Translations under genes and position numbers: made by a program
Notes under the pieces: generated by a model
What the model was told of the DNA's origin: nothing
Database searches by the model: none
What the model saw: only the letters and a program-made list of their open reading frames with translations
Assembly (NCBI GenBank): GCA_964247055.1
Contig: OZ176060.1
Span: 1,550,001 to 1,614,000 of the forward strand
DNA length: 64,000 bases
Reading direction: 5' to 3'
Source of the DNA: Paragordius varius
Taxonomy: Eukaryota > Animalia > Nematomorpha
Part shown: positions 1 through 64,000 of the stretch, piece by piece
Layout: the number at the start of each line of letters is the position of its first letter
Numbering within the stretch: the stretch's first letter is position 1

Positions 1-290
1 TATGCGGATAGTATTGTTCGATAAAGAAGAGTAGGGATGAATTTTATTAATACCCGAGTTCCATTGAACCGACTTGAAAATAGCTGGTTTAATTAAAATC
101 TATCCGATGGTGTGGAGTTTCGGGTTTTTGACCAAAAGATATTTAAAGGAAGTTTAATTCCCATTATTATAATAATTTAGAGTTCGTGCGCATAAAATCG
201 TTGGTAAAGCTTGTGGCAAATTACGCATTGTAGCAATGGTTCGCCATCCTTTTCCATCTTCATCATAAAGATACGGTATTAAGACTATTT
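1..290 (-). mobile_element. Decayed hAT (ZBED5/Buster-like) transposase fragment
   Basis: Minus-strand frames read KDGEPLLQCVICHKL and NPKLHTIG*ILIKPA...SLSNNTIRI. These match the PQCVIC and KPHTIG..LI.PA...LSNNTV.RRI motifs of this family, with stops and frameshifts. Confidence 0.7.
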
Positions 291-1059
291 TTAAGTTTAT
301 TTAACTATAAATCCTGTTTAAGATCTAGTTCCTGGAAAACGGACTAAAATTTATTTAAATGAGTTTAATGTTTATTATTAATAGATAATTGGATTTTTAT
401 ATTCTTTAATTTGTAAAAAAATACAGTAGTAAATAATTGCTTTTTTAAGTGCCAGTTTTGTAAATTTAACATTTATTTCATAAATATACATAAATAGTAT
501 ATCTGAAAATTGGCGGCTCACCTAAGAATTTTTTATTATATAGATAATTTTTGGCCTTGATTCACTTGGATACAACACATTCATTTCAGTCCTTCGATTT
601 AATTTTAGGTAGTTGGATGCCACAGGCTTGTTTAAAATCAAATTTTTCAAAAAGCATGTAATTAATAGAAATCATTAAAAGTTCGCACTATATAACATTA
701 ATAAACAGAAAAAAAAATTCAATAATATTGAGAGGCAAAAGGTAAATATTTAGCCAACATCTATGATAAGCTAAATATGAAATTAATGCAAATTCTACCA
801 CTTTTTTGTTAATATTAATAACAAATGTGATTTTAATAAAATAAACTTTATTTTAAGATTAAATCAATAAACACAATATTTTGAAAAAATATTATAAAAT
901 AAAAATGGCGCCCCAGTAGTTTGATACGTTACTTTTTTCCCAAAACTAAATTTTATTTAGATATTTTGGCTTACCTAATTTTCATTAGTATAGAAGCATA
1001 TATTCAAATTAGAACCGTTTCTTTCAGTAGTTTTTCAAAAATATCTGATTAAATATTGT

Positions 1060-1935
1060 CAGTATTTAGATCCCCCAAATCGATTCGAAGTGTTATCATA
1101 TAACTCAAAATTTTCATTAAAAGTTTTTGATATAGAGCCATATATTTTATAACATTAGAAAGAGCGCAAAACTGTATCTTTCGAATGGTAGTTGGTCATT
1201 TAAATCAATCTGATGTAAAGCTATTTGGGTTTATATGGTCAAAATTTCAAACCTTTAATAAGTGAAAATATTGTTACGTTGGTATAAAATTTAAAAAATC
1301 TCTGAAAATGCTTTTGGTTTGCTTTTTTTAATAAAAATTATATCAAAATTATACCTAGTGAATACTAAAATGCATTGTTATAACTGTAAATTAATTCATA
1401 ACCGCCATAAAGATTAAGAATACCTTATAAACTATTTCTAGTCTTTGATATTTTGAAATTTAAGCCATGCAAAGAAAATAATAAATAATCATATGATGGT
1501 AATTTTTTAAAAAAACAAAAATTGACACAAAAGAATTAAATAATTGTTGTAATCAAAAAAATTCTTTAGTTATCTTTTTAGACATTCATTGTCATCAACA
1601 CAAAGTGTGGCTATTTATCCATTAATTTTAATAATTCAATTAAGTAAAATGCTTTATCGTGGGTTTGTCGCTTTTTATGTCCAATATTAACAGTCAATGT
1701 CAAAAATATTAATATAAATTTTATAGAGTTTTCCTTACTCTTTCGAATGATATATCTATGATCTGTTGTATATTTTCAAAGAAAACCATTTTAGTAAAAT
1801 CGATAAAGAGGGCGCATAATCATGAAAAATCAAATTGTACTAAATCTTAGGTGGAATTATAATTTTAATTTCAGATTTACTGTTATAGTAGTTAATATCC
1901 GATACAGTAAACTCGAGTGGCAGAAAAATTTGTTG
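1060..1935 (-). mobile_element. Diverged reverse-orientation relative of the CAC-terminated element family at 38187-39300
   Basis: 1700-1935 (GATAAAGAGGGCGCATAATCA, AAACTCGAGTGGCAGAAAAATTTGTTG) is the reverse complement of that element's 5' part. 1130-1260 matches its 3' internal part. Ends are not resolved. Confidence 0.6.
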
Positions 1936-2032
1936 TTTTAAATTATTGTTGTTACTAGTTATATTTTCTTTTACTGATTAAGAAAAATTAAATATGAAAA
2001 GGTAAGAATTATAATAAAGGATTTTATGTAAA

Positions 2033-3158
2033 CACTGTGTGCAAAAAAAATTTTAACGCAATAATTTTTTTTCATGAGATAGCTTATGACCAGCGAATTC
2101 ATTTGCCGCAAAAATTTCCTAGTTTTTGATATATTAGGAAAAATAAAAATATGGCAAAAAGATTAAATTAAGGAAAATTAGGGATCAAAAAATAATGAAG
2201 AAATTAGAGATTGGTTTATTATCAAGATATTTTCAATATATATAAAGCCTTTATGTTCATCCAAAAGATGGCTTTTTTCTTTTAACACACTTAAAAGACA
2301 AAAATTTTTTTATGAAACTATATTAAAATATTTTTTTTAATTATTTACTAGCTAACTCACTATTAAAATCATAACATTCATATTTTATTTGGTAAAAAAA
2401 ACTTCTATATCAAAATATAACTAATAAATATTGTTTTTTATTTTATTTTTTTGTCATGTGGTGTATGAGTATTCAGGAATCTTACATGAGTGGGTGTAAT
2501 AAAATAATTTATATAAAATAGTATCTAAAAGTAATGGAATATCAACCAACAATTCGTACGAATCCCTGTAACAGGTTTGTTTTAACACAAATTAATATTT
2601 TTACTGAATATATACGGATATTCGTTGATTTTGCTATACTTTTAAATCCTATTTTGCATAAATTTTATACTTTATATTTAACATGTGGAATTTCAAAATA
2701 AAAGAGTAATTTTTCATACACTCATAAACCAGATTAAAAATGTAAAAATAAAAAAAATATTTTTTAATTTTGATATTGTTAAGATTTTAATAGAGAGTTT
2801 AGCTAAATTATTAAAAAAATATTTTAATATATTTTCATAAAAAATATTTTGTCTTTTAAGTGTGTTAAAAAAACGGTATCTTTTGAGCTGATATTTTATA
2901 GAAACCCTAACTATGTGATTTAGGGCTATTTATATATTGATATCTTCATAATAAACCACAATATCTTAATATCATTATATTTTTTGAATTATCCTTAATT
3001 ATACTTAATTTTATCTTTATGCCCGATTTTAATTTTCTCCTAATATATCAAAACTAGGTCGTCAACAAATAATTTATCCGGAAAATGAATTCGCTGGTCA
3101 TAAGGTATCTCATGATAATTTTTTTTTGTTAAAATAACCCTCTTTTTTGCACACAGTG
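2033..3158. mobile_element. Foldback non-autonomous DNA transposon with CACTG...CAGTG termini
   Basis: CACTGTGTGCAAAA at 2033 and TTTTGCACACAGTG ending at 3158. Imperfect inverted arms run for over 400 bp (e.g. ATGACCAGCGAATTCAT / ATGAATTCGCTGGTCAT). AAA flanks both ends. Confidence 0.75.
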
Positions 3159-3289
3159 AAATAGAAATGCAATAGATTTACATATTTTTATTTCTTGCTC
3201 TTGCCCATTCCTCGCCTTTATACTTATATCCATTTGTAATTCCTTTTTAGTGTACATTTTTCAATATTAATAATTTGCATCATAAAATG

Positions 3290-4094
3290 ACATATCATGA
3301 AGAATATCTTTTATATGGTTTTATAGCTGTTTAAAAAGATGGCAAACCATTATAATGCCAATTTGCTACATTCTTCCAATGATTTTACAAGGTTAGACAG
3401 CACCTTAGTCAAACGAGTTTTTAAAAGACAAACCAATATCTTTTTTCTAATCCAATACTTCTAATGTAATATCCCAAAAAACATTAAATTTATTAATGTA
3501 TATCGATTTCAAGAGTAAAATTAAAAAATTTGTTTTCGACCTTAATTCGACCTACAATCTAAAAATTTATTTATTAATAATTTAACAGTTGATCATTATG
3601 ATTTTCTTGCGAAGGAATTTGCTAAATATTTTTGAGATCCTTTATATGAATGGTTAGTTAGTTTTATATTAAATCCAATCACAATCGATGTAAACAATCT
3701 TCCGATAGAAGTACAGGAAGAGGCATTAGAGTTGAATAATTTCTATTAAAAATCCTTTGCCTTTATTAATAACGAGAAATTTTGGATAAAAGCGCACATG
3801 TATGCAAAATGATTTGAAATTGCCTTTAGATATTCTGGATCAACGTATTTATGTTCCTCTGGATTCTCAAACTTGGTTCAATTAAAAAATAAATCCGAAA
3901 CAAATTGAAGGTTAACGATAAATTTTTGTCCCCGATACTGATAAAATAATTCAATCATTGAAAATACAAGCGCCTTATTGATTATAACTATTATAATATG
4001 ATTTCGCATTTTCTTTGTCGTTGGTGTGTATAGACGATGGGGGGCTATTTTTTTCAATTTAATTGGGCCTGAACAAAAAAAATGGGAACCACTG
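3290..4094 (+). mobile_element. Internally deleted hAT (Charlie/Buster-like) relic
   Basis: YHEEYLLYGFIAV*KDGKP near 3295 and GSTYLCSSGFSNLVQLKNK near 3835 (hAT dimerisation motif). A terminal TGGGAACCACTG lies at 4083-4094. Confidence 0.7.
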
Positions 4095-4238
4095 GTTTAG
4101 ATGTCGCAGGATTTCCTCACATTACAAAACAGGCCGAAAATCCTTAAAATTTTTTGATTTTAAATAAAGTCACAATGAGCTAATATTTGATTGGTAATAA
4201 TATATGATATATGAAAGAAATTTAAGTGTTTTAACCAG

Positions 4239-4472
4239 CGGAGGCGTAGTGGGCGCCGTAGTTAAAGGGGCGCCGGATTTTAAAAAATTTGTTTTTATTT
4301 TAAAAAATAGGTATTTAGAAGTTATTTTTTAATAATACACAAGAAATTACCTATTTATGAGTGGTCATTAACACGGTTTGAATTATTTTTAAAATAAAAG
4401 GGGTATTAAGAGGGGGGGGCGGGGGGGGGGGGGGGGGCTATCACGGATTCAAGTAAGAAATGCAAGTCCCTG
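4239..4472 (+). mobile_element. MITE, truncated copy of the family at 11642-11917 and 35274-35503; contains a G8-C-G17 tract
   Basis: Shares TAGTT..AGGGGCGCCGGATTT, TTTATGAGTGGT, ACGGATT and AAATGCAAG blocks with the other two copies. No TSD is seen. Confidence 0.7.
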
Positions 4473-6749
4473 AATATATGTGCTAAGAAAATTTATAAGG
4501 ATCTTTTAAAGCATTTGCTATTATTAAAGTCATTTAAAATTATACTTTGTGATGTGCTTTTTTATATCAATTGGACAAATTGAAGCATATTCTTATAAAT
4601 TTTTTGGTGAAAACTAAATGTTTCAGTCCCAACATATCAGTCACTAAAGTATAATATAAACATTATATAAAAGGCAAAATATTTTTCAAAAAATCTATTT
4701 TGTGGCTTCCTACGTCTTGAATTGCTATCCTAAAATAGCTAGTTCTCTTAAAATAAAGTCCGAAATGCCGAAATCTCGCAATAAAATTTTTTAATTATAT
4801 GCTGAATTTAGATATCAACTTATATTATTCTGCAAAAATGCATACTTTTCTAACCAATTTAATTTAAGCAAAATTAGCGTACTTCATTTTTGGTCATGAT
4901 TAACTGGTATAAAAACGCTACTAGATTATAAAACAATTTTTATATTATTCGATGCTGAACATTTCTATCACCTTTTTTTAATATAAAGGCTCGTTTACTT
5001 AAATTTTATGGTAATTTTATGTAAAATAAATAATTTATTTTTAACATATATCTGAAAGACGAACGATTTTAATCACAATTCTGAGCTGATAGAAATTCAG
5101 CATCATCGTATTATAAAAAATATTTAGTAATCCTAAAGTTTTATACCGTCATCATGGCTCAAATTATTGCTAAAACCAAATATTTTTGGTTTATATCTAA
5201 AAAATTTCGCGTAATTTCGGCTAGTCATTTTTTGTTTTTTTAGAAAATAGCTCTTTTCAAAAGAGCTAAAAAAATTCAGATTTTCTGAGTCGATACCTAA
5301 AAATTAAAAATTATTAAAAATATTTTCTTTATACATGAAGTTGGTGTGATATTTTATAATATTTTTTTGAATGAGGCATTTATCTTTCAAAAAAAATTAT
5401 GTTCAAATTCTGCCATTTTGTGATATGGTGAAATCGCTCCAAAAGTATAAATAGCTAAACACCCACATGGGCCAAAACCAGAAACACCATGACCCTACTA
5501 TTTCCTATAATAGCAGTAGATATGTTATACCATACATTTTTGTCGATACATTTATATGTATGGGAAATTGATACTTGCAGTCGCTTAAAATTACAATTAA
5601 AAGTTTAGACTTCGAAAACTATGATCGGTTAATTTAGATCCAAGAGGCAGACTAATGATATATTCTTTATCTAAAAGTGTCAATATGACAAAACTACCAA
5701 TGATATTAAACATAACGAAATTTAAGAAATTAAAAACAAGAAATTATTCTTACTTTATTAATTTTATAAAACGTAAAGTTGTTTGGTAAGATGTTTATTA
5801 AGGTAACTTCTTTAGATCTTAAGTGAACTTTATCGCGAATTAAAAGAGATAAAACTTAACACAAAAACAATCCTAGAGCATAATTATAAAAAATTAAAGT
5901 TAAAAGTGTGTTAAATTGGACATACTTTTATAGTATTAAAAATTTGCACAATCGATTGATCCTTAATAATTCTTTATTTTAATTTGGCTAACGATGAGTT
6001 TGGTAACGAATGGCGGATAGTATCCTAGTATATGTAATTTATATTATTTATTATTGTTTAAATTTGTAATTTTAAAAGTTTATATATTTTTATATTATAA
6101 TTTAATTCTTCTTAAATTAATTGTTTTGATATTTTACAATTTTTACTTTATTCAGCCCTGATTTCATATTTGTAAGTCGTCTTATTTAGATTTATTTTTA
6201 ATAAAACCTGTGGCAAAATGTTTTCCAATAACCCTTTCTAAACCATTATTCACAGTCAATGAAATCCCATTTTGTAAAAAATAAGCGTCATTGTTAAAAC
6301 ATATTTTCTATAACATTGACTGTTCATCATATATTTGTAAATATGCCCCCCACGTCCAAATAATTATACAGACTCTATGAATTTAAGATTTCAAAAAATA
6401 ATCACAAAATTTACAAAAAATGTGTATATTCATAACAATAATTTAAAGCCACAAAACCAAAAAACTTTGAAAATAACATTTTATCGGAATATTAATTTTT
6501 TCTTTATATTTCGCGTTAAACATTGTCCAGAAAGATATCGTAATATGAAAACAGCAAATAAATACCTATATTTGCGCATAAATAAAAATCAGCTATAATA
6601 TATTTAAAAAATTTTCTGGATTCGGACAACTTCTTTATATTACTTGCAAACCTAAGGTTTATTTATTGACACAATTTGATTGAATTGACTTAAATATATA
6701 TGTTATATTGATTCAATAAATTTACATTCTTTATGAGATACATTTATAA

Positions 6750-8170
6750 ATTAGACATAAAATAATCCTATCCAGTGTAAAACGAATGAACCTTGGAAAT
6801 ATGTTTTTGCATTTTCAAATGTTTTTACGATGTGCAGTGTTTAACATTGTTTCATCCATTTTTCTCGCATCTAAAATAGAATTTATATAACTTGGCCCAA
6901 TATTTTTATTCTTCGGAGGGACATCAAGTTTTCTTCTTTTTACAAATACAAAAACATTATTGCCCAATTCTAAATAATTAATTCCGTCCGTTCTTGTGAC
7001 AATTATTCTTTAAATGGTCTTCAACTGGCCCATAAATTAAGTTAAAATAAGTTATCCAATTCTTTTTTTAAACTTAGATAATATTATAAAATTTGGTTGT
7101 TGTAAACCATATGGAAAACACAAAGTTAAATTTCCATTTATTGATGCATTTTAAAAAATCAATAAATGTTATATACCTTAAAAATGGTGCTTAATGCTAT
7201 TGCAACCATCATTCCTTTAATCTTACATACCTCACGAGAACTCCCTCTATTAATTTATAATGTATTTGATAGATAATGGGTTTTTTCCGTATTGCCGTTA
7301 TAAAAACCATGCCTTTTTCTATAATATTTGGAAAACCAAGCTTGTAACATTGTGTCATTTTATCATTTATATTTAAACATAAAAATCATAACCTTCATCA
7401 TGTAGGTATCTTAATTATTTCTATAATTGTTAATTATTTTCATTAAAATTGTTGATTTTCTAAAGTTTTGGCTTTAGTTCCCGATCATAGCTTTAATAAT
7501 CACTAACTAAAAAAGAGACATATGCCGACCCATTTGAACATAATTTTTAATTTAGAAAGGACTTAGGCAATATGATTGTATATCACATTCTAGCCAAATG
7601 ACACAAACGGCATAGATTAAAATATTACCTTATTTAATATTTTAATACCGCTCTTTCTTATTTAAAATTATATTATTGAATTACATTAAATAATTATTGG
7701 TGTTTATTTTTTTAATAATTATACAAGAATAACAATAGCTTCCTTTACAAGTGGTATGGACTCTCAAAAAACTCCAAACTCTAATTTTAAGCATAAACTC
7801 CTAAATCAAGTTTTTTCATTTTTTTAATATTTTGTTTTTGGCCTATTGCACTCTTATCTTGGATATATCAATGTTCTATTAAATAATGCTCATGTCTCCT
7901 TGATTATGCCAAAAATTTGTTTTATACTTTAATTATCAAACTTTAAACTACTTTACATAGTTATATTTTATCTTTCCTGGTGACGTCCCTTATCAGTTTT
8001 AGTAAATCCACTTGAATTTCTTCATTTTTCGCTTAAGTTGGTGAGTCATAATTCATGGTCGACAAAATAAATGCTCTGAATCCTTCATCTTGATTAATAT
8101 TACAACAAAAATCTTTTTCTCCAATTATCCAGCTGCACTATATCCTATTATTTCCCTGTTATGGAATCAT
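6750..8170 (-). mobile_element. Heavily decayed RTE-like LINE fragment (endonuclease region)
   Basis: Near 7960-8060 the minus strand reads DSPT*AKNEEIQVDLLKLIRDVTRKDKI, resembling the YAPT...EE...L...I..V...D motif of RTE AP-endonucleases. Limits are approximate. Confidence 0.45.
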
Positions 8171-8202
8171 CAGCGCTTAACACCCCTATTAATGATAATA
8201 TA

Positions 8203-8822
8203 CCATTTACACTTCAAGAGTGTCCTTGAACAATTCAAGTTGGTCTTTGAACAATTCAAGTTGGTCCTTGAACAGTTCAAGTTGGTCCTTGAACAATTCA
8301 AGTTGTTCCTTAAACAATTCAAGTTTGTCCTTGAACAATTCAAGTTGGTCCTTAAAATTTATAAATTTTGATTTAACCAAAATTTTTGCATATATTTATT
8401 TATTTTATTATTTATTTACCTAATTTTCTTTATTTATTATATATTTATTCTTTTAAAAATAAAATATTATACTGAAAAACCACTTTTTTTGTTTCAAACT
8501 TTTTTTCAATTCAACAAAATTATTGACTTTTAAATGTTTTTAATGAAAAATTTTAATTTATAACCCAAAAAACTTATATAATTTTTCATTTTATGTTAAA
8601 ATCTTATAATATCCAAATTTATTTTAAGAAATTAATAAAGATATACGGTTTTTCAAAGATTAAAAGTTGATATCGATTTAAAATTTATGTTAAATAATAG
8701 AAAATAGGTTAAAAACAATAAAATAGACGAATTATCGATTTGATTGATAAAAGTTAAAAACAAAGCAAAAAAGTTAAAGGACCAACTTGAATTGTTCAAG
8801 GACACTCTTGAAGTGTAAATGG
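8203..8822. mobile_element. MITE with perfect 43-bp TIRs flanked by TA
   Basis: CCATTTACACTTCAAGAGTGTCCTTGAACAATTCAAGTTGGTC at 8203 has an exact reverse complement ending at 8822. TA flanks both ends, and the exact boundary is ambiguous by 2 bp. Confidence 0.8.
8222..8368 (+). repeat. 21-bp tandem repeat GTCCTTGAACAATTCAAGTTG, six copies plus a degenerate seventh
   Basis: Directly visible. It explains the periodic ORFs 8090-8371 and 8220-8423. Confidence 0.95.
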
Positions 8823-8999
8823 TATATATTCAATTTTCGACTCAAGATATATTGATACGTTGAAAATAAAATGTACGCATCTAATCTTACACAATCGGAT
8901 AACAGTTGTTGACTTGAAACTTTAGCATGTCAGAAAAAGATTAACAGTACACAAAAATGTGTAATATCTTTTATACTAACACACTTATTCCTCATTATA

Positions 9000-10400
9000 A
9001 TAAAAGATTATACGCTAAAAGATGATGCACGTAATGCCCCTAAGTTAATTTAAAACCATCAGAAAGACTAAGACGTCTCTCTTCTGGTATATTAACTATA
9101 CCTAGATTGCTAAGCGTCCGTTTCTCATATCCTTTTTAAATACCGCATATTAAAAGCTTTTTCCTCCAATAAATCAGCATAGCCCTTTTTTCAAAATAAT
9201 TTTTAACTTTCATACTACATGAATTTAAGTATTTTCCAGGCATACATCCTAACTGATTATTCTGTATACTTATTCTTTTTCGCCTCTCAATAATTTTAAA
9301 TAACTTAACAGTATGTGGCAAAAGTTAAATGTCCCTGTAATCATTACTACCTTTGTATGCCTTTTACACTCTGTTTTCATTTGCATGATAATGCTTTTTC
9401 TAAGAATTTTTTTGTAAAAACTTATATCTTATATCCTACTTCACTCCAGCATAACAATAGTATGTCATCTGGCCCGATAGTTTTATTTTGTCATCTATAT
9501 TATCACTTCATAACCTTTTGACTTTTTTTATTCGCAATGATATTTTAGGATTTTATTTCCCAGACCCCAAACTCGTAAATTAATTACTGTTTCGAAATTT
9601 ATATAAAATTTAATTATCATTTTTTTCCTGCATTAAAATATTTTTTATATTTTTGTAACTTTTAGAAAAATCTGGGACAGCCCAAATTTGTAAAATCAAT
9701 AAATATCAAGTTTTTACTGGTAGCATCAAAATAATTTGATTTTTCTAAGATTAATTTATTTGCCTAATGTAATAGCGGTTAAAATGGTGGCAAAAAGATA
9801 AGTCTTTTTCACAATTCATTTTTAAATTTAAAGCATGTGCCTTAAAAGATAAAAAAGCATATTTTAAAATTGGCCTTTGAGATACTCAATTTGAAATTGT
9901 TATGATAAAAAGACTACCACAAAGGTCATTATATATATTTTCTAATTCCGTTAAAATGTTATTGCCTTAAGTGAGTGATAAAAAAATTTGTTCGAATCCT
10001 CTTCTATTCTTAACAATATTCTTTTCATCCATTCAATATAATATTTTTTTCCAAAATATGCTCTACATCATTTCCCTTTAACAATCTTGCCCAGGAACAT
10101 TCAAATTTCTTTGTTAATATTTTATAAACCGTATTAATCCCCAACTTTCAATTCTGATGCTTTTTAGTGATCTCCACTTATTATTCTATTTAGCTACATT
10201 TGCTATTTAACTTCATATAACTAAGCCGCCTTAAAGGTTGTAGTTTTCATCCCACAATGCCTCCTCAAGATTTGACTAATAAGCGTCCATTTTTATTTAT
10301 GATCAAGTTCTAAAAAGATTTTCTTTTTATGAGCTACTTAACGGCATTTTGTCGCTTGTAAGTGTTGTTTATCCATCTTGTGTGATGTCTCCTGTTGCAT
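9000..10400 (-). mobile_element. Decayed RTE-clade LINE reverse transcriptase fragment
   Basis: ORF 9136-9321 reads HTVKLFKIIERRKRISIQNNQLGCMPGK, matching the RTE HTMKLWERVIE.R...ISENQFGFMPG motif. Limits are approximate. Confidence 0.65.
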
Positions 10401-10449
10401 TATTAGCTAATCCAACGAACAGCATCTATTACATTTTCTAGATTCTTCA

Positions 10450-13400
10450 ACTTTTCAAGGAAACTGATTAAATTTTTTGGCTATATTGATATGGAGTAAA
10501 GAGCTTTAATTTAAGGCATAAGCCGTATAAACATTTAAGGCTTGATTTCAAGGATTTCTGTGTTTTTAATTTTTTCTTTTCAATTGATCTAAAGCTTGAT
10601 CCAACCATTTCGAAAGCATTGATATAGCTTTAATCTCCCTTTTTTAGTGTTCAAATCTGTTCGGCGTAAAGCGTGTTTGGGAAAATGAATTTGACTAATC
10701 TAACTTTGATTGTAAATTATATGTCTTGAGATGACCATACTTTGTTGTATTTCATCATGCTCGCTGGCAAATTGTTCTTCTCCTGATAGCAGGGGTGCTA
10801 TTAGTTGTGTTAATTAACCGATATAAAGAAATTGTGGTACGACAGGGTTTTGAGTATCCATGAATGTTAAGTATATATATTGAATTTTTTAGTTTATGTC
10901 CATGACATTTGTTGTACTATAATTGGTGTTTAAATTCATGGTAAGTAGTGTTAGGAGTAAAATGAAGTTGTCTAGTGAGTTTTAGCAGAACATGAGTGAG
11001 GATATAAACGGCAACTTTTACTCTTAATCATTTGTCTATATTGGATGCCTGTAATCCAGATGTTGAAGAGAATCAGAGAGAACCGACGTTGACGTAATCC
11101 GTTGTTGATTGGTACCCAGTTTCCAATGCTATGTGGAGTCGATATACTCAAAAGTGAGTTTGAGTATAGATATTATTTTAATAATGTGATCTGATAAATT
11201 CAATTTGAGGTAGTGCCCTCCGGCTATCAAAGGCTTTTGCGAAATCGATGCATATGTGGGTTTTATTTAAAAATTCGATTTTTCGAGGATTAAAGGTTTT
11301 GTGGTAACCATATCTCTGAATCTAAATGGGTGTTGGACAATTTGGATTCTACTGTCCCTTTAATGCGTTTAAGATGATTTTTTAAAAAAACCTATAAGTT
11401 TAATTTAGGGTGAATTTCCCAGAATCATCTTGGTTGCGCACCAATCTGTGAGGGAAATGTTAGTGTTTTTTTTATTTTTATATTATTTTATTTTATATAT
11501 TTCCAAATAGAATCCACATTCTATTGATTGTCTTATTGTCATTTTGTGTGTTGTATTTTTATAATTTTGGTTTAATCAATTTATATATCAATATTTAACT
11601 GTATGGATTTGTACTGATCTTTCGGGAAAGAAGCGTCAGTGCAAGGGCGTAGTTAGGGGGAAAGAAAGGAAGCATGATGCACCGAGAACTATAGTTAGAG
11701 GGGCGCCGGATTTAGTAAATTTTAATTTTATTTCAAAAAAATAGGTATGTAAAAGTTATTATTTTAAATTATACATAAAAATTCATTCATTTATGAGTGG
11801 TCATGTTGTACGGGTTGAAGAATTCGATTATATTTTTAAAATGCAAGAGGTTGCATGGAGCGGGGGTGCCATTACGGATTTATGCACCGGTCACCGAAAA
11901 TGCAAGCTCTGCCTCTGCGTCAGTGAATATTTTTTAGAAAAGTTGTGTGAGGATGCCGGTAAGAGAGGGATCATCTCGGTTGGAATGTCGTTGCAATCAA
12001 TGAGTTATTTTTCGTTGAATGATCGAGAGCCTGTTATTGAATTCTGGTAATCTGGAGCCGTTGAATCGCCACTTATTTCTCCCTTATGAACTAGTGAGCT
12101 CTTGTTAGTAATAATGTCTCCTACTTCATTTTTCATTGCAATTAGACTTGGGTCGTATTACGTGGTCTAGGATTTTATGAAAATCGTCGTTGTTTTTTTT
12201 GGCAGCGATCACTAGTGTGAGAGAGATTGTTAGGGGCTTTCTTTATCAGGGGCGCTTTCTTGGGACTCTCTGTTGAGTGATTTGCTTTCTAGGAGGTTGT
12301 TAGATAGCTTTTCTTGACATTTAACTGTTAAATATATTTTTTACGATAATATAATATTATTATAATATGGTTTTGGGGATTTTGTTGGCTGTACTCTTGG
12401 TTACTTTTTGTAATCGCTGAGTATAGACTATCACCAACATCATAAGTATTCAGTATATCGAATATGTTTTAAATAAGCATCGTAAATCATTGGCACTGTA
12501 GAATATTATAGTTTAAATTTGTGCTGTAGTTTTGGTTTAGAAGAGAAGCAATTTGATTTTTAGTTTTGCCAGAAGTAAACTTAGACCGAAAATACAGTCG
12601 GAAGAGGTTTTTATGTTTGGAAGACTGATTGGCATCTATATATCCATGGTACAAAGTCTATCTGATTATTATGTTTCCTATATTGTGAATCCAAGTGTAA
12701 AGCTGTCTTTTGGTCTTGTGGAAAAGAGAGATTAAGCATAGCTTCTGTTCAATGCTATCTATCGTTTTTATTACCAAGTTCGTGTCCACCAGTTTAAATG
12801 ATACGTAATGTCCGTCCCTATGATATTTAACAACCGATTATAAGGGCGATGCCTTTTTTGGTTTTTGATAGCGGTGCTAAGAGTGTCGTGTAATTGTTCG
12901 CACTCCTCATTTTATTAAAAATGGTGGGGGCATAATCTTGGGATATAGTAATCGGCGAGTAATTGGGTAAAATCGTAAAACTCTGATAGGATATCTAATT
13001 ATAAATTTCAGAAAATTGGCAAGCTTTGGTTAATATTCGCTTCACACCGTTACGTTTGTTTCGTGACATTATTAAATAGGATGTATTATCACATTGGATG
13101 ATCGGTTGAAGAAATATGCAGAAGATCCTTAGTATTATGATGTAGAGTTAGTCCATTTCTTTTATAACAATATCGATTACGTGATTAGAACCACGGGTGT
13201 TCCGTGTTCCCATAGAATTTATTAGTTGAAAATTTAAGGTTGTTTGCAGCAGACATTGTGCGTCGTAATGGATAGGAAAAATAAAAGATAAGTTTGGTAA
13301 TCTCTTACAGGATATAAGTATTTTTGTGGTTGATAAATATGATAGAATTATGTTAAAATTGTGGCATCCAGGGATTAAGTGAGATCGGGATATTTTTAAG
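10450..13400 (-). mobile_element. Decayed CR1/Jockey-like LINE, interrupted by the MITE at 11642-11917
   Basis: HICIDFAKAFDS at about 11225-11260, with weaker RT- and endonuclease-like segments on either side and many stops. Limits are approximate. Confidence 0.65.
11642..11917 (+). mobile_element. hAT-type MITE, 276 bp, with a perfect 8-bp TSD
   Basis: Termini CAAGGGCGTAGTT...AGCTCTGCCTCTG. CGTCAGTG occurs at 11634-11641 and 11918-11925. Confidence 0.9.
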
Positions 13401-13532
13401 AATATTGTGATGTGTTGATTTTAAAAGTTTTTGTGATGACAACTTTTAGCGTATAAACAATGTAATATTTGAAATCATCCACCAATATGTAATATTTAAA
13501 CGACATATATGGTATACGTTGAGGATCTAAAC

Positions 13533-15938
13533 CAGTGGTACTCACCAAAAAAATTTGATGGGCCAAATAAAATATATTTTTTTTTCGAGGGCCATGAACT
13601 TTATAATGGCAAATATTCCATAGCTATTTGACACATATGCACATATTTACACTCTAAATCAGAACAATAATTTTTTTTGCGTATCGCATGTAAATCCAGC
13701 TAAAAACTCTTTTGCACCAGTTTAAAAAATTAAAATATTTTGATAACAACATAATTTTTGACAAATTTGGTTTCGCCTCATGACAGGCCAATCATAATAC
13801 GTCGTCCAAATGATAATTGGTTAAGCGATTTCTGTATGTATTCTTGACATACTTCCTTTTTGAATATGTCGTCTCACTCGTAGTTGAGGGAAAAACAATT
13901 AGGATAACTTGAGCACATTTTTTTATATTTTCATATTTATTTGCACATCTTGCCAAAACCACATATCTTTCTTCTCTACGATTCTCCTTGATAGCCTCCA
14001 AATTGGAATCATTTAAAATGTACGAATTCTCTAATGATATGTGCCTAATCAAACCCGAAATGCTCAAGTTGCTTAATATTGGATATATCCATATGCTATG
14101 GATTTTCAATAAGTTATAACCATTTTCAATAGTATCAACTCTTGAAATCTGAATTTCATTTTATTAGATGTTAAATGATTGTCTATTATTCAAATAATCT
14201 CCGCGGTAAATTTCATATTTTCTTCATAAATCGATTTAAGTGTTGGAAAATATAGGAGTGTTTTATTAATAAAATCTTGTTATTATAAATTAATTATTCT
14301 TCAAAATCGAATATTTGATTAGCGAATTGGGTTATTATTTTGGTCTCTTGAAGACTTGTATTAAAATACTAAGTTTGTAAGTAATGTCGCATTAGGTAGG
14401 CTAATAAAATCTACCACTTGTCACTATTAATTTGCTCTTCAGACTTACTGTTATCTTTTATAATTAATAGAATTTCATGTCTTAGGACAAAGTATCTAAT
14501 TAATACTTTGCTAAGGCTTAATCATCTCACAGCGCAAAAGAATATCATCAAACTCATATGGATATCTTTCGGTAGGATTTTATAATGGTTGAATTATCTG
14601 CCACGGATGTGGTTAACTATATCCACAACCGTTTTAATTACTAAATTGAGTTTATCTTTCACACGCGAAACCAAGTTTTGCTGATGAATAAAGCAGTGAA
14701 AGGATAAAATATTTTGCAAATTATTTTGGTTTTTATTTTATTTATTCCAATCATAGAGGGATAGCCATCTGTGCAGATCAAAACCAATTATAGAAATACC
14801 ATTATTATCGAAAAAAGTGTTAATTATTTCGAGAAAATTACTTACTGTCGTGGTATTATTCATTGGTAAAAATTAATATTTATCGTTGATTATGTTGTCG
14901 TTGCAAAATCTTACGAAGAGCGTACATTGAGGTGTTGTACCAATATCAATGCTAAAATCAATAGCATATTAAATTTGCAGTTTTTCAGAGCCAATAATGT
15001 ATTTGACATATCTTCAATGCGTCGAGCACATGTTGCAGAAAGTTGAATTTTTTTAATATGCCTCATGATTTGATTTTTATATGGAATTTATCAAATGAAA
15101 AAGTGCAACCATTTATTAGACATTCTTTTAGTTGGGAATCAGTAAACGGTTTCATATTTTTTCCTAAAATATAACAAATTTCATACGAAGCTAATTATAC
15201 AACTTTTTCCTGGGAGAAAGCTATGGACATAATAGATTTTCTTTTCTGGTATAATTCCTTAATCTTTTTATATTTTTCGTTTTTCCTCATGATTTTCTGG
15301 AAATTTATGAGAAAAATGGATTGTAAAATTCTTTCAATATTGTATTTTTTTATAATTATGTTGTCCTTACATATAAGGTAACAACATTTTTATTTTAAAC
15401 GACAAAGAATTTTTCTTCTCATTCTTTTTTAAAGGGCGATTTTTATCGAATAATTTACGTTTTTTAGCATTAGATGTCATCCTTTGAATTTATGTTTAAA
15501 TATTATGTAAATTTTTTCAAAAATTAGAAATATAATTTGAACTACACCATAAAAAACAAATTGAAATTTAATGATGTTTATTAAAAATATTTTATGGGAG
15601 TTATAAAAAATGAGGCAGTATAGCTATGAAAAGATGTTTTGGGTAAAAGACTTGATTAAATACAAAAAAGGAATGCATTAAAAATTTCAAAATAGAAAAG
15701 AAAATAGAATACAGAAACAATGTGTGCCAAATTTTTGAAATTATTTAAATGTAGGGAAATTTTTCTACATTTCAAATTGGGTAAAAAATAAAAACTACCA
15801 AAAGAAAATATTAAAATTAAAATAATCGAAAATTCGTTTATGGATTAGAAAAATAATGTAATCAATATGGTCATAGGGCAACTTTAAAGCACTCTTAGGG
15901 CCGCATGCGGCCCGCGGGCCGCGGTTTGAGTATCACTG
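13533..15938 (-). mobile_element. Full-length but inactivated hAT (GTF2IRD2/Buster-like) transposon, 2406 bp
   Basis: TIRs CAGTGGTACTCAC / TTTGAGTATCACTG and a perfect 8-bp TSD ATCTAAAC (13525-32, 15939-46). Minus-strand remnants include AIDFSIDI, ICTDGYPSMIG, HCFIHQQNL and KYVKNTYRNRLTNYHL. Confidence 0.92.
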
Positions 15939-16534
15939 ATCTAAACTAACCGGGACTTTCCTCTCATCATTACATGCGGTTTAACTAATTTAACGTGTAT
16001 ACGCTTAAATTTTGTTTAATTTATTTATTTGACTTTATTGCTTATTATCGTAAACTTAAATAACAATGGACTAGGAAGTGTTGGGGATACTTTCTTACTA
16101 AGATAAAATAAATTGTGTGGATCCTCTTTTATAATAAGGTTGTCTCTTTTAAAACTATGTTTTAACTATCATCAAGTTGTTTAACCAAAAGCCCCCAATT
16201 CCTCCTTTATAGATTTTGAATGAAACCCATCCGACAAACAAATCTCATATTAACAGCAACATTCCAATGGATCTCATACATAATGCTTTTCAAGAGCCAA
16301 AATGGCTCTAGATCCATTTATTTGAATTGTTTTTTCCTCTACAATCAAATATATATATTAATAATAAGAAGCAGCCTACTATTTTATTTTTATTAAATTA
16401 ATCCTACTATATTTTTTTTTAATTAATGTAGTTAGCCCTTTATGAATTTTTAACTTAAAATTATTGAATAAAAAATTTTGTAAAAGAGGGCTGATTTTGC
16501 ATAGCGAAATAAATAATTTATTTTAATTTTTTAG

Positions 16535-16851
16535 GCAAGATTATCTTCAAGTTTTGATTAACTTTATGGAAAATCCGGACCAAAATAAGCAGCCAGAACA
16601 ACAGGACAATGAAACTTTACAAGATCTAGTAATGCATGACGTTGATTACTCATTTACGGATAGGCCAATTGGAATGACAAAAGAAGAATATGTTTCTAAT
16701 GCTATATTGTTTTTTGTGGCTGGCTATGAGTCTACCTCTAATGGATTATGTTACATTCTGCATAAATTAGCATGGTATCCTGATGTACAAAAAAAAATGC
16801 GAGAGGAAATCGAAGAAATGTGGCGGAAAAACAACCCAAAAATACCTTTTG
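16535..16851 (+). CDS. Cytochrome P450 (CYP3-clan-like), internal exon with the I-helix
   Basis: Acceptor TTTTAG at 16533-34 and donor GTAATA at 16852. Reads QDYLQVLINF...AILFFVAGYESTSNGLCYILHKLAWYPDVQKKMREEIE (AGxET/S I-helix). Ends in phase 1, matching the exon at 31494. Upstream exons were not found. Confidence 0.92.
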
Positions 16852-18559
16852 GTAATATTTGCAAATAATTTCTTTGAAGAAACATAAAATTATTCTCACA
16901 AACTATAGTATTTGGAATGAAAACTCAAAATAAAAATTTGTTAAAAATCCTTTATAATAAAGCAGAGAAAGGGAAAAGGTGTAGTATCAAAATTTTATTA
17001 AATTTAATGGCTTTATAGAATAGTATTTTTAAGACACACCCGTGTAATGTAAATTATTAAATTGATTAGATTTATTAGTTTCTTTTTATAAATCTAATGA
17101 TTTTAGTTGCTATAATGATTAATCCATGTTTTGCATCTTCTATATTTAATTTTATAATTTATAATTCTATTATTATGTTTTGCTTGTTTATATATATATA
17201 TATATCTGAGAATAAATGTTTCAGCACTCTCATGGTGCATTTGGTGTTGGCTTTACAAGTGAAAAAAGAAACTTATTACCACTTTTGTGGTAATGCCATA
17301 TAAGAAAAGTGCATGCCTAGATTTTATCAATTTTTTAAAAAATTGACTAAAATATATAATGAACTGCAAAAAAGCAATAAAATTTAGCCTCCTAATGTCC
17401 CAAATTTTCTCATCTTCTAAAATGCAAAAGTGCCGAGATCGATAAGAATTTTTAATACATGATAGATGAAAATCTTTTTTGAAAAAATGCATAATTTATT
17501 CAAAAATTTATATGAAACGTATACTTTATACTATTTTGAGGCATTGCGGAAACAGTTTAAAACGCTTTTAAATATCTAACTATAATTCGATGATGTTAAA
17601 TATTTCTATCAAAGACTCATTTGCTTTCAAAATTTGGTGAATTTTCGTGTAATATAAAAATTTATATTTCTCATAAATAGGAAGATAAACGAATAATTTA
17701 AAAATTTTTAGTTTATATTCAAAAAATTTTTATATCAAAAATTAAATTTACAAATTTTTTTTTGAAACTTTTGGAACTGATAATTTAATTTTTTCAATTT
17801 ACATTTCGTTCGCAACAAAAAAAGGTTATAAATTATATATCATGCGATAGCTATCAGGATAATAAATATCGAAATGATGTATGCGGTAGTAACACTAGAA
17901 AAAGTTATTTTAACTTTTTTATTATTATCAATCAAAAGTTTTTATCGCATCAAATAAAATTAAGTATAATAGCACTAGTCGACTAATTTGGACATTTTTG
18001 AGCACCACCACTCAAACTTTTAAATTATGACTAATTTCAGTGTTTTAAAAACGAATTTGAAAAAAATTTTGATCCCGCCAATCAGAATTTTGAAATATTA
18101 TAGGTTTTTCAATTTTTTAAAAACAAGAGAAAATCGAGAAAAAATTAAATATAACTTTATAATAAAATGTTATTATATTATAAACTTAATATCATTTAAT
18201 AAAGCGTTTTAAACTCTATCTTTTGAACATAAATATGTCATTTAAATATCAGAGAGAAAAAAATAGTACGGACTTAAACGTCAAAATTTAGTCTTTTTCT
18301 TTCAATTGAATTTTTAATACGTATAAAAAATTTTAAAAAATTCTAAAAAAGGCATTCGATGGTTTAAACCTTCGGCTTTTAGATAGTATTTTTTTTGTTA
18401 GTTTTCGTTCTTTCGAGTACTTATTAGACTTTTTCTCTTGAGTTGGTTCTTATAAAAAATCCTTTATTTATACCTAGTGGATATACCTTATTTTTTAAGA
18501 TTATTGGTTGTTTTGTATTTTGAATTTCAGATGGATGTTGTGTAGCTACTTTTAATCGA

Positions 18560-18830
18560 ATATATTGTTATGGGGTTGGACCATTTGTATTTACCTAATC
18601 TTTTTTATTCAATTTAATTGTAGAATTTATCTAACTTTATTCTGTGAATTGGTTAATTTGACATGTCAATTTGACTGGTATTTGCTTGCAAGTCTCTCTT
18701 ATCGGACTTTACGATTACTTATTGTTATCTTTGCCACATCTGGCATAATTATAGGATCGCTTGGGGGATATGCAGAGCTTGTGCAGCCGCCCGGATCTAT
18801 CACACTATACATAAGCCCCTTTTAGATTTT
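18560..18830 (-). mobile_element. Probable decayed Gypsy gag zinc-knuckle fragment; homologous to about 40100-40200
   Basis: TTTGCCACATCTGGCATAATTATAGGATCGCTT versus TTTGCCATTCAGGCATAATTATAGGAGCGCTT. The minus strand reads PKRSYNYARCGK. Confidence 0.4.
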
Positions 18831-21800
18831 TAATATTTTGGCTCTTAGCTTGTTTAGTATCTTATTTAATGCCTATAATTTTGTTATTCATGCATGGAAT
18901 AATACTTGTATCGACTAGTTCGTTTGAATATTTAAACATATGTACACGAGGAATGATTGCTATTTTTAAATTAAATACAAATTTAAAAATTAAATTTCGG
19001 AAAAATTTTATTGGTGGCCTCAATTTTCTTTTTTGTTTTGGCCTTTCCATGCCATTAGGTATCAGAAAATGCTAAAATAATGGGATGGTGCAAAACCTTG
19101 TTGAGCTGTGTAGTTGAATTGTCAACCAAATTTTATTTGTTTAAATATGACATACGATTCTAAACAAAAAATATTATCAATAATGATTTTATATTTTTTC
19201 GAAGGGTTATACAAAGACTTACAAAAATATAGGCTAAAAATTGAATTTTGGCATCGAATTTGAATCATAAAAACTTGTTATTCTGCGTTAAATATTTTTT
19301 AAGTAAAACAATCATATATTAACTCTATATATAGAGTGTACCTAATATATCGCCTTCAACAAAAATTTAAGCCTCATATAAAAAGAAATTTTTTTCGATA
19401 ATTTTCACCAAAGCGGAAGATACTTTATCCTTGCCGAAAAAATGATCTATGTCTCAGATTTTTGATTTAGAGACTTCTTTAAACCGAAATTCTTGTTTAT
19501 ATATTTTATTCGGCTTTATAAGCTGCTTTATGCCATAAACATACCGCAAATTTAAAAACTGAGTAGATAGATCTTTTTTCTTGTATCGAATTGTATGAAA
19601 ACCATCATCAAATTACATATAAAAAGTGTTTTATTATATCTAAAAGCGTTTTTATACCGTTTCATGCCTAAAAAATAGTGTTAAGTACGCTTCTAAATTT
19701 TGTAAAAAGTATGCATTTTTAATATTTTTTTATGTCAAAATTTGTGTATTTAATAATTTTATTGTCCAATCCCGGCATTTTTGCGTTTAATTTAAAGGAA
19801 CAGCTCATTTTAGAACTAAAAAATTTAGGATTTTCCGAACTTACATCTAAAAATTAAAAAAAATTAAAAAATAGTTTTGCTTTTTATGGTTAATTTATTA
19901 TATATTCCTAGTGATATTTATGAAGGATTCAGCTTTTACTAAAAATATTTTATCACAATATCACAAAAGCGTAAATAACTTTTATCACTTGTAAGGTCAA
20001 AAAGCACCATTGAATTTCCCTATCAGAATATATGCTTTTTAACAGAATATTTTATCGTGAACGCAGTATAATTAATGTTACAACATTTAATTTTCACAAA
20101 AAATTTAAAAAGGCAAAAAATATTTTTATCTTCTGAGAATATGTTCAGCATGGAATTATGAAAAAAATGTTTTTATTATATTTTGAAATGTTTGTTTTCA
20201 CCATGCTCCGAAATACCATAAAAAACGGTTTATCAAAATTTTGATTAAAATATTTTTCTTTATATTATAATCTATAAAAGAATTCTTATCGCAAAATATG
20301 GGCATTTCTGCGCTATTTTAGAATACTAGGCCATTTTTAGGGGGCCAAAAAATCGAGACTTTTAAAGCCCTTTATCAAATAATAACTTTATACAAATATT
20401 ATAATGCAATCAAAATACAGTGTATAATATAAAGTAATGATATTTTTAAGATCGACGCATTTTTTCACCAAAAATTTAGCATAATGTGAGCAATTTAGCG
20501 ATTTTTAAAAAGCAATTATCACAAAATTGTAAATATTTTTAAGGAACCAAAACTTTTTTAATATCCTGATGCATTTTTTTATCAAATATATTTTTGGAAT
20601 TTTTGCGTTTACTTCATGGAGATGGAATAACATCTTTGTTTTAATATTATTTTATTTTATCTCATTATATCTAAATTAAGAATTATTTTTAAAAACAATT
20701 AAACTAAAATGATTGTTCCACAATATAAGATTCAGGCTTATCTAAACAAATTATGATAACCAAAATTTTTTTTAAAATCACATTAATTATTATCAAATAT
20801 AATTATGAGTAAGATCATTCGATGCTTCAAAACTTTTCGAAATCATATTTATTTTTGAATAATGCGTGTAATTATGGTTTAAGAAAGAGTCCGGTCTATC
20901 CATTAATTTTAAAAATAAGTTTGTTCGTCGCAAAGTTTGTACACTGTAAACTAAACATTACATATGTATGTTTTCGTGGATCCAATTTTTTTACAATTTT
21001 TATGGTGTTTTATTTGTTAATATATAACTTATCAACTGGTTTTTTATGAAAGCTTTTTGTATTTTAATTACAGACAAAATTTAATCCCCATATAATTAAG
21101 TTTCTTTAAATTATAGTTATAGAGTTTTCATTAATTGCTATCTATTTAATAATTTTTAATTGTTAAATAGCAAAAACCTATGTTTTTCGTAATTTTTAGA
21201 AGATTTTTGTTAGGTCCATCCCATATTGCTTTCCTAATAATACGCCGGCTTAGTATTTTTATATTGAGCAAAATATAATAAGTCAAAATTTTGGAAGTTA
21301 CTGTCTCATGAATCAATGAAATTTCATAATCGAAAATCCATTATTTTTATAGGTATTATTTTACAGGGTCTAATTATTATTTAAACCAGGAACAACACGA
21401 ACGAATGATCTCGCGGGTCGCATTTTCGAATCAAAACATTCAAAGTGCCGCATTAGCAAAATATATGGGCAGCAAATATTTTATTAAATTATAAACACAA
21501 GATGAAAAACCACTATTTGTTTTGACAGTTTTTGCTAATTCATTGTCTGTATTCGGAAAGACTTATTGAGAAAATTTGTTGAACATCATTACTTAGATTT
21601 CGTAAAACATTTTATTGAAAATTTCTCTTGAACTGCAAAAATAATGCATGCTCACGGGCCCTGTATTATATATTTACGATTTCATTTTTTAAGGCTTTTT
21701 GAGCGACAATATAATATATAATATTTCTTGAATTTTGGTAATCATTTAGGAATTATAATGTGTGGAATTTAATTCATTATTTACAACTTTTGAGTTGCAT

Positions 21801-24229
21801 ATCTTTTATATAATTATTACATTGAGTATTTTATATATATAATTTATGATAAAGTTATGGATTTCATATTTGACAAAACCAAAATAATTATTCAATATTG
21901 TTTACGAATATTTTCAGAGCCCCCTTTATCACTATAAGTTTTTATGATAATTAAATCCTTTATAACATAATTTGAATTTTATGTTTTGTGATTTATTATT
22001 CTAATATTAGGTGTTTTAATCATTTTTCTAAATCAATTATTTATATATATACAAGTATTTGGCACTAAATAAAAACGTGGTAAGCGGTTTTACCACGAAT
22101 CTATCACATTTAGCCTAAAAAATGTCTTATAACTATATATAAACCATAGTGTGTTCTCGAATGGGTAGAAAAGTATCAGCTATTAGAAACTGAACACATT
22201 AATTATTAAAAAACAAATTGAATGAAAAAGTGTCAGTAAATACTATGCTGTTAAAATATTTGGCCTAATTAAGCCAATTATCGGTTTTATAAAAAGTATT
22301 TATCTAAAAATTATTAATTTAACAAGTAAACAAAATAAATACAAATATATATAACGATGGGGAAGAAGGCTTGATATACCGTTTACCAGAAAAATATCAA
22401 GTCAATCAAATTCCATTAAATGACTTGGTCTTATTATGATATTATATATTTTTTTAGTTTATCCATTTACACCTCAAATTTAATCTCATTTCATATACAC
22501 TTAACTTGATGACCTTTTCACGTTTTTGTAGTTTACAATTTGGAGTTAAATTGTAAATGAATTAGACATAAAAAATATAATTCAAGACTAAGTCATCTAA
22601 TGATTGCGCAAAGATTTAATAATTGTGCTTTCAAAAATAATATATTTTTAAGTATTCTCATATTAAAAAATTTTTTTATCCTGTTTAAATAACTATAATT
22701 AAAAATATTTTATACATTAGGAAAATGTTTTGATTAACCGCGAAATTGTTTGTTTGAAGACGTTCGGATTGACTCGAAAAATGTTTTTTAGTCGAGAAAG
22801 AGCATAAATTAGGAAGAGCTACGAACTTTAAATGTCTGTTGTTAATTTTAAATCTGTAATAAATAAAAAGAGACTATAATATATAATTATGGATTAATGA
22901 GATAAAAAAAATAATGAAATCATAAATTATTGAATCATAGCCATAAGTTATTAACCGTTCTGAGCAAATTCCAATAATTATAGCATAAAGCATATGAAAT
23001 GATTTTAAATTTTGAAAATCTTTTAAACCCGCGCTTTTCGAAAATTCCTTATACACAAATTTAATAGTAAAACGCTGAGAGCTAATATTATTTTTTGAGA
23101 TTTAAGAGTTAATTTTTAATGTTATCTCCTATAAACTTTATATTATTTATATTTCATAATTTTTTAATTAAATTTATATTTAATAAATTATTTAATTAGT
23201 TTTATATTAATATTCGAAATGGTATCGCGTAACAGAATAAGATTAATATTAAAAGTTATCCTTGGTTCCAAAAAATATTTTGCATGCTTTTACATGCGTT
23301 TTAAATGTACCATTAAATTATATTTATTATTAGCATTTTATAATTAAAGATGTTAATATCCAAGGCGATTAACCAATAACTCCTAAACAACCCTTCAATA
23401 TATTTTCTATCTTGGAATACCGCGATGTGCCATATTTAATAATTTTATAATTAACACGCCCATGCCGTAGTTAATAGTTACTTCATCCATTGGAAACCTA
23501 TTAAATATATATTTTCTATTATATAAGTTTTCATAGTTGGGGATTACGGCTTATTCCAATAAAATTGTAGTTTCGAATTGCCCTGTATTAAAAAAATAAT
23601 TCAATTTTAATTACGCAACATTTTATATTTACCTTTATTAGAGTAAATTGTTATTAAAATCTTAAGAAAATTAATTTACTTATATTTTAATATGCGAAAA
23701 TAATATTTTTCTCTATTATCATCGTTCCTAGTTTTATTAATAAAACCAAAAAGAGGAAAAGATTTTTTTTGCTTAAGTTCTGAGATTTTAACATAAACAC
23801 TTTTTAAATTAGGGTATCTAGTGATCTCATAATATATTCGTTTAATATTTTTAAAAACTATTCAAAGAAACGGTTGATATAATACGATTCTATCCTAAAA
23901 AAATTATATAAATAAGCCAATTTATCTAAAAATTTATGTTTACTTCTTGGCTCTTGATGTACATTTATATTTGTAATAAATAACTAATCGAAAATCGACA
24001 ACACTTATATAATTGTAATACTTATATATTTATATATACATATATCTATATAATTTTATATAATATCCTAGTTATTTTTTTGCAAAGCGGGTAGTTTATA
24101 GGGAAGGCAATGGCAAACCATCTTCGATTTTTTATTGCTGAAAAAATATTCCATTGAATGCGGTAATTAAAGTTGGTTGATGGAATCATCGATCCTTGAA
24201 AATCAAACAGATTTAAAGAGAAACGGAGA

Positions 24230-25265
24230 GATTTAACTTAGATATATTGGGTTTAACGTGATGGGATTAGACAAAATCCCAATATAGTTCATATATTCCT
24301 GTAGAAACGTTATTATGATAAAGCATGTGGAAAACATGAGAGTGGTCAAAAGACTGGATATCTTCTGTATTATACAAAAATAATGTACTCCAGTGCGAAA
24401 ACCACCGAAACATAGCTCTTATTAGCCACGCAAGTAAGGTCTTGCTAAAAATAATACAAGACAGGATGCACACTATACAGTCGGAAATACGAAAATCAAG
24501 CCGGATTTATGAAGGAAAAAGTACAAGAGACCATTTATCAAACATGAGAAGAATAATGAAAACACCTAGAGAGTTTCAGAAAGAATTATACATGTGTTTT
24601 ATTGATTACAGACAAGCCTTCGATTCGATAAACTATGACTCCTTGTAGGAAACATTAAAGTTATTAGGGGTATCGTCCACTTAATAAGATGGATTAGCTC
24701 TCTCTATGTAAACAAGAGCGATTATTAGAACATCAGCGGGACACAGAAGAAATACAAAATGGGTAAGACTGTTGCTATCCCCTTATCTGTTTAATATGCG
24801 CACAAAAATGAAAATAGGAAAATTAGAGGGTAAAAATATTGGGTAATAAAACCAATACATTAAGCACTGGAGAAAAGCGTACGATTGTTATAGATGGGGA
24901 TGAAAATAGAAGTATTTAATCAATTAACGTTTTTGGGTGCTATAATTTCCGAGGAGGGCTTTTCTACTAAATCATAAAGTATAAATTAATATTGTAAAGC
25001 AAAAACAAATAAATCCTAAAACAAATATCTTAAAGTTAATTTACAAAAGAATGTTAACATATTTAGGTCATGTCATCCAATGGAATAAAATGTCACAATG
25101 TTCGGAAAGGTAGAAGGATAAATAAAACGCGGCCGACCACAGATGAGGGCAAAACATGTAAAAGAGGAGGCTAAGATGCCATTGAGCGATTCAAATATAG
25201 CGGTAAAAGATAGAAAGAATTTGAAATCAATAGATATCCATAAAGTCGTTTACGACTTAGAAAAA
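24230..25265 (+). mobile_element. RTE/BovB-like LINE reverse transcriptase remnant inside the CYP intron
   Basis: CENHRNIALISHASKVLLKIIQDR...KSTRDHLSNMRRIMKTPREFQKELYMCFIDYRQAFDSIN closely follows RTE/BovB RT motifs. Stops and deletions follow. Confidence 0.88.
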
Positions 25266-25753
25266 CCAACGTTAAAATAAAAGCCAATTATATATTAAAA
25301 CACATCTAACAGAATCAAACAGAAAAGTGGTTTATTTTGCAATATTTTATTAGCTAATTCACACATGTCTTGACTCAATTTTTACCTTAAACTTTTTCCA
25401 CAAATAAGCATTGGTGTATCAGTGTTATATAAGTGATAAATTTTGCAATGATTTCAATATACTCCATGTTTTAGAAAAATTTGATTTGAAACAGACCTGG
25501 GGTCCCTGACCCTTATTTGAATATAGAGGGCTGAAATGAATGTATTGTATCCAAGTGACGGAGAAAAAAATAATTCACAATGCTTCTCTATTTATCTGTG
25601 CGAAATCTTAATAAAAAAATCAAAATATATATTTAAATCAAAGCTAGCTGAGCAATTTGATATATAGCAACTAGCAACTCTACGAAAACACGAATATAGA
25701 CTAAATAGTTTTGGCAAAATTATTTAATTTAATTCGTTTCATTAGATGTTAGT

Positions 25754-26281
25754 CACGAGTGGCCAACACAAATGGCCTCGCGACCGCATTAACAATTTAG
25801 AACGAATTGCCATCAATAATTTTTTTATTAAAATCATGGGACTGAAATATAGTATGCATTTTAATGGTAGCTATTTAACACTATGGGCAATTTGCTACAC
25901 ATTAATGTATTGAAAAAACAACAAAATGTTAAATAAACAATTTTTTCCTTTCTTATATTACTTTGTTTATTTTATTCGATATTTTGTTGTTTTTTCCATA
26001 CACTACTGTTTTGCGAATTGCCCAACTATAGTGTGAAATGTGCAACCATCTAAATGCATACTGCAAAATATTACGAACACGCTATATCTTTATTTTAATA
26101 TTTTTTATTCCACTGGCAGGGAAATATATATTTAGATTTAATATTTAACGGTTTTCGTCTACAATTTTGAATGAATAATAACTTTTACGGTAAGAACACA
26201 GTATTTTTCGAGATCCAATGGCGTAATATGTTGTATAAAATATTAAACGGCCTTACCAACAATTAATTGTGTTAATAAACG

Positions 26282-26318
<37 letters not shown>

Positions 26319-26912
26319 GCACATTAATATTGTTCAATTCACATCATAGTTGGCCAATTGGTAATAACGCGACATGTGGTATCAAACAAATATTGCCATG
26401 GATTATATAAAATACAGTAAAAATTGAAATTATACGGATAAAATGTAAAAATATAAAGATAATTTTTTTTTTCAAAATACAACCATACTTTTTTAGACCT
26501 TGATTAATCTCATAATAAACATTTAATTACAATCGTAAAATACATAATTGTTTGTGTTACCAATTTACATTATACTTTGTAATTTAAAACAATGAGTTAT
26601 ATTTAAAAAAAAGATTAAAAAGTATGGTTGTCTTTTTGAAAAAAATATTTGTCTTTATATTATAACGTTTTGTCCGTATAATATTAATATTTATTGTAAT
26701 GTTGTAAAATAGGAAAAAATGTAATCTCTATTGTGTTTTTTCCATATATTGCATGTTGGCCAAAAATTACATGAATTGACCAACATTAATGCGCATATTA
26801 AAAAATTTTATAAATTAATATAAATTTTATGATTTTACTCATGTTTAAGTACAAGGTGGTATGTTTTGGCTTTTTTTTTACGTGGACTGTAAAAATATGT
26901 TGGACACCCCTG
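25754..26912. mobile_element. Non-autonomous hAT-like element with internal hairpins
   Basis: Ends are CACGAGTGGCCAAC and TTGGACACCCCTG, with inverted arms at about 25850-26065 and 26450-26650. A segment recurs at about 63555-63750. No TSD is visible. Confidence 0.55.
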
Positions 26913-27109
26913 ATATAAATCGGAAAGTATTTGAAATATTTAATTTATATCTATAGTAAATAAATCTTTGTCAAAACTAGGTAGTAAACAGAGCAACTCT
27001 TATTTTATCCAAATTAAATACTTTAAAACTCTTGTTTAAGTAGATAGTTGCATTTAATGATATTCCTTACTTGTTGTATTTATGTATGTTAATTATTTAA
27101 TATATCATT

Positions 27110-28040
27110 TAACTCAAATTCACCTTTGAAATAACTAATTTGCCGACGAACATTTCGAATTCTCGCTTAAGCTTTTAATAATTACTATATGACCATTTCA
27201 GATTCGCGCACGAACATTTTATTTTCTCTTTGAGCACTTAACATTATCATTTGCGCATTTCATATTCACCCTTGAACATTTCATATTTACCATTGAACCA
27301 TTTTCACCCAGGAATTCGATTTCACGGTTAAACATTTAAATCCTTTGACCATTTATGATTAACCTACGAACATTTCAAATTCACCCTTGAACATTTCACA
27401 AATTGTACCATTTAAATTGGCCCAAGACCATGTCGAATTCACCCCCATTTCGATTTTCCGCTAAAACATTTCAAATTTCCCATTGAAGATATCATATTTA
27501 CCATTTGACAATTTCATGTTCGCCCACGAACATTCTGAATTCACCCACGGATATTTCATATTTTGACCATTTCAAGTTCACGCTTGAATATTTATAATTC
27601 GCCCTTGAAAATTTCATTTATAATTTAATTATTTTATTATTGCCCACCAACATTTCATAATGACGCTTAAACATTTTATATTTGCCATTGCATCATTTCT
27701 GGTGCACTGACAAACAATTCGAATTCACCCAAGAACATTTTTTTGGGAATTTCAAATTCGCCCACGAACATTTCATATCCACGCTTAAACATTTTTCATA
27801 TTTGCAATTGCACACTTTCTGAATCGCCCACGAACATTTTATATATCGAGCATTCAGATTCGCCCATGAACATTTCATATTCACGAACGAACATGCACGA
27901 ATATTTCGAATTCACTCTTGAACGCATCATATTTACCATTTGGCTATTTCAGATTCGCCGAGAACATTTTGTTAACCCTTCAACATTTTATATTCACCCT
28001 TAAACATTTGAAATTCATACATTTGAAATTTATCTTAAAA
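27110..28040 (+). repeat. Degenerate ~20-21-bp minisatellite, roughly 40 units (core ATTCRCCC..GAACATTTC)
   Basis: GAACATTT and AATTCACCC/TTCGCCCACG motifs recur throughout. It produces the periodic ORFs 27693-27884 and 27743-28003. Confidence 0.85.
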
Positions 28041-30184
28041 TTTACCTAAGAATATATTTCTCGCACATTTTAGATCCCTAAAAAAGTTGTGATTTTGAAA
28101 TTTTTTATATTTAAAAAACATTAACATCTAAAAATGATAAATTACATCATATTAATAATCCATAATCAAGGGTTAAAAAAACTATTTTGATGAAATGTAT
28201 GTTTTTGATAGGAAAATGTATGAGAATTATAGTGAGACTTTTTGACCCTTACGAGTTTGAGGAAGATATTTACATTACTAATAACTCCTACATATTAGAA
28301 ATGTCAATACAAGCCTTTTTGTGAATATTTTTTTGAGGTGAAAGTTAAATGCTTTAATCTAAAAATATCTTTATGATTTATTATAAACTACATTTAAAAA
28401 CGCAAATCACTATTTTTCATAAAAATTCAATTTTTAATGTGGGCAAAAAGTCCCAATTTTTGCCCTTTTATAATATGCTAGTTCTCTTAAGATCAACGCA
28501 AAAATGATATGATTGCGAAATAAAAAGTTTTAAATATATGCTAAATATTAACACCAATTTGAATCAAAATAATTTGTAGCAAACTTTGTTGAATAATATT
28601 TCATAATATTTTGAGGCATGAGGGAAGTATAAAAATAAATATTCTCAAAAACCCTTTTCTATATAATTTGAGAATGCTAAACAATTCTCTCACTTCAGAA
28701 CTTCGATTAAGTCGATCGCTTTTAAATATAAATTTGTTTTATTTGCAAATACCAGAATTTAAAGCAGCCGAATAAATTAAAATTGGATAGAAATATTCAG
28801 CATTATAAAATTATAGAGAAAAGTGTTTTTATAATAAAGCGTTTCTATACAGTTGGTATAACGCAAAATAGTATGTGCGCATATATAACATTAATCAACC
28901 GAAATATATAAATTTTTTAAAAATACTTGATAATACTTATTTTACGCTAAAGCCCAAAGGTAAAAATTTAGTCAACGTGACATGTGTGCAATGGTAAAAT
29001 TATATAATAATACAAATAAATAAACCACTTTTTCTATTTATATCAATGTTAGATGAATTAATTAGCTTTTATTTTACCCTTAAAATTAAATGAAGACGAT
29101 ATTTTGCAAAAATTTGGTAAAATAAAAATGGCTTCAATGTAGTATGACATGGAACTTTTTTTCAAAAGGAAATTTTATTTAGATAATTTGGCATAATAAT
29201 ATATTTTGTATTTAGATAGGAGCATAAAGTTAAATTATGACTGTTTCTTCAGTAGTTTTTTTAAAGATTCTAACTTATAATTAATCTAAGGTATTTAGAT
29301 ACCCTGATTTGAATCAAAGTGTTAATCACTAAAAACAAGCATCATAATCCTGATACATTTATATCAAAATATATATATATTTCCTCTAGGATATTTATTT
29401 TAAATATGAAATAGATAAAAATAAATTTATGCAAGGAGAATAATGAGGGATTTGAGGTGCAAATCCTCTAATTTTATACAATGCCTTTTTCACTTTGTAT
29501 ATGTTTGTTTTATAGTAGTGACATCTTAAAAGCATTACAATGATTAATATATTTATTTCATTTGCCGTCATTTATGACTTATTATTTTTGTTGTTGTTCA
29601 CACTTTCTTGTAAAATGATTTGAAAACAAACTTATTTTAAACTTTTCTCGCTTAGAGATACTGTGAGACAAAAATGGGGATATAAAATAATTCAATATAT
29701 TTTTACTTAAGCATTAAAAATGAATATTAAAGAAAACGTTTTTTTATTCTGCCAAAGTTTAACCCATTTTTACACATTTAGTCTAATTAATACACAATAG
29801 AGGTGAACACGTCATCTACATTTTATTTGTTTAATATAAAGACTTTTCTTGTTACTGAGGAGGTTTTTTTCAGAAAGCACTTGAAAGATTTAGAAGATAT
29901 AGGAAATCGCATGGCGTCGAATTTCTATCAAAAAAATTTGCTAGGTAAATATTTTATTAATATTTTACTAAAATGTTTAAAATTAAAATACCATAATAAT
30001 TTAATTTCCTTTAAATATTCATAATTTGCACCAAAGCAGGAATAACGCATTATTTTTTAAAATTTTTAATATTTAATTATTTAACACATTTTTACCATTT
30101 ACTATAGTAAACATTTATCATCTTTTGATTTATATATTATGTCCGATTTGGCGCTATTTAGGCTTTTGATTCCAATTGCGATAA

Positions 30185-30424
30185 TATACCATTTACAATT
30201 CAAATTCACTTTGAACAATTCAAATTTATCTTAAAAGTAAATTTATGTTTTGGGGCTAATATATTTCTTCATTAATATGAAATATATCTTTATCGCATAG
30301 GTGTAATTAATTTTAAACGAATCTTTATTTTTTAAAAATATTTAACATTATAGGTAATTTTTAATTTTTAACAACTCAGTTAATTTGAATTGTTCAAGGG
30401 TAAATATGAATGTATATGGTATAC
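30185..30424. mobile_element. Short relative of the 8203-8822 MITE family
   Basis: ATATACCATTTACAATTCAAATTCACTTTGAACAATTCAAA at the left end and TTTGAATTGTTCAAGGGTAAATATGAATGTATATGGTATA at the right end. Confidence 0.65.
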
Positions 30425-31493
30425 TATATAAAAAATTGCATAAATAAAGATTCTTTTCGGCATCGAATTTTTTTAAAAAAATAAAATAGAATGTTGGTAT
30501 TTTCAAAATCATAAGGTAGTCACGTTTGGTCCAAATTAGCTATTACATTTTTCAGTTAAAAATATTATTTGCAATTTTAGCAAAACAAATGAAAAAATTT
30601 TGGATGAAAACAACTGTTTTTGCCTGAAAAATTGCTTTTTGTTTAAAAATGTTGGGTTTGGTTAAAAAAATGTTGCGTTTGGTTGAAAAATGTTGCGTTT
30701 GCTTCTAAATATAAATATTTCTTATTTTACTACATTTATTCCCAAATAGTTTCAACCTCAAACGAAAAATATATAATATGATTAATAAATTTTTATATAG
30801 AATTTTATTTTGCTACTGATCTAACATTGTTCAATTTAAACAAATAGTTGACTCCTTTTCCCTTTGCTGCAATATTTATATGAATTAGCGATCAAGATTA
30901 TTAATTTTGGCTAATAGCAGAAAATGAAATATCTTTTTTTACTATTTAAATTTGATATTATTCTGATTTTTTTAATATATAATTAGTTTGTTTATTAGTG
31001 CCTGCCGTGTAGAGAAGTAGTTGAGTTAGTTAAGGCTAAATGTAAATATTAATAAAAAATGTTTAAATAATTTAGCTGCTTATTCCTATAATATTTTTAA
31101 TTAAAAATGTAGGTATTCACTTAAACAATATCAATATATAAAGTGTCATTCAGATAATAATGATCATAATATTCGGAATTTCATTAAATTTATGCAATTC
31201 TTAATTTAAGGGAGGCAGAGGAAAAGCTTATTAATTTTACTGGATTATATAAATATAATCCATTAGCAAAAGATATTGACATTTATTCTAATCAAGATTG
31301 TTAAAGCTTTTGGATACTATTAATACCCTAAAATTTACTATATCCACTAAAACGCTAAATATTGACTCTGATAAATAAAAGCTCCTAATATTATTATAAA
31401 TATAAAAATAAATTAAGCGAGCTGTATCGATGTTTTTTTAAGGCAACTGGTTACGTAATTCAATTCATAATAATATAATCGTATTTATATCAG

Positions 31494-31755
31494 ATCTTAA
31501 AGATCCATTACTGATTGAGAAGTTGCCTTATGACGATATGATGGAGCTGAAGTATATGGACCAAGTTATTAAGGAGGTATTCCGTATGCACCCCCCTGTG
31601 TTATTTTTTGATAGAATTGCTTCACAAGATTATGAATTAGGTGATTTTTTAATAAAAAAAGGTACGATTCTCCAAATTCCTACCGAGGTGGTTCACCGAA
31701 ACCCGCTATATTGGAAGGATCCTCAGATCTTCAGACCAGAGAGATTTATAGATGA
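31494..31755 (+). CDS. Cytochrome P450 exon with the K-helix ExxR and PERF motifs
   Basis: Acceptor TATCAG at 31491-93 joins the previous exon in frame (PKIPF-D-LKDPLL). Reads LKYMDQVIKEVFRMHPP...HRNPLYWKDPQIFRPERFID. Confidence 0.93.
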
Positions 31756-31780
31756 GTATTAATAATTATGTTATTTTTAG
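31756..31780 (+). other. Predicted 25-nt GT-AG micro-intron
   Basis: GTATTAATAATTATGTTATTTTTAG contains the in-frame TAA. Removing it joins PERFID to DVKDKQYGYIPFG in frame. Confidence 0.75.
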
Positions 31781-32024
31781 TGTTAAGGATAAGCAATATG
31801 GATATATCCCATTTGGGATGGGCCCCAGAAATTGTGTGGGAATGAGATTTTCATATTTAGAAATGAAAGTTACTTTGTCTGTCATGTTTCTATCAAAATT
31901 ATCGTTCAAACCAGCTAAAGGAGATATGCATCAAGAACAAACTTATCAAAATACAATATTTAAAATGAACACCAACAATATACCGAAGTATGGCCTGCAA
32001 GTGGAGTTTGATATTTTAAAATAA
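31781..32024 (+). CDS. Cytochrome P450 terminal exon with the heme-binding motif
   Basis: YIPFGMGPRNCVGMRFSYLEMKVTL (FxxGxRxCxG), with stop TAA at 32022-24. Confidence 0.93.
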
Positions 32025-32050
32025 TTTAATTTACGCAGATACAAATACAT

Positions 32051-32056
32051 AATAAA
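32051..32056 (+). promoter_or_regulatory. Candidate polyadenylation signal of the CYP gene
   Basis: AATAAA lies 27 nt after the stop codon. This is weak evidence in such AT-rich DNA. Confidence 0.35.
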
Positions 32057-34099
32057 TATTGTTATTATTTTGATTTATTAATAATTGGTCATTTTCGCAA
32101 TTGTATTATACTTGTCCCCGCAATATCTAAGATTTAACATGCAAATAAAAAAGCTTAATTAATGTTTAGAATTCAAAAAAATGAGATACAAAAAGTTATT
32201 AATACTCATAAGCTCTCTATATCGGAAAATTAGGAGAATTCGCGCATTGTTAAATAATTTTTGGTCAAAGCTAAATGTACACTAATTTTTATCATAATTA
32301 TTTAATAATATACAAAACTCTCATTTTTATTAAATTTGATTTTAAATCTGGACTGCGTTAAATTTTAAGACCAGTTAAAAATAGGCAAATTTTCATTAAA
32401 TAAACATAAAAATGCCGATATTGTAGTTATTTGGATATCAATTTTTTTTAAAAAATTGATAATTTGCTTCAAAATTTTGGAAAGTGAATTTTAGGATATT
32501 TATATGTAAACGGTATAAAAATACATTATAAAAACACTTATATGCTAATGCTTAATATTTTATTCACTCTATTTTGGTCAGAATTCGTTGGACCACAAAT
32601 TGCACATAAACAAGTTTTGCAACAACAAATTTATTAAGCACATTTTTAGGGAAAATATTATAGATTTTTAATCCTTGAATTATATAAAAGATTTCATATT
32701 ATCTTGTATTATTTCCACAGGCTTGAAAATACCGAATTCGCTTTATCATTTTGATCAAAATAATAACTTTTTCGGGGATTTTTTTCAAAATTTAAAATAA
32801 TTTAAAAAAATATTGGTATATCCATCTTATTTATATAATCAAAATAGGCGATCATAAAGTTTGCGACAATTACCAAACGATTGCTTTAATCTTAAAATTG
32901 AGAGAATTACGCATTGTATTTATGAAATTTATTAAAAAAATTAAGCTGAAATGCGTACAAATATAAAAAATATATATTTTAATTTTCGACTTTTATAGTA
33001 AAGTCTTTATTGAAAAAATATGAAAGGAATTGTAACGTAATAAGATGCCTTATATAGTGTGATATGGGTAATTGATGAAAAAAACCAGTCATTAAAAATT
33101 ATTGTATACTAAAAAAAATCAATTACCTTTACAACATTATAGAAGACATAAATATTGATAGGTGTTATGGATGTGTGATAATTATAATGGATTGATTAAA
33201 GTGATATTGTTATTCTATTAATATATAATACCAAATAGGAGACAATATTAGGTCATCGTCCCTATTAAGTGATGCATTGTTTTTCTTTTTTCTATTGATT
33301 CGCGTATGAGACGCTTGTTGTAGTTTTCTATATTTGTAATCACCTTGGTGTCAGCAATGAAGTGTCCTTCCTTGCAAACGTGTTCAGATAAACCTGAGGT
33401 GGCATCAAAAGAATGTTCACCAAGGAATAATTAATATTAAAATATCTAATACACAAACATTCCAGAAGAACATCCGGTAAATATCTCTGCTAACTAGAAT
33501 ATCTGAACAAAATACATTTCTGTTTTATCGATTTTTTTAGGAAGAGCGATCCAAAAGTTTTGTCCGAAGTCGCTAAAACAATGAGAGTTAAGGTTGTGGA
33601 ATGAAAGGTGATAAAATCAGGTGTAGAGAGGTATTGTCGAAAGAGGAGAGAATAATTAATCGTGAGAGAATAAGCTTTATTAAATGTGGAGGTTGATCGA
33701 TCAAATAGAGGAAAAGGAATAATATCAAAAATAGGGATCTTAAAAGTGTCATCGTCAGAAAAGAGAAGACGGAATTACTATATGAGGTGTGAAAAAGTAA
33801 AAAAGGTCTCTTTAACGTATTTAAAATTGCTCAACACAGATGACAACTTTCTCCGACCGCTTCCAAAGAGAAAACTGTAAATTCCTCGTTAATAAAGTGA
33901 AAATTTAAAAGAACAGGAATGTATATTTACAGGTCCTTGAATCGGATGTCACTGAAACAAATTTAACCGATATATCTGGGCAAAAAAAATATTACTAAAG
34001 AGAATTCGATAGATTTAGAAGAGATGTCTTAAGCAGCGGGTTTAGACGATAATAACATATAATGTGGAAAAATTAAGAGAAAATCAATTTAGCATTTAT

Positions 34100-35110
34100 T
34101 GTTCATAATGTAGTTATTAGAATAATACCTTTAAATGGAAAAAAACGTTTCACTGTTTCCATTATAGGATTGGGGAAATATAAATGACGAGGGATAAAAT
34201 TGATTACTTATACGATTAAGTTTTGAGAAAGTTCTGGAGAAACGGATAAAAATAGTATAAAGAGTAATCAATTTGTTTTTATTCCTGGAAAATCCACCCT
34301 CGGTTTGATTTATAGTTTAAGGTTAATCGAAAATATATTGAAATAAAAAAGTTTAATTGATACTGGAATCGTTTGACAGGATATCACGAAATATAATGTC
34401 TTAGAAAGTTACATAAAAATTTAAAAAAATTAACGCTCTTACCATGCCAAAATTACAACACATCAGGAAGCGCCAGGTCCAAATAAAATAACCAAAAAGT
34501 CTATCAACGGTCAGCAATCAGTCCGTTGCTATTTATCATTTGTATGGAGAAAATTCCAAAAAACAAATGTTACAACGTGATCAAGTTAATAGCAAGAAAA
34601 CCAAACTTATGAATTTTGGTGGAACATGAAATAAAATTAGAAAAAGGTAGGGTATTATATAATCAATAACATTTAGAGGTGAATTTACGACCAGATAGTT
34701 TGTTAACGTTGGGAAAATTACATATAATATTATCAAATGTTTTATGCGATAAAAATTTGATAAATAGTTAGGGGTAATATAACATTGCTATTATCTGCCA
34801 AAGATTTGAATCTCACAATGACGTTCGGTGCAAGGAAAAATAAACTGAAAAATTATGCATTAGAGGAAGTAGAGAAATCAAACCTATAACACAAAGATAA
34901 TATTAAATCATCTTAGATGGTTTGGACATATAAAAAGAAGAGACGGTAACTATATTGTTAAAAAGATTGATAAATATATTTAAAAAATGTATGAGGGAAG
35001 AGGGCGCCCTAAAACATGATGGATAGGTATGGTTAAAAGAGGTATGGCGAAACCGAACAGAAACCCCCAAGACGCCGGAGACAGGTTCTACGATATAGTT
35101 TACGAAAACT
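34100..35110 (+). mobile_element. Decayed RTE-clade LINE, RT to 3' end
   Basis: FIPGKSTLGLIYSLRL near 34280 resembles FMPGRST.AIF.LR. An R.RP-type C-terminal motif lies near 35000 (GGAAGAGGGCGCCCTAAAACATG). Confidence 0.7.
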
Positions 35111-35273
35111 GCTCGAAAGAGTGATATTACATAATGTAAATAGGATATTATTAATACACTAATCCTCCTGGCAACTTTATATGCCGCTGAAATTTAGACC
35201 ATAAAATGCCACAGATTTGAATATTAGCGACGTTTTAAATAATCAATGCTAAACACAAATGGCGTCGTAGGCT

Positions 35274-35503
35274 CAGAGGCGCAGCTAGGAGGAAAAGGGA
35301 GCCACATTTACCGTGCACCATAGTTGAAGGGGCGATTTTAATTTTATTACAAAAATATAGGTATTTAAAAGTTCTTATTTATAATACACACCCATTTATG
35401 AGTGGTATTTTGTGATTAATTTTTAAAATGCAAGGGGTACATGGAAGGGTGAGGGGGCCCCACACGGATTCATGCGCGCCAAAAAATGCAAGCTGTGCCT
35501 CTG
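35274..35503 (+). mobile_element. hAT-type MITE (third family copy), inserted in another hAT-like MITE that ends at 35775
   Basis: TIRs CAGAGGCGCAGCT / AGCTGTGCCTCTG and TSD CGTAGGCT / CGTGGGCT (one mismatch). The host ends in TTGGACACCCCCG, like 26912. Confidence 0.88.
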
Positions 35504-37189
35504 CGTGGGCTGCATTTTTATATCAAAAATTTCGTTGGGCCGGATTTGAAACATACATGGGCATTAATATTTTAATAAATTTCAAACATAATGCAAAACG
35601 CACATAATATATAATTTGTTTTTAGTTCTTTGGCAGTTGGATAGATTTAATATGCAGATTTTTTATAAAATCATAATTTACTAAGATTTAGCATATTTTT
35701 ATTTTCCAAATTTTTCGCAAGGTATTATCTCGCTCGGTCGCATACGGCCTGCAGGTCACGTTTTGGACACCCCCGTCTTAATTACTGATTGTAATTCCTC
35801 ATTTAAGCGCTAAAAGAAGTAATGATTAAATAATCAAAGCATAAGAGGTATAGCATTATCAAGTATTGTAACAAGTTTTTTGTTGATTCCAAGGTTTTTT
35901 CAGATTCTGAGACAAAAAGCGAGATTTTTTTATCATAAAATAATATTTTTTAAAAAAAGCATATTTATCGAATACAGTATGAGTAAGTATACATTAGTTT
36001 TTCATTAATTATTGCCAAATAGCATAGCAGCAAAGAGAATTATTATTGGCTAATAATAATAAAAAAAGAAAAAAATAACTATATGCCAATAATACCGCCC
36101 CTTGCTGTATATGCTATTTAGCAATAATTAATGAATTACTAGCATACTTACTAATATTGTATTTCTGGTTTTAGCAATAGACGTTATCCCTTAACGCATT
36201 ATTTATTATTGTATATTATTATGAGGGAAAACCTTTAAGGCATAATATAAAAACATTCATTAACACAGTGCCCATAGAACAATATTGATAGATAAATGTA
36301 TCAAGATTATCGTTATGCTTTTTGTTTTGGCCCTTACGAGTAATATATGAAAAATGCTTACGCTGTTGTGGCAGTAAATGGCAAAATATGCGCATATTTG
36401 TTATATGATATCTATTTGGTGAAAGGTTAAATACTTCAAAGACATAGTAAGATTTTATGAATATATAGAAAGCAAAACATAATTTTTAATTTTAGAGGCT
36501 CCTAAAGTCCCAAATTTTTCGCCAGACTATAAATGCAAAAATACCGAGGTTAGGTCAAAAATTCAAAATATGTTTTGACATCAAAAATTTTTTTTGCGAA
36601 AAAATTAGATATATTGCCTAAAAATTTTATGCCAAAATTTTGATGAAGCAAGTTTTATGGGATTTGTTTTAAGTTATTAGAAAATACTTTTTATGTCTAT
36701 CACATAAGAGACTAAATTCAAAGAATCGTTTTTAAACTTGGGTCAAGTTATGCAAAAAACACAATTTGTAACATAAATTTTAATACAAATGAATATTTAA
36801 TCAAAATTATGAGTTCATATTAATAATTTATATTAGTTTGAAAATGCATAATTTATTTTTAGGATTTAAATCGTAAAATCGTTCGAGGGTAAATTTGAAT
36901 GGTAAACGGTTTATTATTAAATTTATAGCGAAATTTTAGCATTTATTTATTAGTTTAAAGTGAACTAGTCCGTTTTAAAAGAGCAAAAAAATCTGGACTT
37001 CGGAGATCTACCACTAAATATTAAAATATTGTATTGCTTTTTAAATGTATTATATAATTTGATTTTTTGGAGTGAAGTCTTTAGTTTTAAAAAAAATTAT
37101 TTAACATGTGAAAAAAGTATATCATTTTTCTGGAGCTTTAACCACAAAAGTAGAGGAAGATGATGCTTTTACGTTTGTCCCACCTGACT

Positions 37190-39540
37190 ATACATCCCAT
37201 GAAGATACCCCCCACAATATATATCGAGAAAAGTAGATGCTACACCATTCGCTCTATAGTTTTGTTGATATCAAGAAGGCATTCGATCTGATAGACAGGG
37301 ATCATATTGTCAGCTTTCTCGACACCTTAAATATGGATGAAAATTTCAAAAATTTTATGGTACACCTTATCACTCGGACATGGTGTCGAGTCAGCCTCGA
37401 GAACGCTAGGTCGGACACCCCACAAGAGGTCTTATACAGGGATGCCCGCTCCCCTAAACTGTTAACTTAACAATCATGAAAATCATTTATAACCTTTATG
37501 CTCTATTCAATAATAAATTCTTCCACATCCTATGTTATGCGGAACACCTATGCATCATTACGGACTCAGAGGATCTGCTGCAATCAGCGCTTAACAACCT
37601 ACAGCACGAGCTACATAAGATAAATTTATCAATAAACTTCTCCAAAATCAAACCAATGGTGACGGGAGAATGCAACAGGCCGTCACTATCCCTAGACTAT
37701 GGCAACATTGAGGTTAGCAAATTTCGCTACTTGGGTATTGAGATAGTCAATCAGGGCTGGTGGAATGTTGCCCATTAGATTAAGCATGGCGAACCTGATC
37801 TTTAACGGACTTGGCGGATTGCGGCAAATGAAAAAGGTAGGTCTCAAACTGAAACTGAAAATCTTCAAATGCTTTTATTCCCGCAGAACATATAACTTTT
37901 CAATATGGCGCACCTTCCATAAACGCCCTAAAAAACAGGTTTTTATAAATAAAGGCCTACGTTGCATCAGTCGAAAAATTCTCAACTACCACCTGCTACC
38001 TATACAAAAAAACAACATGCTTCCCATACGTTTTCCTCCAGCTGGTCTGAACATAGCTCATCAAATTCGGTATAATTCTATGAGCCCCTTGCGAGACTCA
38101 TTGAAATGGAAGTTGGACACTGGAAAACAAACGATCATGGTATTGAAGAATTGCGCTATTCATGAACCGCGTGAGATTATTCATAACACTGGACAACAAA
38201 TTTTTCTGCCACTCGAGTTTTTTGAATTTTCTGATATTTAGTATCATTTTAACAGTAAATCCGAAATAAAAATTATAACTCGTTGGAAGAATTTTGTATA
38301 ATTTGATTTATTTGATTATGCGCCCTCTTTATCAAAATTTTACTAAAAAATATTTTTCTTTGAAAATATTCAAGTAATGCCCATTTGTAATATATCATTC
38401 GAAAGAGTAATAAAAACTCTATAAAATGCATACTAATATGTATTACATCGACAGTTAATATATGACACAAAGAGCGACAAACGCGCGAAACGAGAGCATT
38501 TTTTTTAATTATTATATTTTTAAAACTACTGGATGAAAATATCTCGAACTTTGTTTAGATGGTGATGAATATCCAAAAAAGATAACACAAGAAAGTTTTT
38601 TTGATTAAACCATTTTTTTATTGCTATTATGTCACTCAAAACAACCATTCTTAAGTTTTTTGTTTTTTAAAAATTACCATCTCATCAATATTAATTTTTT
38701 TTCTTTATAAGGCCGATAATTTCGAAATTTTAAAGATAAAAACAAAGTTTAAGGTATTTTTGATCTTTTATAGCCATTATGTAATAAATTTACAGTTATA
38801 ACTATGCATTTTAGTATCCACTAGGTAAAATATTTATGATAATAATAATTTTTATTAAAAAAGCAAACCAAAAGCTTTTTCAAACATTTTTTTTTAATTA
38901 AGTACTAATATAACCCTAATAACTATATTAAAATAATTATGATTTTCAAATTAGTTTGTTTGTGAAAATTCGTGACTTATTAAGGATTGAAAATTACCAT
39001 TTAAATCCAAATAACTTTTACATCCGATTGATTTAAATGACTTACTACCATTTAAAAGATGCAGTATTTTGCGCTCTTTCGAATGATATAAAATAAATGG
39101 CTTCATATCTAAAACTTTTAATTTTCGAAATTTCGAGTTTAATGTTAAATCGGGGCCAAAAATTATCGATAAACTCTAATATAAAAAAATTCTTGAATGC
39201 TAGACCAATTCTCTTTTCAGATATACTAATTCTGTACTTTAATGAAATAAATTTTGAATTTAGAATGGCTGTTAAAAAAGTTAAAATTTGTTGTCTAGTG
39301 TAATAGATTCGTGGATGGACCTGAAACTATGTGAGAGGGAAAATAAAGAAGGAACTTATCGAAGAAGAAATCGTGTTATATAAAGACAAAAGAGAACGAA
39401 AGCGCCGGCGCCTGGAGCGAGCTAGAGCGCGAAAACGGGAGGCTAGAAGAAGTGCAGCCAACAGGAATTCCCGACAATTACCCATAGCACACTGACCCTA
39501 AGGATAGGCCTACAAGCAGTGACACACCTACAACCTAATG
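37190..39540 (+). mobile_element. Decayed non-LTR retrotransposon RT, split by the element at 38187-39300
   Basis: LYSFVDIKKAFDLIDR and ILCYAEHLCII (degenerate YADD) in ORFs 37237-37470 and 37476-37778. GC-richer sequence resumes after 39303. Confidence 0.8.
38187..39300 (+). mobile_element. Non-autonomous CAC-terminated DNA transposon (CMC/Chapaev3-like), 1114 bp
   Basis: TIRs CACTGGACAACAAATTTT / AAAATTTGTTGTCTAGTG and a 3-bp TSD TAA (38184-86, 39301-03). A highly similar copy lies at 57728-60311. Confidence 0.88.
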
Positions 39541-42001
39541 ATAATATCTGGATGACCAAACACTAAAGACATTATCTACCCCTTGAACAACTATGCTATC
39601 ATTACAGGTAGTAATGGGCACATATGTTTAACATATAGAATATAGGACTTACTCTTATTATTTTGCATAAGGCTAGTTGATTTTAAATTATAAATAGGGT
39701 TTGAATTGGGCTAGGAAGATACCAGCCGAAGATAGATAAGCAACCTAAACATTCATTCTTTATCACATATGTAAACTTTTTTCATTACCAAAAAGGCAAA
39801 CACCACTACTTACAGGTCCAATTGAAACCGGAATAAAGATATTGGGATGTGTAGTACCGGCTGACGCAACAATGGCGAAATACCATCCAGGCTAGATACA
39901 ATGACAATGATGGATAGTGGCTTTGCGCACTAGCTGAAGCTAACGTGGCTGATTGAGAAGATTGATACACTATCTGGGGACTGTAGCGCAGAATCAATAG
40001 CTTTCAATAGGACATGTCTGTCTGATCTTGGATGTCCCGAGAGGAATGACGCTAACTGCACTATACAATCTTCTGCAAGGGTCACCTACCGGGCTCTACC
40101 GCAACATCATTGTTTGCCTTTGCCATTCAGGCATAATTATAGGAGCGCTTAGGGTGTCGCGTTAGGTAGGCAGAATTGGCTTCGCAGCGATTGAATAACT
40201 GTAGCAGTTTGGATGTAGCCTTAACAGAGAAGATTTATTTTTCCTTTATTATATTATTAAATTACCCTTTGCTTTATGAACTTTAATTTATTTATAATTG
40301 TCATTTACTGATTTATTTTGAGCAGGCCTTAAGCTATATTTAGTGTTGATCTTGTGAGACGGTTTACAGTGTCAGTAACCCACCCGGTCCGCCATAATTA
40401 TATTACATGTTACCATTAATTTATGAGAGGAAGGGTCGTCTTGTGCGGACAGTGGCGGTAAGGAGCAAGCCTGTCACACCCTTTTTTAATTACCTGGATA
40501 CCACTACTTGCATATATCTATAACGTATCACTATATCCTTAGATGTGATCCCACCCTTAACGCTACTAGACGGCTGTGACTGAATCACCATTTGGTGTAT
40601 GGAAGGACAGAAAGGGACATCTTTTGTGGACAGTGGCGACATGGGTTTGCCACACCCTTTTCTCGATACATCGTGACACATCCTTCACTGAAATGCTTTC
40701 ATGTTTATTTTAAAGACAATTAAACAAGAATGTAGCTTCTCATTGCAGTTCCAATTTCTATTCCCATGGATTTTGAAAAAGATTTCAAGATGAAATTGGA
40801 GTTAGTAGTTTTTAATATTAATTATGCAATCTTTGGATTTAGGTATAATTTACTTTTAAATCAATGGAATGGTCGATAAATATAATTTATACCCATTTTA
40901 TTTAAACTTATCAACAGTAGCCACATATACTTTGGTTTATATTTTATATTTGTATTGCCCACATGCATGCCACGGGCAATATGCGCTAATGTAAACTCAA
41001 GACATGGTAGACTCCAATCTGGCGAGACTGCTAATTGTGAGACCATGACATTGGAGCCGCTGATAATTGAGCCTGACTGATTACCAATCCTCGACATTTT
41101 ATTTGATCCGGATATATGCTCTGACAAATAAAAAGGGGTTATTGCAGAGTCGGTGGTTTATTTTAATATTTATTCCCATATCTTCTGGATATCACTTTTT
41201 GGAAATGAGTTATTATTTGATAATAAATATTTCCTTGAGTGGGTAACAATATAACAAAAATTTATTTGTGATTTTTTTTTCTTTCTTTTAATTAACGGGT
41301 TTTTTTGCGATTTATTTTATATAAGTAATATCATTCATGGTTATTCGTTTTCAATTTAAACTGTGTAGTATAAATAAAATTTTTTAACTGTATCTCCTGA
41401 TAATGCCTATAAATTTTGATTAAATATGTTTTTACGTTATTTTACGACGATTTCGACATTATAAATATTTTGGTAACCGCATAAATTACTATAGTTAATA
41501 GTGTGGATAGCTTTCTATATGTATGTCACCACCTCTAATTGTACCTCTGCAAACTCATCCCATGGAAGATTCTGATGAAACGACTTGCCAATCATTGTGG
41601 GACAATGAACATTCTGGGAGGCAATGTTGGAGCCATTGATACTTGAGCAAGGCTGGTTACCAATCTCCCACATCTCTTTTGGTCGAAGTTGAGACATAGC
41701 TTAGAGAAAGAACATCGCCACTTATCCGGGGTTAGCGTTCCAGTTAAAGGTACTGCTAAAACATGGTCGCACGAAGGGATAACGTTGTTGTAATGTCTAA
41801 TATCTCCAAAATTGGTCTACCTTAAAGGCCACTTTCATTTAGAAGCAAATGGACCCCTTCTACACCAAAGATAAAAGCTTAAAATTAACTATATATTTGA
41901 CTCGATCTACACCTTTGACATTAAAGGATTACAACCCTGTTTGTACGATTATTTAAAGTCAAATGCTTTTACTTACTTAACACGGCGAAACTAACATTTC
42001 C

Positions 42002-42045
<44 letters not shown>

Positions 42046-42899
42046 CTTGTTAACTATACTAACTTACAATATTACTTGTTAATATATATTTCCCTAAATT
42101 TTGGATTTAGTGTAATATGATAAGGTTATAAATTAGCTTCTCAAATATTCAATATTTAAGGATGGCAAATGAAAATTATGTAGTATATTTGAGTAGGAGT
42201 TTCATAAAATATCAAAAAAGAATATGGATAAAGACATACCATTTTTCAGTCAAAAACAGCAATTTATCAAACAAAAGCATAATTTTTAAAAAACATTTTT
42301 TCAAGAGGCAACCTTAATAAAAGACAATTGGCATTTGGTTAAAAAAATGATTTAAATTTAAAACCGTATATCCTCGGATTACTATTAAAGAATTTATAGA
42401 AATTAATTGTTTTTCTCATAAAATGACATTCTCGCGGGTATGTGCCACTTTACATCCTTCCAAATTGAATCATTAACTAAAAGCTAATGAATATTTTCAA
42501 ACACCAAATATCTTAAATATCTTTTACGATTTTTGAAAATATCGATCTGGATCAAACTACCCTTCAAGGTAAAATTTTAATTATATAATAAGTGACACAA
42601 TAATTATACAAATAATGATCGATATTTAAATTAAATGAATTAAAACTTTTATTTATTATATCCATAATCATTTAATACATATATTTATGTGTATATTTAG
42701 CCGTATTTTGTTGAAAACCATTAATTAATTTATATATAGATAAAGATATATATATATATATGTATTATATATACGTTCAATATTTACATAAATCCAACAA
42801 GTCAAAAACAATATATACATATATATAATGCTCTAAATATAAGAAAATTGGATATATTTATAGAATGGTTTATAGACAAATCTATATGAATTTAATTCT

Positions 42900-42905
42900 T
42901 TTATT
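42900..42905 (-). promoter_or_regulatory. Candidate polyadenylation signal of the membrane-protein gene
   Basis: AATAAA on the minus strand about 45 nt after the stop at 42951. Weak in AT-rich DNA. Confidence 0.3.
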
Positions 42906-42950
42906 AAATTCCTTTCGATACCTATTTTCCATGTATTTTACAAATATGAG

Positions 42951-43876
42951 TTATTTTTTCATTAATACTATTGTTGTAGTCCACAGGTTTAGGTGATAAA
43001 TCTTGAGATCTCTCTCTTTCTCTTGAATCCAATCTAAGGGTTGACTTTCAAGACTGTTGTTGGATGAACGCCTTGTTTGAAACATTATATGGGAAGCGGA
43101 AAGCGGCTTTCCCAATCCAATTGTTTTGTATGTTCCATCACTCATATTATTGCTATTAATTGGGGTTTCGCTCATTATGGGGCTTGACTCTATAATTGAA
43201 GCTTTTTGCCTATCTAATTTATTTACATTTGTTTTACGAAAATGATAGATAATAACAATAAAAACTGTGGTTGTGCAGATCGATGCAAAAACAATGATTC
43301 CAATCAACATCCAAAGCATTGGTGTTGTCTTAAACACATTTCCAAGAGTATTTAAAGACCCGGATTTTGTGCTAAATAAAGTTTCAGACAAAGCTTGGGC
43401 CTTGATTTTGGCTTGTTTATTGGAATTTTTTGAGTTAATTTCAAGATCACGATTTTTTATAGAACGTCGGTTTCTCGTCAATCTCAGTTCCCCGGATTTT
43501 ATATAATCAATACGGGTAAGTGGAGGTGTATTCGAAGCAAAAAAATCGCCACTCGCAATCATATCTTCGGTGCAAGCAGATTGGTTTAATTCCGTGAAGA
43601 TGTTGTTACCTTCCATTTCTCTATACTGAAGAACATGGCTGGAGCAGTCGAATATTTGTGGTAAATTAATTACGTCTTCCAAGGTTACTAGTGTGTGTTG
43701 AGTTACGTCATTTGATTTAACATTGAGACGCAGTAGATCTCGCCTTAACATGTTGGAATCTTTTAACATAGCTTTAACATCCATACCACTACAAATAAAA
43801 TTAGGTTCAATTTTATCGCCTTGTTTGGTCATAGCACATCGACAAGGTTTGCGATCCTTGAATATGGTACAAAATC
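42951..43876 (-). CDS. Membrane-protein gene, terminal exon: Cys repeat 5, RNRR site, TM helix, cytoplasmic tail
   Basis: Acceptor TTTTTAG at 43878-77, phase 1 (G-FCTIFKDRKPCRCAMTKQ). TM segment MLWMLIGIIVFASICTTTVFIVIIY is followed by HFRK. Stop at 42953-51. Confidence 0.88.
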
Positions 43877-44554
43877 CTAAAAATAATTATTTTTTATATA
43901 TATATATATATATATATTTATGGCCACAAAACACCTTCTGTAAAAATTAATTTTTCAATTAAATGAGAATAGATTATACAGCAAATGTGATTAATAATAG
44001 TGTTTATATATATACTTCAATCCTATTATTAATTGTAATAGCGGAATATTTGTGCTATCGGTCATTAACTCATATGCGTTAATATATTATTGTTATAAAT
44101 GATTTTACAATATTTCTCTTCCATAATTTAAATTAAACAAACTAATAAAATTTAGCTCAGATATGCTAAATTAAAAATATCTATTTTGTTGTATAAAACA
44201 ATTTATAAAATATCATTCATAAGAATATTCTTTATTTGAATTTGTATTATTTAGGTTAATTAATCCAAGAAAAACTTCGTTTCCCTTTTTCTGGTTGTAG
44301 AGACATAGTAAAATTAGCGATGACCAAAAACTTTGGGTGAAATTAAAATGCTTGCAATCGTCAGCTACTATCAAAGGGTTTTAATTTATAAAACTGTTTA
44401 TGCTAAGTCAGGTAAAGGGCTTTTTTTACATACTTCATGTTATAAAGAGAATGATTAATAACATATTTATTGGTAGGTGACAACGCATATTTTATTTCAT
44501 ATAAATATAATAAACCATTTAAAACTTAATTTTTTTATAATAAAAAAAACATAC

Positions 44555-45023
44555 CATTTGTGTTAGTGGGACATGACTGAAGTCCTAAAGGTAACACAAA
44601 TTCAAGCGTAATGTTATTTTTTTTAATTGGTTTGAATGTTTGTAGCGACGAGCAATCTCCTATCTCGACATCCTTTGTGGTTGAATTCACTATAGTCCAT
44701 TGAGTATAATTTATTTCATGGAAATCAGTTGATATTTGAACCTTATGCAATTCAGTTTGAGCAACATTATATGTATCCATGACGGATGTTAAGTTTGAAC
44801 CTTGACATTCAAAATGAATACCCTTGCCTTGATGTTTTAGTTTGGTAATATCACATTTACAAGGACTATGTTTAGCATACATATCGCATAATGATTTATA
44901 TGTGCGCTTGCACGCATTAACTCCAACAGGAACTTTAACAACCAGTTCTCCCCCTTTGACAAATTCGGTGAAACTACTTGTATTTTGACAATACCCTAGC
45001 GGTTCTATCAGATGGTCCATTTG
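44555..45023 (-). CDS. Membrane-protein gene exon: end of repeat 3 and most of repeat 4
   Basis: Lies within ORF 44535-45029. Acceptor AATGAAG (phase 0, an AAG and so less certain) and donor GTATGT at 44554 (phase 1). Confidence 0.85.
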
Positions 45024-46179
45024 CTTCATTAATGTAAATAATTAAAATAAGTGTTAAAATAAAGCAAAAGACAAATAGCATCTAAAGACCCATGACGCTT
45101 TATGCGTATCAGACATATTTTTTATGTATATTATTCGTAATTATATCTGAATGAATTTTTTTTCGCTTATATTAATATTAAAGGAAAATTATTATATAAA
45201 AATGTTCCAGATAAAATAAAGTATATGTGATCATTATATACCATTTACTTTACTATCATAGGTTCAAAAATTTATATAAAATTCAAGCCAAGATGGGAAA
45301 ATCTTTTCAAATAAATAATTTGCATAGCCTCAAATTTAAATACAAATTGATCAACTTAAACAATTAACATACGGATATTATTAATTCAATGCGTATTTTT
45401 TTTATTTTTACTGGGGTTTTACAGGTCATAGATAATAACCGCGACTAGAACCATAAACGAAACGTTTTAAACACATGTCTATACGATATATGAAATTCCC
45501 GAATTCCCATATCGTTTTAAACTCGGTCTTAAAAATTTCAAATTTAATCTAAACATAAATTATATTTATGTAGTTTATTATAAAAAATATTTATTTTTGG
45601 CATTGTTTATTATTTCTAATATACGAATTTTGTTGAATTATTCATTTTGAGTCTGTTAAATTAAATTAGTCAAATACATTTTTATATCGCATTATCAAGA
45701 TTATATATTTAACGAGATATTGCTAAAACACCCTTCAAGGCAAACTATTCATAAAAAAATTAAGACACTTTATTTTATGATAATTAGCCATTAAAAATAA
45801 ACAAAAAAACAAATGACTACAAAATGGTATTATAAACAATTATTATCATCTAATAATTTATGAAACAAATAGTTTATACGGCCACCTATAATGTAGAAAT
45901 GATTTTCATTGGTGTCATTAACAAATTTATACTTCCAAGCCAGCAAAAATAGCAACCAAACTTAGTCATGATCCTAATTAACGAAATCTATCAATCAATA
46001 AAATAAGCGATTCTGGCTACAACGATAGAAAAATTGCAAAGATTTTAATTATGGATATATACCATAAAAAAGACCACTCCTCTCTCTTTATCAATTATTT
46101 ATTTGTTTTATTGTTGAAAAAGGGTTTTAGTCAGCTTAACTCTGACAACTTTTATATTTTATTATATTATAGGATATAC

Positions 46180-46345
46180 GGGAAATTCTAGTGTGGATTC
46201 AACAGACTCAAATTTTACGTCCCAATTCAAGATGGTTCTGAAATCGTTTTGAAGTTTATTATAGGCCTCAAGCATTTGTTTGGAATCAGTTCCATAACAT
46301 TGAATATCAACCATATTTTGTTGATGAGAATTTTTCATTACACAT
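46180..46345 (-). CDS. Membrane-protein gene exon: first half of repeat 3
   Basis: Acceptor CTAATAG (phase 2) and donor GTATAT (phase 0). Reads CVMKNSHQQNMVDIQCYGTDSKQMLEAYNKLQNDF...LEFP. Not in the ORF track. Confidence 0.82.
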
Positions 46346-47202
46346 CTATTAGATATATGATAAAATTACATTACATATTAATTAAATCCACCAGCAATTT
46401 TAAAATGATTAGTGTAATAACATTCTAAATGTGAAAATTTCCTATACTTTAGGTTTTTTATTTTAAATAATCCACCTTACACTATCTTTATTATTATTTA
46501 TTGATAGTAGCGTATGGTGTAAAGTTGACTTTTTGATTAGATATGGTACGATTCGACCGGTAATGAATGCGATTGATGTTCACAATAATGCCCGATTAAA
46601 AACGTAAATAGCCAATTTTTTATCATTGTTATTGGTAAAAATGATTTAAATATTTTATTAGAAAAATTCAAAATTTTTGTTAATTATAAATATTTTACGC
46701 GAGACTGATCAAACCCAACCCGGTATGAGATGTATTATGGTCGGCTTTATGAGTAAAAAGTACGGCAAAACGCAGTTTTGCATCAATATGTATTTGTTGA
46801 AATGAAATAAATTATATTAATGGTTTTGCTGTCAAATAAATCGTGTAAGTTAACACATCTACCTCCTATATAACTGTTAAAATATGCTATTTTATTTTCC
46901 TTAAAATATATCTATAAAAGCTTTCTTACTAAAATATATATGTATACAAATCCCTGAAGTGTTATTGTCTTAGGAGTTTAAATTAAATATATATATATTT
47001 AACACTTATAGTTGCAAGGAATAATACATCAGATTTTCATTTTTAAAATTATTTAGTTAAACTATAATCTAATTCTAAAGTTTTTGTAAAAATGTCTAAA
47101 ATTTATCTTGTGCGGCTTCTATATATATAGAAAAATATTTTTATATAGGAAAAAATAAGCGTTATTATTAAAATTTTTATTTGATTATTAGATATGCTGT
47201 AT

Positions 47203-48482
47203 CAGAAGTGGCTACGTAGACCGCGGTCGATTTCGTGCCCACGAGATTCCAAAACTTGCCCGCCTGAAAATTATTTAAAAAATAAAAAAAATATTTTCGC
47301 ATGGAATTTTCCCACAAAATAATGATTTAGAAAAAAGATTTTCACCCAAAAAATAAACTTGAAGATAATGCCATTTTTTTATCATGTCCGTATTGATGTG
47401 GAAGATATAGCGAAAAAACTCAACCTTTTTGAGATTGAATATTTACGAGATTCGGAGGAAGATATATATTAATTGCGACATTTGTAAATTATTAGCATTA
47501 GAGAATATATAAAATTTATAAATGAAGATAAATAATATAAGATTGCTGCACTTTTCATTTTTTTGCCACATATTTATGTGAATCGGTTTTTTTTATAAGA
47601 ATGTCATTAAAAGTAAACAGAGATCACGATTAAGTGATATACATTTGGAATCTTGCCTGAGGATTGCACTGAATTCATATGAACCTAATTTGAAAATCTG
47701 AAATTATGGCAAATCTCCTTAAATATTTAAACAAATCAAGTATTCCCACATTCCAAATGTTTATCAGTTAACTTAGATTTCTGAATTATTCTGCACCCAA
47801 ATTTGGCAAATTTTCAATTAAAGAAAATGGTGAGTATTTTAATTTTACATTTAACGGAGATAACATAGCAGTGCGAGATTAAATATTGTCAAAAATATTT
47901 TCTCAAAATGATTAATTAGGAAAGCAATATCATCGGCATTTTTAAAATAGATTATGTCATATTAGAAAAATGTTATAAATCATTGTTTTTTAATTGATTT
48001 GCAATGTGCAATAGAAATTATATCAAAAAGCAAGATGATTTTACATTTGTGGATATGAAAAATTTTTCAAAAATAGAGATATTCGTGATAAAAATTGTAG
48101 TAATCCTTCTATGAATGCACCACGATATAACCATCTTACATCTGTCTCTTGTTCACATGCCAACAGCGATTCCATTTACTATACTTAAAACTACGGCCCG
48201 ACACTTTCTATTTGATGAAATATTTTATCTTCAAGCATACTTATAGTTGCATAATCCATAAAATCTAATAAATTATATCATTGTGCTAAGAACTACAAAT
48301 TCATTTTTTACATTAATCATCTAAACTCCGTCACAAGATGTACAATTAATTATCCTCTATAAATTTAATAAATTGAATAATGTAAATGTTCTAGTATGTA
48401 ATGATTGACAAACAAAGGTCTTCTGAATCATCGAAATAGTATTTTAATAAAATTAAGATTTTAAAAAGGTTGGCCACCCCTG
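47203..48482 (-). mobile_element. hAT deletion derivative in an intron
   Basis: Termini CAGAAGTGGCTAC / GTTGGCCACCCCTG with subterminal GACCGCGGTCGA. The minus strand reads ESLLACEQETDVRWLYRG (hAT TEVRWLSRG). About 48000-48420 is homologous to about 49870-50280. Confidence 0.8.
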
Positions 48483-48820
48483 GTATATATATCCATTTCG
48501 ATTATTGAATTTATATAATAATCTTTAATTTAATGCATAACTTTCATCAATTTTTTAAGAATTAACCATCCACGCTTTCCTTTTGTTTTATTTAATAAAC
48601 ACAAGGCTTTAATGTTTAAATTCTTTAGAATTTTTTATTAAAAAAAGCATGACAAAGTTCAAAGCGATATTAATGTTTTGGGCAGGTCCATAAAGTTATT
48701 AATTTATATTATCCATTTGTAGTAAAATTAATATTAATTTTAATAAACATTTTAGTTTTATGCAAACACTATATTATACCTGATTTTACGACACTAAGAA
48801 TAATATTTAAAATCCAATAC

Positions 48821-49002
48821 TTGCAAGGATAGTCATGCGAATGTTTTTGACACTTTTCCATTAGTGTAGTTTCTTTAGAATTGCAAATAGATGCTTTGTA
48901 CGGAATTAAAACAATAACTTCTTTAGCCGGCCCTGAATGAAGTTGAAGTGCTTTTCTATTTTCACAATCGACAAAATTTACCGCTCCATCCATTAATCTA
49001 TT
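48821..49002 (-). CDS. Membrane-protein gene exon: second half of repeat 2
   Basis: Acceptor TTTTTATAG (phase 0) and donor GTATTG (phase 2). Reads NRLMDGAVNFVDC...IPYKASICNSKETTLMEKCQKHSHDYPC. Confidence 0.85.
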
Positions 49003-50339
49003 CTATAAAAATATTAGGTTAAATACATTTAGAATTCCAAATTATAATGTGATTAAGTGAATTGAACTTTGTTTGTAATTTAAAAATAAATTTATAATTA
49101 TTACAAACAAATTTTAAATCAGGGAAACTATCTGTACAAATATTTATCATATATGGGTGGCCAAACGGTCGACCGCGGTCGACTTCGTAACCACTTGAAA
49201 TTAAAATATTTTCCTCCATAAAATATATAATTTATTTTTTCCAATTTATTTTTATTTTATGTTTAAAAAAATTCTTGTTAACAAAATATTTATAATTCAT
49301 TAACAGTTTAAATTTAGCAAAACAAAGCAGGTATTACCAAACTTATATTTTAAAATTAAAAATGGAAGCAAGTAAATGCTAATATATATTGTTATAGAAT
49401 TGACTCAGAAGAAAAATATAATTGAATATTAATAATAGTACTTGTTTGATATGCAATTTTACTGTGGCTTTGCCTAAAACAGCAAATGTCTAAACAAAGT
49501 TTACTACGCTTTATTAAAAAATACAGTACAGATATTCTCAATTTAAAAAAGCTATTGAAATAACCACCAGAAGCTGAGAAATACTGCAGAAATAAAAAAA
49601 TCATAATTGCAACTTACAAAATATCAGTCCTATTACAAAACACTAAATCTTTTCAGGACAAAAAAAGGGTTTATTATAGCTTAAGTTCTATTGAAAAAAA
49701 GACAAAAAATATTATGAATTAAAAAAGGCTTAGAAACACAATTATGTGGAGAGGTAATGATCCTCAAAATTTTACAGAAATTTTACATATTTTTAAATGC
49801 AGACGTCACAGAAATATGCTTCGAATTACTGTTTTTTAATTAATTTGCAGTTTACAATTTTTCTGTGATAACACATCAAAAAGGATGATTAGGAAGCGTT
49901 AGATCCATTTGTGGATATGAATAATTTTTCTAAAATAAATATATTTGTGATAAAAATTTTCTTAATCATTCTATGAATGCAGCGCGACATACTTATATCT
50001 GTATCCTATTCACAATGCCAACAGCAATTCCATTTACTAAACTTAAGACTGCAGCCCGACACTCTTTTGATTTGATTAATTTTACTATCTTCAAGTATAC
50101 TTATTTATAAGCTATGCATAATCCATATAATCTAATAAAATAGATCATTGTTTAGAAATTCATTTTTTGCTCAATCATCTAAAATGTCACAAGATGTACA
50201 GTTAATTATCCAATGTAAATTTAAAATGTATAGTGTAAATGTTTTAGTAATTCTAGTGATTGTGGCAACCGAAGGTTTTTTGAAAACATTTTTTGAATGA
50301 TTATATATAAAATAACTACTAAAAAAAATTATTTTTCAA

Positions 50340-50661
50340 TATTATTATAGCTGTAACTTACATTTATTACCACATCGTTTCGAAAGAAATTAATTGCTTA
50401 TTTGCATGAACGTTTTATGTATTATTATATTAGGGAGAAAAACCTTGATCAACGTTTTTAGAATTATTATATTATTGAATAAATTGTATACTTGCAGGCA
50501 CTCTCCCTCTATGAATTCTAATATATTTATACATCATTAAGTTACGCATATATGTACCAGTACGAATATATATATATATATATATATATATATTGATATA
50601 CTTCGCACCTTGTATTTTTGAATACAATAAATATATCCTTTAAAAGTGATCCCATCTTACA
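50340..50661 (+). repeat. 5' LTR, containing (TA)n and followed by a TGG PBS-like start
   Basis: GTAACTTACATTTATTACCAC and TTGCATGAACGTTTTATGT blocks are shared with 53976-54311. It ends CCATCTTACA. Confidence 0.85.
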
Positions 50662-53600
50662 TTGGTTAAGACACAACGACGGAAAACCAATGAACATAGT
50701 AGCTTCAACCGCTATTGCCAAAGTATCCATAAAAAATAAAACAAAAACATCGATCGTTTACAATATGGTTACAACAATAAGAATATCAATCTTTAAATGC
50801 CTACCGACAACCAATGGCAAAAACGTCGACAGCATGCAGGCACTGTGGCAACACGGACGCGCCCAACAAATGTCCAGCAAACGGACGTGCAAAAAGTGTA
50901 GTATACTTAATCAATTCGCAAGGATGTGCCTAGCCAAAAGACAGAAACCTAATTTTTATCGAAACTGTTGAAGGATATAACCGTATGGCCAAACTAGCTC
51001 AACCGTTGGTTGTAAAAATAATAATAAGAAGCCGGATGAATTAATTTATTTACTACACCGGTTCAGATATCAGTGTGAACTTTGCAACATAGCATCAAGT
51101 GGGCAAGGTGAAATTCCGCCCGACACCTCCGCTCAAATCGTACAATAAGACCACAGTGATGGGCATCCCAACCATGAACTTGGAGATAAACTGTAAACAA
51201 ATGACGGGGGGCATGTGTCCTGAGTAAACAAATGGGGATGGCACCACTTATCTGTGTATTATACTGGGCGGCCAAATTCCAAATTAAGATGCTACAGGTT
51301 AAAGTATATTATTTTATAAATTAAATTTGCGCATATTTTAGGAACTTATTCGAAAATAAGCTAAGATGTTATAAAGACCCAGTAAAAATTCGCATTGCAG
51401 CGAATGCCCAGAAAATATGGCCATGTCGCAGGTGCATTTTCCATTAAGAGAAAAGGTGAAAGAGCTGACGAAGCCAAAAGGTTAGGCATCCTAAAACCGG
51501 TCGATCCTAACAGTACACCTGTGACATGGGCCAAGTCTAAGGTTAATGTAATTAAACCGAATGAACAGCTAATAATATGCAGTGACCTTCGAGTGACGAT
51601 TAATAAGTGGTTCGAAGAAGACTCTCATATACCACGTTTGATGAGTTGGTGTCAAAATAGGCGAAGGTCTAACATTTACCGAAATTGACCTAAAAGAGCG
51701 TACCTCCAGATGCCAATGGCAGAGGAGCAAGAATTATCCATTTCGACAGATACAGTTTTTTTATATAAACGCATGCCGTTTGGACTGGCCACGGCACCCA
51801 TCATTTTTCAACGGCTGATGGAACAGATGCTAGCCGACAGTCCGGGAACCTGTGTGTATTTGGATAACATTTTAGTGACTGGTAAGAACGGAAAGTGAAC
51901 ACATTAACAATTTAATAAGGTATTCGTCTCAATAAGCCCGGATTCTAATCAAGACAAGATAAAATAATAATAGGTGCAGAATTAGTGAGCTATTTGGCGT
52001 TTGCAATATCGTAAAAGGGTATAAGCCCGAAAAGCAAAATCAAGGTAATTAGGGAATTAAAAAGACCTGTTGATAAAAAGTCGTTACGTAGTTTTTTAGG
52101 ATTTCAGACGTTTTATCAACGTTTTATACCAAAATTACAATTGATAGTCGGTCCCTTAGATGAATTAACATATAAAAATACAAATTGGTCTTGGACCGAG
52201 AAACATGAAAAAAGCTGGGTAGCAACTAATATTTGTTAAGCAAAAAAGTCTTTTCACCATATAATCCTAATAGGAAATAGATACGGATGCGGGGTGCATT
52301 TTAAGTCATGAGGTTGATAATGAAAGGGTACCGATCGCGTATGCCTCGCAAACCATCGCCGAACGGAACTACTCCACTATCGAGTAAGAATTGAAAGAAA
52401 TATTGTTTTTTCTAAGAAAGTTTCAAAGTTTTGTGTATATTAGAAAATTGAATATTAACCGATCATTTACCACAAGTAAAATTACTAGAGATCGAAACTT
52501 AAAAGAAATTAATGCTAAAGTGCTTTGAAGGATCAATAAAACAAATGAATACGATTTTGAAATAAGTCACTAAAAAGGGGCTCAAAATGGAGCCGATTAT
52601 TTATGATGGCTGATTTAAAGATCGATGCCTGTGACAAAGATTATGCGTACCCGATACCTGTGATTTTAAAATTGCTATAACGTGCGGTTAAGCAGAGACG
52701 AAATTCGGAGAGAAACCGCGTTGATACGGTATTACAAAAATGATTAAAGCGTTAAACAACCATGACTGAAGTCCAGAACTAGAGAAGTTTGTTACCCGTA
52801 ATGACGAATGGGCATATCAATATGGCTTGTTAAATTTAAATCAACGGAATATAATTACGAAACCCTGCAAAAGGAGGTGGTGAGATACCTACACAGCGGT
52901 CATAACAACGTAGAAACCATGAAAGCAATGGCCAGATTTACGTGTTATTGGCCAAAATTAAAAAACGACCTGGTAAAACAGTAGTCAGTGCGAACTGTGC
53001 CAACGTAGTACGAAATGGGTACGAGCAAAACGTTGCTGTGTGGGAGCGTTTGCATTTTGAAGCCGGACCGGTAGACGGTTAGTTTTGGTTGTTGATAATC
53101 GATAGCGCCGCTAAATGGGCAGAAAAATTTATTAAACGCGAATGTAATCCATAAACTAAAAGAAACTTTTGCAAGGTTTGGTTTTGCAGGAGAGATAATT
53201 AGCGACGCATTGTATTTTAACAATGATTACTTTATACGTCAACCTTAAGTAAGTTAGGGTCAGACATATTAAAGTTACCCCTACCATCCTAAAAGTAATG
53301 GGATGTTAGAAAGGTTAGTAGGTACGATAAAATAAATACAAGAGAATAAAAAATAGTGCGATATCTACACACGAAGCTTTTTACACTAGCTTATGGGCGC
53401 ATAGAAACTCTATACACTCGACATCGACAACTAAAGAAACTTCGTCTCAATTAATGTTCAAGCGAACACCCCATACCCCCTTAACCTGGTTAAATAATAG
53501 GGTGAGATTGTTAGATGCACCGGCCCCTCGACGTCAGTTTCTGATTAATCCAGTAATGATCAAAAATGAACTAAGTCCAGGTTGACACGCCGGTGAGATC

Positions 53601-53975
53601 ACGGACCGTAGGTTATTGTCAAACAAGGTGTGGGACAAAGACCGGGAGAAACTCGTGAGAAAACACGTTGATCAACTCATACACCATCACGCAGCAATCC
53701 ACCATATCAAGTAACACAATACTTTAGCCACAACAGCAACCAACCACATCAAGCAATACAAGTGATGAGGATGTAACCACTGGGGACGATGTTATAACAG
53801 CCAAATCTCGACCAAACAGCCCGATTCAATGACGAAACCGAATCGATTACCCAGACAACCACAAGCCTAAACAATAATAATACCCAGGAACCACCGACAA
53901 CCAGCTCCCTCACAAAAATACAAGAAAGACGGTACCCAACAAATATTCAAAACCCGTGCGCTAAGAAGGGGGTAG

Positions 53976-54197
53976 TGTTGTTATAATGGTAACTTACATT
54001 TATTACCACCAAGTGTAAGAGGTTAATAGCTCTATTGCATGAACGTTTTATGTCGTATATTAGTGAATAACCTCGCAACCAACGTTTTTAGTATTATCAT
54101 ATTATGAATATTGTTTAGTTGCAGGAATTTTACCTTTATGAATTTGAAATTTATAGATGATTAAGCTACGCATATATATATACCAGCTAATCTTTTG

Positions 54198-54250
<53 letters not shown>

Positions 54251-54311
54251 ATATTTCCATTGAATTTTTGATAACAATAAATATCTCCTTTACGTGTGGC
54301 GCCATTTTACA
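53976..54311 (+). repeat. 3' LTR (TG...CA), containing (TA)n
   Basis: Starts TGTTGTTATAA directly after the PPT and ends CCATTTTACA. It is visibly diverged from the 5' LTR. Confidence 0.85.
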
Positions 54312-54611
54312 GTAATATTTATTTTGAAATAGCCTGTGCTAGTCACCCCTATCGGTAATTTGAGATATATATTTACATCATTTGTGTTGAGATAATAAAT
54401 GCGTAAAATTTTCTGCCAAAAAAGTAGTCCCTGGGAAAAAAGGTTGGCTACCCTTGAATTTCTAATACTAATGGTTAAATAAAAAAGCATTTAAACTAAA
54501 TCATTTAAGCTATTTTCTATCAAAATATAGATTATATTAATTGTTTGCATTATATTATATATAAAGTAGGTGATGTTTAAGTAGAACTGAATATGTAATG
54601 TTAAAACTAAC

Positions 54612-54780
54612 TTCGAAAATTAGTTGTATAGTGGTTATAGCGCACTCTAAGCTAGTTTTGGCAGATGTGATTTGGAAAAGACTAGTGCGAATATCATAAA
54701 AATGTGCCAACATGATGGTATAATTATTGCCAGAACATACAATCGTAACTATGGGAGGTTTATAAGCTTCACGTTTACAT
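54612..54780 (-). CDS. Membrane-protein gene exon: first half of repeat 2
   Basis: Acceptor TTTTTTAG (phase 2) and donor GTTAGT (phase 0). Reads CKREAYKPPIVTIVCSGNNYTIMLAHFYD...QLIFE. Not in the ORF track. Confidence 0.82.
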
Positions 54781-54946
54781 CTAAAAAATAATTTAGTGAC
54801 TAATCATTTATTATAAGCAATCTTATAAAAATAGTTGAATGCAATTTTTTGGGTTTAAAGCACTTTTTGCGATTCGAATCACCATTCAAATCGAACCTAT
54901 TATCTAATATAAAGAAAGCGAAATTTCATAGCAAACAAAACGGAAC

Positions 54947-55119
54947 CTGCAAGGTTGATATTCACTATATTTGATACATTGAATAAGTAATGGATCTTCA
55001 CAAACTTCCCGTCCAATAGGAATGTATAATATGCCTGAATTGTCCATATTTCTTATAACAGGGTAAGGGGTTAAAGTGTTACAGTCGACTAATAAATTTC
55101 CGGAAATAGCGAAGATATT
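54947..55119 (-). CDS. Membrane-protein gene exon: second half of repeat 1
   Basis: Acceptor AATTATAG (phase 0) and donor GTTCCG (phase 2, weak). Reads NIFAISGNLLVDC...LYIPIGREVCEDPLLIQCIKYSEYQPC. Confidence 0.8.
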
Positions 55120-55188
55120 CTATAATTAATGTCTCATTTATATCGATAATATTAGAATAGGTAAATATATTAAGTTTAAATCCCATAC

Positions 55189-55354
55189 TTTTATAATTAT
55201 GGAAATTGACCAAATTCCGTTAATATTGTGAAAGATTACAACTTGATTCATTTTTTCAATGATCATGTTGATTGTTAAAAGGAATATGCGAATATCATCG
55301 ATCCCACAAACTAATTGTATCTGATTCTCTAATAATAACTTATGTTTGTCGCAC
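55189..55354 (-). CDS. Membrane-protein gene exon: first half of repeat 1
   Basis: Acceptor TTTTTTAG (phase 2) and donor GTATGG (phase 0), followed by a 69-nt intron. Reads CDKHKLLLENQIQLVCGIDD...WSISIIIK. Confidence 0.8.
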
Positions 55355-56559
55355 CTAAAAAATGTTAGACATAGAATCTTGTTGTAAATTAATTAATATA
55401 ATATGGTAGTCGGCCTTGTCACCCATCTTTGTGATTAAACTTCGATTTATATTGGGATATCTAGGGAATCCGGACTATATTAAAGTTGATATATTTAAAT
55501 ACTATTGAAAAAAAACAATTCCAATTTAAATTTATGTGTCTATCCTAATAAAAAATATATAAATATGCCAAAATATCTAAATAAAATTAAAAAAAAAATT
55601 CCAACTACTGCGGCGCCATTTTTATTTTACAAAATTTTGCAAAATATCGTGTTTATTATATTGTAACGCTAAAATTAAAACTTTTTATTAAAATCGCATG
55701 TTAATATAAACAGACAAAGTTCCTTATTTTGCATTTATATTTACCTAATGCACATATGTCATGTTGAAATTTTCATCTTTGGGTTTTTCCATAAAAGTAT
55801 TATCTAATTGTTTATTAATCTTTTTATATATTTCGGTGCATTATTTTTTTAATTTTTAATTTAAAACAGGCCCGGGGTATCGACCCCAATTCGAATCGAA
55901 GGGCTATGAATCTGTTGTCATAAAGGGTTAAGTAGGAACGATACTAATAATTTGTAATAAACAGTTATTTTCTCATATTTTTCTAATTGATTTGATTTGA
56001 AATGGAATTCTAATAATTATCGTTTGCTGACGTTTGCATCGAATTATAAACTTAATAATATACTATTATTGTTGAAAAATAATTTATTTTCATGTGTTAT
56101 TTTTGCTATGGGACAATATCGAAAAAATTTCGGAATGTTTTGAATTTTAATAGCAGGAAAAACAATACAAAACAATCAAATCGATAGTTAGGATAAAACT
56201 TGTTATTTAAGCTAAACCTATATACTATATAAGGGGAACCAAAAGGTAAGAAACAAAACTAGCCCGACCAAACTCAATTTTTAGCAGTACCCGAATATTT
56301 CTCATGAAAATAATTATTAACCTTAGCAAGAAATTGCACCCATAAAGATATGTCAACAAGTAAAAACTCATTCATAAAAACAAAAGAGCCATGACTTTGA
56401 GACGTTTAAGCTCCAATTTTCAAATTTATTATTGAATCAAAATTGCAATGTATAGTATAAGAGTCCTAGTATGATTATAAACATTAGTTACGATTTTTAT
56501 TTTAATAAGATTAAAAAATATTTTATCCAAAATAAAAAATGTTAAACGACGTGTTCGAT

Positions 56560-56900
56560 TTCATACCGATAAATATAGCATCCAGACTAGGATTAACACC
56601 GTAGATAAGTGGGAAAAAGCAATAGAAGTTATTTATTACATATAACAAACTGCGTCAGATTAACACTTAACATAGCTTTGTTCCAGTCGGGGCTTTACCG
56701 AGGAATATCTGCCTTTACTGATCGCATTAATAGATTTGAAACAAGGACAACCATGGGAAGTGATGTATACAGACTACATCGTCCTTAGAGCAACATTAAC
56801 AGAATGTAATAAATAAAAATTCAAGACATAGAAATCACGACTGGAAAGAATGGAATGAATATAAATCTGGAAAGACAAAAGTCGAGTGTGAAATATTTAT
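56560..56900 (+). mobile_element. Short RTE-like RT fragment
   Basis: LLIALIDLKQGQPWEVMYTDYIVL resembles the RTE PW.MLFADDIVL motif. Confidence 0.6.
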
Positions 56901-57647
56901 AAACACTTAATTTTCCATGGGTTTATGTTATTTGAATTGAATTAATTATAGACTAAAATAATTAATGCGTCCCGCAAAGTTTGTATTGTTCTAAAATATA
57001 TAAAGCGGCAATTTCGATTTTTTCCTAATTATTTTTCTCAAAAATCCATATTTACTTATAAAATTAAATAATGATGTAAATTTTGGTTAAAACTCCTTTA
57101 ACTTCAATACCTTTTGGGGTTTTGTATCCCAGAGCGATTTGAAATATGAATACATTTAAAGCTATTTAATGTATTAAGCCAAATTAAAAATATGCTTTCT
57201 TTTGCCTCTTAGGCGCATTATTTTTTTATAAAATTTAAACTCATTTCAAACTTTTTTGCCGCCATTTTATTTACCATTATTTTTTTAAATCGCTAATGCA
57301 ACAGGCAAATATATGTATATTATGATTAATGTAAAAAATATCTTTAAAAAACTTTCAGATTACATTTCACCAGCAAATACCTGATATATTTAGATTTATA
57401 TAAACTGATCGTTTCAATCGTGTTTTGGAGCTGTCCCGATTTTAGACTCTACAAGTCAAAAACCGTAAAAAATATAAGCTATTTTATCTAAAACATGAGA
57501 AAAATGTTTGATAATTAAATTTGAAAAGAATTTTTATGACTTCAGTTACTTTACAAAATTGAGCTATGCGATATAAAAATATTCCAACAACTCAGGACAA
57601 AAACTAATTTTATTCAACAACTAATATAGCAATTTAGCAACACTTAC

Positions 57648-57702
57648 GTGCAATTCTGTGATATTTTTTCTTCTTCACAGATGTTTGAAACTGTTATGTT
57701 CT
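57648..57702 (-). CDS. Membrane-protein gene, 55-nt exon: start of repeat 1
   Basis: Acceptor TTATTTAG (phase 1) and perfect donor GTAAGT (phase 2). E-NITVSNICEEEKISQNC-T supplies the C-x8-C before xCD of the next exon. Confidence 0.82.
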
Positions 57703-57727
57703 CTAAATAAAATATAGTATTGCATTA

Positions 57728-60311
57728 CACTGGACAGCAAATTTTTCTGACACTCGAGTTTTTTGCATTTTCGATTAATATAACAGTAAATCTGAAAAAA
57801 AATTATAACTCGATGAAAGAATTTCGTTTAATTTGATTTTTTTGATTATGCGCCCTCTTTATCAAAATTTTACTAAAAAATGTTTTTCTTTAAAAATATA
57901 CAAGTAATGCCCATTTGTAATATATCATTCGAAAGAGTAATAAAAACTCTATAATATGCATACTAATATGTATTACATCGACAGTTAATATTGGACACAA
58001 AGAGCGACAAACGCGCGAAGCGAGAACATTTTTTTAAATATTATATTTCTAAAACTAAGGGATGTAAATTAATGTGACCAGATAGGCTGTGTTTCGCAAT
58101 ACAGTACTGGGTTTTCAGAAAAAAACTGCGCATGTACTGCACCCACTTTTGTACTGCTTTTTGAAATTAAAAAAAATAGTTATTTATAAATACATATCAA
58201 TTACCCTTTGTTTATTCAAAAAAATAATGTTAGAACTTAATATAGTACCCTCTGTAATAACCCCATAATTTGTAAAGAAATGGTTCGTTTTGCGGTAAAA
58301 TACTATTGACCTTTTTTTAATTGGTTAATATTTTATTTTCTGCTCGAATCATACATAAAACTTAAGATTGCAGCCTTTCGCGCAGTGCGAAACTATAAAT
58401 CTCGGACTCAATATTCAGGGACTTCTGAAAAAATAGGTTCCTTAACATTTAAAATTAACAAAATCTAAAATATTTTAATAAATGTTTGATCAAATTTAGA
58501 AAGTTCATTTTTTGTTATAAGTATCAAACGGAAAATATAAAAATTCGTTATTCCCATAACATATTATATAAAATTTATTATATATGGCATATGTTTTGAA
58601 ATAACATTTTTTCGTATTAAAAAATTTAGTTTTTACGTTTTCTATATTCATTAGGTGGGAGGTATGATTTTACTTAGTTTTTTTCCTCCACTTTAATTTT
58701 TATTAGTTTTCTTATTTTTTTGCATAAACAAATTTGAGATATTTTATTGAAGCGTACTTCTAACGATTTTGAAGCATGATGGAAACAGTATAACACTTTA
58801 AGATATAATAAATCCCTTTTTCCAAATAATTCGATGATGCTGAACATTACTATAGGTTCATATTTTTAATTTAAAGGTTTTGCTTGCAAATTTTGGTAAA
58901 TTTTTTAATAAAATACAATTTTTATTATAAATTTGAAAACGAACGAATATTCTAACAAAATTTTGATTGAGAATCAGCATTATCGAATTATATATATAAA
59001 ATGTTATAACATCTCAACCGTTTATATCGTTTCCATCGTCTTAAAAATAATATGAAGTACGCTTGAACAAAATTTGCTTAAAATTAAATTTTTGAAAGTG
59101 TGCATTTTTTAAAAAAATATTTAGTTGATATCAAAGTTTAGTATATATTTAAAATTATTGCACAATAATGGAATTTTTGCTTTTAAGCAAACATCTAAAA
59201 TTTTAAATTTTAAAAATATATTTTGCTTTTTATATGTAGTTTATGTTATATTTTAGTGATATTTTTGAAATAAAACATTTAGCTTTCACCAAAAAATATA
59301 TTTGAAAAAATTTCGCACATTTTGCAATTTTAAACGGAGCACCTACCACAAAGTGTAAATAACTTTCTTTAATAACTCGTAAAGGTTAAATTCAAAACCA
59401 TGATAATCCTGATATTTTCCTATTAGAATATATATATTTCATCAGGATATTTTTTCGTAACTGTGTAATATACCACATCGATGGTATAAAAACAAGCAAA
59501 GTATGTTTTAATTTTGTACTGCGTCCATATTCAAAATATCTGGTCACATTAATGTAAATAGCTCAAACTTTGTTTAGATGGTGATGAATGTCCAAAAAAG
59601 ATAACATAAGAAAGTTTTTTTGATTAAAACATTTTTTTATTGCTTTTATGTCACTCAAAACAGCCATTTTTAAGTTTTTTGTTTTTTAAAAATTACCATC
59701 TCATCTATATCAATTTATTTTCTTGACGAGGCTGATAATTTCGAAATTTTAAAGATTAAAACAAAGTTTAAGGTATTTTTGATCTTTTATAGCCATTATG
59801 TAATAAATTTACAGTTATAACTATGCATTTTAGTATCCACTAGGTAAATTATTTATGATAATAATAATTTTTATTAAAAAAGGAAACCAAAAGCTTTTTC
59901 AAACATTTTTTTAAATTAAATACTACTTAATAATTATATTAAAATAATTTATATGATTTTCAAATTAGTTTGTCAGTGAAAATTCTTGACTTATTTAAGG
60001 ATTGAAAATTACCATTTAAATCCAAATAACTTTTACATCCGATTGATTTAAATGACTTACTACCATTTAAAAGATGCAGTATTTTGCGCTCTTTCGAATG
60101 ATATAAAATAAATGGCTTCATATCTAAAACTTTTAATTTTCGAAATTTCGAGTTTAATGTTAAATCGGGGCCAAAAATTATCGATAAACTCTAATATAAA
60201 AAAATTCTTGAATGCTAGACCAATTCTCTTTTCAGATATACTAATTCTGTACTTTAATGAAATATTGAATTTAGAATGGCAGTTAAAAAAATTAAAATTT
60301 GATGTCTAGTG
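57728..60311 (+). mobile_element. Second copy of the CAC-terminated (Chapaev3-like) element, split by a nested insertion
   Basis: CACTGGACAGCAAATTTT...AAAATTTGATGTCTAGTG with TSD TTA (57725-27, 60312-14). It is colinear with 38187-39300 once 58070-59551 is removed. Confidence 0.9.
58070..59551. mobile_element. Non-autonomous hAT-like element, 1482 bp, with an 8-bp TSD
   Basis: TIRs TAATGTGACCAGATA / TATCTGGTCACATTA. ATGTAAAT occurs at 58062-69 and 59552-59, and the insertion is absent from the 38187 copy. Confidence 0.85.
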
Positions 60312-60331
60312 TTATATAAAGTAGAGAAAAC

Positions 60332-60418
60332 CTTTGCACTTGCATAAATAGCAGTTTGATCTGGTATCAAAAATGTAACCAAGTTGACATAGGTTTTTAC
60401 ATGGCATTGTGCACATAT
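60332..60418 (-). CDS. Membrane-protein gene exon: antistasin-like domain 2
   Basis: Phase 1-1 exon (acceptor CCCTAG, donor GTTTTC). MCTMPCKNLCQLGYIFDTRSNCYLCKCK fits C-x3-C-x3-C-x2-G-Y-x2-D-x4-C-x2-C-x-C. Confidence 0.83.
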
Positions 60419-62166
60419 CTAGGGATTAATTAAAATCATTACAATTAAACCTCTTTTGTGCGACTGCTTTGGGCAGTCTTTACCTCTGTGTGAATACTAA
60501 TTAACATACCGTCTAAACCTTTTTCCGCTTATACATTGTTTTAAACATATAAATTTTTTTATTCATATATTATTTTAGATATTTAAAACAACATTGGTAT
60601 AAAAAAACTTTTTTATATAGTTTGCTAGCGTGTCTAGAGCCGTCATATTTGATTTCATTAACTTTGTAAGATTTTTTGTTTTATTGATCATGGTAATTGT
60701 AAATATCTTATTGAGTCAAAATACCATTTTATTTTTTGTGAGGTATGTTTTTAACTAAAGAAGTTTGGTTAAATCTAAATTTAAATACCACTAATTTCTC
60801 TAAATAACCTAAAAAATATTTAGAATCCATTTATAAATTTTTGTTCAACTTACATTGTAACACAAAACTAAGAATCGTCTTGTGTTTGAAGTTTTTATTT
60901 TTATAATCCGATTTGCGATTTTGTTAAATATTATTTTGTAAGAAGTTTAAGGTTTAATAATTTTTAAATCTATTAATAAACACAACCTTTATCATGTTTT
61001 TCGATCCACCATTAATCTTTAAGAAAGGCGTTTAAATCATATCTGAATTAAACAAACATCAATACGCTGTTTTAATTTATTTTAATCAAATAGTTATATA
61101 AAAATTCACAATAAGATAAAGAAACAGCATATTTTAAAGATTTAAGCTATGGTAAAATAACAAAAGTGTGTTTTAAGTAGAATGATTAATCAACTTATAT
61201 ATTCTAGGTACCTGGCTCAATAATTAAAAACTAGAATATTATATTTTTAACTTAACTGGCATTTAGTTTAAAAAACTTCAATACATGCATAGTGTATTGG
61301 TTTTTATCTTTTTGGTGCCTTATTTCATAATTTTTGTTGAAAATGATAAATCAGTAGGATTCGAATTGGTGGGCAAAAAATTTTACATTCATAAGGAAAA
61401 GACTTGACTTAAGTGTTTTTTTCCAATCTTCTAGTGTAATTGCCACGCACTTGCAACACGAGTGTGACTTTTTTATCACCACACCCTTGATAAATAACAC
61501 CTTAATGAATATCACTTTAATGAATATTATTAAAACATATTTTAGGCCACATAAAATTACACTCTGTGGAAAGAATGGGTTTAAAAGCCAAAATGACACC
61601 AATATTCAATTACAGTTTTTGGATATAAAAATGCGTTGAATGGTATAAAAAAGTATTTATAATATGTATTGGTGGTAAAGGAAAAATTATATGCCATTTC
61701 CCCTTTGTAAATTAATATTTTCTTTTTTTATATGAGGATTAATCATTTTTTAACACGATATATTTGGGTACACTTTATACATATATATATGGTAAATATA
61801 TGATATTAAAATAAATAACTATTAAATTTAATTAAAAGTTTGGAGAGGTTTAAATTTGAGGCCATCTGAAAAAAATGAAAGTGCAATAAATAATTTTTTG
61901 TTTCTGACTAAGAATAAGTTATTTTTTAGTATTTTAAAGAAATGATGTATTATTTTACAATTATTTGTGGGTATAGTTTTAGATAAGAAATGATTTTTTA
62001 GCATGTAAAAATTGGTATAAATTACATTTAAATAGTCAATAATTTTAAATAATTATAAATACCCAATCTCTTTACGAGTTCAATTTAATATAATAAATAT
62101 ATTGCATCATCATAAAATAGTGATTAACAAAAATAAGCAAAATAAAAAATTTTAAGAATGATATAC

Positions 62167-62256
62167 TTGGTGGTAAACATTCACAAGTTTGGCATTGAAA
62201 ATGGTCCATTTTGAAGCCATAGAGACAGGTGTTGACGCAAACAGGAGGTATGCATG
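62167..62256 (-). CDS. Membrane-protein gene exon: antistasin-like domain 1
   Basis: Phase 1-1 exon (acceptor TGTTTAG, donor GTATAT). Reads CIPPVCVNTCLYGFKMDHFQCQTCECLPP. Confidence 0.85.
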
Positions 62257-62371
62257 CTAAACAATAAAAATAAAGATTATTTGTATGTGAGAATTGCTAA
62301 AAGATTAGTGTTATTGAAAAAATTCAATTTTATGAAATATTTTAACGTAAATGAATGGTTGATAAAAATAC

Positions 62372-63436
62372 TTTTGGTAATAGATGTAGTTGAAAGCATT
62401 TTTAAGATATTTTCGCTACTTTTTATATTATCGGTTGGTATAAAACCAGTCATATTTATATGCTCGTTTATGGTAGATGTTAATAAGTTTGTTGTTGTTT
62501 CAAATTTAGTTGTTGTATGGGTTAAGTTATTATAGGGAGTAGTAATATTTAGGGTTTCATTATTTAAAGGGGTTGATTTAATTGTTGTTGTGATATTTGA
62601 AGATTTTGCTATAGATGTAGTAAATATATTTTGCCTAGAACTATGGGTATTAGAGGTGTTGTAATCTGAGTGTCCAGTTAATGTTATGTTTTCCTCAATG
62701 GTCGTTAAAAGTGTTGTAGGAGAAGAGGTTGATGATACAGACCGCTCACTTGATACTGTAGGAGAAGTTACATTATTCATCGTATTTGCGGAAACAGTAG
62801 TTATTAAAAGAGTTGTATTTAAAATTCGAGTGGTTAAACTAGATGCATTGAAAGGCGTGGTTGTATAAGTTGCATTTTTACTAATTCCCTCGCTAATTGT
62901 GATAGAGGGATTTGAGTTTAATGTAGTGGTTATGGTGTGCGGTGTTAATGGAGTCGTTGTAATAGTAACTTCTGGTTTAAAAGGACTAGAGTGATTTAGT
63001 GTCACTTTCGGAATCGTTAAATTTATTCCAGGTGTTGTAGTGTTTTCAATTATTTTAAAAAATCCAGTAATGCTGGAATTTTCGTTGATTGTTGTTGTAG
63101 GGACAGACAATGTACTGCCCTGACTTACATTAAACCTATTTTTACCGGTGGGTGTGGGATTATATGAACTAATATTAGTGACAAAATAGCCTGTAACGTT
63201 AACTTGTTCGCTTATGGTAGAGTGTGTTTGCCCATTCGTCGTATTTTGTTCTTTAGGTGTTCGTAGAGTTGACTTTTCCCCATTATTAGTTTCGTTGTTA
63301 AACTGTAGAGGGGTGATTGAACTTGTTTTAAAAGTTGATATAGTACTATGATTGTTTGGAGGAACTGTGGTGACTTTTAAGGGTGTAAGTCCTGAAGGGG
63401 TGTTTAGCTCTACGATAAGAGAAATGCTGGTAGATT
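62372..63436 (-). CDS. Membrane-protein gene exon: Thr/Ser-rich mucin-like region, 355 codons
   Basis: The frame is open from acceptor AACTAG (63438-37) to donor GTATTT (62371), phase 1-1, extending ORF 62277-63110 upstream. I count about 21 N-x-S/T sequons by eye. Confidence 0.85.
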
Positions 63437-64000
63437 CTAGTTTTTATATTGTAGAATATTTTAAATCGATAACATTTTAAAAATTATAGAAACACCTCTT
63501 AACTTTAAAAGGTGCAATATTAAATAAAATATTGTTTTAAAATAATACAGTTAAAATTGAAATCATACGGACAAAATGCAAATATATAAAGCAAAAATTT
63601 TTTAACAAAAGACAACCATACTTTTTTAAACCTTAATTTATCCTATAAAAAACATTTATTTATAATGGTAAAATACATAATTGAGTATGTTACCAATTTA
63701 CATTACTATATTATACTATGCATTTTAAAACAACGAGATATATTTAAAAAATTAAATTAAGATTCAAAAGAACGCCGCATTTTTTCAAGCAAAAGCACAG
63801 TTTTGTATAAAGTAGAAATTTTTTTAATATAAATAATTTAATATTAAGGATTCATTTAATTTTAAATTGATGATTATTTAATTTTAGCGTTGAATTATGA
63901 TTTTTAATGTTTTATTATCAATATTTGGTGGTAAAAAGATTATGTTCAAACATTTTGCCCATAACTTAATTCTATTATTTATTTTATTAATTCTATTTTT

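Follow-up and report, generated by a model that had tools for sequence, protein, structure and literature searches.

The question raised by this locus is whether the open frames scattered over its minus strand belong to one gene and, if so, what kind of protein that gene would encode. The window (64,000 nucleotides of Paragordius varius DNA, contig OZ176060.1, positions 1,550,001 to 1,614,000) had been predicted from its letters to carry a cryptic type I membrane protein of about 1180 residues. Horsehair worms grow in the blood space of insects and feed through the body wall. To our knowledge, almost nothing is known of the molecules of their surface.

Eleven exons (E1-E11) were placed on the minus strand between 42954 and 63436, with the following positions in the window.

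E1, 62372 to 63436, minus strand: Ser/Thr/Asn-rich, mucin-like, about 355 codons, entered and left in phase 1
E2, 62167 to 62256, minus strand: antistasin-type six-cysteine module, phase 1-1 exon
E3, 60332 to 60418, minus strand: second antistasin-like six-cysteine module, phase 1-1 exon
E4, 57648 to 57702, minus strand: 55 nt with the last two Cys of a first half-repeat that is truncated, entered in phase 1 and left in phase 2
E5, 55189 to 55354, minus strand: repeat 1, second half
E6, 54947 to 55119, minus strand: repeat 2, first half
E7, 54612 to 54780, minus strand: repeat 2, second half
E8, 48821 to 49002, minus strand: repeat 3, first half
E9, 46180 to 46345, minus strand: repeat 3, second half
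E10, 44555 to 45023, minus strand: entire repeat 4 and start of repeat 5
E11, 42954 to 43876, minus strand: end of repeat 5, two-Cys stub of one more copy, then stalk, membrane span and cytoplasmic tail
42951 to 42953, minus strand: stop codon TAA, directly after E11

Every intron runs from GT to AG, the phases agree and no stop arises in a split codon, so that the predicted chain of 11 canonical exons in one uninterrupted frame was recovered in full. Joined and counted from 63436, the exons amount to about 1182 codons. Only E1, E8, E10 and E11 appear in the default 60-aa ORF list, and the other seven are absent from it, as had been stated. E4 has a single AG acceptor within its short open frame; E4, E6 and E8 all end at a phase-2 'C-x-C' junction. 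Open frames of 357, 156 and 307 codons in DNA of about 25% GC are far beyond chance. GC content was 28-42% in exons and 19-27% in introns, with the exception of intron 7 (33%), which houses a retrotransposon. In searches of the worm's own genome E10 matched only itself and E1 had no second copy; because they are unique in the genome, the gene regions are not transposon-derived. The locus holds an intact, real hairworm gene in single copy. As a separate observation, tiny introns exist in this genome.

The 3' half of the chain was compared with CAK9291521.1, a protein of 697 aa from another hairworm (Gordionus sp. m RMFG-2023) recorded as 'unnamed protein product'. This protein is colinear with E5-E11 and spans all six of their junctions exactly, with zero indels. 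Identity was 65% for E5 (CAK9291521.1 residues 2-53), 67% for E6 (residues 54-110, junctions exact), 59% for E7 (residues 112-167), 45% for E8 (residues 168-227), 38% for E9 (residues 229-283), 60% for E10 (residues 284-438) and 43% for E11 (residues 441-694), and all comparable cysteines (28 of 28) were kept. The same repeat copies occur in both proteins. With repeats, cysteines, stalk, membrane span and exon junctions in common, CAK9291521.1 was taken as the ortholog of E5-E11, which are independently confirmed by this colinearity. It differs in being an automatic model, without a name, a described function or the upstream half; it begins within E5, mid-domain and without a leader, and was therefore treated as truncated.

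E4-E11 are built largely from a repeat of about 115 residues with six cysteines, of the pattern C-x25/26-C-x7/10-C-x8-P-C-x-C-x13/16-C-x-G followed by about 45 residues; in most copies a phase-2 intron lies inside the 'C-x-C'. The original prediction of five Cys-rich repeats was right as to the presence of an array, but this consists of four full copies, preceded by a partial one and followed by a C-terminal stub, rather than of five clean copies. No Pfam family matched the repeat (exons searched at E<=1, CAK9291521.1 at E<=10), and the PDB returned nothing by sequence or by profile, in agreement with the earlier remark that the domain combination was not a recognised one. A repeat profile run against 1.84 billion representatives found one real relative, CAK9291521.1 (E 2.7e-98); the three other matches of this search were repetitive proteins and were rejected as relatives. 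Word searches with E11, E10 and CAK9291521.1 gave nothing except CAK9291521.1, and its addition left the repeat alignment no deeper. AlphaFold2, run on repeat 4 with the paralogous copies, produced a poor model (pLDDT 54.8). Foldseek found no match in the PDB. In the ESM Atlas, E10 drew sub-threshold viral-glycoprotein look-alikes only, and the model of CAK9291521.1 was poor (pLDDT 0.36). So far the repeat thus appears to be confined to hairworms (Nematomorpha). The stretch 'P-C-x-C ... hydrophobic-x-C-x-G' and the C-C loop of about 25 residues resemble leucine-rich-repeat caps by eye, and the repeat might then be a much-diverged LRRNT/LRRCT cassette of an LRR-type receptor, with no new domain. 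This is very improbable: LRRNT, LRR and LRRCT had no Pfam match in the exons or in CAK9291521.1 at the above thresholds, the PDB was empty for sequence and profile alike, and only about 45 residues, with no LRR consensus, separate the would-be caps.

Beyond the repeat array, E11 contains two further features.

43239 to 43319, minus strand: 27-residue transmembrane segment, then Arg-Lys and a tail of 95 residues
43464 to 43475, minus strand: Arg-Asn-Arg-Arg motif of the stalk, some 50 residues ahead of the membrane span, a possible convertase site

The span (Kyte-Doolittle 19-mer mean 2.67) is the only such segment in E11, and a hydrophobic span lies at the same place in CAK9291521.1; the predicted transmembrane domain therefore stands. 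The Arg-Asn-Arg-Arg motif aligns with Gln-Lys-Arg of CAK9291521.1, and the ectodomain may be shed at this dibasic site.

The 5' exons of the window have another character. E1 is composed of 37% S+T, 12% N and 6% P, has no Cys, and carries 21 NxS/T sequons, against 14.5+/-2.9 in shuffles. Tandem Repeats Finder detected no tandem repeats in 62372-63436. The mucin stalk that had been proposed is accordingly Ser/Thr-rich and sequon-dense, but lacks tandem repeats and has only 6% Pro, where mucin-like domains are usually also Pro-rich; its glycosylation is predicted from composition.

E2 and E3 were tested for the motif C-x3/4-C-x3-C-x10/11-C-x2-C-x-C, with Gly and Asp within the long loop, and both fit. 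E2 (Cys spacing 4,3,10,2,1) scored 22.2 bits against PF02822 in Pfam, where the curated cut-off is 21.2, and 26 bits in the genome scan; its best PDB match was antistasin (1SKZ, both domains), with antistasin residues 33-53 and 88-110 aligned. E3 (Cys spacing 3,3,11,2,1; the conserved Gly and Asp are present) scored 13.6 bits, under the cut-off, and had no match in the PDB. The antistasin/hirustasin family (Pfam PF02822, MEROPS I15) comprises serine-protease inhibitors of leeches, with which E2 and E3 have the six-cysteine core and the conserved Gly and Asp in common. Characterised inhibitors are, however, small and secreted, and each of their domains has an N-terminal four-cysteine part. This subdomain is absent here, as E2 and E3 have exactly six Cys each, E1 has none and E3 directly follows E2. 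The antistasin domains of the original prediction are thus to be read as six-cysteine cores, not as ten-cysteine inhibitor domains, and unlike the characterised inhibitors they are single phase-1 exons inside a huge predicted membrane protein. At least 57 exon-sized modules of antistasin type were found in the genome scan, which makes the module here a common, shuffled one. At the reactive position of the inhibitor, E2 would have Val (from the antistasin alignment) and E3 Lys (from motif spacing), and the modules may bind serine proteases.

The start of the protein had been expected outside the window; no signal peptide was found within the window, and a candidate for the start lies beyond it. 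Ten more exons upstream form one phase-consistent chain with E1-E11, which opens with an ATG and a hydrophobic leader and totals 1645 codons. The candidate first exon, signal-peptide-like (contig positions 1625253-1625327), has a hydrophobic core; its donor, in phase 0, is separated from the next exon by 85 nt. Against the half-repeat profiles, upstream exons U4, U5 and U6 scored 9.3, 18.6 and 23.9 bits, values that 0 of 300 shuffles reached, and in a local profile search upstream repeat copies were detected at E 4e-5 and 1e-3 among 10,253 frames. U4-U6 also have the intron phases of the window repeats and a 66-nt intron resembling that of E5/E6. They are detected by profiles only: comparing the upstream exons with E7, E8 and E9 by BLASTP gave no match. 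Genome-wide searches (with E10 and with the repeat profile) returned this locus only, yet missed the upstream copies found locally. U7 was not significant against the half-repeat profiles, and for U1-U3, U7 and U8 no homology support was found. The gene most likely extends by these ten exons to about 1645 codons, with a second, N-terminal repeat set; the length of about 1180 aa given earlier covers E1-E11, most likely the 3' two thirds of the gene.

The joins E1-E2, E2-E3 and E3-E4 were made on phase, proximity and lack of alternatives only. E3-E4, where phases would agree by chance in 1 case in 3, is the weakest link of the model. Mobile elements were mapped in intron 3 (2.6 kb, two transposon insertions) and in intron 7.

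57724 to 58058: interspersed repeat of high copy number within intron 3 (at least 872 first-look candidates, about 92% identity), ending about 20 nt short of the E4 acceptor
58066 to 58419: another interspersed repeat of high copy number within intron 3 (at least 1126 first-look candidates, 83-94% identity)
50500 to 54300, plus strand: broken LTR-type retrotransposon in intron 7, antisense to the gene (RVT_1 34.7 bits, Integrase_H2C2 29.6 bits), flanked by (AT)n arrays at both ends

A separate start before E4 was considered, consisting of an ATG at 58029 and a Cys-rich frame at 57731-57791 behind a strong acceptor, with a 28-nt GT..AG intron leading into E4. It was rejected because 57724-58058 is an interspersed repeat with hundreds of copies about 92% identical. 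The GC-rich islands between E3 and E4 are likewise repeat elements.

The locus could instead hold two adjacent genes, one for a secreted glycoprotein with the N-terminal repeats, the mucin stalk and the two antistasin modules, and another for a membrane protein made by E4-E11, for which first exons of its own were not found. If the E3 donor were unused, seven more codons would follow before a stop, and a secreted mucin with terminal antistasin modules would result; mucins with terminal six-cysteine modules are a known design, as in the TES-120 surface-coat mucins of Toxocara canis, whose mucin domain is flanked by six-cysteine SXC/ShK modules. The size and insertions of intron 3 fit such a division, as does the internal nature of the support for the E3-E4 join (phase, lack of alternatives). 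The Gordionus annotation, too, comprises only E5-E11, but it is truncated and gives no information on the upstream half. E4 begins in phase 1, with no ATG and one possible acceptor, and no signal-peptide-like ATG exon with a phase-1 donor was found between E3 and E4, where the GC-rich islands and the tempting 'start' belong to repeats of hundreds of copies. The orphan repeat, moreover, occurs on both sides of the mucin exons and on the same strand. Two genes are therefore judged unlikely, and a single gene is preferred.

The mobile elements might also point to a relic, in decay or unexpressed, whose open frames have ceased to yield a protein: the repeat that stops about 20 nt short of the E4 acceptor could interfere with the branch site, and a retrotransposon sits in intron 7. 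This is scarcely credible, since all 21 proposed exons are open at about 25% GC with every splice site intact, and the 28 comparable cysteines are conserved between two species whose versions of this protein share only 38-67% identity. Open exons with intact splice sites and conserved cysteines together indicate purifying selection.

The locus is thus probably, though by no means certainly, one gene for a large type I membrane glycoprotein, with E1-E11 as its 3' two thirds and with a coat or adhesion role. From the N-terminus, the predicted protein would have a signal-peptide-like start and about 95 unassigned residues, which are encoded outside the window, and then a short first set of the orphan repeat and a linker. 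Next would come a Ser/Thr/Asn-rich, sequon-dense stalk of about 440 residues and two antistasin-type six-cysteine modules. The partial first copy, four full copies and C-terminal stub of the ~115-residue repeat would follow, then a stalk with the dibasic motif, one membrane span and a tail of ~95 residues. It would lie in the plasma membrane with all but the tail outside; the disulfide-braced repeats near the membrane would form a rigid array for binding or spacing, and the glycosylated stalk would hold the N-terminal modules out in the glycocalyx. As judged from its architecture, the protein would most likely serve as a surface coat or adhesion molecule of the epidermis or another epithelium. 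A bolder version, in which the repeat is a new extracellular fold confined to hairworms, the protein is a sheddable coat of the parasitic stage, and its Lys- and Val-specific antistasin modules block the host serine-protease (melanisation) cascade locally in insect blood, is regarded as a long shot.

The design can be set beside those of other surface glycoproteins. TES-120, also a glycoprotein of a parasite, similarly has two small six-cysteine modules after its Ser/Thr-rich stalk, an analogy of design and not a homology; its modules are SXC/ShK rather than antistasin, and it is a small secreted product with neither a membrane span nor large repeats. Animal transmembrane mucins of the MUC1/MUC4/MUC16 type likewise have a long glycosylated stalk, one membrane span and a short tail. 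Unlike these, the hairworm protein has no SEA, NIDO/AMOP/vWD or EGF modules (Pfam) and no tandem repeats in the stalk, which occupies the middle of the ectodomain between cysteine-rich arrays. GP900 of Cryptosporidium parvum, a type I membrane glycoprotein of mucin-like character, undergoes cleavage in the secretory pathway and is shed (PMC9111948). The two would be alike as single-pass parasite membrane glycoproteins with mucin-like stretches, and the dibasic motif found here would permit similar shedding; they differ in that their sequences are unrelated, they belong to different organisms with a different cell biology, and cleavage in the hairworm is a guess based on the motif.

The gene provides a concrete, conserved candidate for a hairworm surface molecule, combining a domain absent from the databases with modules of a protease-inhibitor family that is very common in the genome. 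Much of such genes is missed by automatic annotation, the sole public relative being a truncated model without a name. Should the protein lie on the surface of the parasite, it would offer an entry point to how the worm avoids the clotting and melanisation proteases of the insect; if it does not, it would still represent a new family of cysteine-rich domains for structural study.

The gene was rebuilt as eleven minus-strand exons, E1-E3 making up its mucin-like/antistasin half and E4-E11 its repeat/membrane half. Searches were run exon by exon.

Exons of the rebuilt model (window positions)
62372-63436, minus strand, exon E1
62167-62256, minus strand, exon E2
60332-60418, minus strand, exon E3
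57648-57702, minus strand, exon E4
55189-55354, minus strand, exon E5
54947-55119, minus strand, exon E6
54612-54780, minus strand, exon E7
48821-49002, minus strand, exon E8
46180-46345, minus strand, exon E9
44555-45023, minus strand, exon E10
42954-43876, minus strand, exon E11

Every intron has GT..AG ends, all phases match, and neither exons nor split codons contain a stop. The limits agree with the original prediction, the TAA stop lying at 42951-42953 and the E1 acceptor at 63436, and seven exons are indeed hidden from the ORF track (4 of 11 appear in the default ORF list). This animal DNA is very rich in AT across the window (~25% GC); exons have 28-42% GC and introns 19-27%, except intron 7 (33%). 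Intron 7 holds a broken LTR-type retrotransposon on the plus strand (~50500-54300). Its reverse transcriptase and its integrase zinc-binding domain each occupy a short frame of their own, and (AT)n arrays flank it (50566-50593 and 54200-54245).

Pieces of a plus-strand cytochrome P450 gene, spread over at least 15 kb, were located at 16554-16868 and 31752-32024. A 25-nt GT..AG intron (31756-31780) directly precedes its heme-binding exon; tiny introns here are therefore not limited to gene starts. Between this gene and E1-E11 lies a plus-strand reverse-transcriptase fragment (37476-38241; RVT_1, 28.2 bits, slightly below cut-off).

The cysteine repeat has a unit of ~115 residues, C-x25/26-C-x7/10-C-x8-P-C-x-C-x13/16-C-x-G followed by ~45 residues. 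Copies 1-3 have the C-x-C split by a phase-2 intron and a phase-0 intron between units; most of these introns were lost from copies 4 and 5. A profile built from the copies was searched against 1.84 billion cluster representatives and gave a single real relative (E 2.7e-98), CAK9291521.1 from Gordionus sp. m RMFG-2023, annotated as 'unnamed protein product'; three other matches were rejected as repetitive proteins. BRAKER predicted this sequence in the genome project on Gordionus montsenyensis (10.1101/2023.06.26.546503). E5-E11 are colinear with it in one contiguous block per exon, and between blocks of adjacent exons there is either no gap or one residue, contributed by a split codon. Each of the 28 cysteines that can be compared is kept. 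Two others have no counterpart, one inside the membrane span and one at the first residue of E5, which precedes the artificial start of the Gordionus model; because that start falls mid-domain and has no leader, the model was judged truncated at its 5' end. Orthologous copies are closer (38-67% identity, exon by exon) than copies within one species (~20%), so the array predates the split of the two worms. No Pfam family was matched by the repeat exons or the Gordionus protein, no PDB sequence by that protein or the repeat profile, and word searches found no further relatives. The structure model of the repeat was poor (pLDDT 54.8), and a structure search with it returned no match. A resemblance to LRR caps, noted by eye only, was not borne out by a profile test.

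The predicted membrane span was recovered as a single 27-residue hydrophobic stretch in E11, after which come Arg-Lys and a tail of 95 residues. In the stalk, ~50 residues ahead of the span, an Arg-Asn-Arg-Arg motif (43464-43475) is aligned with Gln-Lys-Arg in the Gordionus protein; it is possibly a conserved convertase cleavage site, which would release the ectodomain.

E1 contains 37% Ser+Thr, 12% Asn, 6% Pro and no Cys, with 21 N-glycosylation sequons against 14.5±2.9 in shuffles. It is Ser/Thr-rich and sequon-dense, and no tandem repeat was found at the DNA level. Of the proposed antistasin modules, E2 exceeds the Pfam antistasin threshold and E3 falls under it. The best match to E2 among solved structures was leech antistasin (both domains), and the cysteine spacing, Gly and Asp of E3 agree with the E2 module; in contrast to antistasin, both modules consist of the six-cysteine core alone. 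The reactive-site arginine of antistasin (residue 34) comes after the second cysteine of the module. Alignment with the antistasin structure places Val at this position in E2, and by the same motif spacing the E3 residue would be Lys. In the genome, 57 or more exon-sized modules score above the Pfam cut-off for antistasin (PF02822), so the module is common currency in this worm. Many are tightly clustered (G000:C6:8491264-8495092, C6:5465183-5466963, C7:4197466-4240837 and C10:2452590-2459174; G000 is the P. varius assembly and C numbers its contigs), which points to antistasin genes with several modules or to a large family of shuffled exons.

The signal peptide is not in the window, as had been anticipated. 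Upstream DNA of the contig (C11) was searched with half-repeat profiles, and further copies of the ~115-residue repeat were found upstream of the mucin exons on the same strand (9.3, 18.6 and 23.9 bits, reached by 0 of 300 shuffles). Their intron phases equal those of the copies in the window, and a 66-nt intron resembles the 69-nt E5/E6 intron. These copies (U4-U6) belong to a candidate ten-exon chain, U1-U10 (C11:1625327 down to 1615477), GT..AG throughout, in phase and free of stops. The chain begins with ATG and a hydrophobic leader and ends with two more Ser/Thr-rich exons, the last opening with a short motif shared with E1. U1-U3, U7 and U8 had no homology support in the searches; the mucin-exon and upstream regions are unique in the genome. 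With these ten exons the whole model has 21 exons, 4935 nt and 1645 codons, which would replace the earlier size of ~1180 residues. Non-LTR retrotransposon-like debris, with endonuclease- and reverse-transcriptase-like open frames recognised by eye only, occupies both strands of G000:C11:1633000-1640100, from ~8 kb upstream of U1, the putative first exon.

The weak link is E3-E4, the junction of the two originally predicted halves. Two genes split here would accord with the stop met seven codons on if the E3 donor is ignored, and outside support does not reach the join, the Gordionus protein covering E5-E11. However, E4 has a single possible acceptor, a phase-1 start and no ATG, and the stretch between E3 and E4 was searched in vain for an ATG exon that resembles a leader and ends in a phase-1 donor. 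Two genes are therefore rather unlikely. Because the orphan repeat flanks the mucin exons, one gene is favoured, and E1-E3 and E4-E11 probably belong together. An attractive separate start just upstream of E4 was rejected because its carrier is an interspersed repeat beside a second one. These two distinct repeats lie back to back in intron 3 (57724-58058, ~335 bp, and 58066-58419, ~350 bp); their candidate copies, 83-94% identical, number from hundreds to more than a thousand. The former stops ~20 nt short of the E4 acceptor, and its ATG and Cys-rich open frame imitate a gene start.

The single gene would encode a single-pass membrane glycoprotein with nearly its whole mass extracellular: a disulfide-braced array adjoining the membrane, a non-repetitive, heavily glycosylated stalk in the middle and, farther out, another short array together with the small modules of inhibitor type. 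The ectodomain may be shed at the dibasic motif. Protease inhibition at the host interface would be more exciting but is unsupported; the most economical reading is that the protein may have a coat or adhesion role on one of the worm's epithelia.
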